Positions 1 through 64,000 are shown, counted from the stretch's first letter. The stretch: 64,000 nt of DNA from Spirochaetia bacterium (GCA_963666985.2 CAXXIA010000002.1:1632001-1696000); one strand, 5' to 3'. Program-made: numbers and translations. The notes: generated by a model from the sequence alone, not told the origin.

Positions 1-389
1 TTCGCAACCCAATGATCCGGATAGGTATACACATTTAACTCGAAGTAGTGTCGATAATGACCGAGGATACCCCGACATTTTTCGCAAAAAACGCGGGCTC
101 CCTCGTTGTCGGTATCCGGCAGAAGAATGGAAATATTCCCCTGTTTATCCCATGCAACTCGATCTACGGATCTGATGGAATGGAAAATTGCGATAAGGAG
201 TTCATTAAAAATGACCTCTTCTTTGAGTATAAAATCTAAAACAACCATAGAAAACGGATTCCCGAATCGATTTGACCTAACCCGTTCGTGATTGACGAGG
301 ACTCGAAACTCTTCAGGTGAAAGAATAATCCCCGTTTCCGGGAACTGAAGACCATGCGCGGCCGATTTTTTTATCTTTGAGGCTATCAT
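1..389 (-). CDS. Partial CDS running off the left edge: degenerate GGDEF-like domain, possibly the N-terminus of a second sugar transferase
   Basis: Not in the ORF track. Manual translation from ATG at 389 is open to base 1: MIASKIKKSAAHGLQFPETGIILSPEEFRVLVNHERVRSNRFGNPFSMVVLDF...IRSVDRVAWDKQGNISILLPDTDNEGARVF...YTYPDHWVA. It aligns by eye with the N-terminus of 9643..10818 and with 11043..11525. Confidence 0.75.
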   Translation of the reverse strand, partial: MIASKIKKSAAHGLQFPETGIILSPEEFRVLVNHERVRSNRFGNPFSMVVLDFILKEEVIFNELLIAIFHSIRSVDRVAWDKQGNISILLPDTDNEGARVFCEKCRGILGHYRHYFELNVYTYPDHWVA

Positions 390-517
390 TCTTTTTAACC
401 TTGTTTGGGAAGTCCTCTAATTAACCGATATCAATACTCAAGCCCAATAAGGCTCTCAGAAAATTACGATATTGAAAATATCGCACTATGGACCAACTAT
501 CAGACACTTGATGGAAA

Positions 518-1558
518 TTAATGCTGCTTTTCTTCTATTTCGCTCAGGATCCCTTTCGACGGCTTCCTGCGGATCAGCGCCCGCCGGGCCTTTACCCAAA
601 ATTCACAGATATAAACAATAATCATTATTTGGACTATTGAGATTAAAAAGGAAGAGAAGACATCATTGGAAAAGCCGCCGAAAACAAAAGCTAGAGATTT
701 TTTAATCAACCCGCCGATTATTGTATGAAAGGCTAGAAGCGGGATTGCATAGCGATTGATCAGCCTTGTTAAGCTGGTCGGTTTAAGGCTTCTGGAGGCA
801 ATGATTACAGTATAAATACCGAAAAGCGACGCAGGAATAAGGATCATGACTTTTCCCGCTTCATGATAATATAAATCTAATCGGCCGTTTGAAAACGCAA
901 GAAATATTGATATGAGAAAGAATGGAATCAATAAATGTTCCTCAATTTTCAACAATCCGGGCGATTCTTTTGAATTGTAGATCGCACCTAAGTGAAAATA
1001 AAACAGCCCGATAAAGGCAATATCGATACTCCACGGTAATGCGAATTTGAATTTAAAAAGATATATCCCAAAAATGGTCAGCAACAAAAAAACAATTGTA
1101 TTTATCAGCGCTCCAAGTTGAAGCTTTTCGAATAACCAATAGAATTCATTCATTAGAAAAAGACAGGGTAAAAACCACATAGGTATTCCCCATTCCATAT
1201 ATTTCGGGCCACCCTGAGCGTAAAATATACCTATTACGTTTTTTATTACCCTCTCACAACTTGTAATCCCTCCCGACAGCCATCCCAAAGAAAGCCATTT
1301 AAGAAATAAAATTGCAGCGAATATAAAATAGGGAAGAACAAGTCGGTGAATCTTCTTCCGTGTAAAAGTCGCAAATGATGATTCTCTTTTGCAGTTAAAA
1401 ACAACACCGCTAATAAAAAAGAACAAGGGAATATGAAAAGAATATACATAGTGAAAAACCGGATTCTGAATGTGATGGCCCCAAATCACGCAAAAAATGC
1501 CGATTGCGCGCGCAGTATCAATGTATTGCAGTCTATCCTGCTGAGTTATTTGATTCAT
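518..1558 (-). CDS. Acyltransferase-3 family membrane O-acyltransferase
   Basis: RLQYIDTARAIGIFCVIWGH, YSFHIPLFFFISG and WFLPCLF motifs; many transmembrane segments; starts 14 nt after the NRPS-PKS stop. Confidence 0.85.
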   Translation of the reverse strand: MNQITQQDRLQYIDTARAIGIFCVIWGHHIQNPVFHYVYSFHIPLFFFISGVVFNCKRESSFATFTRKKIHRLVLPYFIFAAILFLKWLSLGWLSGGITSCERVIKNVIGIFYAQGGPKYMEWGIPMWFLPCLFLMNEFYWLFEKLQLGALINTIVFLLLTIFGIYLFKFKFALPWSIDIAFIGLFYFHLGAIYNSKESPGLLKIEEHLLIPFFLISIFLAFSNGRLDLYYHEAGKVMILIPASLFGIYTVIIASRSLKPTSLTRLINRYAIPLLAFHTIIGGLIKKSLAFVFGGFSNDVFSSFLISIVQIMIIVYICEFWVKARRALIRRKPSKGILSEIEEKQH

Positions 1559-1572
1559 TGTTGCTGTGTTTC

Positions 1573-4500
1573 CTAAATTGCGTTGTTTTCTAAAGCCTGT
1601 TTTATTTTATTAGCCGTCTCTTCGGCATAAGGCGCTTTCAGGATTTCCAAATGTGTCCCCGGTGTATTTTCAATAAACAAGTTATCTCCGAAATACTCAG
1701 CCCAGCCATACTTGGGATCAAAATAGAATCCGGGCTTATTCTGCTCTCCAATTGCTTTTATTAGCAATGTTTTTCCTTGATACTTATATTTGTGAGAAAT
1801 ATTATTTTTTTCGAATTGTTTGGTGGCAACTTGGTAAACTCGAATTCTTTGCAGAAGATTCATATCATTCTCTGTTTGTGTATTATGCTTCAGACTATCG
1901 ATTTTTTCCTTGATGGCTTTTAGGGTGGCAGGAACTCCCCTCTTAAAACTTTTTTTAATTTGATTCATCAATTTCTCAATTGGCTTTCGCTTGATTGCCG
2001 AAAGAAGTAATGTGTCAAGTATAATCAGTAATTCCACCTCTTGTCCGGCTTCCTTAAGTTTCTTTGCCACATCATATGCCACAACCCCGCCGAAAGATAA
2101 ACCGATGATGGAAACAGGTCTTCCCTGACTATGCTGTCGGATAATATTACAATAATCGGAAGCAAATGCTTCAATATTCCATTCGTCCTGACCTTGATCC
2201 CCAATAAGCAGATTTACTTCCCTGGGATGGTATGTAGCATAGCATTTTGCAATATCGGCCAAATGAACCGCTAATTCATGGTACATCTGAACACCAATGA
2301 CAAAATAGAAAAGCCGATCTGCAGAAGATTTATTGATTTCGATAACATTCTTTAATTCATATTCCGGTTGAGAATGAAGAAGCTCATAATTTTCCGCGTT
2401 TCTGGATAAACTTCCCAACAATCCTCTTAAGATATGATTACAATCTATAAAATTCGTTTGCAGAACATCGCCCTGCTCCGCTTCGGAGTTAATGTAACTG
2501 AGTAATTTCAAGGTTCCATTATCTTCACGGACATCCAGGTACAGTGGATTTTTCTCCCAAATTCGCGGGTTGAATGAATATTCAAACTCAAGCCCCGGAA
2601 AGTCCAAGTCACCTTCTTTATAGGCGGCACTATTATTAATGACAAAATCAGCTTGCGGTATTCTATCCCCTAATTCCACTCGTAAACTTTCTATATCAAC
2701 CAAATGATCATAAGCATTTAAAAAAGCCGTTTGTGTTGCCTTCACAATATCTAGAAAACTACTTTTAGTTGTAAGGTCCAAATTCAACAAAACAAGATTG
2801 GCACAGTTCCCGATCAAGTCGTGTTTGTTAACCCATAACTGACCGGCGATTGGAACTCCAATGGTAATGTTTGATCGTCCGAATGTATCTCTCAAAATGG
2901 AGTACATCATCGATACCATCAAAATAAACACGCTGTAGTTTGTTGTTGCGCTTACGTTCTTTAACTGACGGTACACATCACCGTCTATTGAAAACTCTCT
3001 ATACCTTGTCTTAATTGTTGAGCAGGAACCTATCTTAATAATTGGCTGCACGGTTTTTGCTCTGAATTGATCAAAACGCTCATTCCAATAATTTATTATG
3101 CCTTGATAAGTTTCTTCTTCTTTTCGACTTTTCAAGAAATGTACATAATCATGGAAATCGAATACCGTAGTTTGGGACTTGGATTCGACCCCGAGGGTAT
3201 ACGCCTCGGACAATTTTTTTAAAATAATATCGAAGGACCATCCGTCACATATGGATCTGTGATACAGAAGAAGTACGATCCATTCATCTCTTGTTTTTCG
3301 TAGGATATGAACTCTGATCAACGGACCGTCGGTAAGATTGAAGGGCGATTGGTGTTCATGTAAAAGAAGATCGTTATAGAACGCATCCTGTGTTTTTTCG
3401 GGAGATTCCCTCAGATCATGAAATTCATATAACGGAAAGAAATTTTTGCGAACGCGAAATCCTGTTCCCTCTTGTGTATAGACCGCATGCAATATTTCAT
3501 TATTGCTGATTACCTTGTTGAAAGAATCGGTAAATCGATCCTTGTCAAAATCACCTTTGAAAAACAATCTAACCGAATCGATATATAAGCAGGAACGTGT
3601 TTCGTCTTTGCATTCTTGCCATATCGATATTTGGGCGTCGGTGGCCGGAATTTCATAATTCCCGAGATTTTTTCTTTCAAGTATTTCATTCTCTGAAATA
3701 GATACTTCGACATTTCGTGAAGGATTTAAATTCTTCTTGTGAGTATCGATATATTCAAAAAGAAGCCTGATATTGGGGTATTCTTGGAGTAACTGGCCAA
3801 AGGTTACGTTAACCTTAAATTCTTTACTAACCCGATATGCAATCTGAGTTAATAAAAGAGAATCCATCCCCATTTCCATAAAGGTAGATTCTTCATCGAA
3901 GTCATCAAGGGAAAACCCGGAGGTCTCTTCAAAAAGAGAAACGAGTTTCTCAACGCTTCCGGAGGTCTTATCCTCCGTCAATTCCTCGGACGCTCCCGTT
4001 GAGAATCCGTTTTCACGCTCCCCGTCGTTATCACCTGTTTCCATCACCTTAATAACAACAGGATCAACCCAATAACTTTTCCGATCAAACTGATATGTGG
4101 GAATAGGAATCTTCCTTCTTATTTCATTCTGGTAGAACGATTCCCAATCTATGGAATATCCGTAAAGCCAGAGCTGGCCAACGGCTCTTAAGACCGCCGT
4201 ATATTCGGCATTATTCTCCGCTTTAGAATCCATGGAAGAAATAATTCCCCGCGCTTTATTCGGTTGAAGATGCTGTCGGGTAAGTGTCGCAAGTGTATTC
4301 CGTGGGCCAACTTCCAAGAAAACAGCATTCTCTCTTTCGGAAAGGTATTGAATTGCATTGGAAAAAAGCACCGGGTTTTTAACGTGATTACCCCAATAAG
4401 ACGGTTCCGTTAATTCTTCTGAAACCGCTCTGCCCAGAACCGTAGAGACAATAGGAATCTGAGGCGTCCGTAAAGAAACCTTGGCCACCTCTTCCGTAAA

Positions 4501-7500
4501 AACAGGAACAACCGGTTCCATCATCTCCGAATGAAAAGCATGAGAGGTATGAAGAAGACTGTGCGGAATCTCTTCTTTCTCCAGAGTCACGATAACTCCG
4601 TTTATGGCCTCATCCGGTCCCGATAAAACACAGAGATTTGGACTATTAACCGCCGCAAGCTGAATGGATTCGGATAAATACTTCTCCACCTCTGCAACCG
4701 GCGCCTTCACGGAAAGCATACATCCGCCGGGCATCTCTTTGACTAATCGACCTCGGGCGGCTACAAGAGTCAGAGCTTCTTCTAAGGTAAATACACCGGA
4801 AAGACAGGCACATACAAACTCACCAATGCTGTGCCCAACCAGAATTGACGGCTTTATTCCCCAAGACATCAGGAGCATGGATAAAGCATACTCAATCACA
4901 AAAATAGCAGGCTGAGTAAAAAATGTATCCTTTAATGCTTCATAAGAGGCTTTTTCATCTTGTGAATCAGGATAAACAACCGTCCGAAGATCTCGACCAA
5001 GAAGATTCTCCAGAAAATCACAGCACTGATCGACAGCTTGTTTGAAGATAGGCTCTCCCGCATAAAGCTGTTTTCCCATATTGATGTATTGCGATCCCTG
5101 TCCGGGAAACATAAAGACGATTTCAGGCTCTTTCTCCAAACACGTTCGCGATCCTGTTGTTAACGGCGACCTCTTGCCGAATGCCTCCTGAGGATTTACA
5201 TCATCAGGAACAACAAGAAATCTCCTTTCGGAAAAACCTCTCCGCCCCGTCTGAAGAGTATAGGCCGCATCGGCTTTGACATTGGCTTTTTCAGCCGATA
5301 AAAAATGCCCCATCTTGGCTGTTACTTCCTCTAAGCTTGAAGAAGTTTTCGCAGACAGAAGAAACAATTGAACGGGCCGGGAAGGGCCTGATTCGTTATA
5401 GACTGGAGCTTCCTTTACAACAGCATGAACGTTTGTTCCGCCGAAACCGAAACTTGAAACGGCCGCAATTCTTTTTTTCCCGCCTCTTTTCCAAGCAGTC
5501 CTTTTATTAACAACCCAAAACGGACTGCTTGGAAAATCAATTTGCGGATTCTGAGATTTATAATTAAGCGTTGCGGGGATCTCCTCATGATAAAGACAGA
5601 GCGCCGCCTTGATTAAACCGGTAACTCCAGATGCAATCGTTGGGTGACCGATATTTCCCTTTATGGATCCAATTCCGCAAAATTGTGTCTTGTCCGTTTG
5701 CTTCCTGAATGCTTTAGTCAATGCTTCGATTTCTATGGGATCACCTATCGGCGTAGCCGTCCCATGAGCTTCAATGTAGCCGATATCTTCACTCACTACA
5801 TTTGCTTCGGCTTGAGCCCTTTCTATCACATCGGATTGTCCGGAAACACTCGGAGCAAGAAAACTGATCTTTTGTGATCCGTCGTTGTTTTTCGCGGATC
5901 CGATAATCGTGGCGTAAATCGTATCATTATCTTCCAAGGCTTCTTCCAGCCTTTTCAGCACAACAACACCAACACCATCGCAAAACATCGTTCCGGATGC
6001 CTCGGCGTCAAAGGGGCGGCAATGACCGTCTTTGGAAAAGGTTCCGCTCGGTTGATACAGGAATCCCCTTCTTTGAGGAATCCCTATATCGGAACCTCCG
6101 GCTATGGCGATATCACATTCATAATCCCTTAATGCCCGAAAGGCCAAATCCACAGCAAGAAGACTCGTTGAACAGCCAGTGTTTACGCTTACACCCGGTC
6201 CGGTTAAGTCAAGGGCATAGCACGTTCTTGTAGCGATATAATCCTTTTGGTTCCCATACTCAACGGTAAGATTGCCTACGGTATCAAGTAAATCTTTATG
6301 TCCGATTAAATTGACTGAGTAGTAGTGATTATCTCCGACTCCCGCGAAAGCGCCTATCGTGCCCGGATACGACTCCGAATCATAGCCGGCATGTTCCAGC
6401 GCCTTCCATGCCTCTTCAAGAAAAACCCGCTGCTGGGGGTCCATTACTTTTGCTTCCAGAGGAGAAACCCCAAAGAAAGAGGCATCAAAAAGATCTGCGT
6501 TATTTACGATACCTCTTGCAAGAATGTAATTCGGATTGTCCAGGAGATCTTCGTCGATACCCGGGCTCAATTGATCACGGGTAAAACGCGTAATTGACTC
6601 AACCTCGTTTATAATATTTTGCCAAAGTTCATCAATTGAATCGGCTCCCGGAAAACGGCCGGACATACCGATAATTGCGATTCCTTCGATATTATTGTGA
6701 TGCTTTTTGGAATAAAGATGTTTCTTTAACGACGAATTCCTTGCATTGCCGTCAAGCAGATCGGCAAATTGAGCTATCGTCGGATATTGAAATATTCTGA
6801 GGACCTGATAATCGGTACCAAAAGTGTCGTTTATTCTCGAAATCAGCTGGATTGCCAGAAGAGAAGATCCCCCAACTTCGAAAAAGCTGTCGTCAATTCC
6901 AATTCGGTCAAGATCAAGCTGTTCCTGCCAGAGACCTACGAGCTTTTTCTCCGTTTCACTCCTCGGGTTAATATAGGGAGTGGAAATATCCGGACGTGTT
7001 TGAACGGGTTTCGGTAATAATTTTCTATCCAGTTTACCATTGGAACTAAGCGGAAATTCATCTATACGTACATAGTGGCTCGGCACCATATACTCTGGGA
7101 GTTTCTGCCTGAGATGATCTTTGTATATTGAGATTGGGACGGATTTTTCCGTATTGGTTTTAACATATCCAACAAGACGTTTGAAACCCGGAACATCTTC
7201 CCTTAAAATCACAACCGCCTGATCCACAATCTCAAGTTCTTCAAGGCAAGATTCAATTTCTTCCAGTTCTACACGGAAGCCGCTGATTTTTACTTGTGAA
7301 TCAATCCTGCCCAGATATTCCACCGCACCATCGTCCCTGATCTGAGCCAAATCTCCCGTTTTATAGAATCTTATACAGCACCCTTGTGCATCCGCTTGCG
7401 TTATGAATTTTTCCGCCGTCAGTTCGGGCTTATTGATATATCCTCTCGCAACACCTATACCTGAAATATACAGCTCACCGCTTTCCCCTCTCTTAACCTC

Positions 7501-8529
7501 ATTACCGTTTTCGTCATGAATCGTAATATTGATATTGGAAATCGGAAAACCAATGGGCACACGGGAAAGATTTTTATCAGGACGACAATGCCAGCTGGTT
7601 ACATCAACGGCAGCTTCGGTAGGACCATATAGATTGTATAAATCGCCCTTACATAAATCAAAAAATCGATTATGAACGGCAACGTCCAAAGCCTCCCCGC
7701 TACAAATGACAAACCGAAGGGAATCGGAACGCTCCATTCTTTGTGATTCAAGAAATATCCGAAGCATAGAGGGAACGAAATGAACTATTGTTACGTTCTC
7801 CTCATCGATTAAATTAAGCAGATATTCAGGATCTTTATGTCCCTCGGGACGGGCAATTACCAATCGGGCGCCGATCATAAGCGGCCAAAAGAACTCCCAT
7901 ACGGATACATCAAATGAATACGGAGTTTTTTGAAGAACCGTATCCTCTTGTGTCATCTGAAATTCAGACTGCATCCACAGCAATCGGTTAACAATGCCGT
8001 CGTGCTGGTTCATAACGCCTTTAGGCATTCCCGTTGAACCGGAGGTATAAATTAAATACGCCAAATTTTCAGGAGTAACGGAGACTTCCGGATTTTCAAT
8101 GGCCGCCTCAGTCGGATCTAAATATTCACCAATACTGATAAAACGTATGGAAGATGTTATTTTCTCTTTAAATTTTATTTGCCCCAAGACAAGCAAAGCA
8201 CAGCTTTCTTCCAGCATATAATGAATTCGTTTTTCAGGCAGTGACGGATCTATCGGCAAATAAGCACCGCCTGCTTTGAGAATAGCAAGAAGAGCTATGA
8301 CCATCTCAAAAGATCTTTCCGCACAGACTCCGACGATTATATCTGCTTGCACACCAGCACGAATTAAATCTCGGGCGAGTATATTGGCTCTGAGATTCAT
8401 TTCAAAATAACTGAGAGATTGCTTTTCAAATTTCAGGGCTATTTGGCTGGGAAATCTGCTCGCCTGCTCTTCAATATAATGATGTAAACACTTTTCCCGA
8501 ATAAATTTATCATTCCCCGTGGCCGACAT
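1573..8529 (-). CDS. Hybrid NRPS-type I PKS, A-PCP-KS-AT-ACP-C*-TE (2318 aa)
   Basis: A: YTSGSTGMPKG, FDVSVWEF, SGEAL, NLYGPTE, YKTGD, NGKLDR. PCP: FFEVGGSSL. KS: NTGCSTS, EAHGT, NIGH. AT: FPGQGSQY, GHSIG, HAFHS. ACP: GMDSL. C-like: HRSICDG. TE: GLSFG and PGTHLEIL. Confidence 0.95.
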   Translation of the reverse strand: MSATGNDKFIREKCLHHYIEEQASRFPSQIALKFEKQSLSYFEMNLRANILARDLIRAGVQADIIVGVCAERSFEMVIALLAILKAGGAYLPIDPSLPEKRIHYMLEESCALLVLGQIKFKEKITSSIRFISIGEYLDPTEAAIENPEVSVTPENLAYLIYTSGSTGMPKGVMNQHDGIVNRLLWMQSEFQMTQEDTVLQKTPYSFDVSVWEFFWPLMIGARLVIARPEGHKDPEYLLNLIDEENVTIVHFVPSMLRIFLESQRMERSDSLRFVICSGEALDVAVHNRFFDLCKGDLYNLYGPTEAAVDVTSWHCRPDKNLSRVPIGFPISNINITIHDENGNEVKRGESGELYISGIGVARGYINKPELTAEKFITQADAQGCCIRFYKTGDLAQIRDDGAVEYLGRIDSQVKISGFRVELEEIESCLEELEIVDQAVVILREDVPGFKRLVGYVKTNTEKSVPISIYKDHLRQKLPEYMVPSHYVRIDEFPLSSNGKLDRKLLPKPVQTRPDISTPYINPRSETEKKLVGLWQEQLDLDRIGIDDSFFEVGGSSLLAIQLISRINDTFGTDYQVLRIFQYPTIAQFADLLDGNARNSSLKKHLYSKKHHNNIEGIAIIGMSGRFPGADSIDELWQNIINEVESITRFTRDQLSPGIDEDLLDNPNYILARGIVNNADLFDASFFGVSPLEAKVMDPQQRVFLEEAWKALEHAGYDSESYPGTIGAFAGVGDNHYYSVNLIGHKDLLDTVGNLTVEYGNQKDYIATRTCYALDLTGPGVSVNTGCSTSLLAVDLAFRALRDYECDIAIAGGSDIGIPQRRGFLYQPSGTFSKDGHCRPFDAEASGTMFCDGVGVVVLKRLEEALEDNDTIYATIIGSAKNNDGSQKISFLAPSVSGQSDVIERAQAEANVVSEDIGYIEAHGTATPIGDPIEIEALTKAFRKQTDKTQFCGIGSIKGNIGHPTIASGVTGLIKAALCLYHEEIPATLNYKSQNPQIDFPSSPFWVVNKRTAWKRGGKKRIAAVSSFGFGGTNVHAVVKEAPVYNESGPSRPVQLFLLSAKTSSSLEEVTAKMGHFLSAEKANVKADAAYTLQTGRRGFSERRFLVVPDDVNPQEAFGKRSPLTTGSRTCLEKEPEIVFMFPGQGSQYINMGKQLYAGEPIFKQAVDQCCDFLENLLGRDLRTVVYPDSQDEKASYEALKDTFFTQPAIFVIEYALSMLLMSWGIKPSILVGHSIGEFVCACLSGVFTLEEALTLVAARGRLVKEMPGGCMLSVKAPVAEVEKYLSESIQLAAVNSPNLCVLSGPDEAINGVIVTLEKEEIPHSLLHTSHAFHSEMMEPVVPVFTEEVAKVSLRTPQIPIVSTVLGRAVSEELTEPSYWGNHVKNPVLFSNAIQYLSERENAVFLEVGPRNTLATLTRQHLQPNKARGIISSMDSKAENNAEYTAVLRAVGQLWLYGYSIDWESFYQNEIRRKIPIPTYQFDRKSYWVDPVVIKVMETGDNDGERENGFSTGASEELTEDKTSGSVEKLVSLFEETSGFSLDDFDEESTFMEMGMDSLLLTQIAYRVSKEFKVNVTFGQLLQEYPNIRLLFEYIDTHKKNLNPSRNVEVSISENEILERKNLGNYEIPATDAQISIWQECKDETRSCLYIDSVRLFFKGDFDKDRFTDSFNKVISNNEILHAVYTQEGTGFRVRKNFFPLYEFHDLRESPEKTQDAFYNDLLLHEHQSPFNLTDGPLIRVHILRKTRDEWIVLLLYHRSICDGWSFDIILKKLSEAYTLGVESKSQTTVFDFHDYVHFLKSRKEEETYQGIINYWNERFDQFRAKTVQPIIKIGSCSTIKTRYREFSIDGDVYRQLKNVSATTNYSVFILMVSMMYSILRDTFGRSNITIGVPIAGQLWVNKHDLIGNCANLVLLNLDLTTKSSFLDIVKATQTAFLNAYDHLVDIESLRVELGDRIPQADFVINNSAAYKEGDLDFPGLEFEYSFNPRIWEKNPLYLDVREDNGTLKLLSYINSEAEQGDVLQTNFIDCNHILRGLLGSLSRNAENYELLHSQPEYELKNVIEINKSSADRLFYFVIGVQMYHELAVHLADIAKCYATYHPREVNLLIGDQGQDEWNIEAFASDYCNIIRQHSQGRPVSIIGLSFGGVVAYDVAKKLKEAGQEVELLIILDTLLLSAIKRKPIEKLMNQIKKSFKRGVPATLKAIKEKIDSLKHNTQTENDMNLLQRIRVYQVATKQFEKNNISHKYKYQGKTLLIKAIGEQNKPGFYFDPKYGWAEYFGDNLFIENTPGTHLEILKAPYAEETANKIKQALENNAI

Positions 8530-8543
8530 AAAAAGACCTCTTG

Positions 8544-9476
8544 TTAACTAAAAACATCACTTTGTAAAAATTTGATTATGCTGTCTTGGTCCATCACACC
8601 ATGCCCGCCGCGAAGTTTCAACCACCTTACCCGATAGCCTAGACTTACAGCCTTTTCCGCCATTAATTTATTTCCCGAATAGAGCCCTAAAGCATCCTGT
8701 TTCCCACAGGAAATATAAACGCTGTTTTCTTTCGGCGCGGTTCTCATCGTTTGGAAAATGTTATACCGATTCCAGTCGTCTTCAGTCGTTAAATAGCGTT
8801 TTTGAATGGATAAAACCGATTGGGCGCCATCCGTCCAGAGTTCTTTACGCAACACAATGTTTTTTATTTTTTCTCTTATCGTATTTCCGCCGTTCCTTTT
8901 CAGAAATCCATTAATTTCTTCATCTGTTGCGGTAAATGGAATGGGATAAATTCCTGCGGAAATCAAGATGGCGGAATTAAAGAAATCTGGATGATTGAAA
9001 AAGAGATACGAAGCACTCGTCCCGCCCATTGAAAAGCCCATTATAATTCTTTGATGATTCTTCCACCCCAGTTTTGACTCTATTTCCGGAATAACATCTT
9101 GAATTAAACGCTGTCCATAATCATTCTGCGGATCCGTAGGATTGGGTATGCACATAGTTTCCGGACCCGCCGAAAGCGATACAACCGCAATATTTTTACT
9201 TGTTGTTTTAAAATATTGATCATAATAACCCATCTCGGAATACCATGAGTCTTCGTTTCCGCCCTGGCCGTGCAGGTAATAGAAAACAAATTCCGGAGGA
9301 GTATGCTCCTCATTACCATAAAGCAAAACAACAGCACGAAAAGAATGTAATTCCATTCGTTCCATCTCAACTCGTTCTCCGCTCGTATTTTCGAAAAAAG
9401 CCTCCGCCTTTTGCCTTGGGATACAACCCGTGATGAACAATATCAACAGTAAAAAGGGAAGACTTCCTTTCTTCAT
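8544..9476 (-). CDS. Putative lipoprotein alpha/beta-hydrolase (esterase family)
   Basis: YYLHGQGG, nucleophile elbow GFSMGG, CGKQD and GGHG motifs; lipobox-like LFITGC; GGAGAGG RBS ahead of ATG 9476; ends 14 nt before the NRPS-PKS start. Confidence 0.8.
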   Translation of the reverse strand: MKKGSLPFLLLILFITGCIPRQKAEAFFENTSGERVEMERMELHSFRAVVLLYGNEEHTPPEFVFYYLHGQGGNEDSWYSEMGYYDQYFKTTSKNIAVVSLSAGPETMCIPNPTDPQNDYGQRLIQDVIPEIESKLGWKNHQRIIMGFSMGGTSASYLFFNHPDFFNSAILISAGIYPIPFTATDEEINGFLKRNGGNTIREKIKNIVLRKELWTDGAQSVLSIQKRYLTTEDDWNRYNIFQTMRTAPKENSVYISCGKQDALGLYSGNKLMAEKAVSLGYRVRWLKLRGGHGVMDQDSIIKFLQSDVFS

Positions 9477-9642
9477 ATTACCTCTCCGCAAAATCAACAA
9501 GACCCAATCAAAGCCAAATCGTAACGTTTCCTCTAATTTTGACCGCTGACTGTTTACGGCCTTGCAGCATCGCCGACTGTCTTTAACTCTATCACAAATC
9601 TCCGGCGCATCACCAGCAACAGACTATAATTACAAGAGGTTG

Positions 9643-10818
9643 TTAGTTTGGGTTAACATTATTGGAGCGCACATTTTCATTCGTTTCATTTAATTTGGAT
9701 TCGGCGGAATGCCGACGTTTCGCTTTTTGATGAACATAAGAAACAAAATGTCCGATCATCACGGGAACCGTTTTCAGAATAATTCCAAGGTCTTTCCAAA
9801 AAGAAAGATTTTCTCCATATCTGATATCCAATCGAATCATTTCCTTGAACGTCAGAGTATGCTTTCCACCAACCTGCCATGAACCCGTTAATCCCGGAAC
9901 GATATCGAATCGTTTTTTGTGCCAGTGAAGATACAGCTCGGCTTCATCGGGAAGGCACGGACGAGGGCCAACAAGGCTCATATCACCGCCCAGAACATTA
10001 AAAAGCTGAGGAATCTCATCCAAACCCATGGCTCGAAAGAAACCGCCACCGGGAATGAGATGCGGATCCCAATAATCGGTACCCATCGGTGTATTGCCAT
10101 CACGAATGAAACTTAACAAATCGTTATTTGCTTCCTCTTTATTACCATCGAGCTTCATCGTTCGAAATTTAAGAATTTTTATAATACGTCCGCCAAGACC
10201 GACCCGCTCTTCATGCTGAAAAATTGGTCCGGAAGACACACAGATAATGTAGAGAGGAATAAAAAGGAAAAGGGGGAACGAAACAACCAAGCCTAAAACG
10301 CTTACAAAGACATCAAGGTATCTCTTCCATCGCGGAGGTTTCTTGCAAAACATATCCGCAAGTTTGGCATCGTAGGTAGAGTAGTACTCAGGTTCCTCTT
10401 CATCGTCGTCCACAACCATTGTGATATTGCTTATTCTGGGATACATGCTCAAGCCGACGGATTTAACCAATTTAAAATCCGCAGTGGAGTCATGAACATT
10501 TTTAATAAATGCTTGAGCCCCGCTTATGGTTGTATCGGGCAGAAGAATGCCGATTTTTGAGTCCGAATGCCACCCCGCGTAATCGGTAATACGCATGTTT
10601 ATAAATATTGTTGCGAGAAAACGGCGAAACGTATAAAGAGTAACGGCATCAAAGTCAATTTCAATAAAAACCAAACAAAAACGACTTTTGGTTCGATCGG
10701 CCCGCATTCTTTCGTAACGTATGAGCTGGTGGAAGGCGTCGCGTCTAAGCGCGCCTTCCTGGTGGGTGTGCGTTACTTGAAAAGCATTAAGGGGAGTCCA
10801 TCTCGTTTTCTTGCCCAC
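9643..10818 (-). CDS. Priming sugar-phosphate transferase (bacterial sugar transferase domain) with N-terminal degenerate GGDEF-like domain
   Basis: C-terminal KRYLDV, KFRTM, LDEIPQLFNVLGGDMSLVGPRP and PGLTG motifs; N-terminal ERMRADR...RITD-YAGWH-SDSKI-GILLPDT. Confidence 0.9.
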   Translation of the reverse strand: MGKKTRWTPLNAFQVTHTHQEGALRRDAFHQLIRYERMRADRTKSRFCLVFIEIDFDAVTLYTFRRFLATIFINMRITDYAGWHSDSKIGILLPDTTISGAQAFIKNVHDSTADFKLVKSVGLSMYPRISNITMVVDDDEEEPEYYSTYDAKLADMFCKKPPRWKRYLDVFVSVLGLVVSFPLFLFIPLYIICVSSGPIFQHEERVGLGGRIIKILKFRTMKLDGNKEEANNDLLSFIRDGNTPMGTDYWDPHLIPGGGFFRAMGLDEIPQLFNVLGGDMSLVGPRPCLPDEAELYLHWHKKRFDIVPGLTGSWQVGGKHTLTFKEMIRLDIRYGENLSFWKDLGIILKTVPVMIGHFVSYVHQKAKRRHSAESKLNETNENVRSNNVNPN

Positions 10819-10940
10819 AATACCCAGTATAGAACGAATTACGGACTATAAATAGTCGGCCGCGACTCTTTTAATATTGTGACGATCCTCCTTGACTTCG
10901 TAAGAATTTCATGAATGAGGCCGATTTCCTTACCGTCTCA

Positions 10941-10969
10941 TTGACATGCGCAGATGAAGTAGATAACTT
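10941..10969 (+). promoter_or_regulatory. Candidate sigma70 promoter for the 11043-14314 unit
   Basis: TTGACA-N17-TAACTT upstream of ATG 11043; the -10 match is weak. Confidence 0.4.
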
Positions 10970-11042
10970 TATTCATAGATAGTCGCTTTTTTTTTCCACA
11001 AGTTTTTTTTTTGAAATAAAGCGCGTTACTTTAAGGTTCATA

Positions 11043-11525
11043 ATGAACGGGAAGAATCGTAAACTCCTAGCTCACCTCAATGCTCTCGGCCTGTATACGG
11101 AGAAAGAATTCTATCGTATTCATGATTATGAGAAACTCCGCTCCGACAGAAACGGTATGCAATTCTCTTATATTATTCTCAATCTCGATACTAAGGCTAT
11201 TCCTTTGCGATCAGTCAAAAAACTGATAATGGGCATCCTCGGACAACTCCGCATTATCGACCATATCGGTTTGAGCGGGACGGATCGTATCGGTATTCTC
11301 CTTCCCGGTACCGAAAAAAGCGGCGCTTTGGGTTTCCTGAAGAATATTAATCATCTCCTTTCGGAGTTCCCTGGAATTTCCGTTGATGACATTATAACCT
11401 ATCCGGAACCCCAAGCTCTGATGACGGCAGTATCGGCATCCGTGGCTTCCGCAGCCATAGTGGAATCGTCCGATACCGCTGAAGCGGAGGAAGTCGTCAT
11501 TATCCCCTTTGAAATAAGCAAGTAG
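11043..11525 (+). CDS. Stand-alone degenerate GGDEF-like domain protein (RxxD retained)
   Basis: EKLRSDRNGMQFSYIILNLD...LRIID-HIGLS-GTDRI-GILLPGT; paralogous to the N-terminus of the divergent sugar transferase. Confidence 0.7.
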   Translation: MNGKNRKLLAHLNALGLYTEKEFYRIHDYEKLRSDRNGMQFSYIILNLDTKAIPLRSVKKLIMGILGQLRIIDHIGLSGTDRIGILLPGTEKSGALGFLKNINHLLSEFPGISVDDIITYPEPQALMTAVSASVASAAIVESSDTAEAEEVVIIPFEISK

Positions 11526-11577
11526 TTCCACAGCAAGAGAAACAAGACCTTTACGGTCGGAGAACGGGACTGCTAAT

Positions 11578-12819
11578 ATGGCCGTAATGAATAAACTTCC
11601 CACTCTCACAGAACCGATTGAAACACCGGATAAACCAAAAAGTATTATAGATATCCTTCTTAAATACCTCATAATGCTCTGGCGTTACCGCGTGTTGATG
11701 GGAATTATCACAGCCTCGGGAACCTTCGTCGTTTTTACATTCTGCCTGCTTACCAAACTGCTGCCGCCGGAGATCAATCCTATGCCGAATCAATATACGG
11801 CCCAAGCGGTTCTCCTTGTCGATCGAGACAGTTCCGGCGGAGGGATCGGTTCCATTTTAGCCAGTTACGGTATGAATCTCGGCTTAGGATCATCTTCCGG
11901 CGGTAATAATATCGACCTGATTCTGACCATCTTGGACAGCCGTCCTTTTCTCGACCTTTTGGTGGAAGAATTTGATATTATCAACGAGAGAAGAATCAAA
12001 CTCGACCCAAAAACGAATTCCCGTCTAATAATTCAGAACATGTCCTCTCATTGGTATGATAAAACTTCAAATACGCTTACTTTAAGCTGTACCCACACAG
12101 ATCCGGAGTATGCGGCCGATTTCGTTAACAGACAGATTGAACTTCTCGAACAATGGTATACGCAATTCGGCGGACAGCGCGCCGAAAAGGATCTTCACCT
12201 CCTCGAGGTTCAGCTGGCCAACCAGGAAGGCCAAATAGCCCGGCTTGAAGATGAAATTAAAAAATTTCAACAGGAAAACAACACCATTTCGATCGAAGAT
12301 TTGGCCGCTCTTCAAGCGAAAATGATTGGCGATCTTCGAACCCAAATAACCCAGATTGATTTACAAATTCAAACGGCCCAGCAGTTTTCACAAGCCGCGA
12401 TTGAAAGCGAAAGCCTCATCAACTTAAGACTCCAGCGCAACAATCTGAACTATATGATTTCACAGTTGGAAAAAGGATATTCCGGCGGTGTAAAAATCAT
12501 GCCTTCGGCGGAAGAACTTCCGGACCTGGCCATCAAATATACAAAACTCCGTCAGGAAGCGGAGATTCAAGCAACTGTCTACCAAAAACTTCGGGAACAA
12601 TACGAAATAGCCAATCTCAATCAGGAACGAGCCGAAGCGTTCTCCGTGATGGAATATGCGGAAGTTCCCGAGTTAAAAGACTCTCCCCGCCGTTCGGTGA
12701 TTGTTGTCGGAGGCTTCTTCGTTTCTCTGCTCATCAGCATCCTCGTCGCATTCATTCTGGAATATTCGGGTCAAGTCATCGATATAATCAAGGAGAAAAT
12801 CAAGAATGAACAATCGTAA
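11578..12819 (+). CDS. Polysaccharide co-polymerase / chain-length determinant (Wzz/GumC-like, no kinase domain)
   Basis: Two TM helices flanking a long coiled-coil region; Pro-rich AEVPELKDSPRR before TM2; no Walker A motif. Confidence 0.85.
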   Translation: MAVMNKLPTLTEPIETPDKPKSIIDILLKYLIMLWRYRVLMGIITASGTFVVFTFCLLTKLLPPEINPMPNQYTAQAVLLVDRDSSGGGIGSILASYGMNLGLGSSSGGNNIDLILTILDSRPFLDLLVEEFDIINERRIKLDPKTNSRLIIQNMSSHWYDKTSNTLTLSCTHTDPEYAADFVNRQIELLEQWYTQFGGQRAEKDLHLLEVQLANQEGQIARLEDEIKKFQQENNTISIEDLAALQAKMIGDLRTQITQIDLQIQTAQQFSQAAIESESLINLRLQRNNLNYMISQLEKGYSGGVKIMPSAEELPDLAIKYTKLRQEAEIQATVYQKLREQYEIANLNQERAEAFSVMEYAEVPELKDSPRRSVIVVGGFFVSLLISILVAFILEYSGQVIDIIKEKIKNEQS

Positions 12820-14314
12820 ACCACTATTACTTCTCTCCCTGATACTCCTCGGGGGTTTTGCCTGGGGGCAGGCTACTCCCGGAACCGACGAACAGGCCAA
12901 TTCGCCCAGCAGCGACCAAATGACGGCCATGGCTCTCGCCGATTCAACTTATCCGGTTACGCCCGGCGACCAATACAGCCTCTCTTTCTCCTTTCGCGGT
13001 CAGATGCAAGACGTTCCCATTTCCGTAACCACCGATTACCGTCTCGATCTTGGAATTTTCGGATCGGTTGAAGCCGACGGCTTAACATTCCCTGAACTTA
13101 AAACTCTCGCCGAACAGACGGTCAACGGGTTCTATCCGGGAAGCCACCCTCAGCTCACCATTGAAAGCATCGGTGAATTCCAAGTCAGTATCTTCATGGA
13201 AGGCAAAGGACCCGTTTCCATCAATGCCAGCGGATTAACCCGGCTTAAGGACGTCATCGACAATCTTGTTCCCGATGATGAATACTCTCAGCGGAAAATC
13301 CTCATTACAAACCGTTCCGGTGAGAGTTCCTATTACGACTACTATCGGTATCTTTACCGTCACGAAGAACGATCTAATCCCCACCTTCAGCCGGGCCAAA
13401 GAGTTCATTTCTCTTATTCGGATCTTGTTGTTGAGATTACCGGCGCGGTCCGGGAACCAAAGACAATCTCCATAATTGCCCGGGATACGATGGACTCAAT
13501 CATTTCCTATGTCGGAGGATTCACACAGGAAGCCGACCGATCCCGTATTCAAAAATGGCAAATCGTCGAGGGCGAGCAGATTTACAGTCTCCACGAATGG
13601 GGCGACAAGGAACTGCTGACCGCACGTTCAAGCCATCTGCGGATTAACGTCCCCGCCCGGGGAGAAACCCGTAAGGTTATGACCGTCGAAATCAATACGC
13701 CGGCGATAGATAATGACGATGATGATGTAACAATGTACGACGAAGTTCAGGGCGAGTCGGTTACGGGTGAATACATTCGTCTTACAATACCGGTATTCGA
13801 AGGTATGCTGGTTTCAGACGTACTGGAAGAAGTAAAACCCTACTTCACGCATATGACCGATCTTCGTTTCAGCAGTATTGTCCGCGAAGGCGAAGAAGAG
13901 CCCCTTCACGTTAATCTGGAAGATGTTCTCAACACCTCGGGCAGTCCTTATAACATAACGGTTAAGCCTAACGACATTCTGGGCATCCCAGCACGAATGG
14001 TATTCGTTTCGGTCTCGGGCGGCGTCTATGTTCCCGGCCGTTATTACTACACACCGATGAGAACCGCCGATTATTACATCACCATGGCCGGGGGTATCGA
14101 TCCCGAACAAAATTCCCATAGAAACATCGTGGTATATGATGAAACGGGAAACCAGAAAGACCGAAAGGCGTTAATAAAACCGGGCGACAATATCGTCGTC
14201 GTTCAAGACAACATGGTTTTTCAGTTTAACGAGAAATTTGCGGCCGTTACCACTGGACTGACATTCATCACGACTTTGACTCTTCTGATAACAACACTTG
14301 CCGGCGGACTTTAG
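12806..14314 (+). CDS. Polysaccharide export protein (Wza/OPX-like, SLBB repeats)
   Basis: Signal peptide; YPVTPGD poly-export motif; repeated VxGxVxxP / AGG / PGD SLBB patterns; C-terminal hydrophobic helix; overlaps the co-polymerase stop. Confidence 0.85.
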   Translation: MNNRKPLLLLSLILLGGFAWGQATPGTDEQANSPSSDQMTAMALADSTYPVTPGDQYSLSFSFRGQMQDVPISVTTDYRLDLGIFGSVEADGLTFPELKTLAEQTVNGFYPGSHPQLTIESIGEFQVSIFMEGKGPVSINASGLTRLKDVIDNLVPDDEYSQRKILITNRSGESSYYDYYRYLYRHEERSNPHLQPGQRVHFSYSDLVVEITGAVREPKTISIIARDTMDSIISYVGGFTQEADRSRIQKWQIVEGEQIYSLHEWGDKELLTARSSHLRINVPARGETRKVMTVEINTPAIDNDDDDVTMYDEVQGESVTGEYIRLTIPVFEGMLVSDVLEEVKPYFTHMTDLRFSSIVREGEEEPLHVNLEDVLNTSGSPYNITVKPNDILGIPARMVFVSVSGGVYVPGRYYYTPMRTADYYITMAGGIDPEQNSHRNIVVYDETGNQKDRKALIKPGDNIVVVQDNMVFQFNEKFAAVTTGLTFITTLTLLITTLAGGL

Positions 14315-14927
14315 ATTTCTTCGTTTCGAATCGATAATAAACACCGATTTTCATCTCCGTGAAGGGCACAATAACGTCGTAACTCGTCCTGAAGCGTTTC
14401 TGAACACCGCTGCCGGTATCGTACCAGCGATAACTGAGATCCAACCTTAACACGTCCATCGTCGCCCGAAGCGATAGGAACTCCGTCGGATTAATTTCAA
14501 CCATCAGCGGCCAAGCGGCGGATAGAGCCAAGGTAACATCCAGATCATACGTCGGATCGGTTACCGCCCAGCGTGTATCCAAACCGGTGGAAACTCCTGT
14601 CGCGAAACGAAAATGTTGTGTTCGGAACAAATGAAAATTGACATCGAATCCGCCCCCAAAAGTCACATAGCGCTCCAAAAGGCTGTCACCATCCTTTTCC
14701 GTTTCAATTGCGAAAACAGCAAAGGGAACATATTCCCGAAGTTCGCTTTTCATAATTGAAAATGACGGGGTTAGCTCAAGAGATAAATCTCGAGCTTTGT
14801 AACCGTCCATTGTAACATCCGTGATATTGTATAAATACGCTTCCAGCCCCGCTCCGTAAGTGGGGTATTCCGCCCAAAGACCAGCTGTAAGTAAAATCAG
14901 TAATGCTGATAAAAAAAACCTTTTCAT
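14268..14927 (-). CDS. Hypothetical exported protein, probable outer-membrane beta-barrel
   Basis: Signal peptide MKRFFLSALLILLTAGLWA after a GGAGAGAGG RBS; alternating amphipathic strands; GVYYRF near the C-terminus. Confidence 0.6.
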   Translation of the reverse strand: MKRFFLSALLILLTAGLWAEYPTYGAGLEAYLYNITDVTMDGYKARDLSLELTPSFSIMKSELREYVPFAVFAIETEKDGDSLLERYVTFGGGFDVNFHLFRTQHFRFATGVSTGLDTRWAVTDPTYDLDVTLALSAAWPLMVEINPTEFLSLRATMDVLRLDLSYRWYDTGSGVQKRFRTSYDVIVPFTEMKIGVYYRFETKKSKVRRQVLLSEESKS

Positions 14928-14962
14928 ATTCCCTCTCTCCATGGAATCTCTTCCGGAGTCGC

Positions 14963-14984
14963 AGTATGTTATAGATAACATACT
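14963..14984. promoter_or_regulatory. Perfect 10-bp inverted repeat (candidate operator) between divergent genes
   Basis: AGTATGTTAT-AG-ATAACATACT. Confidence 0.55.
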
Positions 14985-15101
14985 TTGGCACTAGCTAAAA
15001 ATCATTCCATGTTGTCAGAAGTCTATAAAAAACGACCATATTCCTCGGTTAATTCGTGGATCTCGTGGTAATCTCTGTCAATGGAATAACAGGAGATATC
15101 A

Positions 15102-15737
15102 TTGAAGATACTTGATATTCAAGAACTGGAAATTAGAGACATCAAAGTAATACGGTTCGCCAGATTCTGCGACAATCGCGGCTACTTCACCGAACCATTT
15201 CGCCGAAGTCAATTCGATCAGGAAGTTCCCTTTCTAAAAGAACAATCCTTCGTTCAGGCCAATGAAAGCTATTCGGTTGCCGGTGTGGTCCGCGGACTCC
15301 ATTTTCAATGGAATCCCTATATGGGAAAACTGGTACGAACCGTCCAGGGACGCATGGTTGATCTCTTCCTTGATATACGAAAAGGTTCCCCAACTTACGG
15401 TAAGGCGGCGGCCTATGATGTGAAAGGAAATCCCGCGGACGAGTATGCCGAATGGATCTGGATTCCACCGGGATTCGCTCACGGAAATTTCTTTACGGAA
15501 AATACAATGATTGAATATTTCTGTACGGGCGAATACAGTCCGGGGTGTGAAGCCGGGATTTCTCCTCTTTCAAAAGATATCGACTGGTCACTCTGTGAGG
15601 ATTCCTTGAAAAATGAATTCGATTCTCTTACCTCTGGTAATGCCGTAATGTCGGAGAAAGATCGAAACGGCCTTTCCCTCGCCCAATGGACATCGGATGA
15701 AAGATCCGATAATTTTCTTTACGAGAATCTTAAATGA
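15102..15737 (+). CDS. rmlC: dTDP-4-dehydrorhamnose 3,5-epimerase family
   Basis: DNRGYF, RGLHFQ, KLVRTVQG, DIRKGSPTYG, WIPPGFAHG; TTG start after AGGAGA. Confidence 0.88.
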   Translation: MKILDIQELEIRDIKVIRFARFCDNRGYFTEPFRRSQFDQEVPFLKEQSFVQANESYSVAGVVRGLHFQWNPYMGKLVRTVQGRMVDLFLDIRKGSPTYGKAAAYDVKGNPADEYAEWIWIPPGFAHGNFFTENTMIEYFCTGEYSPGCEAGISPLSKDIDWSLCEDSLKNEFDSLTSGNAVMSEKDRNGLSLAQWTSDERSDNFLYENLK

Positions 15738-16459
15738 TCAACACGGCGCAAATACTTATTACAGGCGGCTCCGGACTCCTCGGCGGAGAATTAAAAAAAA
15801 ATCTTCCCGAAGCACTTTTCCCCACTCATGAAGAATTCAACGTGGAAAACCCCGACCGCATGGATTCCTACATCGCCGGCCGGGATATCAAACTGATCCT
15901 CCATGCCGCCGCTTTTACTTCCCCTCCCCGCATTAATGAGAATCCTGAAAACGCCTTAAAAGCAAACATCATCGGAACGGCCAACGTCACCGGTCTCTGC
16001 ATGCGGCGCAACATCCGGCTGGTTTACATCAGTACGGATTACGTTTTTTCAGGAGACAAAGGATCTTATGCCGAGAACGATCCGGTCCTTCCCGTGAATA
16101 AATATGCCTGGTCCAAACTCGGCGGCGAATGCGCCGTTCAAATGCACGACGACTCCATGATTATCAGAACATCTTTCGGTGAAAATCAATTTCCGTACGA
16201 AAAGGCTTTTATCGATCAATGGACCAGTCGGCAGTCCGTTACGGAAGTTGCAAAAAAAATTACATCGTTACTGCAGCATACGGATTATCGCGGTGTTATC
16301 CATGTCGGCGGTCCGCGAAGAACCGTGTATGAATATGCTTTATCCGTTGCTCAAGGAAAAAAAATCGGCGAACTCTCCGTTAAGGATGTTTCCTTCACGG
16401 TCCCCGTTGATACATCATTCGATATCAGTCGTTTCCTGGAACTTACGAACCGGGATTAA
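15734..16459 (+). CDS. rmlD: dTDP-4-dehydrorhamnose reductase-like SDR
   Basis: GGSGLLG, HAAAFT, ISTDYVFSG, YAWSK; shorter than typical RmlD. Confidence 0.72.
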   Translation: MINTAQILITGGSGLLGGELKKNLPEALFPTHEEFNVENPDRMDSYIAGRDIKLILHAAAFTSPPRINENPENALKANIIGTANVTGLCMRRNIRLVYISTDYVFSGDKGSYAENDPVLPVNKYAWSKLGGECAVQMHDDSMIIRTSFGENQFPYEKAFIDQWTSRQSVTEVAKKITSLLQHTDYRGVIHVGGPRRTVYEYALSVAQGKKIGELSVKDVSFTVPVDTSFDISRFLELTNRD

Positions 16460-16473
16460 TAAAGGAAGTCATT

Positions 16474-17427
16474 ATGAAAATACTCGTCGCCGGCGGAGCC
16501 GGATACATTGGAAGCATGCTCGTACCTTATCTCCTCGATCATGGCTATGAGGTTGAAGTCATCGACCTTCTTTGGTTTGGAAACTATCTTCCCGATTCTG
16601 TTAAAGTCGTTAAAAAGGATCTATTCGAATGCCGTGTTGAAGATTTTCAGGGATTCGATCAGGTTATCTTCCTTGCGGGGTTGTCGAACGATCCCATGGC
16701 GGAATTTAATCCATCGATGAATTTCGTCCATAACGGCGCTTTACCTTCCTACTTGGCCTACCTGGCGAAACTGGCCGGAGTAAAACGCTTCATTTACGGA
16801 TCCTCCTGTTCCGTATACGGATATACCGTAAATGAGCTTTATGATGAGGAAGCACCTGTAATTTCCGGTTATCCGTATGGAATTTCCAAACTCCAGGGAG
16901 AACGAGGTGTTCTCCAGATGAACGATGAAGGCTTTTCCACCATCGCGTTAAGAAAGGGAACCGTCAGCGGATACAGCCCGCGCATGCGATTGGATTTGAT
17001 TGTTAACACCATGTATAAAAGCGCTATAAAAGACGGAGTAATAACCGTTAACAATCCATCGATTTGGCGGCCGATTTTGGATATCCGGGATGCCGTCAGA
17101 GGATATCTTCGCGCCGTACAGGCGGATTATTCCATCCATGGCGTATTCAATATCACTTCGGATAACTACACCGTCGGACAGGTCGGAGATTTGGTTAAAG
17201 AAGAACTCGAAGAACTCGGTATCTCCGTGAAGATTAATATTAAATCCATTCAGGATTTCCGGAACTATAAAGTTACAAACGCAAAAGCCAGAACCATTTT
17301 GGGGTATGAAGCGAAGTTCACAATTTCGGATATCGTCCGGGAACTTCACAATAAAAAAGAAGAATTCTCCGATTTCGACGATGATCGATTCTATAACATT
17401 AGACAATTTAAAAAACTGGGTCTGTAG
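16474..17427 (+). CDS. NAD-dependent epimerase/dehydratase (extended SDR)
   Basis: GGAGYIG, SSCSVYG, YGISK. Confidence 0.85.
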   Translation: MKILVAGGAGYIGSMLVPYLLDHGYEVEVIDLLWFGNYLPDSVKVVKKDLFECRVEDFQGFDQVIFLAGLSNDPMAEFNPSMNFVHNGALPSYLAYLAKLAGVKRFIYGSSCSVYGYTVNELYDEEAPVISGYPYGISKLQGERGVLQMNDEGFSTIALRKGTVSGYSPRMRLDLIVNTMYKSAIKDGVITVNNPSIWRPILDIRDAVRGYLRAVQADYSIHGVFNITSDNYTVGQVGDLVKEELEELGISVKINIKSIQDFRNYKVTNAKARTILGYEAKFTISDIVRELHNKKEEFSDFDDDRFYNIRQFKKLGL

Positions 17428-17430
17428 ATT

Positions 17431-18387
17431 ATGGCAAAATACGATATCAGCATCATCGTCGTTGCCTGGAACGTTAAAGAGCTCCTTATCGAGTGTTTTG
17501 ACGCCTTACGGGCCTCTACAGATACGCTGAAAAAGCAAATCCTTTTAGTTGATAACGGCTCGGTAGACGGTTCCGCGGATTTTATCGAAGAGCATTATCC
17601 CGAAGTAACAGTCATTCGAAGCCCGACGAACCTTGGTTTTATTCGAGCAAACAACCTTGCATACAAACAAGCCGAAGGCGAATACATCCTGATGCTGAAT
17701 TCCGATGCATTTGTATATCCGGATTCACTACAGACCGTTTACGACTTTATGGAAAAAACTCCCGAATGCGGAGTAACCGGTGCCAGACTTATCGGGCGTG
17801 ACGGCGTACTTCAGCCTTCCGCCCGATACTTTCCGACACCATTTAAATTGTTTTTACAAAAATGCGGATTAGACGGAAAGTTTCCTTTCGTCGGCCCGTT
17901 GGATGATCTTTCCTGGGATCATCAGTCGATCCGAGAATGTGACTGGGTTGTTGGTTGCTTTCTTCTTACACGGAAAAGGCTCGTAGATCAAATGGGATTC
18001 TTTCTCCGCGAAGACTACTTTATGTATAACGATGATAATGATCTTTGCTTAAGGATAAAAAAACTTGGATATAAAGTTTTCTTTATACCTGTAGATGTTA
18101 TCCATGTCGGCGGAGCGAATGTTATAAAAATGAAACAGACGAGAGGTACGGATAATCAGGTTTTAGAATACCAAATTGAAAGCCAAATTATCTATTTTCG
18201 AAAAAATTATTCATTGTTCAAAACATTTTCCAATATATTTTTTACCCAACTGTTTTACATGGCCGTTCTTTTAAAATGCTTACTTACACTTCGCTTCCGT
18301 AGAATTTCTACAGATATTTGGCCTAAAGTTCTGTTGGTAAATCGCATTTTTAGAAAAACCGGTTTCGGGCAATATTCTATTCATTAA
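17431..18387 (+). CDS. Glycosyltransferase family 2 (WbbL-like rhamnosyltransferase type)
   Basis: SIIVVAWN, VDNGSVD, NLGFIRANN, LNSDA, DWVVGCF, FMYNDDNDLC. Confidence 0.88.
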   Translation: MAKYDISIIVVAWNVKELLIECFDALRASTDTLKKQILLVDNGSVDGSADFIEEHYPEVTVIRSPTNLGFIRANNLAYKQAEGEYILMLNSDAFVYPDSLQTVYDFMEKTPECGVTGARLIGRDGVLQPSARYFPTPFKLFLQKCGLDGKFPFVGPLDDLSWDHQSIRECDWVVGCFLLTRKRLVDQMGFFLREDYFMYNDDNDLCLRIKKLGYKVFFIPVDVIHVGGANVIKMKQTRGTDNQVLEYQIESQIIYFRKNYSLFKTFSNIFFTQLFYMAVLLKCLLTLRFRRISTDIWPKVLLVNRIFRKTGFGQYSIH

Positions 18388-18612
18388 AATTATTTTATCT
18401 CATGCTGAAAATTTAGAAGAACCAATAAATAACTAATTGCACGTTAACAAGAATTTTTTACATATCCACTTTTTGTTTCTATAAACATTAATCCATGGTA
18501 TATTATCAGGACTGTTAAGTTTTTAGTTCCTATTATACTTATATATAATATTTTTGCGGCTGGGTAATTAATTATATTTCAAACTATCAACATATTATAA
18601 AGGTTAATAATA

Positions 18613-19617
18613 GTGTTGGGTAATAAAAGATATGAAATTGTAACTTTTCTACGCGGCTTCTCAATATTAGCAATAATCTTATTTCACTATTTAATGTATG
18701 CCAATCTTAAGCCTCCCTTTAACAAGTTAATATATGGAGGAGGAACCGGCGTTCATGTGTTTATTCTCTTATCCGGCTTTGGACTATACCTTTCAGACAA
18801 AAAAAATCCTTTACCGTTTTTTCATTTTTTGAAGAAGCGTTTAGTCAAAATATATATACCATATATAATTATTGTCTCCCTAACTGCATTGATATCTTTT
18901 TTTATTCCTCTTTATAAAAACTCAATGCATGCCTTCCTTGGTCATATTTTTTTATATAAAATGTTTGATGAAGCCATAATTGGTTCATATGGATATCCAT
19001 TATGGTTTATTTCGATGCTAATACAGTTCTATTTATTGTTTAAAGTTTTTGTTTTTTTTATAAAAAAATTTCCAACAATTCTTTTCTTTACTATTTGTTT
19101 GATATTATCAATATTTTGGTCTTTTATCGTAATTCGAACAGGACATTCCACTGTAAGAGTTTGGAATAGCTTCTTTCTGCAATATTTATGGGAATTTTCC
19201 TTAGGAATGATATTAGCAGATAAGATAACGAACCTTGAAGAAATTGTTATCCGCATCAAAAATAGAAAGCCGCCTTTATTTACTTTGTTTTTTCTGCTAA
19301 TTGGAATATCAGCTTGTATAATTTATGGATATTTAGCAATAAAAACTGGAACAATAGGCAAAACTTTAAATGATATACCTGCCCTATTTGGATTCTCTTT
19401 TATAGCTATATTTATATATTTATTGAATATTAAGCCAATTATTCGTTTCCTTCATTTTACAGGAGAGATATCATTTCAAATATATTTATTGCATATGCTT
19501 ATATTTGACTTATTTACTTTTTTTTACTCACCCTCTATTGTATCAATTATGTTTTCACTTCTCTTAAGTTATATATTAGGATTCTATTTTAAGAAGTTAT
19601 CAGATAGATTTTTTTAA
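18613..19617 (+). CDS. Acyltransferase-3 family membrane protein
   Basis: LRGFSILAIILFH, GVHVFILLSGFGL, KRLVKIY, LWFIS, GEISFQIYLLH; very AT-rich. Confidence 0.85.
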   Translation: MLGNKRYEIVTFLRGFSILAIILFHYLMYANLKPPFNKLIYGGGTGVHVFILLSGFGLYLSDKKNPLPFFHFLKKRLVKIYIPYIIIVSLTALISFFIPLYKNSMHAFLGHIFLYKMFDEAIIGSYGYPLWFISMLIQFYLLFKVFVFFIKKFPTILFFTICLILSIFWSFIVIRTGHSTVRVWNSFFLQYLWEFSLGMILADKITNLEEIVIRIKNRKPPLFTLFFLLIGISACIIYGYLAIKTGTIGKTLNDIPALFGFSFIAIFIYLLNIKPIIRFLHFTGEISFQIYLLHMLIFDLFTFFYSPSIVSIMFSLLLSYILGFYFKKLSDRFF

Positions 19618-19924
19618 TATAATTCTTTTAGCAAATCATAATGGATACCCAAGGAAAGAAATCAAATTCAAGGGAATTGCTGCGAAATATTGATAATTAG
19701 AGCGGAAGGTGAAACGGCTTTGTTTGAATATAATATAGGAGATAAGATTTAATGCCCATTAAAAATACTTTTTTGCATAATATCCTAATCGTTTATTCAT
19801 ACAATGCTTTTTAATGATTTAGTTTCTATTACAAAAAATGTAATATACCTTGAAAAGGATTTTTTTTGTAGTATTTTTTCTAATAATGAAATGATTGTTA
19901 AAGGATGACTATAGTAATTATATT

Positions 19925-21043
19925 ATGAAAATATGTACTATTACTTGCCATAATGTCTATAATTATGGAGCGACGCTTCAAACTGTTGCGTTATATCAAT
20001 ATTTAAAATCTTGTGGCTATGAAGTTGAAATTATTGATTACAGGCCTTCCTGGCTGAATAGAAGATATAACCTCTGGATGAGAGGCGGCAAATGGAAAAG
20101 AAGATCTGTTTTTGTCCAGCTTCTTTACTATTTTCTATTTGTACCCCTCAGACATGTCAAATGGAAAGGAATGCGTCGATTCGATACATATTCTTTAAAA
20201 AATTTTAAAACAACAGCTCGAGAGTATCACGACTTTCGTGAACTTTCACTTGATACACCCATTGCTGATGTTTATATCGTCGGAAGCGATCAGGTATGGA
20301 ATCCGGAAACAAGCGGTTACTTTGATCCGGCTTTTTTCCTTGGTTTTGTTCCTGAAGGAAAAATTAAACTTTCATATGCGGCCAGTTTTGGTGTATCGGA
20401 TATAGTTCCCGAATTACGTCCTATTCTCAAAAGCTATTTATCATCATTCACGGGGATTTCTGTACGAGAATCAATCGGTCTGAAGATACTTGAATCTTCC
20501 GGAATTATGAATGCCACAACGACTGTTGACCCTGTTTTTCTTTTAGATTCGGCTTTATGGAGTTCGATGGCGGCAAAAAGGGTTTCAGACGTACCTTATC
20601 TTCTGGTTTATGATTTTGAAAATAATCCGATGATTGAAAAAATTGTTAAAAATTATGCTGAAACGAATAATTACAAAATTTATTCTGTAAACAACTATAG
20701 TAAAACTCATTTTGCGGATATGGATTTTAATGAGACCGGACCGGATGTTTTTCTTTCCCTTATTATTCACGCGGAAAGTATCTTTACCAACTCTTTTCAT
20801 GCAACAGCTTTTTCGATTATTTTTAGAAAAAATTTTTATGTTTTTAACCGTATTCATTCCGAAATAAATTCCCGAATATTGAATATTTTAGAATTGTGTA
20901 ATCTTTCGGATAGGCTCATAACCGATGATGAATCTATTCCCGCTAAAGTTGAAGATGAACGGTTTCAAGATGCTATTTCGCGTTTATCTCCTTGCATTCA
21001 GGCATCAAAGGATTTCCTTAAAACCAACATTCGCTCTTCTTAG
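19925..21043 (+). CDS. Polysaccharide pyruvyl transferase family protein
   Basis: NYGATLQ, VGSDQVWN, SYAASFG, SVRE, DPVFLL, TNSFH; likely start MKICTIT at 19925. Confidence 0.88.
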   Translation: MKICTITCHNVYNYGATLQTVALYQYLKSCGYEVEIIDYRPSWLNRRYNLWMRGGKWKRRSVFVQLLYYFLFVPLRHVKWKGMRRFDTYSLKNFKTTAREYHDFRELSLDTPIADVYIVGSDQVWNPETSGYFDPAFFLGFVPEGKIKLSYAASFGVSDIVPELRPILKSYLSSFTGISVRESIGLKILESSGIMNATTTVDPVFLLDSALWSSMAAKRVSDVPYLLVYDFENNPMIEKIVKNYAETNNYKIYSVNNYSKTHFADMDFNETGPDVFLSLIIHAESIFTNSFHATAFSIIFRKNFYVFNRIHSEINSRILNILELCNLSDRLITDDESIPAKVEDERFQDAISRLSPCIQASKDFLKTNIRSS

Positions 21044-21088
21044 TATTTTTGTCTCTATTTTGAATTCTGCAATAAAAGAGAATATGTT

Positions 21089-22417
21089 TTGAAAAATAAA
21101 TCGATCGTTAAGGCTACAATTTTTGTAACGATAAGCTATGGGCTTTCCTTGATTTTTAGGTTCGCTAATAACCTTATATTAACTCGACTTCTTGTCCCCG
21201 AGTATTTTGGCCTGATGACCCTGGCCAACATTTTTTTACAAGGATTGGTTCTATTTTCGGATATTGGTTTGGCACCGGCTATAATTCGAAGTTCTAAATC
21301 ACATGATGAACTATATCTCAATACCGCTTGGACTATACAGATCTTTCGCGGAGTAATTCTTGGTTTACTGGCAACCATTATTGCTATTCCCGCTTCTTTG
21401 TTTTATGAAGAATCAATTCTTGGAAAAATATTGCCGGTACTTGGTTCAATATTTATTTTTAATGGTTTTAATTCAATACAGCTTATACTTTGTGACCGTG
21501 ATTTCAAACAGGGATTATTATCCTTAGTCAATTTGATATCACAAATTATTAGTATGGCTGTAATGATCTTATTGGCTTATTTAACAAAATCTATTTGGTC
21601 TTTGGTTATCGGCAATATTGTTGCGGCCGTATGTACTCTGATTTCAAGTTTCCTTATTCCAACTTCACATAAATTGCGTATTAAATTTGATAAGTCTTCC
21701 GCAAAAGAAATTGTATCTTTTGGAAAATGGGTGTTTATCTCTACCGCTTCGATGTTTATGGCGTCTCAGTTTGATAAATTTTTTATAGGGAAAAAATTTC
21801 CCATGGCAATTTTAGGTGTGTATGGAATTGCTTCAATGTTTGCGGATCTTCCAAAGCAATTTTTTACAGTATTAAAATCTAAAATATTATTTCCGGTAAC
21901 AAATACATTTCGCGATAAATCTAATATTGAAATCCGAAATCTCCTGAGAAAACCCAGAAGCCAAATTCTGATAATTCTTGCAACAATGGTTGCCGTTATT
22001 GCTGGTTTTGGTGATTTCATTATTATAAAACTTTATGATTTTCGATACCATGAAGCCGCTTGGATGCTTCCCCTTCTCGTTGTCGGAACTTGGCCCTATA
22101 TTGTCCATTCAACAAATAGCAGTTCTTTGTACGTAATAGGCAAACCACAATTTGCAGCATATGGCAACATTGCAAAACTCGCTTATATGATCCTAATAAT
22201 TCCAATAGTATTCAGAATGTTTGGAATTTTTGGAACTGTTGTTGCTGTAGCACTCAATGATATACCTTTCTATATTATTATAAATATTGGTTTGTATAGA
22301 GAGAATATGTCTGAAATTACTCGAGATTTACTATTAACTTTATATTTAATCTGTTTGACGGCTGTGCTTATAGCAATACGTTACGCTCTTGGATTTGGTA
22401 TTCCTGGAATTGGTTGA
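21089..22417 (+). CDS. wzx: Oligosaccharide flippase (Wzx)
   Basis: LTRLLVPEYFGL, FSDIG, FGKW, LGVYGIA; about 12 TM segments. Confidence 0.85.
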   Translation: MKNKSIVKATIFVTISYGLSLIFRFANNLILTRLLVPEYFGLMTLANIFLQGLVLFSDIGLAPAIIRSSKSHDELYLNTAWTIQIFRGVILGLLATIIAIPASLFYEESILGKILPVLGSIFIFNGFNSIQLILCDRDFKQGLLSLVNLISQIISMAVMILLAYLTKSIWSLVIGNIVAAVCTLISSFLIPTSHKLRIKFDKSSAKEIVSFGKWVFISTASMFMASQFDKFFIGKKFPMAILGVYGIASMFADLPKQFFTVLKSKILFPVTNTFRDKSNIEIRNLLRKPRSQILIILATMVAVIAGFGDFIIIKLYDFRYHEAAWMLPLLVVGTWPYIVHSTNSSSLYVIGKPQFAAYGNIAKLAYMILIIPIVFRMFGIFGTVVAVALNDIPFYIIINIGLYRENMSEITRDLLLTLYLICLTAVLIAIRYALGFGIPGIG

Positions 22418-22523
22418 TATCACCTTTATTATCTTTTAAACGTATTGCCGGTAGAAACAAACAACTGATCTGCGTGTGGATTGATTAAGAATTTAGCTAT
22501 TGCCCATAAATTCCAATCATTTT

Positions 22524-23924
22524 TTATACCGGATTACTCTCTCTAGAATCTACAGCTTTTTCGCTTAAAGCACTTTTGTTCTCGGTTAATCCCTTTTGTG
22601 GTCTGTTTTTTATGGCAAATCCTAATAGCGATCCGACAAGAAGGTAAAGAATCTGGTTGTGTGTAGCATTGAGAAGTTTATCTGAAGTAAATAACAAAGC
22701 AATAGAGATAAGAGGAATAAGTGTACTCTTAAGAAAGCCTGATTCGTAGGTTCTCTTGATGAGTGTGCGGTTTTTCAAAATTAAAAATGGCCCTAATAAA
22801 AGAGAAAGAAAAAACGCGGTTAACCCAACATAGCCATACGTATTGGAAATAATGACAAAGAGAGAGTCTACCATTGGAAGAGCAAGATCGCCTGTCTGCT
22901 GATTTATCGGCCAGCCCCGATTATATCCACCCCAACCGAATAAGGGTCTTAGCTTTGTTCGCTCTCCGAAAAGATCTTCTTGTAACAAACGCCAGGTTAA
23001 AGAGCTGATTCTATCACCGTCGTACACATGACTTAAAAGTTCGAGGATATCATTAATAGTAATGAGATTTAACGTTCGGACAATTATATATGTAACGATT
23101 ATGAGAATATACAGCTTGAAAAATACAAGTGTTTGAAAATGTTTCCATATAAAGAACATAAGAAGTATTAGGAACAGATACGTCCAAACCCCAACCGATT
23201 TACAAAGGATGGTTATGGCCAGTAATACCAGAACCACAAACCATGAAGGCATTTTTGCAATTTTATCATTATCAGAATCCCCACTCCTCCATAACGCACA
23301 AACAAATGCGGACATCATCCAAAAAGCTACTATTATTCCATGTTCCAAGAAGATAACCGGACGGTATCCTCCATAACGAATTTGCTGCGCAAATGAAAAA
23401 GGAGCGAATCCATAAATCATTCTATGAAGGCTTGGACTCATCCGTAACTCAAAAAGAGCCAGGGGAACATAAATCAAACCTCCGATAATAATTGCTTTAC
23501 TTAAAGCATCAAGACTATCGTCGCTTGTCAGGTATCGCCTACCGGTCCAATAGACAACACCCCAACGGAAGATATTACTGAGAACCCCTGATATCCCGTC
23601 GTATAATCCAAGCCGATTCGACAGAGACGTAAGAATCGGCGAAAAAACGCATAAAACCAACATCGGAAAATCCCATTTGGTAAAACCGGGGATTCTGACC
23701 GAGAATTTTTCTTTGGAAAACTGAATACCAATCAATATTCCCAAAGAGACCGCCATATCTTTGTTATAAGCGGGAATTACCGGTATATCATAAGAAGCGG
23801 CGGGTAGAAAAAGGACTCCGCCGATAATGGATAGGAGTATAGCTTTGTTCAAGGGATATCGAGAAAAAAAGACGCTACAAACCAGTGGCCAACCGAACAA
23901 AACGATAGGTACAAGTGGTGTCAT
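22524..23924 (-). CDS. O-antigen ligase / Wzy-type polymerase family membrane protein
   Basis: Polytopic membrane protein with RYGGYRPVIFLEHG, SSLTWR and RPLFGWGG motifs, inside the polysaccharide locus. Confidence 0.7.
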   Translation of the reverse strand: MTPLVPIVLFGWPLVCSVFFSRYPLNKAILLSIIGGVLFLPAASYDIPVIPAYNKDMAVSLGILIGIQFSKEKFSVRIPGFTKWDFPMLVLCVFSPILTSLSNRLGLYDGISGVLSNIFRWGVVYWTGRRYLTSDDSLDALSKAIIIGGLIYVPLALFELRMSPSLHRMIYGFAPFSFAQQIRYGGYRPVIFLEHGIIVAFWMMSAFVCALWRSGDSDNDKIAKMPSWFVVLVLLAITILCKSVGVWTYLFLILLMFFIWKHFQTLVFFKLYILIIVTYIIVRTLNLITINDILELLSHVYDGDRISSLTWRLLQEDLFGERTKLRPLFGWGGYNRGWPINQQTGDLALPMVDSLFVIISNTYGYVGLTAFFLSLLLGPFLILKNRTLIKRTYESGFLKSTLIPLISIALLFTSDKLLNATHNQILYLLVGSLLGFAIKNRPQKGLTENKSALSEKAVDSRESNPV

Positions 23925-23983
23925 CTGGCTCTAATCATAGCAGGAAGTTCCTCATAGCGTCGATGACACCCTTTATATTATCC

Positions 23984-25609
23984 CTATCGAGAAGTATTGA
24001 TATCTATAAGTGCTTGGTACTTCGGGGCATCATAGAATATCGCGTTCTCAACCTGATCAAGATTTTCCAAATGTCCCCAGGAGCCCCAGATAGAACAGCG
24101 CTCACTCATTAATCGATAGGCCATAAACAGCTGACAATCGACTTCAGGTTCTATATGCACTGAAAAGTTATACATATAGAGATCATACATTTGCGGGCTA
24201 ACTTGGAAATCGTAAAGATTATCGGTGTAACTCCACGATTCACTGTGATCCCGCAGAACCATATGCTGGCCGCCTTCATATATAATATATGGAACTCCAT
24301 ATTTATTGGCGACCGCCGCGGACAAACGCGTCCATCCGGCAACTTCTTCCATACGGGATTTCATATCCTGGTACATTTGTTCATAGGTAAGAGATGAGCC
24401 TGCGGTTAGCCAGCTGTTGTGCTGTTCGTCCCCATAGGGGAAATATCCCGCGACGCTCAACATATCACAGCCGCCGCCGTCGACATCGAAAAGATACTTC
24501 ATCATCCTTTCGGTGTTTCCCGCCCACGCCTGTTGACCGGTTGCGACACGGATAACCCTGCTTCCTTGTGCGCCGAAAACATCCTTCCAAATCTCAAAAG
24601 TCCTTGCCATCATATAACCGTGCTTCTCAGGAAGACCTGCGAGGCTCGACAGAGCGGATGTAATATAGGAATCCGCGGATCCGGGGGCATTCTGGTAGAC
24701 CCATGTCGTTTGCTCAAATCCCCAATTCCAGACTTCGTTGGAATATTCGAGATAGATATTAAGTCCCGAATCAAGATTGTCACGCCAGAGTTCGGCCATC
24801 TGGGTGATATAGTCGTCGGAGGCCATATGCGGAACGCAAATCCAGGCATCGGCTTGAAGCTCGTTACACAACTCAATCGCACACTCGTAAGAGGCACCGA
24901 ACTGAGTGCTCTGGGAAATCCAATCCTCTGGGGTTCTATCGGACCATTCAACTTCTTCCGAATTATTGGTTGCACAGAAATCCATAAAACGCAAAGCATG
25001 GAAGGGTTCCAGCGCATCGAGATAGGCTTGCTGAAAGGTTGGAACGGTATCACTCTCTTCATATTGTTCCGGAACGATTCGAAGATTCCTTACATGATCA
25101 CTCTCTTGGCTTGAAAGAATATAAATAACCGTATTTGAACCCGAACCGTCCAAATCGATATAATATCCCTTGGTATCCTGCCGCAATTTCGTTCCTTCGA
25201 ACTCTCCAACACCGTCGTAAAAGAGCCTGTAGCGACCACTATAGTAATTATTAATTACAATACGAAGATCCTCCCATCCCGATTGTGGAAAATAGGTAGG
25301 ATAACCTTGCTCATCAATTTCCAGAACCTCGTAATATTCGCTCGATTTGTCACCGACATAGATTGAGGCCGATTTCATTAAATCGGTAAAAATCAGATTG
25401 GGGGACCAGTAGGATTCTGTGTCGATATTCATACCGATTGGAATCTGATTGTAAATCGGATCCGGATGCTCAAAATCCCCTGTTGTTTCGGAGTCTTCGT
25501 CTCCGGAAGAAATATGGATACCCCAGGGTGGTGATATCGTTTGAGCCGAGAGAGCCGTCTGTGCAAGAATTGTTAGGATTGTAAGGAAATAACACTTATT
25601 GAATCTCAT
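23984..25609 (-). CDS. Secreted putative glycoside-hydrolase-like (TIM-barrel) protein
   Basis: Signal peptide after AAGGAG RBS (ATG 25609); LRFMD, DAWICVPH, YLEYSNEVWN and YEGGQH motifs. Confidence 0.6.
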   Translation of the reverse strand: MRFNKCYFLTILTILAQTALSAQTISPPWGIHISSGDEDSETTGDFEHPDPIYNQIPIGMNIDTESYWSPNLIFTDLMKSASIYVGDKSSEYYEVLEIDEQGYPTYFPQSGWEDLRIVINNYYSGRYRLFYDGVGEFEGTKLRQDTKGYYIDLDGSGSNTVIYILSSQESDHVRNLRIVPEQYEESDTVPTFQQAYLDALEPFHALRFMDFCATNNSEEVEWSDRTPEDWISQSTQFGASYECAIELCNELQADAWICVPHMASDDYITQMAELWRDNLDSGLNIYLEYSNEVWNWGFEQTTWVYQNAPGSADSYITSALSSLAGLPEKHGYMMARTFEIWKDVFGAQGSRVIRVATGQQAWAGNTERMMKYLFDVDGGGCDMLSVAGYFPYGDEQHNSWLTAGSSLTYEQMYQDMKSRMEEVAGWTRLSAAVANKYGVPYIIYEGGQHMVLRDHSESWSYTDNLYDFQVSPQMYDLYMYNFSVHIEPEVDCQLFMAYRLMSERCSIWGSWGHLENLDQVENAIFYDAPKYQALIDINTSR

Positions 25610-25652
25610 GCTCTTTACTCCTTGCATGTAAAGTAATCTATCCCTTAGGTAG

Positions 25653-25668
25653 TGCAAAAACCGCGCCA
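25653..25668 (-). promoter_or_regulatory. sigma54 (-24/-12) promoter
   Basis: Minus strand TGGCGCG-GTTT-TTGCA matches TGGCACG-N4-TTGCW with exact GG-N10-GC spacing, about 45 nt upstream of ATG 25609. Confidence 0.75.
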
Positions 25669-25968
25669 CTTTTTCTAATATCATTTCATTCGAAAACCGC
25701 TTTGATCGGTTCCAGAGAAGGAACCAAATCATTCTTCATATTACGATTCCGTAATGTGGTTACAGACCTCTCGAATTTCATTTCCTGACTTGAAAATCAC
25801 TCAAATAAATAGTTTTCGGCACTATTATTACAAACATGAAAATTCAACGCTTCACGGTGCATCTCCCAAAAAAGATTCCGATTATCAAGATTGAGCAAAA
25901 GCAAGCATTGAAAAGAAAAATCACCTAACGGTCGTTGAAACCGAAGAAGGGAAGTATAATAGGAAATC

Positions 25969-26634
25969 ATGAAACGAAATACTGTCCTCATTTTTTTTCT
26001 TTTTCTCCTTTCTTCGGGAGTGTTCGCTCAAAGCACATACCTTCCGCTTGGTCTTAACGGAACCTCTTTCGAAATTTCATCGCAGTTTAACGAAACCGGA
26101 ATTCAAAACGTTATGTTTGATACCGGATATTCAATCGGCGGCCGAATGGACCTCAGTCTTCTCGGCGGTGTTCAATTTGAAACCATTGACGGTAATGAAG
26201 AGGTAATTCCGTCGTTTACGTTCAAATACGACATAATCATGATTAAGCAGCAAAAATCGGTTCCCTTCTCGGTAAAAGCCGGTTTGGGGATAGGATTTTC
26301 AAGTTCCCTGAAAGACAACCGATCGATTTTCGGCACCGATTATGGTTATAATATGCAACTGACGCGCTCCTTTTCCATTCATCGCCTCTATTTAGGATTA
26401 AACGGCCTTTTCGAATACAATCGCATCCTTTACGAAATCCGCAGCCCGGCCTCGGCGGAAGATCCAACCTCAACCTTGCGTTTACATACCTTTTGCTATG
26501 GATTCGCCCTTGATCTCGGCTATAAGTATTCCAATGAAAACATGATTTTACTCCGGGGTGATTTCCTGTTTAATCAAGACGCTCAGTTTAATATCCGACT
26601 CAAAGTCATACTGCTGGTTCCTTCGGCAAAGTAG
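25969..26634 (+). CDS. Hypothetical exported protein, possible beta-barrel
   Basis: Signal peptide MKRNTVLIFFLFLLSSGVFA; amphipathic strand pattern. Confidence 0.55.
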   Translation: MKRNTVLIFFLFLLSSGVFAQSTYLPLGLNGTSFEISSQFNETGIQNVMFDTGYSIGGRMDLSLLGGVQFETIDGNEEVIPSFTFKYDIIMIKQQKSVPFSVKAGLGIGFSSSLKDNRSIFGTDYGYNMQLTRSFSIHRLYLGLNGLFEYNRILYEIRSPASAEDPTSTLRLHTFCYGFALDLGYKYSNENMILLRGDFLFNQDAQFNIRLKVILLVPSAK

Positions 26635-26646
26635 TACCGAAAAATA

Positions 26647-27585
26647 TTATATTTGCCACTCCAAGTACCATCCGGAAGTAGGATCTGCCGTAGTATCCAG
26701 ACATGAATGGATTTCACTGACCTCTCCCGAATCACCTATTGATTTCAAACCGAAGTCCCAGCTGCCGGCGCCAAGATCTGTTGCGGAAGAATAAATCGTA
26801 TATTCAAGAGTATCATTCGACCGAATTTCCCCCAAGAAATCCCAATCAAAGGATCCATGCTCACGATAATAAAGTTCGTACAACACGATATCTTCATCAT
26901 CTACCGGGGCGCTCCAAGAAAGAGTAAAGTGATCGTCGGTAATCTCAACTACTTCATATGGCGAATAAATCGTATAAATTAAAGGATAAAAACCCGAGGC
27001 ATTTCCCGTTGTATCAACGGCATAAGCCTCCAGAGTATATTCACCGAGACTCAACGTCCCGTATACATCCAAGGTGGAGCCGGTTCCCACGAGATCTCCA
27101 TCTTCATACCAGAAATAGGAATAACTTCCACTGCCTCCCGCGGCAATGCTTTCGGCCAGATACTGCTTCCCGACGCCAACATAGGCCGGAAGATCATCAA
27201 TGGAAACCTGAAGCGTATCGGTTTCCATAAGAAAAACCGATACGCTTTGACTAACGGTTTTTCGGCTCTCCGCTTGAATTGTTTCAGATGCAAATCCAAG
27301 GAGAACGGAGTCCTCGTCACGAACCAGAACCGAGAATTCCCATTCCCCGTCAAGCAGACCTCGAAAAACAATGTTTCCCCATTCCTGGTCTTCGGCCGTA
27401 AGAATCGTACCATCCGGACCCTGGGCAAAAACATCGGCCGAATAAACATTCAAAGAGGCATCCCCGGCGGAAAGATCCAATTCAACAACACCGCCGAAGG
27501 CTCTCATTAAGTCGGTAAAACCACATGAGGAAAGCATAACGGTGAATAGAATCCAACATAGAAATAAATATATATTACTTCTCAT
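26647..27585 (-). CDS. Hypothetical lipoprotein with Ig/fibronectin-III-like domains
   Basis: Lipobox MLSSC after GGGAGG RBS (ATG 27585); FTLSWSAP...YELYYR is Fn3-like. Confidence 0.65.
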   Translation of the reverse strand: MRSNIYLFLCWILFTVMLSSCGFTDLMRAFGGVVELDLSAGDASLNVYSADVFAQGPDGTILTAEDQEWGNIVFRGLLDGEWEFSVLVRDEDSVLLGFASETIQAESRKTVSQSVSVFLMETDTLQVSIDDLPAYVGVGKQYLAESIAAGGSGSYSYFWYEDGDLVGTGSTLDVYGTLSLGEYTLEAYAVDTTGNASGFYPLIYTIYSPYEVVEITDDHFTLSWSAPVDDEDIVLYELYYREHGSFDWDFLGEIRSNDTLEYTIYSSATDLGAGSWDFGLKSIGDSGEVSEIHSCLDTTADPTSGWYLEWQI

Positions 27586-27611
27586 TGTATCCCTCCCGGA
27601 TACAACCAATA

Positions 27612-27627
27612 AGCAAAATCTGTACCA
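27612..27627 (-). promoter_or_regulatory. sigma54 (-24/-12) promoter
   Basis: Minus strand TGGTACA-GATT-TTGCT with exact GG-N10-GC spacing, upstream of ATG 27585 and just downstream of the NtrC-family gene. Confidence 0.72.
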
Positions 27628-27699
27628 GTCCGCATTTGCTTTAAAACCGGCTTTAAGGCTTCCGGAATTACATTATTGAAACGGAATCATACATGGTGA

Positions 27700-29106
27700 T
27701 TACAAATCTGTATTCATCTCGGTACTGGAATTCACAATCCACTTTTCATGGGTTATTTCAAATCTCTTTATTTTGTAATTAAGAACTCTCGGTGAAATAT
27801 TCAGCAATGCGGCCGCTTTCTTTTGAACCCACCCTGTGGCTTCCAACGCCTGGATAATCAGAGAGCGTTCAACCTCTTCCAAATGAATTCCCTCTTCCGG
27901 AATAACGAAAGGAGAATTTGAGATATTCGGCTGCTTTTCAAGTTCATCGGATTTTTCCAATCCCAAATCGGAAATGCTTACAAATTCTTCCTCCGCAAAG
28001 AGCACCGCTCTTTCAACGCAATTCTTTAATTCCCGGATATTCCCCGGCCAAGAATGACGCGTTAATACATCTTCGGCTCTATATTCAAACCCGAGAATGT
28101 ATCGATTCATCGAGGATGAAAACTTCCCAAGAAAATGCCTGGCCAAAGGCAGGATATCTTCCGTTCTCGACCGTAAAGGCGGCAGATGAAAGGAAACAAC
28201 ATTGAGCCGATAAAAGAGATCCTCACGAAAACGACCGGATTTAATTTCTTCCTGAAGATTTTTGTTCGTCGCTGAAATAACACGAACATCAACTTTGATT
28301 GTTCGATTACTCCCGACACGTTCGAACTCTTGCTCCTGCAAGACTCGAAGAACTTTTGCCTGCGTCCGAAGACTCATGTCCCCAATCTCATCGAGAAAAA
28401 TCGTCCCTCCGTTCGCCTGCTCGAACCTTCCCTGACGACTGTTGACGGCTCCTGTAAAAGCGCCTTTCTCATGCCCAAAAAGTTCCGTTTCCAATAAATC
28501 CTCATGCAGGGCGGCGCAGTTTACACGGACAAAGGCATGTTTCCGTCGAAGACTGTTATAATGAATTACGCCGGCGATAACTTCCTTTCCGGTTCCCGAT
28601 TCACCTAAAAGAAGAACGCTCGAATCACTTCGGGCGACTTTGTTAACCCCTTTGAGAATTTCCTGAAATTCGGGGCTGTGACCGACCAAATCCCCGCTCC
28701 AATAGATTAAATCCCTATCTCCCCTGAGGTTTTGTGTTTCTAATTTTAATCGTTTATAGCGAACCGCCGTTTCTACTCTGTTATAGAGACTCCCGAGCTT
28801 ATAGGGCTTCGTAAGAGCATCGAATCCTCCCTGGTGCACTAAGGAAACGGCATTGGCCGTAAAATCTTCATCATGAACCAGAATGGACATAATTTCCTCG
28901 TTATCGTCCAGAAAACTCTTAACGGCATTATCTTTCATTCCGCCATCAATATCGATTACGGCAACATCAAAGAGGCTCTTTTGAGTAAGAGTTCGAGCCT
29001 CTTCCAATGTTTTCGCCGTTGATACGGAATAGCCGTCCAAAGAGAAAAAGCTGGTAAGACGTCTTTGCTGATCCGCATCCGCGGAAATGACAAGAAGCGA
29101 ATTCAT
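27700..29106 (-). CDS. sigma54-dependent response regulator (NtrC family, REC-AAA+-HTH)
   Basis: GESGTGKE, ELFGHEKGAFTGA, FLDEIGD, WPGNIREL, C-terminal Fis-type HTH; N-terminal receiver-like domain. Confidence 0.95.
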   Translation of the reverse strand: MNSLLVISADADQQRRLTSFFSLDGYSVSTAKTLEEARTLTQKSLFDVAVIDIDGGMKDNAVKSFLDDNEEIMSILVHDEDFTANAVSLVHQGGFDALTKPYKLGSLYNRVETAVRYKRLKLETQNLRGDRDLIYWSGDLVGHSPEFQEILKGVNKVARSDSSVLLLGESGTGKEVIAGVIHYNSLRRKHAFVRVNCAALHEDLLETELFGHEKGAFTGAVNSRQGRFEQANGGTIFLDEIGDMSLRTQAKVLRVLQEQEFERVGSNRTIKVDVRVISATNKNLQEEIKSGRFREDLFYRLNVVSFHLPPLRSRTEDILPLARHFLGKFSSSMNRYILGFEYRAEDVLTRHSWPGNIRELKNCVERAVLFAEEEFVSISDLGLEKSDELEKQPNISNSPFVIPEEGIHLEEVERSLIIQALEATGWVQKKAAALLNISPRVLNYKIKRFEITHEKWIVNSSTEMNTDL

Positions 29107-29324
29107 TTCGCCAATAACTTTATAGACACCCGAATAACAATCTCAACCTTCAATACTATTCTGAACTAAAATAACACTTAAGATGGCGGATATCCATGAA
29201 AGTCTTGTTTTTTTACAGTTCTATTTGTGTTTTCTCTGTTGGTAATTTATAACAATGTGATATTTTTTATAATAAGTTTCATCTTTTTTACTCTTTCAGT
29301 TGGTGTTACTTAAGGATATACATC

Positions 29325-30506
29325 ATGGCTAGAAAACTTTCCTTTGGAGCTGCTGCGGCTCTAATAACGGCATTAATCGTCCTCGCCTGCTCCGATCCTT
29401 CCGGTCTGCATTCGACGATTACGTTATATCCGGAAAATCCCGATTCCGAACCTTACGATTCCGACGATCCTTATGATTTTCCGGACGGCGTAAGTTATAT
29501 GGTCTATGCGAATGTGGAAAACACCATCTATCGTTTCGCCATCGACGACTCTTCTGTGGACGGCTGTGACGTCGTCGCCGAAAATGTGGATTCCCGAAAC
29601 CCAATCTTTTCGGTCTCGGAAGATAATAAATACATCGCTTTCACACGAAGTACCGATGAAGACGGAAATTCGGGATATTTCCTCGTTGTAAAAAATCTGG
29701 ACTCCGATACGGAAACTTACGTCGTAAAAACGACCTCCACTCAGTCCCTTTATCGGGAATTCCTCATTGCCGGAAATAATCTTGTTTTCTCCAATGAGGG
29801 ATACCTTGAAAGCCGGCCCCTCGCTTCCGCCGAGACCGACGAATCATCGGTAGACATTAACCAAGACAGAACAAACCAAATTTACTGCAGCCACACCCTT
29901 AATTACGGTTACGATGGATACCTCACCTTCCTCGAACAAAGTTCTGTTGAAGAAGTCACCGCCATAGTCCACCTACTTCCCTACGATGCCTCAACTCCCG
30001 AACCCGCGAGTTGCGAAACGCCGACCCTTACCTATGAAAATAAAGTCTTTTCATCCCAGGTTTATCCGGTTAATTTCGAAAACAGAGGCCTCATGGCCCT
30101 TGCTTCTCCGGATACAGCCGGTAATGCAATCCAAAATAATTTCGGTGGCGGCCAAAAAGAAGATACTGTTCTTTGCGACGATACAACAGCGGTGGAATTT
30201 AATAAAATCTACCAAACGCCGCTTGGAACCTGGAATTTTCTGTACGGCGGCGATTCGGTGTATTGGTTTAAGAGCGCAGATCGGACCGCTACCGGTGATT
30301 TATCTGTTTCCGGGCGGGATTTCGCCTCGGATATCGAATGGATAAAAGCCACACCGGATGAAGATTACGTTCTGATGCAGGATACTCATGGTATTTGGGT
30401 GTACCAATACGATGAAAGTCAGGATTCTTTCGACCAGCTCTACTGCACCTATGAATGGCTGAACCAAGAAGATGAGGTTCTTTGGATAGAAATTACCGAC
30501 AATTAA
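29325..30506 (+). CDS. Hypothetical acidic lipoprotein
   Basis: Lipobox IVLAC after AAGGA RBS; beta-rich, possibly propeller-like. Confidence 0.65.
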   Translation: MARKLSFGAAAALITALIVLACSDPSGLHSTITLYPENPDSEPYDSDDPYDFPDGVSYMVYANVENTIYRFAIDDSSVDGCDVVAENVDSRNPIFSVSEDNKYIAFTRSTDEDGNSGYFLVVKNLDSDTETYVVKTTSTQSLYREFLIAGNNLVFSNEGYLESRPLASAETDESSVDINQDRTNQIYCSHTLNYGYDGYLTFLEQSSVEEVTAIVHLLPYDASTPEPASCETPTLTYENKVFSSQVYPVNFENRGLMALASPDTAGNAIQNNFGGGQKEDTVLCDDTTAVEFNKIYQTPLGTWNFLYGGDSVYWFKSADRTATGDLSVSGRDFASDIEWIKATPDEDYVLMQDTHGIWVYQYDESQDSFDQLYCTYEWLNQEDEVLWIEITDN

Positions 30507-30565
30507 TGCTATCCTCAAAGGCCTGTAGAAAAACTCATTGAATAAGAAGGCCTGGATATACCTTT

Positions 30566-31009
30566 ATGCTGTTCGGTAACAAAGAGAATACAAGCGCCGA
30601 GGATTTCTGGCGAAGCAAAGAAGAAGAACTCGGGGAACCGGTCCTTGGAAAAACACTGGGCCGAATCACCGGAGAAAAAAACTCCGTACCCATTTGGGGC
30701 TTGTTTTACACCACGGCCAAAGCCGTCTATTTCCAAACCTTCGAATCCCAGAACTGGCTGTCGATGATCTTCTCAGGCGGAAAAGCCGGCAGCCGAACAA
30801 AAAACGAAACGCTGGAAATCATGGAAAAAGACATCCGGGTCTTTGCCGTCCGGTCCCAAAAAGGCGGATTGCTGCGCTTCATGCGCCAGCCGCCGCAGAT
30901 TGAACTGATCTGGACGAATCCCATAACAGGCAATACGTCGGAAATGCTCTTCGACATGGAAGGCGACGCCGAAGCCTTCGTGGCCACATTGCCCAGAACA
31001 ACCGGCTGA
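30566..31009 (+). CDS. Hypothetical protein
   Basis: 147-aa ORF with protein-like composition filling the gap before hisE. Confidence 0.6.
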   Translation: MLFGNKENTSAEDFWRSKEEELGEPVLGKTLGRITGEKNSVPIWGLFYTTAKAVYFQTFESQNWLSMIFSGGKAGSRTKNETLEIMEKDIRVFAVRSQKGGLLRFMRQPPQIELIWTNPITGNTSEMLFDMEGDAEAFVATLPRTTG

Positions 31010-31102
31010 CCGGTACCGCACCGCTTAGGCGCACAGCTGCCCCTGAAATCCGCCTCTCCGTTTAAAACCCGCCGCCCCAAACTCCGCCGATTTCTCCCGC
31101 GC

Positions 31103-31744
31103 TCACCCGTGACGCCGATCCAGCTCCCCCAGAACATCCGCCCAGCTCAAATCCGAAGCCTCCAGAAGAACCAGAAGGTGGTAAACCAAATCCGCCGCCT
31201 CGTAAACAACATCCTTCGGCTCCCTGGCCAGCAGCAGCTCCACGGCCTCCTCGCCCGCCTTCTTCCGAATCTTGTCCAACCCCTTTTCAAACAAAAGCGT
31301 CGTGTACGACCCCTCCGGCATGCTCTCTCTTCGCTCAGCAATAACATCCGCCAGTTTTTGGATGACCCCCGAGGGCCCGCCCTCGGGGTCGAAGCGGCCC
31401 TTCATGCCGGCCCCGTCATCCGGTCCGGCATCTCTTCCGATACCCCCGTTCATGGCCGAACGGTCGTCGGGATCAATCACCGGCGGAAGGGCCGGGCCGA
31501 ACGGCTGCGAAACAGCCCCCTCGGGCAGAACCAAATCGAATCGGCCCGGCCCTTCACTCAGCGATACAAACACAGGGTCGCCGGGCCAGCTTAAAACCCT
31601 GCCCGTGGCCGGATGAACCACCCAGGGAACGCCCGTTTCCAGACTCTTCCTGTAAGCCTTTCGGTTCATCAAAGCCGCGGCCGCCGCCTTCTCTCCGGAA
31701 CCGAAACGAACCAGAACCGGCCAGGCGACATCGTTCGTGCTCAT
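31103..31744 (-). CDS. hisE: Phosphoribosyl-ATP diphosphatase with degenerate HisI-like N-terminus
   Basis: PEGSYTTLLF, KKAGEEAVE, EAADLVYHLLVLL; start overlaps the hisA stop. Confidence 0.88.
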   Translation of the reverse strand: MSTNDVAWPVLVRFGSGEKAAAAALMNRKAYRKSLETGVPWVVHPATGRVLSWPGDPVFVSLSEGPGRFDLVLPEGAVSQPFGPALPPVIDPDDRSAMNGGIGRDAGPDDGAGMKGRFDPEGGPSGVIQKLADVIAERRESMPEGSYTTLLFEKGLDKIRKKAGEEAVELLLAREPKDVVYEAADLVYHLLVLLEASDLSWADVLGELDRRHG

Positions 31745-32469
31745 CGCGTTCCTCCTAAGAGGCCGACCGCTTCCTTTAAATCGATACAGCCTTCATAAAG
31801 AGCCTTACCGAAAATCACGCCGGTCACACCCTCCGGAGGATCCGCCGCCAGGGAGCGAAGATCGTCCATGCCGCTTACGCCGCCGGAAATCACCACGGGC
31901 AGACCCGAAGCCTTGGCCACAGCGACCGTCTCCGGAACATTCGGACCCGTCAGAGTTCCGTCCCGGGAAATGTCGGTATAGATAATCTCCGCCATTCCGA
32001 TGTCCCGGGCCTTCATCGCCAAATCCGTCGCCCGCAGAGCCGACGATGTTTCCCAGCCGGAAATCATCACCTCGCCGTCGCGGGCGTCGATACCCGCGGC
32101 CAGAACTCCCGGTGCATAGGCGGCCCAACGGGCCACCTCGACGGTATCTTTGGCAAGGGCCGTTCCCACAATCATCAAATCGACGCCGAGATCTTCCAGG
32201 GCTTTCACGTCGTCAAGACTCCGGATGCCGCCGCCCACATCCAAAATGCCGGGAAACGCCTTGCGAACGGCCGCAATCACGGTCCGGTTGTCGCCCACGC
32301 CCCGGGCGGCGTCCAAGTCCACCAGATGAAGCCTTCTCACGCCGGCTTCCGCAAACCCCGCGGCGACGCCCGCGGGGTCATCCTTATAAATCTTTGCCGT
32401 ATTGAATAACCCTTCGGTCAGTCGGACGCAGCGACCTTCAATAAGGTCAATAGCCGGTATTGCAATCAT
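31741..32469 (-). CDS. hisA: ProFAR isomerase
   Basis: IPAIDLIEGRCVRL, HLVDLD, GGGIR, YTDISRDGTLTG, SGGV, GKALY; likely start 32469. Confidence 0.95.
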   Translation of the reverse strand: MIAIPAIDLIEGRCVRLTEGLFNTAKIYKDDPAGVAAGFAEAGVRRLHLVDLDAARGVGDNRTVIAAVRKAFPGILDVGGGIRSLDDVKALEDLGVDLMIVGTALAKDTVEVARWAAYAPGVLAAGIDARDGEVMISGWETSSALRATDLAMKARDIGMAEIIYTDISRDGTLTGPNVPETVAVAKASGLPVVISGGVSGMDDLRSLAADPPEGVTGVIFGKALYEGCIDLKEAVGLLGGTR

Positions 32470-32515
32470 ATATCCAAGTATAGCCCGCATCCGCCGGCAT
32501 GAGGAGACTCGCCGG

Positions 32516-32534
32516 TTTTCCGGCGGCCGGAAAA
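32516..32534. terminator. Candidate intrinsic terminator hairpin
   Basis: TTTTCCGG-CGG-CCGGAAAA downstream of 32587..33189. Confidence 0.4.
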
Positions 32535-32586
32535 TCATTATTGAACTTTGCCCACAACCGCCTGATACAGATTCTTGTAGAAGATG

Positions 32587-33189
32587 TTATTTCGACTCTC
32601 CAGAGATAATTGCCGCAAGATCCGTCTTTATTTCATCAAGCCACCGGGTTCTTTCATCTTCAGTACTGTCCGCAATAATCCTGAAAAGCCGGCGATGATA
32701 TTTCCGAATACCCAGGAAGCCGAAAACGCACTTTTTCCAGATGCTTTCCAGCGGATCTCCGAAATAGCCATCCTCCCGTTCGGCTTGCGTGTTCCCCGTG
32801 TTATAGACAATTCCATATTTCCCGTTCAGTTTTTCTATAGGTAAACCACCACCGGTGTCATCTTGGGAAAAATCATAGGCATAGGGAGGGCGAATCACCC
32901 GATCGATATACCCTTTCAAAATGGCCGGCGGCTGCCCCCACCAGTTCGGGTGGATAAAAATAAGTAAATCCGATTCCAGCAGCTCTTCGGCATACTGAAG
33001 CACCAAAGGATCTTCGGATGTATCGGAACCCAATTCACTCACGGTTAAAACAGGATTGAATTGTTCCTGGTATAAATCATGAGCGAAAACAGTCACCCCT
33101 TTTTGTTCCAGAGTCTCAACCGCTGTTGTGAAAATGGCATGGTTAAAACTTTTGGGATAAGGATGAGCCAGAAAAACGCTTGCCTTCAT
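32587..33189 (-). CDS. NAD(P)H-dependent oxidoreductase, flavodoxin-like (NAD(P)H:quinone reductase family)
   Basis: AHPYPKSFN, DLYQEQFNP, HPNWWGQPPAILKGYIDRV. Confidence 0.9.
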   Translation of the reverse strand: MKASVFLAHPYPKSFNHAIFTTAVETLEQKGVTVFAHDLYQEQFNPVLTVSELGSDTSEDPLVLQYAEELLESDLLIFIHPNWWGQPPAILKGYIDRVIRPPYAYDFSQDDTGGGLPIEKLNGKYGIVYNTGNTQAEREDGYFGDPLESIWKKCVFGFLGIRKYHRRLFRIIADSTEDERTRWLDEIKTDLAAIISGESK

Positions 33190-33261
33190 TTGTATTTCCT
33201 TTGCTCTTTAAGCAATATCTCGCGGTGAATATAAAACCGTTAACGATAATCCTGCAAATAG

Positions 33262-33783
33262 CTAACCGGATACGCCGCTTGGTGGCGAGAACCGGGCATC
33301 CAGAAGCTCCCGGATGCAGGAGCACTTGGGCCGTTTGGGATTAACCAGTACCGAGATTTTCCTGTTTTGCTTCAGATATTCCGTGTATTTATTCGAGACA
33401 AGAACACTGGCTTTCCCAGCAAATTCCTGGCCTGAATAACTAAACGTATACAGAATCAGACCCGCGCCGCTTCCGTTCATGTTATCCATTGTGAGACTTT
33501 TTCCGGGAACAAGCTCTCCCCGGGAGCAAAGACGTGAAAACCTGATAATCCGAAACAGGCCAATAATCAGAAAGATCATCGTTACAAGAACCGCTGCGCC
33601 CGTATAAAGAATCCGGGACGATCCTGTAAAATCAATACTGTACATCAGTCCATGCTCCCGTGCGGGAATCCAGCCCGTAAAGGAACCGAAGAGAAGAACA
33701 AGCCATATCAAAACCGGATACAAAAGGCAATTTGTTGTGACTGAATCATTCAGAATCTGTTTTCCAAAACTGTATTTAACCAA
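33262..33783 (-). CDS. Hypothetical membrane protein
   Basis: Two TM segments followed by YTFSYSGQEF...VLVNPKRP; start uncertain (TTG 33783 overlaps the upstream stop). Confidence 0.55.
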   Translation of the reverse strand: MVKYSFGKQILNDSVTTNCLLYPVLIWLVLLFGSFTGWIPAREHGLMYSIDFTGSSRILYTGAAVLVTMIFLIIGLFRIIRFSRLCSRGELVPGKSLTMDNMNGSGAGLILYTFSYSGQEFAGKASVLVSNKYTEYLKQNRKISVLVNPKRPKCSCIRELLDARFSPPSGVSG

Positions 33784-34297
33784 GAGCGTTCCCGTCCTTT
33801 TCCACCAAACCCAGGCTCTCCCGAAGTTTATCCTCTGCAATCCGGGCCTCGATCCAAAATGGAATATTTACAAGAGCTAAACCAAAGGGAGCTAAAACCA
33901 GACCCACAAGAAGCATGGGTTCAAAGGATTCGGCAATCAACGTAACGATAATCGCAGCTGTTGCCACGAAAAAGGCCGGGATTGTTCCGGTAAACCATAC
34001 AATCATGAAAACCAGTACAAACCTGTGCAAACGAAACAGAAGCTCAAGTTCTGTTCCGTCTTCAATTTCATGGATACGTCCGATGAGAATCGGCAAAAAG
34101 CTGTTCCGGTAATGGATTATGCGGTGAATCCTGAACTCCTCCGCACCTACCTCACCACAGAAAATATGCCGACCGTCTTTGGGGTATTGAAACGTGAAGA
34201 GCTTTTGGGCGGACGTTATTGAACGGATTCGCGTATTCAGCTCTTCCGCCGATAAAGATGTTTTCAGTACAACCCTCTTTCTTGGAATCAAACGCAT
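33776..34297 (-). CDS. Hypothetical membrane protein
   Basis: 173-aa ORF with two C-terminal TM helices. Confidence 0.6.
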   Translation of the reverse strand: MRLIPRKRVVLKTSLSAEELNTRIRSITSAQKLFTFQYPKDGRHIFCGEVGAEEFRIHRIIHYRNSFLPILIGRIHEIEDGTELELLFRLHRFVLVFMIVWFTGTIPAFFVATAAIIVTLIAESFEPMLLVGLVLAPFGLALVNIPFWIEARIAEDKLRESLGLVEKDGNALG

Positions 34298-34310
34298 TCT
34301 AAAATCATAC

Positions 34311-34460
34311 TAGAGAGGCTCTTTCAAAAATAGTGGATTTGCGTTGTAGACAAGGCCGCCGGAGCGCAGAAAGCGCAGTGTAGTCGCTCTACATGAGCAT
34401 TTCGAGCACCGCCGAACGCTGTATACGAGTCACAAAGACGCATTTTTGAAATAGCCCCTA
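34311..34460. mobile_element. MITE-like element, copy 1 (~150 bp)
   Basis: Terminal inverted repeats GGCTCTTTCAAAAAT (34317-34331) and ATTTTTGAAATAGCC (34442-34456); TA at both ends; internal TGTAG-N5-CTACA hairpin; related to 53001-53092. Confidence 0.7.
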
Positions 34461-34847
34461 GACTTGCACATCGAATCCCAAGTCAACTTCAGAGGCGGGG
34501 ATTCCGCCCCGAATGCCCCAGTTTTCCAAAGGAACTTCGTGAAGCACGATAAAAACATCCACCGGGGATATTCCCAATTCTCCCAGATTCCCGACTATGT
34601 TCCGGTATAAATTCTTTTTGGCTTCAGGGCTTCTCCCGGCAAACAGGGTTATTTCCACGAGTGTAAAATTCAGGGTTTTTCCGGGCGGCACCTGAAAGTC
34701 CTCCGGAGAATAGGAAACAAACCGGATGTTTCTGTCTTCCTCAAGGATTCCAAGGGCTTCCCTGAGGGCGGAATGAACAGCATTGAACAGGTTTTTCTTT
34801 TCTGCGACTTTTAAAGATCGTCTTGTCTCGATTTTCACCAGCGGCAT
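34458..34847 (-). CDS. Tautomerase family protein
   Basis: N-terminal (M)P, ITLFAGRSPEAKK, ENWGIRGG. Confidence 0.85.
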   Translation of the reverse strand: MPLVKIETRRSLKVAEKKNLFNAVHSALREALGILEEDRNIRFVSYSPEDFQVPPGKTLNFTLVEITLFAGRSPEAKKNLYRNIVGNLGELGISPVDVFIVLHEVPLENWGIRGGIPASEVDLGFDVQV

Positions 34848-34956
34848 TGGGTTCTCCCATTATTCTTACTTGCTCAATAATATCTTACCCATTAATCTTT
34901 TAAAACGTATAATTGTTCATTCTTCGTTAACCTTGGTTCTGCTTAAGGAGACAACG

Positions 34957-36626
34957 ATGTTTGGCAATATCTTTTTTTATCAAAGACTTGGCCGTTCAAA
35001 ACGATTTCTCATCTCTATAGTAATTCTGTTTTTTTCCTTGTCGCCATTATTCAGTACGGTCATAACCGTCGCCGATTTCGATGTACAGACCTCGGAAGAG
35101 AAATACCGTTTTGTCGGTAAAGGTATATCAGCACTTCTCGCGAATAAACTCAGACAGTCCAGGGCCATTAATCTCGTAGAAAGAGAAAAACTCAATGAAA
35201 TCTTCAAGGAACACGAATTGTCCCTTTCGGGAGTTACTCAAGGTGAAATTCAGTTGGGCGACTTTCTTGATGTGATCTTATCGTTGTCGGTGAAATCCTT
35301 GATATGGGGGATACCTTCCTTATCGATGTTCGGCTCGTGGATATAGAAACCGGTGAAATAGTCTGGTCGGATTCCATAGCCGAAAAACTGAGCCGATACG
35401 ATTTCATTGGTACATACTTTGCCGAAGGAATACTTTCCGAATTTGAAGAAGAAAAAGAAGAGGCAACGACCGGCCGGGTGGCCGAAGAACAAGAGAAAAA
35501 TGAAGAAGCCTTGATTGCCCTGTCGGAAGGTATCGAGGCTTACGACCGGGGAGACGAAAAGAGGGCTAAGGAGAAGCTGAGCAAATCGAACGCTATTGAT
35601 CCGAAAAATGAAGTCACGGCTTACTACTTGTCGAAACTGGTTGTGAACACATCAAGATTCAAGTCACGGCTTGAACCTTTTACAACGTATCAAAATCCCG
35701 CGTTTCTCGGAATTATAAGAACCGACACTATATTGTTTTCGGCAAATCTTCCCCCGGGTTATACCTTTACATCCCTGAGCAATAACCGGATAGACGGTTT
35801 TAACATGACTGAATTTGATACTGATAAATATATTTCCGAAGAGTCGTTTAATATGCTGCTGAGCTATTCGGCTCCTTTAGGGGAAAAATGGGGTTTGCGA
35901 ACATCAATATCAATGTCAGGATTTTCGGACAGACCCTGGGAAAGCTCCTATACAGCATCCAACACTGTTAGTCGTGTCGCCGATGGAATACTTGCAGATG
36001 TCGGCTACTCATTCACAAACAATTGGTCTTTGGGTATCGGATTAGGCGTTTATGTCTCTTCCTATGCCGACCGGGGACCTGCCGCTCCCTTTGTTCAGCC
36101 TGATAAAGCGGTTTATATGGGAACTCTTGGCATGCTGTACCGGACTTTGGACGAAAAACTTATATTCGACAGTTCAATCAGTTTGAGCAGTGAAACTTAC
36201 GATACTATCGACGAGACGACTTTGCAAAAAACAGACGAAGTCATGACTCCTTTTCTGTGGGAAAATACATTGACTTGGTCCTTCAATAAAAAACGGTCTT
36301 CTCTCATTGTGAAGCAGCAAAATTCCATTTGTTTTGATCGTATCTCTTATTACGGAACTCTTGCGCCTGCTTTCGAACAAGTCGCTTCCAATTGGTTTGC
36401 CGTCAGAGCGGGCGGAGAAATCTCTTTTGCCCAACTCAATACATCATCACAAGTCGGGTATGGAGGACTAATCGGTTTTTCATTCTTTAATCCGAAGAGA
36501 ACCTTTGAATTCGATCTCAATACAACCTATAGATTAAGACCCTCAAGGGCCATTGAAGAACTTCTCTATCCGGATTTCATTCTTCATATTGCCTTTGTCT
36601 TTAACGATATAGCTTTATCCAGATAA
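34957..36626 (+). pseudogene. Frameshifted CsgG/HfaB-like + helical + probable beta-barrel protein
   Basis: AAGGAG RBS, signal peptide, VADFD...LVEREKL. The reading QLGDFLD-x-DLIVVGEILDMGDTFLIDVRLVDIETGEIV needs one extra base at ~35272. Could equally be a sequencing error. Confidence 0.7.
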
Positions 36627-36654
36627 CAGCGTCGGAAAAGAATATTTATTTCGG

Positions 36655-37662
36655 CTACTCCAGCCTCGTCTCCGCCACTCTCCAGGGCAGAGTTTTACCG
36701 GCCATCAGCGGCACGCAGCCTTCGCTTTCGGAGGGAACCGTCCAGGGCTGCCGCTCCAGAACGGTCACGCCTGAATTAGGCCCAACCCTGTAAAAATCAC
36801 GGCCGAAGTCGCAGAGAAAGGGCCGCAGCCTCTCCAAGGCGCCGGCCTCTTCAAACCAGGAAGCCAAAGCCGGCAAAATCATGGGCGCGGAATAAACACC
36901 GGCGGGCGGAGCGGAGGACTCCTTGCGGGCCCTCGGATGAGGCGCGCTGTCGGAACCGAAAAAGAAGCGCTTATCTCCCGAAAGAACGCGTTCCCGAACG
37001 GCTTCTCTGTCCGCGACGGTTTTCACTATCGGTTTGCAGAAAAGATGAGGATTCAAAAGTCCGCCCAAAAGATCGTCGACGGTAAAAAGAAGATGCTGCA
37101 CCGTAACGGTCGCGGCGGTGGGTCCGGAATCATCGGCCACGGCGGCCGCGCCTTCGGCGGAAGAAACATGTTCGAGGATTATTCGAAGCCGGGGAAACGC
37201 GCGGCGAATTTCTTTAAAAACCGGCAGAAAAGCCGCCTCGCGCTCGAAAACAGGCGCCTCGGGTTTTTCTCCATGAAAGCAGAGAACCAAATCCCGCCTT
37301 TCCATGGCGGCCAGAGCCTCTTCAGCCGTTCTCCAGTCCGTAAGTCCTCCGGTGCTGTTCGTCGTGGCTCCGTCCGGGTAGTACTTCCCGGCCACAACCC
37401 CGGCTGCGGCATGAGCGTCAATCTCGTCGGCGCTCATGCCGGGCATCAGACGAAAAGCCGTATGGACGGTCAGCCCGGGAGCGGCCGCCTCGGCGCGCCG
37501 CCGATAGTCAAGTACATCGCGGGGAGAGACAAGCGGCGGAACGGTGTTCGGCATGGCAAGGATACGGCCGAACGCGGAGTGGGCGCGGGCGTAATCGGCA
37601 AGTTCCGGTCCCTGACGTAAATGAACGTGCCAATCGTCAGGACGCGGCAGTTCGAGAATCAC
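36655..37662 (-). CDS. pyrC: Dihydroorotase (E. coli-like type)
   Basis: PDDWHVHLR, MPNTVPP, KYYPDGATTNS, FCKP, GSDSAPH; GTG start overlaps the upstream TGA. Confidence 0.93.
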   Translation of the reverse strand: MILELPRPDDWHVHLRQGPELADYARAHSAFGRILAMPNTVPPLVSPRDVLDYRRRAEAAAPGLTVHTAFRLMPGMSADEIDAHAAAGVVAGKYYPDGATTNSTGGLTDWRTAEEALAAMERRDLVLCFHGEKPEAPVFEREAAFLPVFKEIRRAFPRLRIILEHVSSAEGAAAVADDSGPTAATVTVQHLLFTVDDLLGGLLNPHLFCKPIVKTVADREAVRERVLSGDKRFFFGSDSAPHPRARKESSAPPAGVYSAPMILPALASWFEEAGALERLRPFLCDFGRDFYRVGPNSGVTVLERQPWTVPSESEGCVPLMAGKTLPWRVAETRLE

Positions 37663-38648
37663 GGCGTCATCGTCCGGACAACACGTCCGCGTCTGTCGAT
37701 CAAAGCGATGTTCTCCCCGTCCATCACCAAGGCCCGGCCGTCCCGGAATCCTTCGGCATAGGTAAAACGCGCTCCGATGACAGTCTCGCCTTTTCGGTTG
37801 ATGTAACCCACGAACCCGCCGATTTCCACCGGAGCCAGCCCCTCGGAAAAATCCCCGGCCCATTCAAACAACGGCGGGATCACCTCATCACCCCGCCTGT
37901 TCAGATATCCGGCAAGACCGTCTCGAACAAACAGGGCCCGGCCTTCGCGGAACGGGGCGGCGAAGTTATATTCCGCGGGAATAACCGTTTTACCGCTTCT
38001 GTTGATAAAACCGCCCTTATCGCCGCTCACCGTCAGGGCCAGTCCGTCCGAGTAATCTTGGGCGAACCGATATTCCGGCGGAACAGTCTCCCGGCCGCCG
38101 CGATTAACGAATCCGTATCGGCCGTCTTTAACCACAAGGGCCCTTCCTTCGGAAAAGGGGCCCGCCAAATCGTAATCATGCCTGAAAACCGTTCGTCCCC
38201 GGCGGTTGATATAAGCTCCGCCTTCGCCGTCCCGAACCGAGGCCAGTCCTTCGGAGAAATCACCGGCCTTGCGCCAAACGGGTTTAACCGCCCAGCGGCC
38301 GCGCCGATTCAGATATCCGGCGAACTCTCCGTTCGATGGAACGGCCATGGCCCGTTTCTGCGAAAAGGAGCCTCCGACCGAATATTGGGCCGGAACAACC
38401 GTCTTTCCGCGGGGATTGATCCAGCCGCCCAGGCCGTCAATCACCACAAGGGCCCTCTTCTCGGAAAAATCATCGGCTTCTTCGAAAATCGGGGCGATTG
38501 CCTCGCGTCCCCGTCGGTCGACGAAACCGACGCCGTCGTCCTCGTACAGACGAAAATATCGGGGTCCTTTGCAGGAAATCGCGGAAAAAGACGCGCTCAG
38601 GGATAAAATCACGATAAGAACGGTTGTAAACAGACGGCGAAGCGGCAT
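37659..38648 (-). CDS. WG-repeat-containing putative lipoprotein
   Basis: Multiple ~35-aa repeats of G-[FY]-[IV]-N-R-x-G...FSEG-x-A; signal peptide ending SAISC. Confidence 0.88.
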   Translation of the reverse strand: MPLRRLFTTVLIVILSLSASFSAISCKGPRYFRLYEDDGVGFVDRRGREAIAPIFEEADDFSEKRALVVIDGLGGWINPRGKTVVPAQYSVGGSFSQKRAMAVPSNGEFAGYLNRRGRWAVKPVWRKAGDFSEGLASVRDGEGGAYINRRGRTVFRHDYDLAGPFSEGRALVVKDGRYGFVNRGGRETVPPEYRFAQDYSDGLALTVSGDKGGFINRSGKTVIPAEYNFAAPFREGRALFVRDGLAGYLNRRGDEVIPPLFEWAGDFSEGLAPVEIGGFVGYINRKGETVIGARFTYAEGFRDGRALVMDGENIALIDRRGRVVRTMTP

Positions 38649-38921
38649 GGTCCACACTATAGCCCGGCGCCCCGATAACGGTCTATGATGGTTCTGTTCC
38701 GCCGGGGAGCCGGCGGTGAAAAGTTCGGCGGAAATTGCAGGACTCGGATGCAATTCAAGCGGGTCCGCGCCGCCGAAAAAGAACGCCGGGAAACCGGCGA
38801 TCGGCGGACAAAGGCGGCTGAACCGTGCCTCCGGGCCGTTGAAAAACAACCTTGCGGCGCATTCCGCCGCAATTCAAAGAATACGGCGCGCCCGCCGAGC
38901 GCGCGAAAGGGCCGAATAACA

Positions 38922-40181
38922 ATGAACGAAAAAAATCTTCCTTTTACCGATCGTCAGCTTCGAGAGATTGTCCGGGAATTTCCCACTCCTTTCCATATTT
39001 ATGACGAAAAGGCCATTCGTGAAAGGGCGCGCTCCTTCGCGGCGGCCTTTGATTGGGCTCCTTCCGGATTCAGGAACTATTTCGCCGTCAAGGCCTGTCC
39101 GAATCCGTGGATTCTGAAACTCCTCGCCGAAGAAGGCATGGGTACCGACAGTTCCTCCATGGCGGAACTGGTTCTCTCGGAAGCCGTCGGCATCATCGGG
39201 GAAAAAGCCTTCTTTACGGCCAACGAAACACCGCTGCAGGAATACCTGAAAGCCAAGGAAATCGGCGCCATCATCAATCTTGACGATATTACTCACCTGG
39301 AATACCTGGAGCAGATCGGACTGCCGGACACGCTTTCGTTCCGTTACAATCCCGGAACGGCAAAAAGAGGCAACGACATCATTGGAAAGCCCGAAGAAGC
39401 CAAATACGGCCTTACCCGGGATCAGATGATCCAGGCTTACGCCCGGGCGCGGGACAAGGGTGTAAAGAAGTTCGGCATGCATACGATGGTCGCGTCCAAC
39501 GAACTCAACGCGGATTATTTCGTTGAAACGGCCGACCTCCTTCTGCAGCTTTTGGCCGACGTAACCGAAGAAACCGGCGTTACCATCGACTTTATCAATT
39601 TCGGGGGCGGCATCGGCATTCCCTACCGCCCGGAAGATAATCCGGTGGATCTGGAAAAAGTTTCCCGCGGAATCAAAAAGCGCTACACCGAATACATCGT
39701 GAACGCCGCGCTGAAGCCCCCTGCGATCTATTTCGAATGCGGCCGCGTTATTACCGGTCCCTACGGCTGGCTTGTTACCGAAGCGATTCACGAAAAACAC
39801 ATTTACAAGGACTATATCGGAGTCAATTCCTCCATGGCGGACCTGATGCGGCCGGGCCTGTACGGCGCCTATCACCACATTACGGTTATGGGAAAGGAAA
39901 AAGAACCGGCCACCGAAACCTACGACATTGTCGGAAGCCTCTGCGAAAACAACGATAAATTCGCCGTCGACAGAAAACTGCCTCCTATCGAACGCGGCGA
40001 TTTGCTCGTTATTCACGACACCGGCGCCCACGGCCGCGCCATGGGCTTCAACTACAACGGCAAACTGAGAACGGGAGAACTCCTGCTGAAGGAAGACGGA
40101 AGCGTCGTCGAAATAAGACGGCGTGAAAACCTGGCCGACTATTTCGCCACCCTGGACTTTCCGGGGCTGCCGAAAGCATGA
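38922..40181 (+). CDS. lysA: Diaminopimelate decarboxylase
   Basis: TPFHIYDE, FAVKA, AKYG, NFGGG, ECGR, GSLCENND, GAHGRAMGFNYN. Confidence 0.93.
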   Translation: MNEKNLPFTDRQLREIVREFPTPFHIYDEKAIRERARSFAAAFDWAPSGFRNYFAVKACPNPWILKLLAEEGMGTDSSSMAELVLSEAVGIIGEKAFFTANETPLQEYLKAKEIGAIINLDDITHLEYLEQIGLPDTLSFRYNPGTAKRGNDIIGKPEEAKYGLTRDQMIQAYARARDKGVKKFGMHTMVASNELNADYFVETADLLLQLLADVTEETGVTIDFINFGGGIGIPYRPEDNPVDLEKVSRGIKKRYTEYIVNAALKPPAIYFECGRVITGPYGWLVTEAIHEKHIYKDYIGVNSSMADLMRPGLYGAYHHITVMGKEKEPATETYDIVGSLCENNDKFAVDRKLPPIERGDLLVIHDTGAHGRAMGFNYNGKLRTGELLLKEDGSVVEIRRRENLADYFATLDFPGLPKA

Positions 40182-40392
40182 ACAAAGAACTCTCCCGGAA
40201 AACTGCCGTTCTCTGTGACGGCGGCGGTCGGCAAAAATCAACCGCCGCGTTTTCCCCCTTTTACGCGGCCGCCGGCGCTTGCGAATCCGGCTTCGCCGAG
40301 GACTCTTCCGGTACTCTCGACGGCATCGGCGCTTTAAGCGCTCAATGCGTTTCAGACGCTTCCGGCCGAGTGAACCGCGGCGGCCTCGATTA

Positions 40393-40944
40393 ATGTTCAT
40401 CAAAGCCGAAATCTGGACGGTCGGTAAAACGGAAAACGGACTGGCGGCCTTGCTGCGTCTTCCCTCATCGGCCCGCTGTGTTCCGGTGTATCTTGAACAC
40501 GACGATGCCTATTCCATTCTGACCTCTCTCTCCGGAACCGAAGAAAAACCGCCGCGCTTTCCCGGTCTTTTCGCGGCATACGGCGCCGCGGTGGGAATTA
40601 GACCTGAGTCCGTGGAAATTCTCAAAACCGGATCCCCGGAAGGTTTCCGCGCCGTTATCCATTTCTCGGGCGACTCAACCCGATTCTCACTTGAGGCGAA
40701 AACTCCGACCGCCCTTTCTTTAGCGATCCGGTGCGGAATCCCCATTTTTCTCGAAAACACCATCGCCGAGGAGGATTCCATCGGCATCAATTTGTCGGAA
40801 ACCGAAATCCCCTTCGCCGTACAGCTTTCACGGCTCAAGAACGAACTCAACAAGCGCGTGAATGAGGAAGACTACGAGCAGGCGGCGCGTTTGCGGGATC
40901 GCATTAAGGTCGTTGAGGAACGAATGCGTTCCGAGGAACAATAA
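40393..40944 (+). CDS. Bifunctional-nuclease (DUF151-like) domain plus UvrB/UvrC motif protein
   Basis: C-terminal EEDYEQAARLRDRI; DUF151-like layout with divergent conserved residues. Confidence 0.7.
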   Translation: MFIKAEIWTVGKTENGLAALLRLPSSARCVPVYLEHDDAYSILTSLSGTEEKPPRFPGLFAAYGAAVGIRPESVEILKTGSPEGFRAVIHFSGDSTRFSLEAKTPTALSLAIRCGIPIFLENTIAEEDSIGINLSETEIPFAVQLSRLKNELNKRVNEEDYEQAARLRDRIKVVEERMRSEEQ

Positions 40945-41233
40945 TCCCGGCCGCGGCCGCGCTGAATTCGGTCCTGAAAATGAAGCGGCGGTTTTTCGAA
41001 AAAAGGAAGAAGGTCCGCAGATCCGCTTCGCAAAGCGATTTTGCGGGTTCGGCCGCCGAAGCCGCATCAAGCATGCCGCTTCTTTGACGCCGCAGCAGCC
41101 GCGCCGTCAAAGAGCGAAAGAACAACACGGCCGACGCCGCGCAGGTCATGATATAATAAACAACTTTTACGGATACCCCGGTGAAACTCATCGATTTATA
41201 TGCGAAACTTTCCGGCACCGCGAGGAGGCTCCC

Positions 41234-43189
41234 ATGAACTATCCGCATCGTGATTGTTCCATAACAGGCGTCGTCGTCCCCGTCTCGGCTCTCAAGAGTT
41301 CCCGGAGTCTCGGCATCGGTGAATTCGCCGACCTGGTGCCCCTGGGCCAATGGGCGGCCAAGGCGGGACTGTCCCTTATTCAAATCCTTCCGGTGAACGA
41401 TACGGGGTTTGAACGCTCGCCCTACAGCGCCTTGAGCGCCTTCGCCCTGCATCCCGTCTACGCCCGCCTCCGGGATTTTCCGGAAACAAGTAATCCGGAA
41501 GCCGGAGCGGCCGTCAAAGCTCTGGAAAAAACCCTGCCCTCGGGCACTCGGACGGACTTCGGCGCCGTACTCTCGGAAAAACTTCGCGTTCTTCGAATTC
41601 TTTGGAAAGCGGCTTCTCAGAACGCTCGAAATCAAGCCGCGGCCTGGGCTAAAAGCAATCCGTGGATTACCTCATACGCGCTATTCTCCTTTCTCCGGGA
41701 AAAACAGGACTTGCGCTCCTGGAAGGACTGGAACTCTCACATCAACCCAACTCCCGAAGATCTGGATGCGCTGTGGAAAGAACACGAAAACGATGCGGCT
41801 TTTTATGTATGGCTCCAATGGAGACTGGAAGAACAGCTCAAAGCCGCGGCCGAAGCCCTGGACGGAATGGGTATTGCCCTTAAAGGCGATATTCCCATTC
41901 TGATTAACGACGACAGCGCCGATGTCTGGGCTCAACGCTCCTATTTTCGTTTGGCTCTGCGGGCGGGAGCTCCGCCGGACGGAGAAGCTCCCGAGGGACA
42001 GAACTGGGGATTCCCCACGTATGATTGGGAGGCCCTCAGACGCGACGATTACCGCTGGTGGCGCGCCAGACTCAATCAAGCCGCCAAATTCTACCATGCC
42101 TTCCGTATCGACCACGTCCTCGGGTTTTTTCGAATCTGGGCGATTCCGGAAAACGACATTTCCGCGCTTATGGGGCATTACGCACCTTCGGCGGCCATTA
42201 CCCGCGACGAACTGAAGCGCCTGGGGTACGACGAGGGACGCATTACATGGCTTTCCCGATGCCATATTTCCGGAGGAGAACTGCGGGATGTTTTCGGTTC
42301 GGAATCGAATCTCGTAATGGAAATGCTGGAACAGGTCGGTTCGGAAGATCTCTGGCGCGACACCGCCGACGGCCCGACCGAAAAGGACGTTTCCGCCTCA
42401 AAACTCAGCGACGGTGCCAAAAACGCGCTCATCGGATATCTCCGGAACAGAACCTTCGTTATCGATCCTTCCGGCGGATTCCATGCTTCCTCCGTCTTCG
42501 GCTCTACGCGGGGATGGCAAAGCCTGAACGATGAAGAGCGCGCCGCCTTGGGCGGGCTTATCGACCGAAAAGGCGCCGAGTCCCTGCGGCTCTGGGAAAA
42601 AACGGGCCGGGAGCTTCTGGCGATGATGAAAGAGAACGGAGGCATGCTGGTCTGCGCCGAAGATCTCGGCGCCGTACCCGACTGCGTTCCGATTGTCCTG
42701 GCCGATCTTCATATCCTGGGACTCAAAGTAACCCGCTGGACCAGGCGCTGGTCCGAGCCGGGGCAGCCCTATATTCATCCCTCGGATTATCCGCGCCTTT
42801 CGGTAACAACCGGCTCGGTTCATGATTCCACGACACTCCGGGGATGGCTTTCGGGCGAAGCCGCGCGCGACGAAGAGCTCAGAAAGGGTCTTGATCTGCC
42901 CAAGAATCTTAACCTTGCGAAACCCGAAGCGGCGGCGGCCGTGCTCGAAGCCCTTCAAGACGGCCGCTCCCTGGTGGCCGCCCATCCTCTTCAGGATCTG
43001 TTGGCCCTCGATTTGAACTGCGTGGAAAAAAATCCCGACGATGAGCGGATTAATGTTCCCGGGACGGTTTGGGAAACCAACTGGACGTGGAGAATGAAGC
43101 CTTCACTCGAAGAACTCATGAAGAATAAAAAGCTGATTTCCCGTTTGAAAACCTTATCGGCCCGCCGGAAAAAAGGAGTTGCCTCATGA
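41234..43189 (+). CDS. malQ: 4-alpha-glucanotransferase (GH77)
   Basis: QILPVNDT, SPYSALSAFA, GAPPD, QNWGFP, RIDHVLGFFR, AEDLG, HD; GAGGAGG RBS before ATG 41234. Confidence 0.95.
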   Translation: MNYPHRDCSITGVVVPVSALKSSRSLGIGEFADLVPLGQWAAKAGLSLIQILPVNDTGFERSPYSALSAFALHPVYARLRDFPETSNPEAGAAVKALEKTLPSGTRTDFGAVLSEKLRVLRILWKAASQNARNQAAAWAKSNPWITSYALFSFLREKQDLRSWKDWNSHINPTPEDLDALWKEHENDAAFYVWLQWRLEEQLKAAAEALDGMGIALKGDIPILINDDSADVWAQRSYFRLALRAGAPPDGEAPEGQNWGFPTYDWEALRRDDYRWWRARLNQAAKFYHAFRIDHVLGFFRIWAIPENDISALMGHYAPSAAITRDELKRLGYDEGRITWLSRCHISGGELRDVFGSESNLVMEMLEQVGSEDLWRDTADGPTEKDVSASKLSDGAKNALIGYLRNRTFVIDPSGGFHASSVFGSTRGWQSLNDEERAALGGLIDRKGAESLRLWEKTGRELLAMMKENGGMLVCAEDLGAVPDCVPIVLADLHILGLKVTRWTRRWSEPGQPYIHPSDYPRLSVTTGSVHDSTTLRGWLSGEAARDEELRKGLDLPKNLNLAKPEAAAAVLEALQDGRSLVAAHPLQDLLALDLNCVEKNPDDERINVPGTVWETNWTWRMKPSLEELMKNKKLISRLKTLSARRKKGVAS

Positions 43190-46100
43190 AGCGGCCCACT
43201 ATCCAGCTGCCCGTTTCCCGCCGTGCCAGAAGACTTCTGGAATTCCCGGAAAACCGATACGGCGACAACGGTTATCTGAAAATTCACGGTCCCAGAGACG
43301 CCAGAGAAATCGCGGCACGATATCATCACATCGACTCGGCGGTTCATCCGTCTGCGGCCGACATCTACGGGGCCTCGCTAATCGTTACGGCTTGGCGGCT
43401 CCTTCTGAAACAGTGGAATGAAGACGGAGACGGACACGAAGAAGCCGCCTTATCGGCCGTCCGCACCGTTCTGAACCGGGAAAAGACCGATCTTGTTCTC
43501 GCTGAAATTGTCTCTTCTTATCCGACTGACGATGTCTGGCACGGCCGGGCAACTCCGGGCGAATCCGTCGGCCGCACCACTGCCGACAATAACGGCCGTC
43601 TTGCCACGCTGCATGTGAAAACGCTCGTTACTTTAGCCGAAGGAAATCCCGCCTTCGCTCCTTTTCGGGGGCTATTCACGAACCCTGATGCTCCGGGAGA
43701 AGAAACCCTCAAAGCCTGGGAAGCCGTCGAAGCGGCGGATGGAAACCAAAAGCCGCGCCTTCCGGAGGATGATACGCCGCTTTCCACCCTGCGGCGGCCC
43801 ATTAATGCGGCTCCGTATTCCATCAAAGATCAGCTTCTTTACATCCTGACGCACTGGGGCGCTCTTCTCGGAGATTGGATGGCCGGCATCATCGGCGCGC
43901 TGGATATGATTGAAGAGGAAACCCGCCCCCGTTTCCACGGTCCCGGACCGGCGCGGGGTCCGGGAATCCACGGCTTGGACGGCATTGCACGATTCAGCAA
44001 CGACGACGACTGGATGCCGCGGGTGGTGCTCTTGGCGAAAAATGTCCTTGTCTGGCTTCATCAGCTCTCGGTAGCCTACGGACGTTCCGTCAAGACACTC
44101 TCGGATGTTCCCGATGAAGAGCTGAACCTCATGGCGTCCCGCGGATTCAACGCCTTGTGGCTCATCGGTCTCTGGGAACGCAGCCCGGCAAGCCGGGACA
44201 TTAAAAGGCGAATGGGAAATCCCGAAGCCGCCGCCTCCGCCTATTCTCTTTACGGCTATGAAATCGCCGCGGACATCGGCGGCTGGGGCGCTCTGGAAAA
44301 CTTACGGACCCGGGCCGCCGCCAGAGGAATCCGGCTTTCCAGCGACATGGTCCCCAATCATGTCGGTATCGATTCCGACTGGGTCCGGCATCATCCGGAG
44401 CGCCTGCTGGCACTGGAAGAGTGTCCCTATCCCGGCTACAGATTCAACTCCGACGATCTTTCCGGCGATTCCGGAGTCGATATCCGCCTTGAAGATCATT
44501 ATTACGATCGAAGCGACGCGGCCGTTGTGTTTCGCCGGGCGGACAAATCATCGGGAAGAACTCTCTACGTTTACCACGGCAACGACGGAACCTCCATGCC
44601 GTGGAACGACACCGCGCAAATCGATTTTCTGAATCCCGAAGCGCGTGAAGCGGTGATTCAGGACATTCTCCATGTGGCGAAAAACTTTCCCATTATCCGT
44701 TTCGATGCCGCCATGGTTCTGGCCCGGAAACATATCAGACGATTGTGGTTTCCCGCCCCCGGCGCCGGCGGAGCCATACCGTCGCGTTCCGAGCACGCTC
44801 TTACGGACGAGGAATTCGACGCGGCCATCCCTTCCGAATTCTGGATGGAGGTTGTCGACCGCGTGGCGGCCGAAGTTCCCGGAACCCTTCTTCTCGCCGA
44901 GGCTTTCTGGATGATGGAAGGCTTCTTCGTCAGAACGCTCGGAATGCATCGGGTATACAACTCGGCCTTCATGAACATGCTTCGCGACGGAAAAAACGGC
45001 GAATACAGAAGCATTCTCAAAGAAACCTTGGCCTTCGATCCCGGCATTCTCCAGCGTTTCGTCAATTTCATGAACAATCCGGACGAAGAAACCGCCGTCG
45101 CTCAATTCGGCGGCGACGACCGCTATTTCGCCGTGTGTACGCTGCTGACGACGCTTCCGGGCCTGCCCATGTTCGGCCACGGCCAAATCGAAGGCTTTTC
45201 GGAAAAATACGGCATGGAATATACCCGCGCCTACCGGGACGAGCCGCCCAACCTCGAACTGATTTCAAGACACGAAAGGGAAATTTTCCCGCTCCTGGGG
45301 CGCCGCTCCCTGTTTGCCGGGGCCGCGTCCTTCCGACTTTTCGATCTGGTCCGCGACGACGGAAGCGTCGCCGAAGACGTGTATGCTTTTACCAATACCG
45401 ACGGCTGGTCGGCAGCTCTGGTGGTGGTGAATAATGCGTATGAAAGAGCCTTTGGACGGCTGAAGCGCTCCGCTCCCGCGAAGAATCGGGACGGCGGAAC
45501 TTCGCAGGAAGAACTGGCCGCGTCTCTGGGCGCCGACGGTTTTCACGGAAAGGATTGGCTTCTTTTGCGGGAACATGTAAGCGGCCTCTGGTTTTTAAGA
45601 TCCACGGACGAACTTAAAGAGCACGGTTTGGGCATCGCCATCGACGGATACGGCCGCCAGGTTTTTCTCGACTTCCGCTGGGAACGGGAAACCCCCGACG
45701 GTTTGTGGGCCGCGCTCGCCGGAGAATTAAACGGAAACGGAACACCCAATCCCGACGAAGCGATAGCGGAAATCCGCCTGAGACCCATCAGAATTTTGCT
45801 TAATGAATTATCGAAACTCGGCGGAATCGGTGAGTTGGCCAAGGCCATCCGCCGCGGCGAACGTCCGGCGTGGCCCGCCGGCGAACTTGACGCCGCCCGA
45901 ACCGTTTCCCGTCTTCTGGCTCATCATACCGCCCTGGCACGAGCCGCGCACCCCGATGCCGCATCCGGCGGCCTCCGGAATCTTTCTCAAAAGCAACCGG
46001 ATTCCGCTCTCGTCCCGTCCGTGATTTCTGAAATTACACGGCGGCTTGCCGCCGCCGCGCGGCTTTGGCGGCCTTTGAGCGGCGGAATACGGCGAAAACT

Positions 46101-46596
46101 GAATCGGGCCTTCCCCATGCCGAACGCTCTTTCGGAAAACGACGGCGCGGAACTTCTGGCCCTATGGTGCCTCATGGCCCCCATTCTGGAAGCGGCCGAC
46201 CCGAAAAAACCGCAGGAAATTTGGCGGTTCTGGGGATTGGGCGCCTGGATTACCGAATCCGGATTATCAGGCGATACGGCTTCGGCGGCCGCATGCATCG
46301 AGTCGGTTCTGACGGCCGGAGATTGGATGTCTTCAAAGCCGGCCGACACGCTTACGCTTCTGATGTCGCTTTCGGAAATCAGAAGTTCATGCGGCGTGAA
46401 TTTCTGGGACGGCACGCTTTGGTACGATCGCGACGGCTGGCGCCGTACGGTTCGCGCCCTTATTCTTACGGCCGCCGTATCGAACACCGTAAACGCTCAT
46501 TCCCGAAGACCTCTAAAAGGCCTGATTCGAAAATGGCGAAAGGCGGACCGAGCCGCCGAATACCGCTTGGAAGCACTCCTGAAGAGTGCTCGTTGA
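43186..46596 (+). CDS. Alpha-amylase family (GH13) protein
   Basis: DMVPNH, RFDAAM, LAEAFW, NNPDE; start overlaps the malQ stop. Confidence 0.88.
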   Translation: MKRPTIQLPVSRRARRLLEFPENRYGDNGYLKIHGPRDAREIAARYHHIDSAVHPSAADIYGASLIVTAWRLLLKQWNEDGDGHEEAALSAVRTVLNREKTDLVLAEIVSSYPTDDVWHGRATPGESVGRTTADNNGRLATLHVKTLVTLAEGNPAFAPFRGLFTNPDAPGEETLKAWEAVEAADGNQKPRLPEDDTPLSTLRRPINAAPYSIKDQLLYILTHWGALLGDWMAGIIGALDMIEEETRPRFHGPGPARGPGIHGLDGIARFSNDDDWMPRVVLLAKNVLVWLHQLSVAYGRSVKTLSDVPDEELNLMASRGFNALWLIGLWERSPASRDIKRRMGNPEAAASAYSLYGYEIAADIGGWGALENLRTRAAARGIRLSSDMVPNHVGIDSDWVRHHPERLLALEECPYPGYRFNSDDLSGDSGVDIRLEDHYYDRSDAAVVFRRADKSSGRTLYVYHGNDGTSMPWNDTAQIDFLNPEAREAVIQDILHVAKNFPIIRFDAAMVLARKHIRRLWFPAPGAGGAIPSRSEHALTDEEFDAAIPSEFWMEVVDRVAAEVPGTLLLAEAFWMMEGFFVRTLGMHRVYNSAFMNMLRDGKNGEYRSILKETLAFDPGILQRFVNFMNNPDEETAVAQFGGDDRYFAVCTLLTTLPGLPMFGHGQIEGFSEKYGMEYTRAYRDEPPNLELISRHEREIFPLLGRRSLFAGAASFRLFDLVRDDGSVAEDVYAFTNTDGWSAALVVVNNAYERAFGRLKRSAPAKNRDGGTSQEELAASLGADGFHGKDWLLLREHVSGLWFLRSTDELKEHGLGIAIDGYGRQVFLDFRWERETPDGLWAALAGELNGNGTPNPDEAIAEIRLRPIRILLNELSKLGGIGELAKAIRRGERPAWPAGELDAARTVSRLLAHHTALARAAHPDAASGGLRNLSQKQPDSALVPSVISEITRRLAAAARLWRPLSGGIRRKLNRAFPMPNALSENDGAELLALWCLMAPILEAADPKKPQEIWRFWGLGAWITESGLSGDTASAAACIESVLTAGDWMSSKPADTLTLLMSLSEIRSSCGVNFWDGTLWYDRDGWRRTVRALILTAAVSNTVNAHSRRPLKGLIRKWRKADRAAEYRLEALLKSAR

Positions 46597-46628
46597 CGGT
46601 CTTGGTAAGCGAGAAGTAGACTACGCCC

Positions 46629-47291
46629 ATGAATAAGGTGGCTCTGGTGGCCGGGAGCGAAACACTGACCGGTCGGAAACTGATAGAAAAGCTCCTGGAC
46701 CGGGGCACCAAAGTTGTAGCGCCCATTACCGGAAAAGAAACCGATATTGCCGATTCCGGTGTTTCGGATTTAACGGTTTTTTCCTGGAACCGTTCTTCCT
46801 GGTTTTCAACCAAAGCCGTGGTTCGTGAAAGCCTGCGGCTTCACGGACATATCGATTCCTTCTGGCTTTTCCATCATGCCGTTCCCTCCCGAACGGCTTT
46901 TGCCGATACCACAACCGGAGAAATCGAGACGGTTCTGGAACAATCCCTGAAAGGCAGCATCGCTCTGGTTCGGGAACTGGCGGGGCCTCTGTCGCGATCA
47001 AACGGTTTTTTAGGGATGGTTATGCCCTATAAAACCGGAACAGCCCAGGGGCCGATGGATTCCATGGCCGCCGCCGCTTTCACGGGATTCGCCGGATCGT
47101 ACGTTAAGGAAGCCGGCCCGGTTCTCTGGGCCTGCGGTTTCGCCGGTTTATCGCCGGACGCCGACGGCTTTGCCGACGAACTTTTGCGCCTGTCGGATGA
47201 AAAGCCGGACAAACTTCGCGGTCGATGGTACCGTTATTCCGGAAGCCGGAGACAGTTCGGAAGATCCTCTTACGTGGATTCCGTTTTCTAA
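46629..47291 (+). CDS. Hypothetical SDR-like Rossmann-fold protein
   Basis: KVALVAG...LG-like start and HGHID segment, but no YxxxK motif. Confidence 0.55.
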   Translation: MNKVALVAGSETLTGRKLIEKLLDRGTKVVAPITGKETDIADSGVSDLTVFSWNRSSWFSTKAVVRESLRLHGHIDSFWLFHHAVPSRTAFADTTTGEIETVLEQSLKGSIALVRELAGPLSRSNGFLGMVMPYKTGTAQGPMDSMAAAAFTGFAGSYVKEAGPVLWACGFAGLSPDADGFADELLRLSDEKPDKLRGRWYRYSGSRRQFGRSSYVDSVF

Positions 47292-47300
47292 TTCTGTTGA

Positions 47301-48527
47301 TTGAAAGGAACGAGTGTGAAAACGATTTATAAATATATTCTTGGAACGGCCGCCGGTCTGGCAATCGGTTTTCTCCTGAAGCCAAGTGAAAATCTCTCCG
47401 CCGTGCTTGTCGCTTCGGGAGAAATGGCGGTGCGGATCGGCCGATATCTTCTTTTGCCGCTCATCTTCTTCTCTCTTCCCGTAGCCGTTACAAAACTGCG
47501 CCGTACGGGAAAACTCGGTCTTCTTCTTTCCCGATCCGCGCTTTACATGGTAATCGCTTCCGCGGTTCTCGCCGTTTTGGGAACCTTCACCGCCTGGATT
47601 ATAGGATTTGGAAGAATTCCCGTTATTCCCGGCGTTCGGCCCGAAGTGGAAGTAACGACGCTGGGAACCATTGCACGAAGTGTTCTGGAAACAAACAGCT
47701 TCCGGGCCCTGGCGGGAGAATCATCCTTTCTCCTGCCGCTTCTGGTTCCGGCGTTCCTCCTCGGATGGCATTTTCACCACGACAGAGAAATCGCGGAACC
47801 CGCGTTCAACCTTTTTGATTCTCTTTCCAGAATCCTGTATCGGGCCAACCGCTACATACTCCTGCTGATGCCGTTCTTTTTGGCCGTTCTGACGGCCTCC
47901 ACCGTTGTAAACGCCCGAACGATCATCGACTTTAATCGATATCTTCCTCTTTTCGGAGTGCTTCTCGGCTTAACCGTTCTTCTCCTCTTCGGACTGTTTC
48001 CTCTCATTCTCTGGCTGTTCGGAGGCAAACGCTCGCCATGGAAAGCCCTGGGCGGAATCTGCTGCGCCCTTTGGGGATCGTTCATCTCGGCCTCGCCTCT
48101 GTTCAACTATGGAAATTTAACGGTTCATCTTAAAAAAAATCTCCGCGTCCGCAGGCAAACGGCGGCCCTCATCGCCCCCTCGTACCTGATGTTCGCCAGG
48201 GCGGGAACGGCCATGGTATCGGCGGTCTGCATGCTGACCGTTATTCGATCTTTCTCCAGTCTGGAAATCACCTTGTTTCAGGCCGCATGGACCGCCGTGT
48301 TTTCCTTTCTGGTCTCTTTTGCTCTTCCGGCCACGCCGGATAAAGGCTTAACCGCGGCACTGATAATGATGGGCTCTCTCTACGGTCGCGGCTTGGACGA
48401 CGGCTGGCTGATCCTGGCGCCGGCCCTGCCGCTTCTTACCATGATCACCGCGCTCCTGGACACCGCTACCGGCGCCCTTTTAATACTCCTGGCCAACAGA
48501 AGATGCGGACTGGAGAGTACGAAATAA
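47301..48527 (+). CDS. Dicarboxylate/amino acid:cation symporter family
   Basis: Polytopic membrane protein; LLLPLIFFS and FARAGTA (degenerate NMDGT region); start uncertain. Confidence 0.7.
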   Translation: MKGTSVKTIYKYILGTAAGLAIGFLLKPSENLSAVLVASGEMAVRIGRYLLLPLIFFSLPVAVTKLRRTGKLGLLLSRSALYMVIASAVLAVLGTFTAWIIGFGRIPVIPGVRPEVEVTTLGTIARSVLETNSFRALAGESSFLLPLLVPAFLLGWHFHHDREIAEPAFNLFDSLSRILYRANRYILLLMPFFLAVLTASTVVNARTIIDFNRYLPLFGVLLGLTVLLLFGLFPLILWLFGGKRSPWKALGGICCALWGSFISASPLFNYGNLTVHLKKNLRVRRQTAALIAPSYLMFARAGTAMVSAVCMLTVIRSFSSLEITLFQAAWTAVFSFLVSFALPATPDKGLTAALIMMGSLYGRGLDDGWLILAPALPLLTMITALLDTATGALLILLANRRCGLESTK

Positions 48528-48582
48528 TCGGGTAATGCGCGTTCGAAAACGATAAAGAGGCCTCGAATAAAGATTCGCCTGG

Positions 48583-48598
48583 GGCGGATTTATCCGCC
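48583..48598. terminator. Hairpin between convergent genes
   Basis: GGCGGAT-TT-ATCCGCC. Confidence 0.4.
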
Positions 48599-48611
48599 TC
48601 CCCGCTCAAAC

Positions 48612-49304
48612 TCACCCTATCCGTTCCGTTTTATCCCGGGACTCGTTTCGATTCACTCGAAATCGTAGCGACGCGGTAAGCGAAGCCTGGAATCCATGAA
48701 AAAAGGGCGCTTCCGTCCAGATGGGCGAAAAGGGCTGATAAAACCTTAATCCGACCAGTGCATTCAGAGTCTCCGAAACAGGGAAAGCCGTCCATGCGGA
48801 AAAACCGAGATGAAGAAACTCGGCGGCGCCGTAATAGGCCGCCCAAAAATCACGCGGTTCCGCGCTTCCGTTTTGAGCCGTCCACAGCGGAAAACGAAGA
48901 TATATCGACGGTCCGCCCTGAATCCCGATAACGGTTTTTCCCGTATGAAAGGCATATCCGACGTGTGTATCGAGCATCAGCCCGAGAACCTTCATATGGT
49001 CGCCCTCGGCTTCGTCACAGGGGCGTGCGATTTCCTGTTCCAAATCTTCGGTATTCCATGAAAACCATGCGCCGGGCCTTAAATACAGACCGCCGGCTTC
49101 TCCGCTCCAATCGAAAAACAGAGAAGCACCGGGATTGAACATAAACTTCGACGGCTGTTTCCGATCGGCTTCCGTACCGATTTCGCCGTTGTATTGAAAC
49201 GTAAAACCCAAATCCAAATCCCAAGCCTTCCATTCAAGAGAATAAGCTTGAGCGGCGAAGAGAAGAATAACGGCCTGTAGAAAAAAGCATCGCTTCACGT
49301 TCAT
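48612..49304 (-). CDS. Hypothetical exported protein, possible beta-barrel
   Basis: Signal peptide; aromatic-rich amphipathic strands. Confidence 0.55.
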   Translation of the reverse strand: MNVKRCFFLQAVILLFAAQAYSLEWKAWDLDLGFTFQYNGEIGTEADRKQPSKFMFNPGASLFFDWSGEAGGLYLRPGAWFSWNTEDLEQEIARPCDEAEGDHMKVLGLMLDTHVGYAFHTGKTVIGIQGGPSIYLRFPLWTAQNGSAEPRDFWAAYYGAAEFLHLGFSAWTAFPVSETLNALVGLRFYQPFSPIWTEAPFFHGFQASLTASLRFRVNRNESRDKTERIG

Positions 49305-49439
49305 AGTTTAGCACAGGAAGACTTGGATTCCTCCCGGTTTCGGAAAAGAGAATAACGGATATTCAAGCCGTAACGGGCCGATTTACACTGCGCCTTCGCA
49401 AATTCAGCCCGCCGAAGAACGTCAAAAGAGAATCCCGAC

Positions 49440-51167
49440 TTACAATGATCCTTTACGCCGTTCAAGAATCCATTGGGTTACGGAAGCCGCCACCTCATCC
49501 AGCGGCATTTCAACTTTGCCGCCGTCCGCGCGGTATTTCACCTCGGCTTTGCCTTCGGCCACCGAACGGCCGCCGAAAACCACCTGCACCGGATACCCGA
49601 TGAGATCGGCGTCCTTGAATTTAAATCCGGCCCGCTCGTTTCTATCGTCGATAACAACATCGAGACCGGCCGCGGAAAACTCTTTATAAGCCTTTTCCGC
49701 GGCCTCCATTACAGCCTCGTCGTTTATCTGAAGCGGCAGAACAACAACTTCATAGGGAGCCACGGGAACCGGCCAGACGATGCCGTTCTCATCATGATTC
49801 TGCTCAATGGTCGCGGCCATGGTTCGCCCCACGCCGATTCCATAGCACCCCATTTCCGCCGGTTTCGCATCACCGTTTTCATCCAGATAAGTACAGTTCA
49901 TTTTTTCCGAGTATTTGGTTCCCAAATAGAAAACTTGTCCCACTTCAATACCGCGGTATTCCTCAAGTTTTCCCCCCTCGCACCTGGGGCAGGCATCGCC
50001 CGGAGCGGCGAAGGCAATGTCCAGGAACGTATCGGGGGTAAAATCGCGTCCGATATTCGCATTTTTCAAATGCTTATCGGTTTTATTCGCACCGCAGATC
50101 CAATTCACCCCTCCGGCCACGGAAAGATCCGCGATGATGGAGATTCCGGATAATCCCACCGGACCGACGTATCCCGGCTCAACACCAACCGCTTCTTTCA
50201 CAAGAGAATCGGAAGCAAGCCGCAGAGCGCCGGCTCCGAGAGCCGCCTGCAGCTTCGACTCATTAACATCCCTCTCCCCGGAAATCAGCACCACGACCGC
50301 TTTCGAATCGGCTTCATAAACAAGACTCTTCAGAAACCCCGAAGCGGATGCACCCATAAAGGCCGCGACATCTTCTATGGTTTTCTTTCCCGGAGTATCA
50401 ACTGTTTCGAGAGACTCAAATAAAGAAGCATCGGGTTCCTTGAAGGAACGGGGCGTCGTAGCCTTCTCAATGTTCGCCGCATAATCACAGCAGTCGCAGC
50501 TCAAAATCAAATCCTCGCCGGATTCCGCCAGAACCTGGAACTCATGGCTCATATCGCCGCCGATTTCTCCGGTGGCCGCGTCCACGGCCCGAAACCGGAC
50601 GCCGCAGCGCTTGAAAATCGCCGTATACGCTTCATACATCAGCCAATAAGACTTCTTGGCACCCTCTTCGTCCAAATCAAAGCTGTAGGCATCCTTCATG
50701 ATGAATTCGCGTCCCCTCATCAGTCCGAAGCGCGGGCGGAATTCATCACGAAATTTTCCCTGAATCTGATACAGATTCCAGGGAAGCTGCTTCCAGGAGC
50801 GAAGGTTCCGGCGGACCATGTCCGTAATCACTTCCTCGTGAGTCGGTCCCATGCAGTAATCATTGCCCTTGCGGTCCTTGAACCGAAGAAGCAGATCACC
50901 GTACAAATCCCATCGGCCGGATTCCTGCCAAAGTTCCGCCGGCAGGACGGACGGCATCAGAACTTCCTCGCATCCCCGTTCATCCAGTTCCTCCCGGATA
51001 ATTTTCTCAATCTTCCGTATGCTCCTGAGGGCCAGAGGAAGATAATTATAAATACCGCTGGAGAGCTGCTGAATCATTCCCGCGCGGAACATAAGCTGAT
51101 GACTGGGAATCTGGGCGTCCTTGGGGATTTCCTTGAGGGTTCTGTAGAACGAGTGACTAAGGCGCAT
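49440..51167 (-). CDS. proS: Proline--tRNA ligase (bacterial type with INS editing domain)
   Basis: SHQLMFRAG, GPTHEE, KFRDEFRPRFGLMRGREF, GIEVGQVF, MGCYGIGVGR; AGGAG RBS before ATG 51167. Confidence 0.97.
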   Translation of the reverse strand: MRLSHSFYRTLKEIPKDAQIPSHQLMFRAGMIQQLSSGIYNYLPLALRSIRKIEKIIREELDERGCEEVLMPSVLPAELWQESGRWDLYGDLLLRFKDRKGNDYCMGPTHEEVITDMVRRNLRSWKQLPWNLYQIQGKFRDEFRPRFGLMRGREFIMKDAYSFDLDEEGAKKSYWLMYEAYTAIFKRCGVRFRAVDAATGEIGGDMSHEFQVLAESGEDLILSCDCCDYAANIEKATTPRSFKEPDASLFESLETVDTPGKKTIEDVAAFMGASASGFLKSLVYEADSKAVVVLISGERDVNESKLQAALGAGALRLASDSLVKEAVGVEPGYVGPVGLSGISIIADLSVAGGVNWICGANKTDKHLKNANIGRDFTPDTFLDIAFAAPGDACPRCEGGKLEEYRGIEVGQVFYLGTKYSEKMNCTYLDENGDAKPAEMGCYGIGVGRTMAATIEQNHDENGIVWPVPVAPYEVVVLPLQINDEAVMEAAEKAYKEFSAAGLDVVIDDRNERAGFKFKDADLIGYPVQVVFGGRSVAEGKAEVKYRADGGKVEMPLDEVAASVTQWILERRKGSL

Positions 51168-51301
51168 GGTTCTTACTCCTGAAAACATCGAAACCCGCAC
51201 ATTCAGCGGGTTTCTTTTAAGGCTCTTTCGAGAAAAGATTATATGAATTCGTATCGATCGGCGATAGTCGTTCCCGCGCCGCCGTTTCGGGCGGCCGGAG
51301 A

Positions 51302-52009
51302 TTACTTAAGACTGAGCGTTTCCACCATGTAGCGAACCGAAAGGTCGGCGGACTCCTTGGCCACGACGATAACCAGCGATTTACCGCCGGGACCCGCCAA
51401 GACACGAACAATCTCGTAGGAAACAATCCCTTCGCGTTTTCTCTCCGGATTTCCCACCGAATATTCGGCACGGGCCCCGTTGGAATCCGTTACGGATATA
51501 CTGATATGAAACGACGCGGCGGCGGCTTCGGCGTCCCCTTCGTTCTCCTGATTCAAAGCGAGATTATATTCTCTTCCCCGTTCGAAATCCCTGAAAGAAA
51601 GCATTGAAGAAGATTCACCGTCGCTTTCCGCGGGCATTTCGGAATCATCCCCGTTGCTTCGGGTATAGAGCAGCCGGCCCTGTTCCAAATGATCAATCCC
51701 GTACCGCTTCTTAACCTCATACGCTTCGGAAAGAAGTTCGTACAAAGCCCCTCGAGAATTCCGGTTCGGAATCATGGGAACATTCCGGCCGACTTTCTTC
51801 CAGCCGCCGGGAACGTATTCGTTTCGTGCAACGTCCACAATGGCGACTTCGGCATAAACCTGACCGGCATTCGTTACGGAAACATGCTGGCCGAACATGA
51901 AATAACGGCCGTCGGGACTGAAGCCGAGATTCTCGAAAACGGCCAAGTCTCCGGCGAACGCCAACGTCGCCGTCAACGCCAGTAAAAGGGTAATGATCGA
52001 TCTTTTCAT
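51302..52009 (-). CDS. DUF2259-like exported protein
   Basis: Signal peptide then AGDLAVFENLGFSPDGRYFMFGQ; C-terminal RYMVET. Confidence 0.72.
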   Translation of the reverse strand: MKRSIITLLLALTATLAFAGDLAVFENLGFSPDGRYFMFGQHVSVTNAGQVYAEVAIVDVARNEYVPGGWKKVGRNVPMIPNRNSRGALYELLSEAYEVKKRYGIDHLEQGRLLYTRSNGDDSEMPAESDGESSSMLSFRDFERGREYNLALNQENEGDAEAAAASFHISISVTDSNGARAEYSVGNPERKREGIVSYEIVRVLAGPGGKSLVIVVAKESADLSVRYMVETLSLK

Positions 52010-52157
52010 GGTGATTACCTCGATTCTCTCATCGACCAATTCCTTTGGCGACATGAGGTTTTTCCATCCGTGACCGCCATGAAAAGGTCTTTCAAGATGA
52101 GATGCGGATGTTTTTCCTCTTGGCCGCCCCGATTGTTCGTGTCATTCTATCAATACG

Positions 52158-52985
52158 ATGACACTGACTTCCCGCCGTATTGTTCTCATCATCCTCTTTG
52201 TTCCGGCCGCTGCGGCCGTTCTTCTTGTCGCGGCAATCTGGATTTCCAAGTTTAAGGGATTTTACGCGGCCGATTATCAAATACCTTCCGTTACCGCCGT
52301 TTGGTGGTCCACGTGGCGTCCGGCGGCGGCTTCGGATCTGTCATGGGCCATGGGCGGAATCACGTTTCTTACCGTCTTTCCGGTCATCGGAGAAGCCTTC
52401 CTTCGCCGATCGTTTAAGCGAAGTCCGTCTCCCGAAGTCTTCTTCTTCCGAATCTTTATGCTGACTCTTCCTTTTAATGTTTTCAGACTCTTTCTTCCCG
52501 AAGTTTCAGCGGGTGTTCTTCCCGCCGCATGGGGGCTGATGGCAACGCGCATCGTCTGGTTCGCCCGGTTCTTCGGTTTTGCCGCATTGCTCAATATCGG
52601 AGCATTCGCCGCGGATATTCCGTTTCGCCGGTCGGGGCCGATTCTCGGAATGGGAGCTCTTGCGGCCACCGTTATCGCGGCGATGCTGCCGCTGGACGTA
52701 ACACAGCCGATCGGCAACCTGTTATATCGGGAAGGAACCGAAACGGCCTTGGCGCTGAGCTGTGTTTTTATGGAAATTCTGGCGGTTCTCTGTCTTACGG
52801 GCGTTTCCGCCTCACGGGCGAATCCGCGCTATTTTACGCTTTCGGCGGCGCTTTTTATTGTTGTTTTCGGAGCCGATCTCATCTTTTTCGTCTCAACGCC
52901 CCTCATTATACCTGGTGCCGCCGCTCTGATTATCGGATTCCTGCTTTTTGTCGATCAGGTCAGAAAAATCTACCAGTGGCTGTAG
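52158..52985 (+). CDS. Hypothetical membrane protein
   Basis: About 8 TM segments; FKRSPSPEVFFF. Confidence 0.7.
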   Translation: MTLTSRRIVLIILFVPAAAAVLLVAAIWISKFKGFYAADYQIPSVTAVWWSTWRPAAASDLSWAMGGITFLTVFPVIGEAFLRRSFKRSPSPEVFFFRIFMLTLPFNVFRLFLPEVSAGVLPAAWGLMATRIVWFARFFGFAALLNIGAFAADIPFRRSGPILGMGALAATVIAAMLPLDVTQPIGNLLYREGTETALALSCVFMEILAVLCLTGVSASRANPRYFTLSAALFIVVFGADLIFFVSTPLIIPGAAALIIGFLLFVDQVRKIYQWL

Positions 52986-53000
52986 CGGACGGTTAAAAAA

Positions 53001-53092
53001 TAAGACTTTCTCAAAAATAGGCTCGCTGTCATCGGAGCACAGAAAGCGGAATGCTGCATACGGGTTAAAGGCGCCTTTTTGAGAAAGCCTTA
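53001..53092. mobile_element. MITE-like element, copy 2 (internally deleted, ~92 bp)
   Basis: TAAGACTTTCTCAAAAA ... TTTTTGAGAAAGCCTTA (16/17 inverted match); internal CGGAGCACAGAAAGCG and GCTGCATACG match copy 1. Confidence 0.68.
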
Positions 53093-53704
53093 AATAAAGA
53101 ACATCATGATCAGCCCCGTTCCCAGGGGAATGATAAGATTGTCGATATTCTTCAAGGGGATAAGTTCCAAAACCGTGGCGATCGCAGCCGCAAAAAGAGA
53201 CAGCGGAACAGTCCGGATAACGGAATAAGAACTCGCGAAAACCGCCAAAAAGCAGGCCAGGGTTCCGGCGACGGTTTTTCTTCCGTTTCTATACACAAGA
53301 CGGCGGCCCCAAAGTTTGCCCACAAGGCTTGCTATTCCATCTCCGAAAGCAAGGGCGTAAATGGCGATGGAGGCGGCCGGATCGGGATAGTAACACAGGG
53401 CCGCCATGGCTCCCAATCCCAAAGTGACCGGCCCCCAGACAAATCCGCCTTCACTTTGACGCGCCGCTAATGCGGTCATCCGTGAGATAAAACCATACCT
53501 TCCGCCGGAAATTCTGGCTGTTTCATTGGCGATGTAAAAAAGAATCCCTCCCGCAAGCAGCAGGACGGTCGCCGCGAAATTCCATTTCGCGAGAGTCGGA
53601 ACAAACGCAATAGTTACATGAATCGACTTTCTGACGATTTCTTTAGCTATGGGATTTATGGTAATCGCAATACTATGGATTTTCATCTGCATTATTCCAT
53701 TCAA
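53090..53704 (-). CDS. Polyprenol/dolichol/phytol kinase (cytidylyltransferase-family) membrane protein
   Basis: RKSIH, LAFGDGIASLVG, KTVAGT, IDNLIIP; start uncertain. Confidence 0.82.
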   Translation of the reverse strand: MNGIMQMKIHSIAITINPIAKEIVRKSIHVTIAFVPTLAKWNFAATVLLLAGGILFYIANETARISGGRYGFISRMTALAARQSEGGFVWGPVTLGLGAMAALCYYPDPAASIAIYALAFGDGIASLVGKLWGRRLVYRNGRKTVAGTLACFLAVFASSYSVIRTVPLSLFAAAIATVLELIPLKNIDNLIIPLGTGLIMMFFI

Positions 53705-53846
53705 TGGATTTTCGATGCATTTTTGATGATTTTTAATTCAAATCCGAAAAATTCAGACTTAAATTATATTCTTTTTCCTCTGGAATATTCAATATCGTAA
53801 ATCGGCGGACCGTATGCAAATTCAATCGGCAAAAAATACAATTTTT

Positions 53847-55010
53847 TTATTCATTTTCAGTCAAATCGACTTCGGAAAGGGCTATTCCGAACCAATCATC
53901 GATTCCGTTAAGGCGATCCGGCAAGGAGCCAAGCGGATACCGGCTCGTCATTTCCGCGACAAGCCAGGTCGAATCACCTTCGCCGTACCTTAAGCCTTCG
54001 CCCGGTACATCAAGCGCGGCAAGCGCATGCTTTGCACGCTGGGAAAGCAGCAATCTGCCGCCGACACCATAGCCGTCCATCAGAATCAGAAGCGCCAGCC
54101 CTAAAGAATCGCAGTCCCCAACTCCGGCGGCGCACGCCGCGGAGGGTGCCAAAAGATCGGAAAAACCGTCGGTGGATCCGTACGTAAATCCCTGAAACCA
54201 GGAAAGAAGCGTTTCGGCCGCCTCTTTACCGCTTGTTACACCAGGCGGCAGGGGGCCGCTCTTGAGCGCTTCCGCCAAGGGTTCCAAACGGCTGTAGCTG
54301 TCCCGGTAGATCATTTTGTAATACCGTTCCCAGGCCGAATAAAACAGCTGCGGGGTGTTGCCGTAATACGAAAGAACCACGGCTTCACGTTCGATAACGT
54401 CTTGAGCGGCCATGTCGGCCGCGGGGCTCCGTGTCCATGTCAGCCTCTGACCTTCAAGCGGCACCGAAACAGCCTCTTCTCCTTCTTCACCGGTCAGCTC
54501 AAGAAACCGGCCCATGGCGCCGGGAGTACGAAGCCAGTATTCGGAAGGAGCATAAGAATCGATTACCGAAAGCAAAAACGGCTGCATCGCTTCGAAATCC
54601 TCTTCTCCGGCAATGGCGGAAATCCTGACATCCGGTCCCGAACCGATGACCATGAGGAACCATCCCCGAACGGTTCCGGACGACGTGGGAAACGTCCAAT
54701 CGGCCAGCGCGACACGCCCGTCCCAGCAGGAAAACGCCGCAACATCGCCTTCGGCGCCTTCGGGACGAACGTTATCGACAAATTCCTGCAGATCTTCCCA
54801 GGAACCCGGAGCCCAAAGCATAACTTCCGCGGCGGCCGCTCTGTCCGGAGAATACCAGGAAGGAATCGAGGGATCGCCGTCGGAAAGTTCCCAAGCTTCG
54901 GGAATATCCAAAATCGGACCGCCGTGAAGAGAAATCTGATAAGCCGAAAGGTTTCCTAAAGTAAAGAACAGAAAAAGAAGAACCGCGGATGCCCGCGAAG
55001 TCCGAATCAT
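53847..55010 (-). CDS. Hypothetical exported protein with transglutaminase-like motif
   Basis: Signal peptide; GDCDS...HA...E. Confidence 0.6.
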   Translation of the reverse strand: MIRTSRASAVLLFLFFTLGNLSAYQISLHGGPILDIPEAWELSDGDPSIPSWYSPDRAAAAEVMLWAPGSWEDLQEFVDNVRPEGAEGDVAAFSCWDGRVALADWTFPTSSGTVRGWFLMVIGSGPDVRISAIAGEEDFEAMQPFLLSVIDSYAPSEYWLRTPGAMGRFLELTGEEGEEAVSVPLEGQRLTWTRSPAADMAAQDVIEREAVVLSYYGNTPQLFYSAWERYYKMIYRDSYSRLEPLAEALKSGPLPPGVTSGKEAAETLLSWFQGFTYGSTDGFSDLLAPSAACAAGVGDCDSLGLALLILMDGYGVGGRLLLSQRAKHALAALDVPGEGLRYGEGDSTWLVAEMTSRYPLGSLPDRLNGIDDWFGIALSEVDLTENE

Positions 55011-57724
55011 ATCGACCTTTTCTCCAATTGACCCTTTTCGCGGTTGAAGGAAATACGAACCCTGGAAAGCGGATCGGAAACCTTCAGAAGGCGTCCGTGG
55101 CTTTCAAAAGTCGTTCCCGGCCAAATTGTACCGGTCACAAGAATTTCCGATTCGAAGTGACGCTCAAATTTTTCCCGGAGCAGGAACAGCTTAAGATTCT
55201 TTTTTTCCAGCATTTTTACGGCATCCACTTTCTTCTGCCGGATCGGAATAAGTTTGGCCGAAGCGCCTTTTTGCTCCAAATCTTCCATTAATTTATCGGT
55301 TTTTGAGATAAAATCTTGGATTTTCTCGATTTCTTTTTGAACCTGATCGATCTGACTCTCAACCAGATAATCCTGCCCGAACGAGATAACGGTATCCACT
55401 TCCCGTTCGTTTCCCACATCTTTACAGATGAGTCCGTCTTTCAATTTCATCACGCCGCCGATGAGTTTGCCTTCTCCTCCCTGGAATTCAAGTTTTCCGT
55501 TGCATTTCACGCGGCAGTTCATCAGTGCACGTACAACAAAAATATTTCCCGTGGTAAGAAGATTGGCGTCTTCGGCGTAATTCATGGTCAGATTGCCCTG
55601 GGTTCGGATAACGGCCTTTCCTTCACCCTTGATTCCCTTGCCGATGAAAATATCGCCGCCCGAATTAACCAGGGCCGCTTGAACAACCTGTGTAACGTGC
55701 ACCCCCTCCCCGCCGTCCACGACGACACGGGAAAGAATGGAACCGTCGATTTTAACGGTTCCCGGAAAACGAACCCCCCCGGAGGCAAGGGAAATATCAC
55801 CGACATAATCCAGGATATCCTGAATTCTCAGCTGGCCTTCGCTCAATACAAGATGGCCGCCCTTCGCCGCCGTTAAAGTGAGACTGCCGTCGTCGTTTTT
55901 GTTCCGGTCGATGTTCTCCCCGATTTTAAGAGAAGCATTGTCGTCCAAAAGAGGCTCTCCGAGCACGTTCCAGCCGCTTTCCTCGCCGGAGGAGGCCATA
56001 ACGCCGACAACATCTCCCGCTTTTACGGGCACCGGCGCCTGGGCGGGATCTCCGGTAACATTTAAAGACAAACGCCCTCCGCCTTCCATCGGCAGACGCC
56101 CTTCGGCAATGAGGCAGCCGGTGATTATTTCACCGGTTAAGGACCGTTCGGTTACATCGGAAATTTTTTCTTCGGAAAGGCCTTTGACAACACCGGCTTT
56201 CTCGGCTTCTTCCCGAATGCGTTCCGGCGTTATCGGCGCACCCGTACCCACCGGAAGTCTCGTGGAAACAAAAGCCTTGATTTTATCATCGGATACGGTA
56301 ATTCGAATGGGAGCGTCCCGGTGCGGACGAATCCGTACATGCGTTACGGAATCGGAAGTCTTCCCTATATCAAGCACACCGCTTTCCGTGGCGACAATGT
56401 TGGTATCGTCCCACCGCAAACCTTCGTGGATTCGAATATCGGGATCGTTTCCGGGAAAACCGGGAATCTCCTTACCGTCGATATTCTTTCCGGCTTTTCC
56501 GATTTTTGCCGCTCCCAGCCTGCCGACGGCCTGGCCCGATTCAACCCGGGCCATTTTAGAAACAGCCTCGGGCGGAAATTCCTTGAGTGAAAGAATTCCT
56601 CTGACTTTATCCGGTTCGGAAAGAAGACGTTCTCTGATGGGAGCGGCTTCATCTTCCTCCAAAAAAGGAACAAGACTTTCAACTTCCCTATCGGGACCGC
56701 GTTCGGGCTCGACTCCTTTCTTCAAATGAAGAACGCCGGAAGTCTGTTCACTCTTCCAGAACGACATGATATCCGCTTTAACCGCGGGTCCGTCCAGCCC
56801 GCGGAGTCCGCTGTTTCGAATCACGGCGGCGATTTCATTCAGAACAAGAGGCTTTCCGTCTCCGGTATTTTTTCTCAGACGAAGATCCGCGCGGGTGCGT
56901 AGTTCATCAATATCAAGAATCATGGAACCGTCGGTATCCCTGGAAATAGGGATTTTTTCCAGAACGGCGCCCTCATCCGCGGATTGAGCGACAAGAGCCC
57001 GAATTTCCTCATCCGAAAGGAGTTTTTCAGGAAGATATCCGCACTTGCCGGCGGCTATAATCAAATCCGAAACCGCCGGTACAGGCAAAGAGGTATGGCC
57101 CGGCCGATAATCCAGAAAACATCCGCCCTTATCAATTCCGCCGGTAACGGACCAATCATGAAGAGAACAGGGAACTAAATCGGCGGCATCGGCGGCCATA
57201 CGGATAATTCCGCCGACGGCCGCTATAAGATGTTCTCCTCGAATTTCAAGGTTGTCGCCGATTTCAAAATCGGTTCCTTCCTGTTCTGGCGGTTCTATCG
57301 GATCCCGGTTTAATGCCAATCCGGCCCGCGCCGTAACGGCGGGAATCACGGTGCCGACGATACCGTCCTCCGCCGACCAGCCGTACGTAATCTCCCCTTC
57401 CGGCGGATCAACACCCTCCAAAACGGCTTCAAGCGCCGCCTCAACATCCCGCGGCAGGGGTTTTGCTTCGATCGTTACCCGGAAAGGAGTCGGCGCGACC
57501 GGTTCAACACCCGATGCGACAACATCGGTTTCCGCCGGTTCTTCATGAGAGGAAAAAAACTTAAGCGCTTTTTCAAGAACGGAATCGGGAACCTCGACGC
57601 GAATATCCTCCTTGGATAAAAGCGACCTCAGTTCTTCCAAGTTCCATTCGGTTCCCGAAGAATCCGGTGTCCAAACGAACCGGGCTTCGAGACCGTCTTT
57701 CTTGATTTCGACATGACCTTTCAT
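55007..57724 (-). CDS. FapA / DUF342 family protein
   Basis: Repeated N-terminal modules, ISLASGGVRFPG beta-helix region, coiled coil, IWPGT; likely start MKGHVEIK. Confidence 0.82.
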   Translation of the reverse strand: MKGHVEIKKDGLEARFVWTPDSSGTEWNLEELRSLLSKEDIRVEVPDSVLEKALKFFSSHEEPAETDVVASGVEPVAPTPFRVTIEAKPLPRDVEAALEAVLEGVDPPEGEITYGWSAEDGIVGTVIPAVTARAGLALNRDPIEPPEQEGTDFEIGDNLEIRGEHLIAAVGGIIRMAADAADLVPCSLHDWSVTGGIDKGGCFLDYRPGHTSLPVPAVSDLIIAAGKCGYLPEKLLSDEEIRALVAQSADEGAVLEKIPISRDTDGSMILDIDELRTRADLRLRKNTGDGKPLVLNEIAAVIRNSGLRGLDGPAVKADIMSFWKSEQTSGVLHLKKGVEPERGPDREVESLVPFLEEDEAAPIRERLLSEPDKVRGILSLKEFPPEAVSKMARVESGQAVGRLGAAKIGKAGKNIDGKEIPGFPGNDPDIRIHEGLRWDDTNIVATESGVLDIGKTSDSVTHVRIRPHRDAPIRITVSDDKIKAFVSTRLPVGTGAPITPERIREEAEKAGVVKGLSEEKISDVTERSLTGEIITGCLIAEGRLPMEGGGRLSLNVTGDPAQAPVPVKAGDVVGVMASSGEESGWNVLGEPLLDDNASLKIGENIDRNKNDDGSLTLTAAKGGHLVLSEGQLRIQDILDYVGDISLASGGVRFPGTVKIDGSILSRVVVDGGEGVHVTQVVQAALVNSGGDIFIGKGIKGEGKAVIRTQGNLTMNYAEDANLLTTGNIFVVRALMNCRVKCNGKLEFQGGEGKLIGGVMKLKDGLICKDVGNEREVDTVISFGQDYLVESQIDQVQKEIEKIQDFISKTDKLMEDLEQKGASAKLIPIRQKKVDAVKMLEKKNLKLFLLREKFERHFESEILVTGTIWPGTTFESHGRLLKVSDPLSRVRISFNREKGQLEKRSI

Positions 57725-57734
57725 TGTATTGGAA

Positions 57735-58877
57735 CTAAACCTCGAATCCCTGTTCCGCCGCTTCAACAATCTTTTTCTTGAGGAAACGGTTTTCCGTCTT
57801 CAGGGTTCTGATATCCATTTGCTGCGTCCGTATCGTTTCAATCAAATCCCCCTGAGACAGGGCTCCGCTGTGAAGAAGCTCTTCAAGCGAAGAAATCTTA
57901 CTGTTGAAGTCGGCCTCGGCTTCGAGTTCCGCTTCCTTAAATCTATCGTCGGCTTCAAGATTCGTCAGGGGACCCGTATCGTCTTCATCAACCTCGAGAA
58001 TCTTATCGGCAAGGCGAAGAATGGCCTGAGAGAGAACCGTCTGAGGTTTATACGCGATAATCGGCAGGCTCGATCTCTGAGCCGCGTCCTGCATCTGATC
58101 CCGGTAGATCACGCCCAAGCTGTCCATCTCTATGCCGAGATATTCGCGGGCGGAAATTCGCAGTCTGTGGCTGCGGGATACGTCTTTGGGATCGTCGAGC
58201 ATATTCATTACGAGTCTCGGACGCAGATGAGAGGCTTTCGAAATATAATTTTCATACACATCGGAATCGATCTTCCTGATGGCTTCCAAAAGCCGGTTCA
58301 AATGCACTTTCTGAAGAGAGGTTCCGTCCTTCCGAAGATCTTCCATATAGGAATGGACGGGTGAATCCTTGCCGTACGATCCGGATAATATTCTGAAAAC
58401 GGCGTTTTTTAAGAAAAGATAGGCGTTCAGGGTTGAAGTCAGCGCCGGAGTCGCCACGACGATACCGCATCCGGAAAGGAGAAAGAAATCAATCGTATTG
58501 AAGCTCGTGCCGGCTCCCAAATCCAAAATAAGATAATCGGCATCCAGATTCCGCAGGGCATTAACCAGCCGTTTTTTGGTAGGAACCGAAACGTTGGCCG
58601 CGCCGGGAAGCTCGGCTTCTCCCGGAATAAACCTCAACCCTTTCCAGGATGTCGGATAAATAATCTGATTTATATCGATCTTCGTATTGTTAAGGAACGT
58701 TCCGATTCCCCGCGTACCCACATGTTCACCGAGAATAAGATGAAGATTCGAACCGCCGAGATCCAAATCCGCCAAAATGACTTGTTTGTCCACTTGCGCC
58801 AGAGCAATGGCCAAATTCGCGGAAATCAGGGATTTTCCTACACCGCCTTTGCCGCTGGCGACCGCGATGATCTGCAT
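57735..58877 (-). CDS. MinD/FlhG-like P-loop ATPase
   Basis: ASGKGGVGKS, DLDLGGSNL, DLGAG. Confidence 0.88.
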   Translation of the reverse strand: MQIIAVASGKGGVGKSLISANLAIALAQVDKQVILADLDLGGSNLHLILGEHVGTRGIGTFLNNTKIDINQIIYPTSWKGLRFIPGEAELPGAANVSVPTKKRLVNALRNLDADYLILDLGAGTSFNTIDFFLLSGCGIVVATPALTSTLNAYLFLKNAVFRILSGSYGKDSPVHSYMEDLRKDGTSLQKVHLNRLLEAIRKIDSDVYENYISKASHLRPRLVMNMLDDPKDVSRSHRLRISAREYLGIEMDSLGVIYRDQMQDAAQRSSLPIIAYKPQTVLSQAILRLADKILEVDEDDTGPLTNLEADDRFKEAELEAEADFNSKISSLEELLHSGALSQGDLIETIRTQQMDIRTLKTENRFLKKKIVEAAEQGFEV

Positions 58878-59006
58878 CCCCACCCCCCGGAATCTCGACC
58901 CTCATTGTCGGCAAAGGTTTGAAAGAAAAAACTTTACGCGAACGAAGGTATGAAAGGATACAAATAGCATAAGCTGGAGGATTCAACGGGTCAAGCGATG
59001 GATCGG

Positions 59007-59035
59007 TTGACAAGGATTAAGGGGGAACCGACAAT
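59007..59035 (+). promoter_or_regulatory. Candidate sigma70 promoter for the ctpA unit
   Basis: TTGACA-N17-GACAAT upstream of ATG 59057. Confidence 0.55.
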
Positions 59036-59056
59036 CCGGAAGAGAAGGACCCCAAC

Positions 59057-60451
59057 ATGGATAGAAAAAAAGAACGCTTTCTCTGGATTAGCTTATCCGG
59101 AATGCTGGCCGTTGTCCTGGCCGCGGTACTGCTTTCACCCATCGCAATGGCTCAGTCCCGCAAGAATACGCAGGAATACATACGGGAACTGGAAGCGGCC
59201 ATGTATCTGCTCCAGAACAATTATGTTGATGAGGTCGATTCCGAGCAGCTCTTCCGGGGCGCCATGGACGGAATGTTCGCCAGTCTTGACGATCCCTATT
59301 CTCTTTATCTGAACGATGAACTTCTGGAACAGATGACCGATACCACCCAAGGCGAATACGGCGGAGTGGGTCTTTACATCAGCAAAGACCGCTACGATCC
59401 CGACAATCCGTACGGCCGGCTTCCCTACGTAAAGGTCGTCTCTCCCATCGAGGATACTCCGGGCTGGAAAGCCGGCATCAACGCCGGCGATTACATTTAC
59501 GCGATCGAAGGTGAATCCGCCGAAGGATTCGCGACACAAGATGTTTCGGATCGTCTCAGAGGTGTTCCCGGTACAAGCGTTAAGGTAACGATCCTTCGCG
59601 GGGAATACACGTTCGATCTTGTGCTGACACGGCAAAAAATTGAAATCCCGACCGTTAAGACTACGATTATCAACGGGGATATCGGTTATATCAGAATCAT
59701 CGAATTCACCCCCTTTACGGTACCGCGCGTTGAGGAAGCCTTAACCGAATTTACAGCCCAGGGCCTGGATAAACTCATCGTGGACGTCAGAAGCAACCCG
59801 GGCGGCCTTTTGGACTCGGTCGTCGAAATCGCCGACTTCTTCTTCAGCCGGGGCGTCGTGGTGAGCACCCGATACAGACAGGAGCGCATGAATCAGGTTC
59901 ATCGCGCCACTCCCGGCACGATTGTTTCTTCCGATACGAAAATCGCCGTGCTGATCGACAAAGGTTCGGCATCGGCATCGGAAATTCTTACCGGAGCGCT
60001 CAAAGACAGAGGCCGGGCCACGGTTATCGGAGAAACCTCTTTCGGCAAGGGTTCCATCCAGCAAATGATTCCTCTGGACGGCACGGCGATAAAACTCACC
60101 ACGGGCCGCTATTACACGCCGAACGGCATCAACATCGATAAAACCGGCATCGAACCGGACATTGCCGTAAAAGAACCGGATTTAACCGACGAACAGACCA
60201 AGGCTTATGCCGTTCTTCTCCAGGAAAACCGAATCGGTTCCTTTGTGGATTCGTATCCCGATCCGTCTCCATCACAGGTGAACGACTTTGTCGAACAGCT
60301 CCGTTCGGACGGGCTGGATCCCGGCGAACGAATTGTCCGGCTCCTGGTTAAACGGGAATCGGAACGGCGCTTGAACGTTCCGCCGGTTGTGGATTTGGAA
60401 TTCGACCGGGTGCTCCTTCGCGGAGTCTCGTTTCTGGAGACGGGAAAGTGA
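59057..60451 (+). CDS. ctpA: Carboxyl-terminal processing protease (S41A, PDZ)
   Basis: LDDPYS, GGVG, DVRSNPGG, SASASEI, TSFGKGSIQ. Confidence 0.93.
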   Translation: MDRKKERFLWISLSGMLAVVLAAVLLSPIAMAQSRKNTQEYIRELEAAMYLLQNNYVDEVDSEQLFRGAMDGMFASLDDPYSLYLNDELLEQMTDTTQGEYGGVGLYISKDRYDPDNPYGRLPYVKVVSPIEDTPGWKAGINAGDYIYAIEGESAEGFATQDVSDRLRGVPGTSVKVTILRGEYTFDLVLTRQKIEIPTVKTTIINGDIGYIRIIEFTPFTVPRVEEALTEFTAQGLDKLIVDVRSNPGGLLDSVVEIADFFFSRGVVVSTRYRQERMNQVHRATPGTIVSSDTKIAVLIDKGSASASEILTGALKDRGRATVIGETSFGKGSIQQMIPLDGTAIKLTTGRYYTPNGINIDKTGIEPDIAVKEPDLTDEQTKAYAVLLQENRIGSFVDSYPDPSPSQVNDFVEQLRSDGLDPGERIVRLLVKRESERRLNVPPVVDLEFDRVLLRGVSFLETGK

Positions 60452-60861
60452 TTCAAGCCATTTCTCTGGAAACCCGCCGCGGTGATTCGATGACCGATAT
60501 TACCTCGGCGGTTTCTCAAATCGTCGCCGAAAGCGGCGTTACGGAGGGACTTTGCCTTATCAGCAGTCCCCACACCACGGCCGGGGTAACCATTAACGAA
60601 AACGCCGATCCCGACGTACAGACCGATATGATGATGGAAATCGGAAAAATCGTTCCCCGCGAAGACGGTTATCGGCATATGGAAGGCAATTCGGCCGCCC
60701 ATTTGAAAGCAACCTTCACCGGTCTTTCGGTAACGCTTCCGATTTCTGAAGGTCATCTGGTTCTGGGAACTTGGCAGGGTGTCTATTTCTGCGATTACGA
60801 CGGTCCCAGGCGGCGGCGCGTTATGGTTACCGTCATCGGCGATTCAAACCGAAACGGTTAA
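60448..60861 (+). CDS. yjbQ: YjbQ/UPF0047 family protein
   Basis: HTTAGVTINENADPDV, HMEGNSAAH, LGTWQG, DGPRRR. Confidence 0.9.
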   Translation: MIQAISLETRRGDSMTDITSAVSQIVAESGVTEGLCLISSPHTTAGVTINENADPDVQTDMMMEIGKIVPREDGYRHMEGNSAAHLKATFTGLSVTLPISEGHLVLGTWQGVYFCDYDGPRRRRVMVTVIGDSNRNG

Positions 60862-60870
60862 CGGGAACGC

Positions 60871-61641
60871 ATGAAACAGTTTGTCCTTCCCTTTGAACCC
60901 AAAGGCGGCGAACCGGAAAAACGCGCACTGACCGGTCAAGACTTCAAATACCTCATCAGGGTTCGCCGCTATCGCGGCGGAGATAGTATCGCCGCAAGAT
61001 CTCCCAATGGGCGGCCTTACGAAATAAGGATTCTCTCCATAAGCCGAGACTCATGTGAAATTCTTATTGAACCCGGAAAGGATTCCCTTTCCAATCGGTC
61101 TGAAGAAAACTTCCGTATCGTCCTTATGCCGGCCCTTACAAAAGGACGAAAAATGGATCTCGTTGTCCGTCAGGCTGTCGAATCCGGAGCCGTCGGACTA
61201 TGGCCTCTTCAAACCGATCATAGCCAAGTTCGATACGATCATGAAAAGGACGGTCAAACAAAGACGGACCGCTGGAACCGCATCGCAAAAGAAGCCCTGC
61301 AGCAAAGCGGCGGTTCAACACCTCTGACGATTACGAATTCAATAACACTTTCCGAAGCCGTCGACGCCTGGAACCGGCGCGGACCGCTGTTTTTCTTCCA
61401 CGAAAAAGCATTGAAGGAACGCGGTCTCCATAACTATCTTTCAGAGACGAACCTCGAGATCGGTATTATAATTGGACCCGAGGGCGGTCTTTCCGCCGAA
61501 GAAACGCTGTTTCTGGAGAACAGCGGGGCGATTCCCATTTATTTGGGGCCAAGAATCCTCCGGGCCGAGACCGCGGCCCTCTATGCCGTCGCGGCGATTT
61601 CGACCATCATAAGGGAGAGGAACGAATGGCAGCCGATGTAA
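60871..61641 (+). CDS. rsmE: 16S rRNA (uracil1498-N3)-methyltransferase
   Basis: KMDLVVRQAVE, EALQQS, IGPEGG, LGPRILRAETA. Confidence 0.93.
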   Translation: MKQFVLPFEPKGGEPEKRALTGQDFKYLIRVRRYRGGDSIAARSPNGRPYEIRILSISRDSCEILIEPGKDSLSNRSEENFRIVLMPALTKGRKMDLVVRQAVESGAVGLWPLQTDHSQVRYDHEKDGQTKTDRWNRIAKEALQQSGGSTPLTITNSITLSEAVDAWNRRGPLFFFHEKALKERGLHNYLSETNLEIGIIIGPEGGLSAEETLFLENSGAIPIYLGPRILRAETAALYAVAAISTIIRERNEWQPM

Positions 61642-62366
61642 ACAGAATTCATATCTTGGACATACCCCTGGACGTTATTGACGATGAGTCGCTTCAGGAA
61701 ACCATAGAGAAGCTCTACACCCTGAAAGAGCATAGACAAATCATCCTTCTTGATTTCCACGGCTTCATGAAAGCCCGTCATAATTCCGAACTGAAAACGG
61801 CGTTGGTTCAAGCGGCGCTCATCATACCCGTTTCATCGATCCTAACCCGAGCGGCCGGTTTTCTGCATTATAAAATTCCGCCGCTTCGCCGAACATATCC
61901 GTTCGTTATAAGACTGCTCGGCATCCTGGAACAGAAGAACAAATCCGTATACCTGCTCGGTTCCACAATGTCGGGCATCAGAAAAGCCGAGTCCACTTTA
62001 AAGGCGACATTCCCCGGACTGCAGATCGTGGGAAGATATGCCGCCCATTTCCCCGCCAACAGGGAATCCGACGTTGTCACGGCCATTAAAAAGTCCTCTC
62101 CGACCCTGCTTCTCGCCGGACGCGGGCTAAAAGAACGTCATTTATGGATCAGCCGAAGACGTACGCAGTTCTCGCCCGGATTAAGTCTCTGGGAAAATAC
62201 ATGTTTTGATGTTTTTTCAGGGAAAAAATCGAAACCGAATAATTCAACCGGTGCCCGGCTTTTCAAAGGTTTTTTCGGTTCCCTTATTCGTCCGTGGCGT
62301 TTTCTTCGGGGATTTCGCTACCTGTTTTTCTTTATTTTGGTCGTCATTGAACGGATTCGCGGCTGA
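61626..62366 (+). CDS. WecB/TagA/CpsF family glycosyltransferase (divergent)
   Basis: SVYLLG, FPGLQIVG, FDVFSG, RPWR. Confidence 0.75.
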   Translation: MAADVNRIHILDIPLDVIDDESLQETIEKLYTLKEHRQIILLDFHGFMKARHNSELKTALVQAALIIPVSSILTRAAGFLHYKIPPLRRTYPFVIRLLGILEQKNKSVYLLGSTMSGIRKAESTLKATFPGLQIVGRYAAHFPANRESDVVTAIKKSSPTLLLAGRGLKERHLWISRRRTQFSPGLSLWENTCFDVFSGKKSKPNNSTGARLFKGFFGSLIRPWRFLRGFRYLFFFILVVIERIRG

Positions 62367-62424
62367 TATCCGTTTCCATCAAACGGATAGCCCCGCTTGA
62401 TGGCCTGGAGTATACTTCAAATCT

Positions 62425-62886
62425 ATGCTCAACATTCGATTTCTGTACACGCTTCTCGATTCGAATTTCATCCGTGTTTTTCTCGGCCTGGCCGCCGTTA
62501 TCGGTATCGGTGTTCTGGCGGATATCATCATTATTCTGAAGCTTTCTCTTCTCATCGGCCCGTGGATAACCATGGCTATTCTCTCGGCCAATGCGGTCTT
62601 GGGAATACGAATCGCTTATAGTCTGACTGACCGATGTAAACAATCAATTATGGAAACCGTCGGCAGAGGCCGCGGTGATCATGATCAATTCTTCCGGTAC
62701 TTAGCAACCCTTATCACCTCTCTCTTTCTCGTCGTACCCGGATTCATCAACACAATCGCCGGGGCCGTTCTTCTTATTCCGGCCGTTTCGATTCGTTTTG
62801 GGAAAAAAACGGCTGAAATTCTGGGAATCGATTGGCGGGAAGCCTACGAATATCTCCGGCTCGACGGAATCGCGGGAAATAACTGA
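62425..62886 (+). CDS. FxsA family membrane protein
   Basis: LVVPGFINTIAGAVLLIP resembles the FxsA PGFxTD motif. Confidence 0.65.
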   Translation: MLNIRFLYTLLDSNFIRVFLGLAAVIGIGVLADIIIILKLSLLIGPWITMAILSANAVLGIRIAYSLTDRCKQSIMETVGRGRGDHDQFFRYLATLITSLFLVVPGFINTIAGAVLLIPAVSIRFGKKTAEILGIDWREAYEYLRLDGIAGNN

Positions 62887-63069
62887 ATTCCTAAAACGAA
62901 TACCGGAGTAACCGCTCGCTCTTTGAATTCCCTTCAATAAAGCTTCATATTTAAATCATTGTTTCTTGAAATCACCCCGCTATATTAAAAAGAACCATCT
63001 GTGAATGTTTCTTTCTGCTCATCTCTCCACCCGCCGATATTTAAAAATTGTTTACGGAGAAAATCCTTT

Positions 63070-64000
63070 ATGTACCGCGTTCTTGTTCACGGATCCGATG
63101 AGCGTGAATACCGCTCTCTTAAAGATGTCCTGCCGGACAACATCAAGCTGAACTACATAATTGATCGAAATCGTCTTTTAAATATGGTCGATGAGGACAT
63201 TCACGGCATCGTCCTGCGTTTTTCAAATCCGGATTACACCGATTTAACCTTTGTAAAAAAGGTTTCTGATTCGATCGGATTTGCCGGGGTGATCGTTGTT
63301 GTCAGCGGGGTTACACCCGCTCAGGCCGTCAGCTGTATGCGAAACGGCGCTTACGACTGCTTTGTCGGTCCCCTCGACGGTGAAACGATCAGTCCTTGTT
63401 TGGTCAGAATGATTGATACATCTTTTTCTATGGAACAAAAGAAAACAGCGACTTTTATTTCCGGAGACAGTCGAATCATGGCCGATCTCAGGAAGCGGCT
63501 TGTTCTACTGGCGAAGGATTCACACCCGGTTTTGATAACAGGAGAAACGGGGAGCGGGAAAGACCTCGCGGCAAGAACGATACACATGACAAGCTCCCGC
63601 CGTGAAGAACCCTTTATAGCCGTAAATTGCGCGGCTTATACGGATGAGTTACTCCGATCGGAGTTATTCGGTTCACTGCGCGGCGCCTATACCGATTCCA
63701 CCGATCGTCCCGGTCTTTTTGAAAGCTCACACGGCGGCACTCTGTTTCTGGATGAAATCGGCGAATTAAGCCCTTGCTGCCAGAGCGCTCTTTTAAGAAT
63801 TATTGAAGACGGAACGATTCGAAGAATGGGTGGCGTGAAAACCAAACATGTCGATGTAAGGATTATCGCCGCGACGAACAGAAACATTGATGAGGCGATT
63901 CAATCGGGAACCTTTCGCCGGGATCTTTACTACCGCTTAAGTCAATTAGCCGTAAATATTCCTCCCCTCAGGAAACACCGGGAAGACATACCCCGACTTG
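63070..64000 (+). CDS. Partial CDS running off the right edge: sigma54-activator-family AAA+ protein with pseudo-receiver domain
   Basis: Not in the ORF track. Manual translation from ATG 63070: MYRVLVHG...GETGSGKD...VNCAA...SELFGSLRGAYTDS...FLDEIGE...IIAATNR...DLYYRL, open to the end. Confidence 0.88.
   Translation, partial: MYRVLVHGSDEREYRSLKDVLPDNIKLNYIIDRNRLLNMVDEDIHGIVLRFSNPDYTDLTFVKKVSDSIGFAGVIVVVSGVTPAQAVSCMRNGAYDCFVGPLDGETISPCLVRMIDTSFSMEQKKTATFISGDSRIMADLRKRLVLLAKDSHPVLITGETGSGKDLAARTIHMTSSRREEPFIAVNCAAYTDELLRSELFGSLRGAYTDSTDRPGLFESSHGGTLFLDEIGELSPCCQSALLRIIEDGTIRRMGGVKTKHVDVRIIAATNRNIDEAIQSGTFRRDLYYRLSQLAVNIPPLRKHREDIPRL

Follow-up and report, generated by a model that had tools for sequence, protein, structure and literature searches.

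Gene organization at the locus

The window, i.e. the whole stretch of DNA analyzed, comprises 64,000 nt from a Spirochaetia bacterium. Three co-oriented minus-strand ORFs near its left end encode an exported esterase (8544–9476), a megasynthase of 2318 amino acids (1573–8529), and a membrane acyltransferase of the acyltransferase-3 (AT3) family with 346 amino acids (518–1558). The esterase-megasynthase and megasynthase-AT3 gaps are 14 nt each, with purine-rich tracts resembling ribosome-binding sites upstream; the ORF coordinates thus bear out the gene arrangement given in a preliminary description of this DNA. The sugar transferases reported there as flanks were also recovered. The apparent operon opens with the gene for an (initiating) sugar transferase identified by Pfam (9643–10818, minus strand), which lies 166 nt upstream of the esterase gene, and a second sugar transferase gene starts at position 389, 128 nt after the AT3 gene; only its start (1–389, minus strand) lies in the window, and genes for a GT4, two GT2, and a WecG-like protein follow beyond the left edge. 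Two public assemblies of one sample, perhaps the origin of this DNA, showed zero differing letters over positions 1–11,500. Terminator-like sites were not clearly above chance, with none listed in the gaps between the operon genes, and promoter-like sites were no more frequent than expected by chance. The GC content of the genes was 38 to 42% versus 51% genome-wide.

On the plus strand, Pfam analysis identified a chain-length regulator-like gene (GNVR, below its cut-off) and a Wza-like (SLBB) export gene (11578–14314), followed by RmlC, RmlD-like, NAD-dependent epimerase, and GT2 genes (15102–18387), a low-GC segment (18613–21043) with a second AT3, unrelated to the first, and a polysaccharide pyruvyl transferase, and a Wzx-type flippase (21089–22417) that was well supported by profile search. 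The membrane protein encoded at 22524–23924 (minus strand) is at best weakly assigned as Wzy/O-antigen-ligase-like, as it had no Pfam match of its own and a homologue (41%) had only a sub-threshold match to Wzy_C. Of the Wzx/Wzy locus proposed earlier, the flippase and the glycan setting therefore stand, whereas the Wzy label is weak; the initiating transferase, Wzx, export, and chain-length genes of such a locus were all found in profile searches. Neither an amino-sugar aminotransferase (Pfam) nor an MBOAT protein was found among the scanned locus genes, and Pfam gave no match to a dedicated exporter or a tailoring enzyme for any operon gene. Towards the right end of the window, a further glycan locus was considered and rejected, since a lone WecG-family gene was all that was found there.

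Domain architecture of the megasynthase

The megasynthase, the only protein of its kind found in its genome, was assigned by Pfam and motif reading as a hybrid NRPS-PKS with the order A-T-KS-AT-ACP-C(altered)-TE (all coordinates below on the minus strand). The adenylation (A) domain (7000–8490) is preceded by neither a starter C nor a formyltransferase domain, and its pocket DVWHISLVDK, as read before, matches the EntF-type serine code DVWHxSLxDK. Txo2, Txo1, and EntF, which we take to be serine-specific, rank high among its solved relatives. The first carrier (T, 6742–6954) and the second carrier (ACP, 3721–3945) both retain the attachment serine by Pfam and motif alignment. The ketosynthase (KS, 5410–6690), placed by motif comparison and a KS tree, has an intact Cys-His-His triad and the family signature GHPT, and the acyltransferase (AT) domain (4210–5124) carries the malonyl-type motifs GHSIG and HAFH that had been noted previously. 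In agreement with the preliminary description, Pfam gave no match to a KR, DH, or ER domain. The protein thus contains A, carrier, KS, AT, ACP, and release domains with catalytic motifs, as expected for a hybrid of NRPS and type I PKS. In the condensation (C) domain (2380–3654), Arg replaces the second catalytic His of the canonical HHxxxDG motif, and the third carrier behind it is a serine-less remnant, where relatives retain a full carrier. The Ser nucleophile, Asp, and His of the thioesterase (TE, 1597–2298) are all present by Pfam and motif alignment. From the C domain without its catalytic His, the decayed third carrier, and the intact TE triad, a product line of one Ser and one malonyl extension with subsequent TE release is expected, which adds support to the Ser-malonyl unit suggested earlier.

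No Sfp-type phosphopantetheinyl transferase (PPTase) and no MbtH protein were found in the 93% complete genome. A PPTase had been sought left of the window but was not found there, and the only PPTase gene found in the genome was of the AcpS type, not the broad-specificity type expected with a hybrid NRPS-PKS. As the genome is 93% complete, a PPTase may be missing from the assembly.

The exported esterase and the AT3 protein

Pfam assigned the esterase (8544–9476, minus strand) to the alpha/beta-hydrolases (PF00756), and a signal peptide with a lipobox-like cysteine at its start predicts a lipoprotein. The Ser-Asp-His triad S149/D261/H292 is conserved in a 77-row alignment, and the predicted structure (pLDDT 91) shows an alpha/beta-hydrolase fold. 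Among solved structures, those closest to it in sequence belong to carbohydrate and small-ester hydrolases; the weaker structural relatives include the capsule acetyltransferase SacC and corynebacterial PS1, both with transferase roles. A HMMER search gave 723 relatives. Two of the three closest ones with known context, L169 (31%) and L151 (25%), lie directly beside an NRPS-PKS, and the closest of all (41%) has no assembly line nearby.

The AT3 protein (518–1558, minus strand) is a stand-alone polytopic membrane protein that matched Acyl_transf_3 (PF01757) above cut-off and keeps the R-X10-H form of the R/K-X10-H motif. It is only weakly NolL-like (20.5 bits versus a cut-off of 425 for the NolL equivalog model). 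At the query locus, no match to an SGNH domain was obtained, either fused or as a partner protein, the neighbor being the alpha/beta-hydrolase. Three of its four closest spirochaete relatives (L192, L193, and L195) are located in glycan loci with no NRPS-PKS within 10 kb, and a homologous spirochaete EPS locus (G019) contains an AT3 and no KS.

The GHPT ketosynthase family and its loci

In a FastTree tree, KSs with the GHPT signature form a distinct clade (96 rows, support 100), scoring 604 to 670 bits versus ≤477 bits for other KSs. The family spans 92 nonredundant loci in several phyla and comprises Gly- and Ser-loading types. The query KS has the longest end branch of the family (0.35), and such a KS was absent from all 13 same-genus genomes searched. 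Searches of the open-access literature retrieved no description of the family, nor any described spirochaete example of such a system, as had been stated before; spirochaete examples lacking a description do exist (L026, L059, L149–L152, L169). The family thus appears to be widespread, with a product not known from the literature searched. Its Ser-TE lineages reached two carriers in three ways: by deletion of C-T (L062, L076), by loss of the ACP serine together with an altered C domain (L069, L108, and kin), and by an altered C domain with loss of the third carrier (query). A like reduction recurs in other lineages that retain a PPTase.

Neighboring genes were counted on six-frame translations of the family loci, leaving out L064, L110, and L115 (duplicates of L108, L086, and L058, respectively) and the short rows L098 and L099. 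A profile made from the AT3s of Ser-loading loci missed L150, and a broader one was then used; together with a Pfam check of 38 of the 54 flagged membrane/hydrolase candidates, it added one AT3, a fragment at the Gly-loading locus L060. AT3 genes were present at 8 of 26 Ser-loading versus 1 of 60 Gly-loading loci, exported hydrolases at 9 of 26 versus 0 of 60, and both together at 4 of the 26 Ser-loading loci. Either partner occurred at 11 of 14 Ser-TE versus 1 of 47 Cys-TE loci, a difference that is not significant because only three independent contrasts are available (sign test p 0.25–1). Five AT3 genes are located within ~100 nt of the megasynthase gene (query, L062, L086 as a fragment, L108, and L116), two of them encoding AT3-SGNH fusions. 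The AT3s at family loci are mostly unrelated to one another, and that of the query shares only short local matches with them. Of the co-occurrence anticipated in the preliminary description, the recurrence of AT3 and exported hydrolase beside Ser-type relatives was confirmed, while no AT3 appeared in the DNA fetched for 18 of the 26 Ser-loading loci.

Core glycan genes were detected in 45 of 92 family loci versus 19 of 241 20-kb tiles of the query genome, in a comparison that favors the family loci since the glycan profiles were trained on them. The profiles found such genes in 5 of 14 Ser-TE loci, and in 7 of 14 after addition of a Pfam-detected GT4 (L076) and of downstream genes (L108/L064); the Curvibacter gracilis and Teredinibacter loci gave zero or one weak match within ~30 kb. 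The GHPT-KS family is not alone in this enrichment, since 5 of 14 further type I PKSs encoded in these genomes also have glycan genes nearby. The location of homologues mostly outside glycan loci, named beforehand as evidence against a role in glycan decoration, was found in part, as glycan genes are missing from about half of the Ser-TE loci. Across phyla, such assembly lines were repeatedly found inside EPS operons. In the taxonomic family of the window organism, a type I KS lies 14 to 46 kb from a Wzy-like gene in four of the six genomes carrying that gene, versus any type I KS in 3 of the 32 genomes without it; the KSs at these Wzy-like loci belong to a different clade, with AT3s and exported hydrolases alongside.

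Proposed function and alternatives

Decoration of the exopolysaccharide with the seryl-ketide unit, whether by the TE or through the AT3, is on balance slightly favored by these data. Direct transfer by the TE, which we put forward tentatively, would proceed as follows. Domains, motifs, gene order, and family context are observed, and the substrates, the product, the acceptor, and each transfer step are inferred. The A domain would activate L-serine and load the first carrier, and a single malonyl extension of the seryl unit by the KS would then give a 4-amino-5-hydroxy-3-oxopentanoyl thioester bound to the ACP, with the altered C domain serving as a spacer. On the cytoplasmic side, the Ser-TE would transfer this unit to a sugar acceptor for the Wzx/Wzy exopolysaccharide, either the lipid-linked repeat unit or a nucleotide sugar, and the polymer would therefore carry a nitrogen-containing acyl group. 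The lipoprotein esterase would trim or edit acyl groups outside the membrane, as suggested by its carbohydrate and small-ester hydrolase relatives. The AT3 would most likely be an ordinary acyl-CoA-dependent O-acyltransferase whose substrate is either this polymer or the unit itself; handover to the AT3 may be one of several possible routes. This assignment accords with the AT3 in the KS-free EPS locus of G019 and with the acyl-CoA donors, rather than ACP, that a review gives for the systems it covers (PMC9558356). Direct transfer is further supported by the two sugar transferase genes that flank the unit in the same orientation, by the frequency of core glycan genes at family loci and of type I KSs near Wzy-like genes, and by the three separate reductions of Ser-TE lineages to two carriers. 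The few glycan genes at Ser-TE loci, the nearly glycan-free Curvibacter gracilis and Teredinibacter loci, the training of the profiles, and the similar enrichment around other type I PKSs weaken the argument, as do the Sfp-type PPTase and MbtH not found in the 93% complete genome and the amino-sugar aminotransferase not found among the scanned locus genes. Moreover, a free gamma-amino-beta-keto thioester should cyclize to a tetramate before transfer, and the megasynthase has no N-protecting domain.

A rather unlikely alternative is that the TE or spontaneous ring closure releases a free small molecule, namely 5-(hydroxymethyl)pyrrolidine-2,4-dione, its lactone, or a decarboxylated aminoketone. 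The AT3 and hydrolase would then (de)acylate the product or be unrelated to it, and the glycan setting would reflect a shared variable island. The intact Ser-Asp-His TE and the free amine of the intermediate fit this reading, as does the known formation of tetramates from an amino acid and malonyl in reutericyclin and mutanocyclin biosynthesis. It also agrees with the absence of glycan genes from about half of the Ser-TE loci and with the Curvibacter loci, where PPTase, hydrolase, and megasynthase genes form a compact cassette next to regulators. In Collimonas, production of the diffusible compound carenaemin is reported to require a hybrid PKS-NRPS locus as well as a Wzy-pathway locus (PMC8313283). 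Release of a free product is at odds with the repeated placement in EPS operons across phyla and with the query operon, which has no dedicated exporter or tailoring enzyme.

The preliminary description had proposed the adjacent AT3 as acceptor of the unit. In such a relay, the carrier- or TE-bound seryl-ketide would be passed to the AT3 and across the membrane to the polysaccharide. The final transfer would be catalyzed by the AT3 or by the lipoprotein hydrolase, which would then take the role that the SGNH domain has in OafA/OatA-type enzymes. The higher frequency of AT3s and exported hydrolases at Ser-loading than at Gly-loading loci and of either partner at Ser-TE than at Cys-TE loci, the five adjacent AT3 genes with their two SGNH fusions, the NRPS-PKSs abutting the esterase relatives L169 and L151, and the weaker similarity of the esterase to SacC and PS1 are consistent with it; in addition, the partner requirement of stand-alone AT3s is left open in the part of the review dealing with them (PMC9558356). 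We nevertheless consider the relay unlikely: the contrasts are three, the family-locus AT3s are mostly unrelated and not seen in the DNA fetched for 18 of the 26 Ser-loading loci, both partners coincide at just four, the closest esterase relative has no assembly line nearby, L192, L193, and L195 occur without an NRPS-PKS, the G019 AT3 without a KS, and the donors known from the systems reviewed are acyl-CoAs (PMC9558356). The wider reading, according to which members of this widespread minimal NRPS-PKS family attach amino-acid-ketide acyl groups to exopolysaccharides through either of two exits, appears similarly doubtful; Cys-TE members would transfer directly, and Ser-TE members, convergent on two carriers and Ser plus malonyl, would recruit an AT3, together with an exported alpha/beta-hydrolase in place of SGNH, and pass the carrier-bound unit on to them. 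It is improbable that the line is a silent or decaying passenger, acquired along with a glycan island of low GC content and without a product since the loss of its PPTase, of C activity, and of the third carrier, with both AT3s acetylating the polysaccharide in the usual manner: the AcpS-type PPTase, the MbtH not found, the altered C domain, decayed carrier, long KS branch, absence from same-genus genomes, and low GC content would fit, but the 7-kb frame is open, the A, T, KS, AT, ACP, and TE motifs are intact, the 14-nt spacing is tight, the same reduction recurs in lineages retaining a PPTase, and the PPTase may be missing from the assembly.

Comparison with known systems

In D-alanylation by DltABCD and glycylation by AlmEFG, a surface polymer receives an amino-acid-derived acyl group that an adenylation domain and a carrier make available, without polyketide extension; besides an MBOAT, Dlt employs a protein resembling SGNH. 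The query shares the adenylation domain and carrier and adds the extension, and it scored below the cut-offs of the DltA equivalog model. The capsule-locus enzymes WcbR and RkpA are also type I PKSs in polysaccharide loci, but they are reducing, have no A domain, and are thought to make lipid parts, whereas the query lacks KR, DH, and ER and starts with an A domain. Reutericyclin and mutanocyclin synthases likewise combine one amino acid with one malonyl, releasing a tetramate, and have an acylase in the cluster; they differ in their fatty-acyl starter C domain, which the query lacks, and in their location outside glycan operons. The C. difficile type B flagellin glycan was considered as an NRPS precedent and rejected, as the terms were absent from PMC5207246 and PMC5207245.

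The Roseobacter-clade NRPS/PKS cluster (Martens et al., as summarized in PMC4337385) is described as conserved, widespread, and of unknown product. As in the query, a small NRPS plus PKS line has a glycosyltransferase neighbor; compared by description only, that cluster has four separate genes including a PPTase, whereas the query has one fused protein, a serine pocket, no PPTase at the locus, an AT3, and an exported esterase (PMC4337385). A Rhodobacteral EPS-locus hybrid (L017) falls outside the KS clade of the query. The O-acylation systems treated in the AT3 review comprise stand-alone NolL, ExoH/ExoZ, and GumF/G and the AT3-SGNH proteins OafA/OatA, with which the query shares a PF01757 membrane protein in a glycan locus and the R-X10-H motif (PMC9558356). 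Its extracytoplasmic serine hydrolase could mirror the SGNH partner but is an alpha/beta-hydrolase, and the demonstrated donors in the review's account are acyl-CoAs, with no assembly-line donor among them (PMC9558356). The multi-module myxoglucamide (mxg) pathway to a glycolipopeptide starts from glutamate; as excerpted, it resembles the query as a hybrid line to a gamma-amino acid with C domains without the second His, and it also includes sugar O-acylation, by a C-like enzyme using short acyl groups unlike the AT3 of the query (PMC13638107).

Significance

Orphan NRPS-PKS genes that lie in polysaccharide clusters tend to be classed as secondary-metabolite clusters, and the account cited still gives no product for the Roseobacter example (PMC4337385). 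The family described here can be defined and offers natural Gly/Ser and Cys/Ser-TE contrasts; the query locus is among the simplest forms of such genes, with one amino acid, one extension, and a predictable mass, and the chemistry is open to experiment in named members that are in culture (Curvibacter gracilis, Teredinibacter waterburyi). If the relay holds, an AT3 would be fed by an assembly line and the missing partner of some stand-alone AT3s would be named; if the AT3 takes a carrier-bound donor, the working rule of acyl-CoA use by AT3s would be overturned. If polymer decoration is true, assembly lines would count among the glycan-tailoring machinery along with acetyl-, succinyl-, and pyruvyl-transferases.

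Organization of the three-gene unit and its locus

The esterase (8544–9476), the hybrid NRPS-PKS (megasynthase, 1573–8529) and the membrane acyltransferase-3 (AT3, 518–1558) are encoded on the minus strand with 14-nt gaps, and the anatomy given in the preliminary description was borne out, including the domains (Pfam) and the sugar-transferase flanks. The unit is preceded by one sugar transferase gene, and after it come another sugar transferase gene, one for a GT4, two for GT2s and a WecG-like gene. Both sugar transferases (9643–10818 and a gene starting at 389) carry an N-terminal stretch that we read as degenerate GGDEF-like, and a stand-alone 160-aa copy of it, similar by blastp clustering, is encoded at 11043–11525. 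Between 11.5 and 22.4 kb are genes for export, the rhamnose pathway, a second AT3, a pyruvyl transferase and Wzx. Of the Wzx/Wzy locus described before, the Wzx gene is present, whereas the Wzy label is weak. A 582-aa protein, predicted to be exported and without a Pfam match, is encoded beside the Wzy-like gene (23984–25732) and resembles a product of the exopolysaccharide (EPS) locus of genome G014 (L176:14938–16641). The GC content of the three-gene unit is 38–42% versus 51% for the genome. The very low GC content (28–34%) of positions 18001–22000, which carry the second AT3, pyruvyl transferase and Wzx, suggests a separate acquisition. A lone second WecG/TagA-family glycosyltransferase gene (61626–62366) is found amid housekeeping genes. 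Three FlaA-family matches in the source genome versus none in 14 control genomes fit a spirochaete.

The N-terminus of the esterase reads as a signal peptide with a lipobox-like cysteine, which had been overlooked. Together with the conserved triad and a predicted alpha/beta-hydrolase fold, this means that the esterase should act outside the cytoplasm, apart from the thioester.

Domains and predicted product of the megasynthase

Pfam analysis gave the order A-T-KS-AT-ACP-C-TE without any reducing domain. The A-domain pocket is serine-type; KS and AT are intact, as are the serines of both carriers and the Ser-Asp-His of the TE. Two features had escaped the preliminary description: arginine replaces the second histidine of the C domain, and a third carrier, kept between C and TE in relatives, is shrunk to a serine-less remnant. 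From these we infer a two-carrier machine using serine and malonyl, followed by the TE. Serine activation and a single malonyl extension would give 4-amino-5-hydroxy-3-oxopentanoyl-ACP, from which the TE would off-load the acyl unit.

A family of related megasynthases

Two proteins carried the same unusual KS signature as the query. A pattern built on it retrieved 82 stretches from GTDB genomes (80 with flanks), a serine-clade pattern retrieved 14 from metagenomes, and the family was counted as 92 loci with three duplicates removed. The family KSs share 61–68% identity with the query and form a single clade (FastTree, support 100); they scored 604–670 bits versus ≤477 for other KSs from 24 of the family's genomes. 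The position of the query within the clade is unsure because it forms a long branch. Hosts are mostly Acidobacteriota, besides Myxococcota, Thermodesulfobacteriota, Pseudomonadota, Fibrobacterota and two further spirochaetes, among others; none of 13 genomes from the source organism's genus had such a KS. No description of the family was found in the main texts of openly accessible papers.

The commonest layout is A-T-KS-AT-T-C-T-TE. A-domains are Gly-type in 60 loci, Ser-type in 26 and unread in six, and the nucleophile of the 61 readable TEs is Cys in 47 and Ser in 14. The usual catalytic histidine near the C-terminus is absent from most Cys-TEs inspected, and exosortase, FemAB/GNAT or DegT aminotransferase genes are frequent in the Cys-TE loci (L021, L026, L034, L106 and L107, among others; L numbers denote retrieved loci). 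The Ser-TE lineages arrived at the two-carrier design in three ways. Further observations concern a conserved proteobacterial cassette of PPTase, membrane-anchored periplasmic alpha/beta-hydrolase and megasynthase (L048, L058, L069, L077, L105, L109, L116), which in Curvibacter gracilis lies near AurF-like and 2OG-Fe oxygenase genes and not within a glycan locus; a nitroreductase-family gene immediately upstream of several Ser-loading members (L075, L112, L117, L035, L062); and megasynthases in at least two frames, by real split or sequencing error (L039, L041, L043, L050, L065, L067, L089, L110).

Glycan context

Core glycan genes accompany 45/92 family loci versus 19/241 tiles of the source genome, and at least two kinds of them 29/92 versus 6/241. 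The link is real, yet not special to the family, given that profile training drew on family loci, that the Acidobacteria are not independent, and that further type I PKSs from these genomes lie beside such genes in 5/14 cases. Among Ser-TE loci, the query's kind, glycan genes were found at 5/14 by profile and at 7/14 after adding Pfam and longer flanks; those of Curvibacter gracilis and Teredinibacter are not glycan loci.

Within the source organism's own family, a KS lies 14–46 kb from the Wzy-like gene in four of six genomes carrying that gene; genomes without it have any such KS in 3/32 cases. These neighbouring lines have KSs of a different clade, and alongside them are found C-A-T genes, asparagine-synthase-like genes, AT3s and exported hydrolases. 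Different assembly lines thus occupy a slot in the EPS locus.

This second clade was seen in other spirochaetes (L149–L152, L169, L174, L176–L178, L203–L204; genomes G014, G017, G022, G033, G355) as A-T-KS-AT-T-TE or KS-AT-T-TE, mostly with a Cys-TE, inside EPS loci with C-A-T NRPS, asparagine-synthase-like, AT3 and exported hydrolase genes; several of these loci are homologous to that of the window. Hybrids that include an aminotransferase (layout A-T-KS-AT-T-AMT-C-A-T) and come with a PPTase, located in EPS loci on Variovorax/Aliiroseovarius plasmids (L016:14323–34860, L017:14980–25982), fall outside the query's KS clade.

Possible roles of the unit

Glycan decoration, as proposed in the preliminary description, is the leading reading and somewhat favoured overall, given the glycan genes across the family, but is tempered by their presence at no more than half of the Ser-TE loci. 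As to the route, we tentatively prefer one in which the TE would move the ketide unit onto a sugar acceptor belonging to the polymer, while the AT3 would use acyl-CoA and the lipoprotein would serve as an editing esterase.

A free tetramate, lactone or aminoketone is less probable; an unprotected amine on such a unit should readily close a ring, and half of the Ser-TE loci lie outside glycan clusters, both of which speak for it.

The handover to the adjacent AT3 that had been put forward, with the hydrolase in the role of the SGNH partner domain, is reduced to one rather unlikely route. It is suggested by AT3s at 8/26 Ser versus 1/60 Gly loci, exported hydrolases at 9/26 versus 0/60, either partner at 11/14 Ser-TE versus 1/47 Cys-TE loci, and the location of five AT3 genes no more than about 100 nt from the megasynthase. 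In addition, of the three nearest relatives of the esterase whose context is known, two abut an NRPS-PKS. However, these associations reduce to three independent contrasts between TE nucleophile and AT3/hydrolase (p 0.25–1), and both partners occur together at 4/26 Ser loci. The AT3s fall into several unrelated groups, and the hydrolases elsewhere belong to a different family from the query's esterase. There is no assembly line near the closest relative of this esterase (41%), nor near four more distant ones. Of the four spirochaete AT3s most closely related to the query's, three reside in glycan loci without an assembly line, and a homologous spirochaete EPS locus (genome G019) contains an AT3 but no KS. 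According to a review, the supported AT3 donor is acyl-CoA rather than ACP, and the requirement of stand-alone AT3s for a partner is an open question (PMC9558356).

A silent relic, to which the missing Sfp would point, is improbable; AcpS is the sole PPTase type found in the source genome (93% complete), where no Sfp-type, EntD-type or MbtH genes were found.

Relation to known systems

On the features tested, the unit falls outside Dlt systems, AT3-SGNH proteins, WcbR/RkpA, the Roseobacter four-gene cluster and reutericyclin-type synthases. Carenaemin is a diffusible product of a hybrid line tied to a Wzy locus (PMC8313283), and the myxoglucamide hybrid line combines His-less C domains with sugar acylation (PMC13638107). 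Product-less NRPS/PKS lines next to glycosyltransferases are already known from the Roseobacter cluster (PMC4337385). The spirochaete unit may operate like a Dlt-type carrier-mediated decoration with an added polyketide step.
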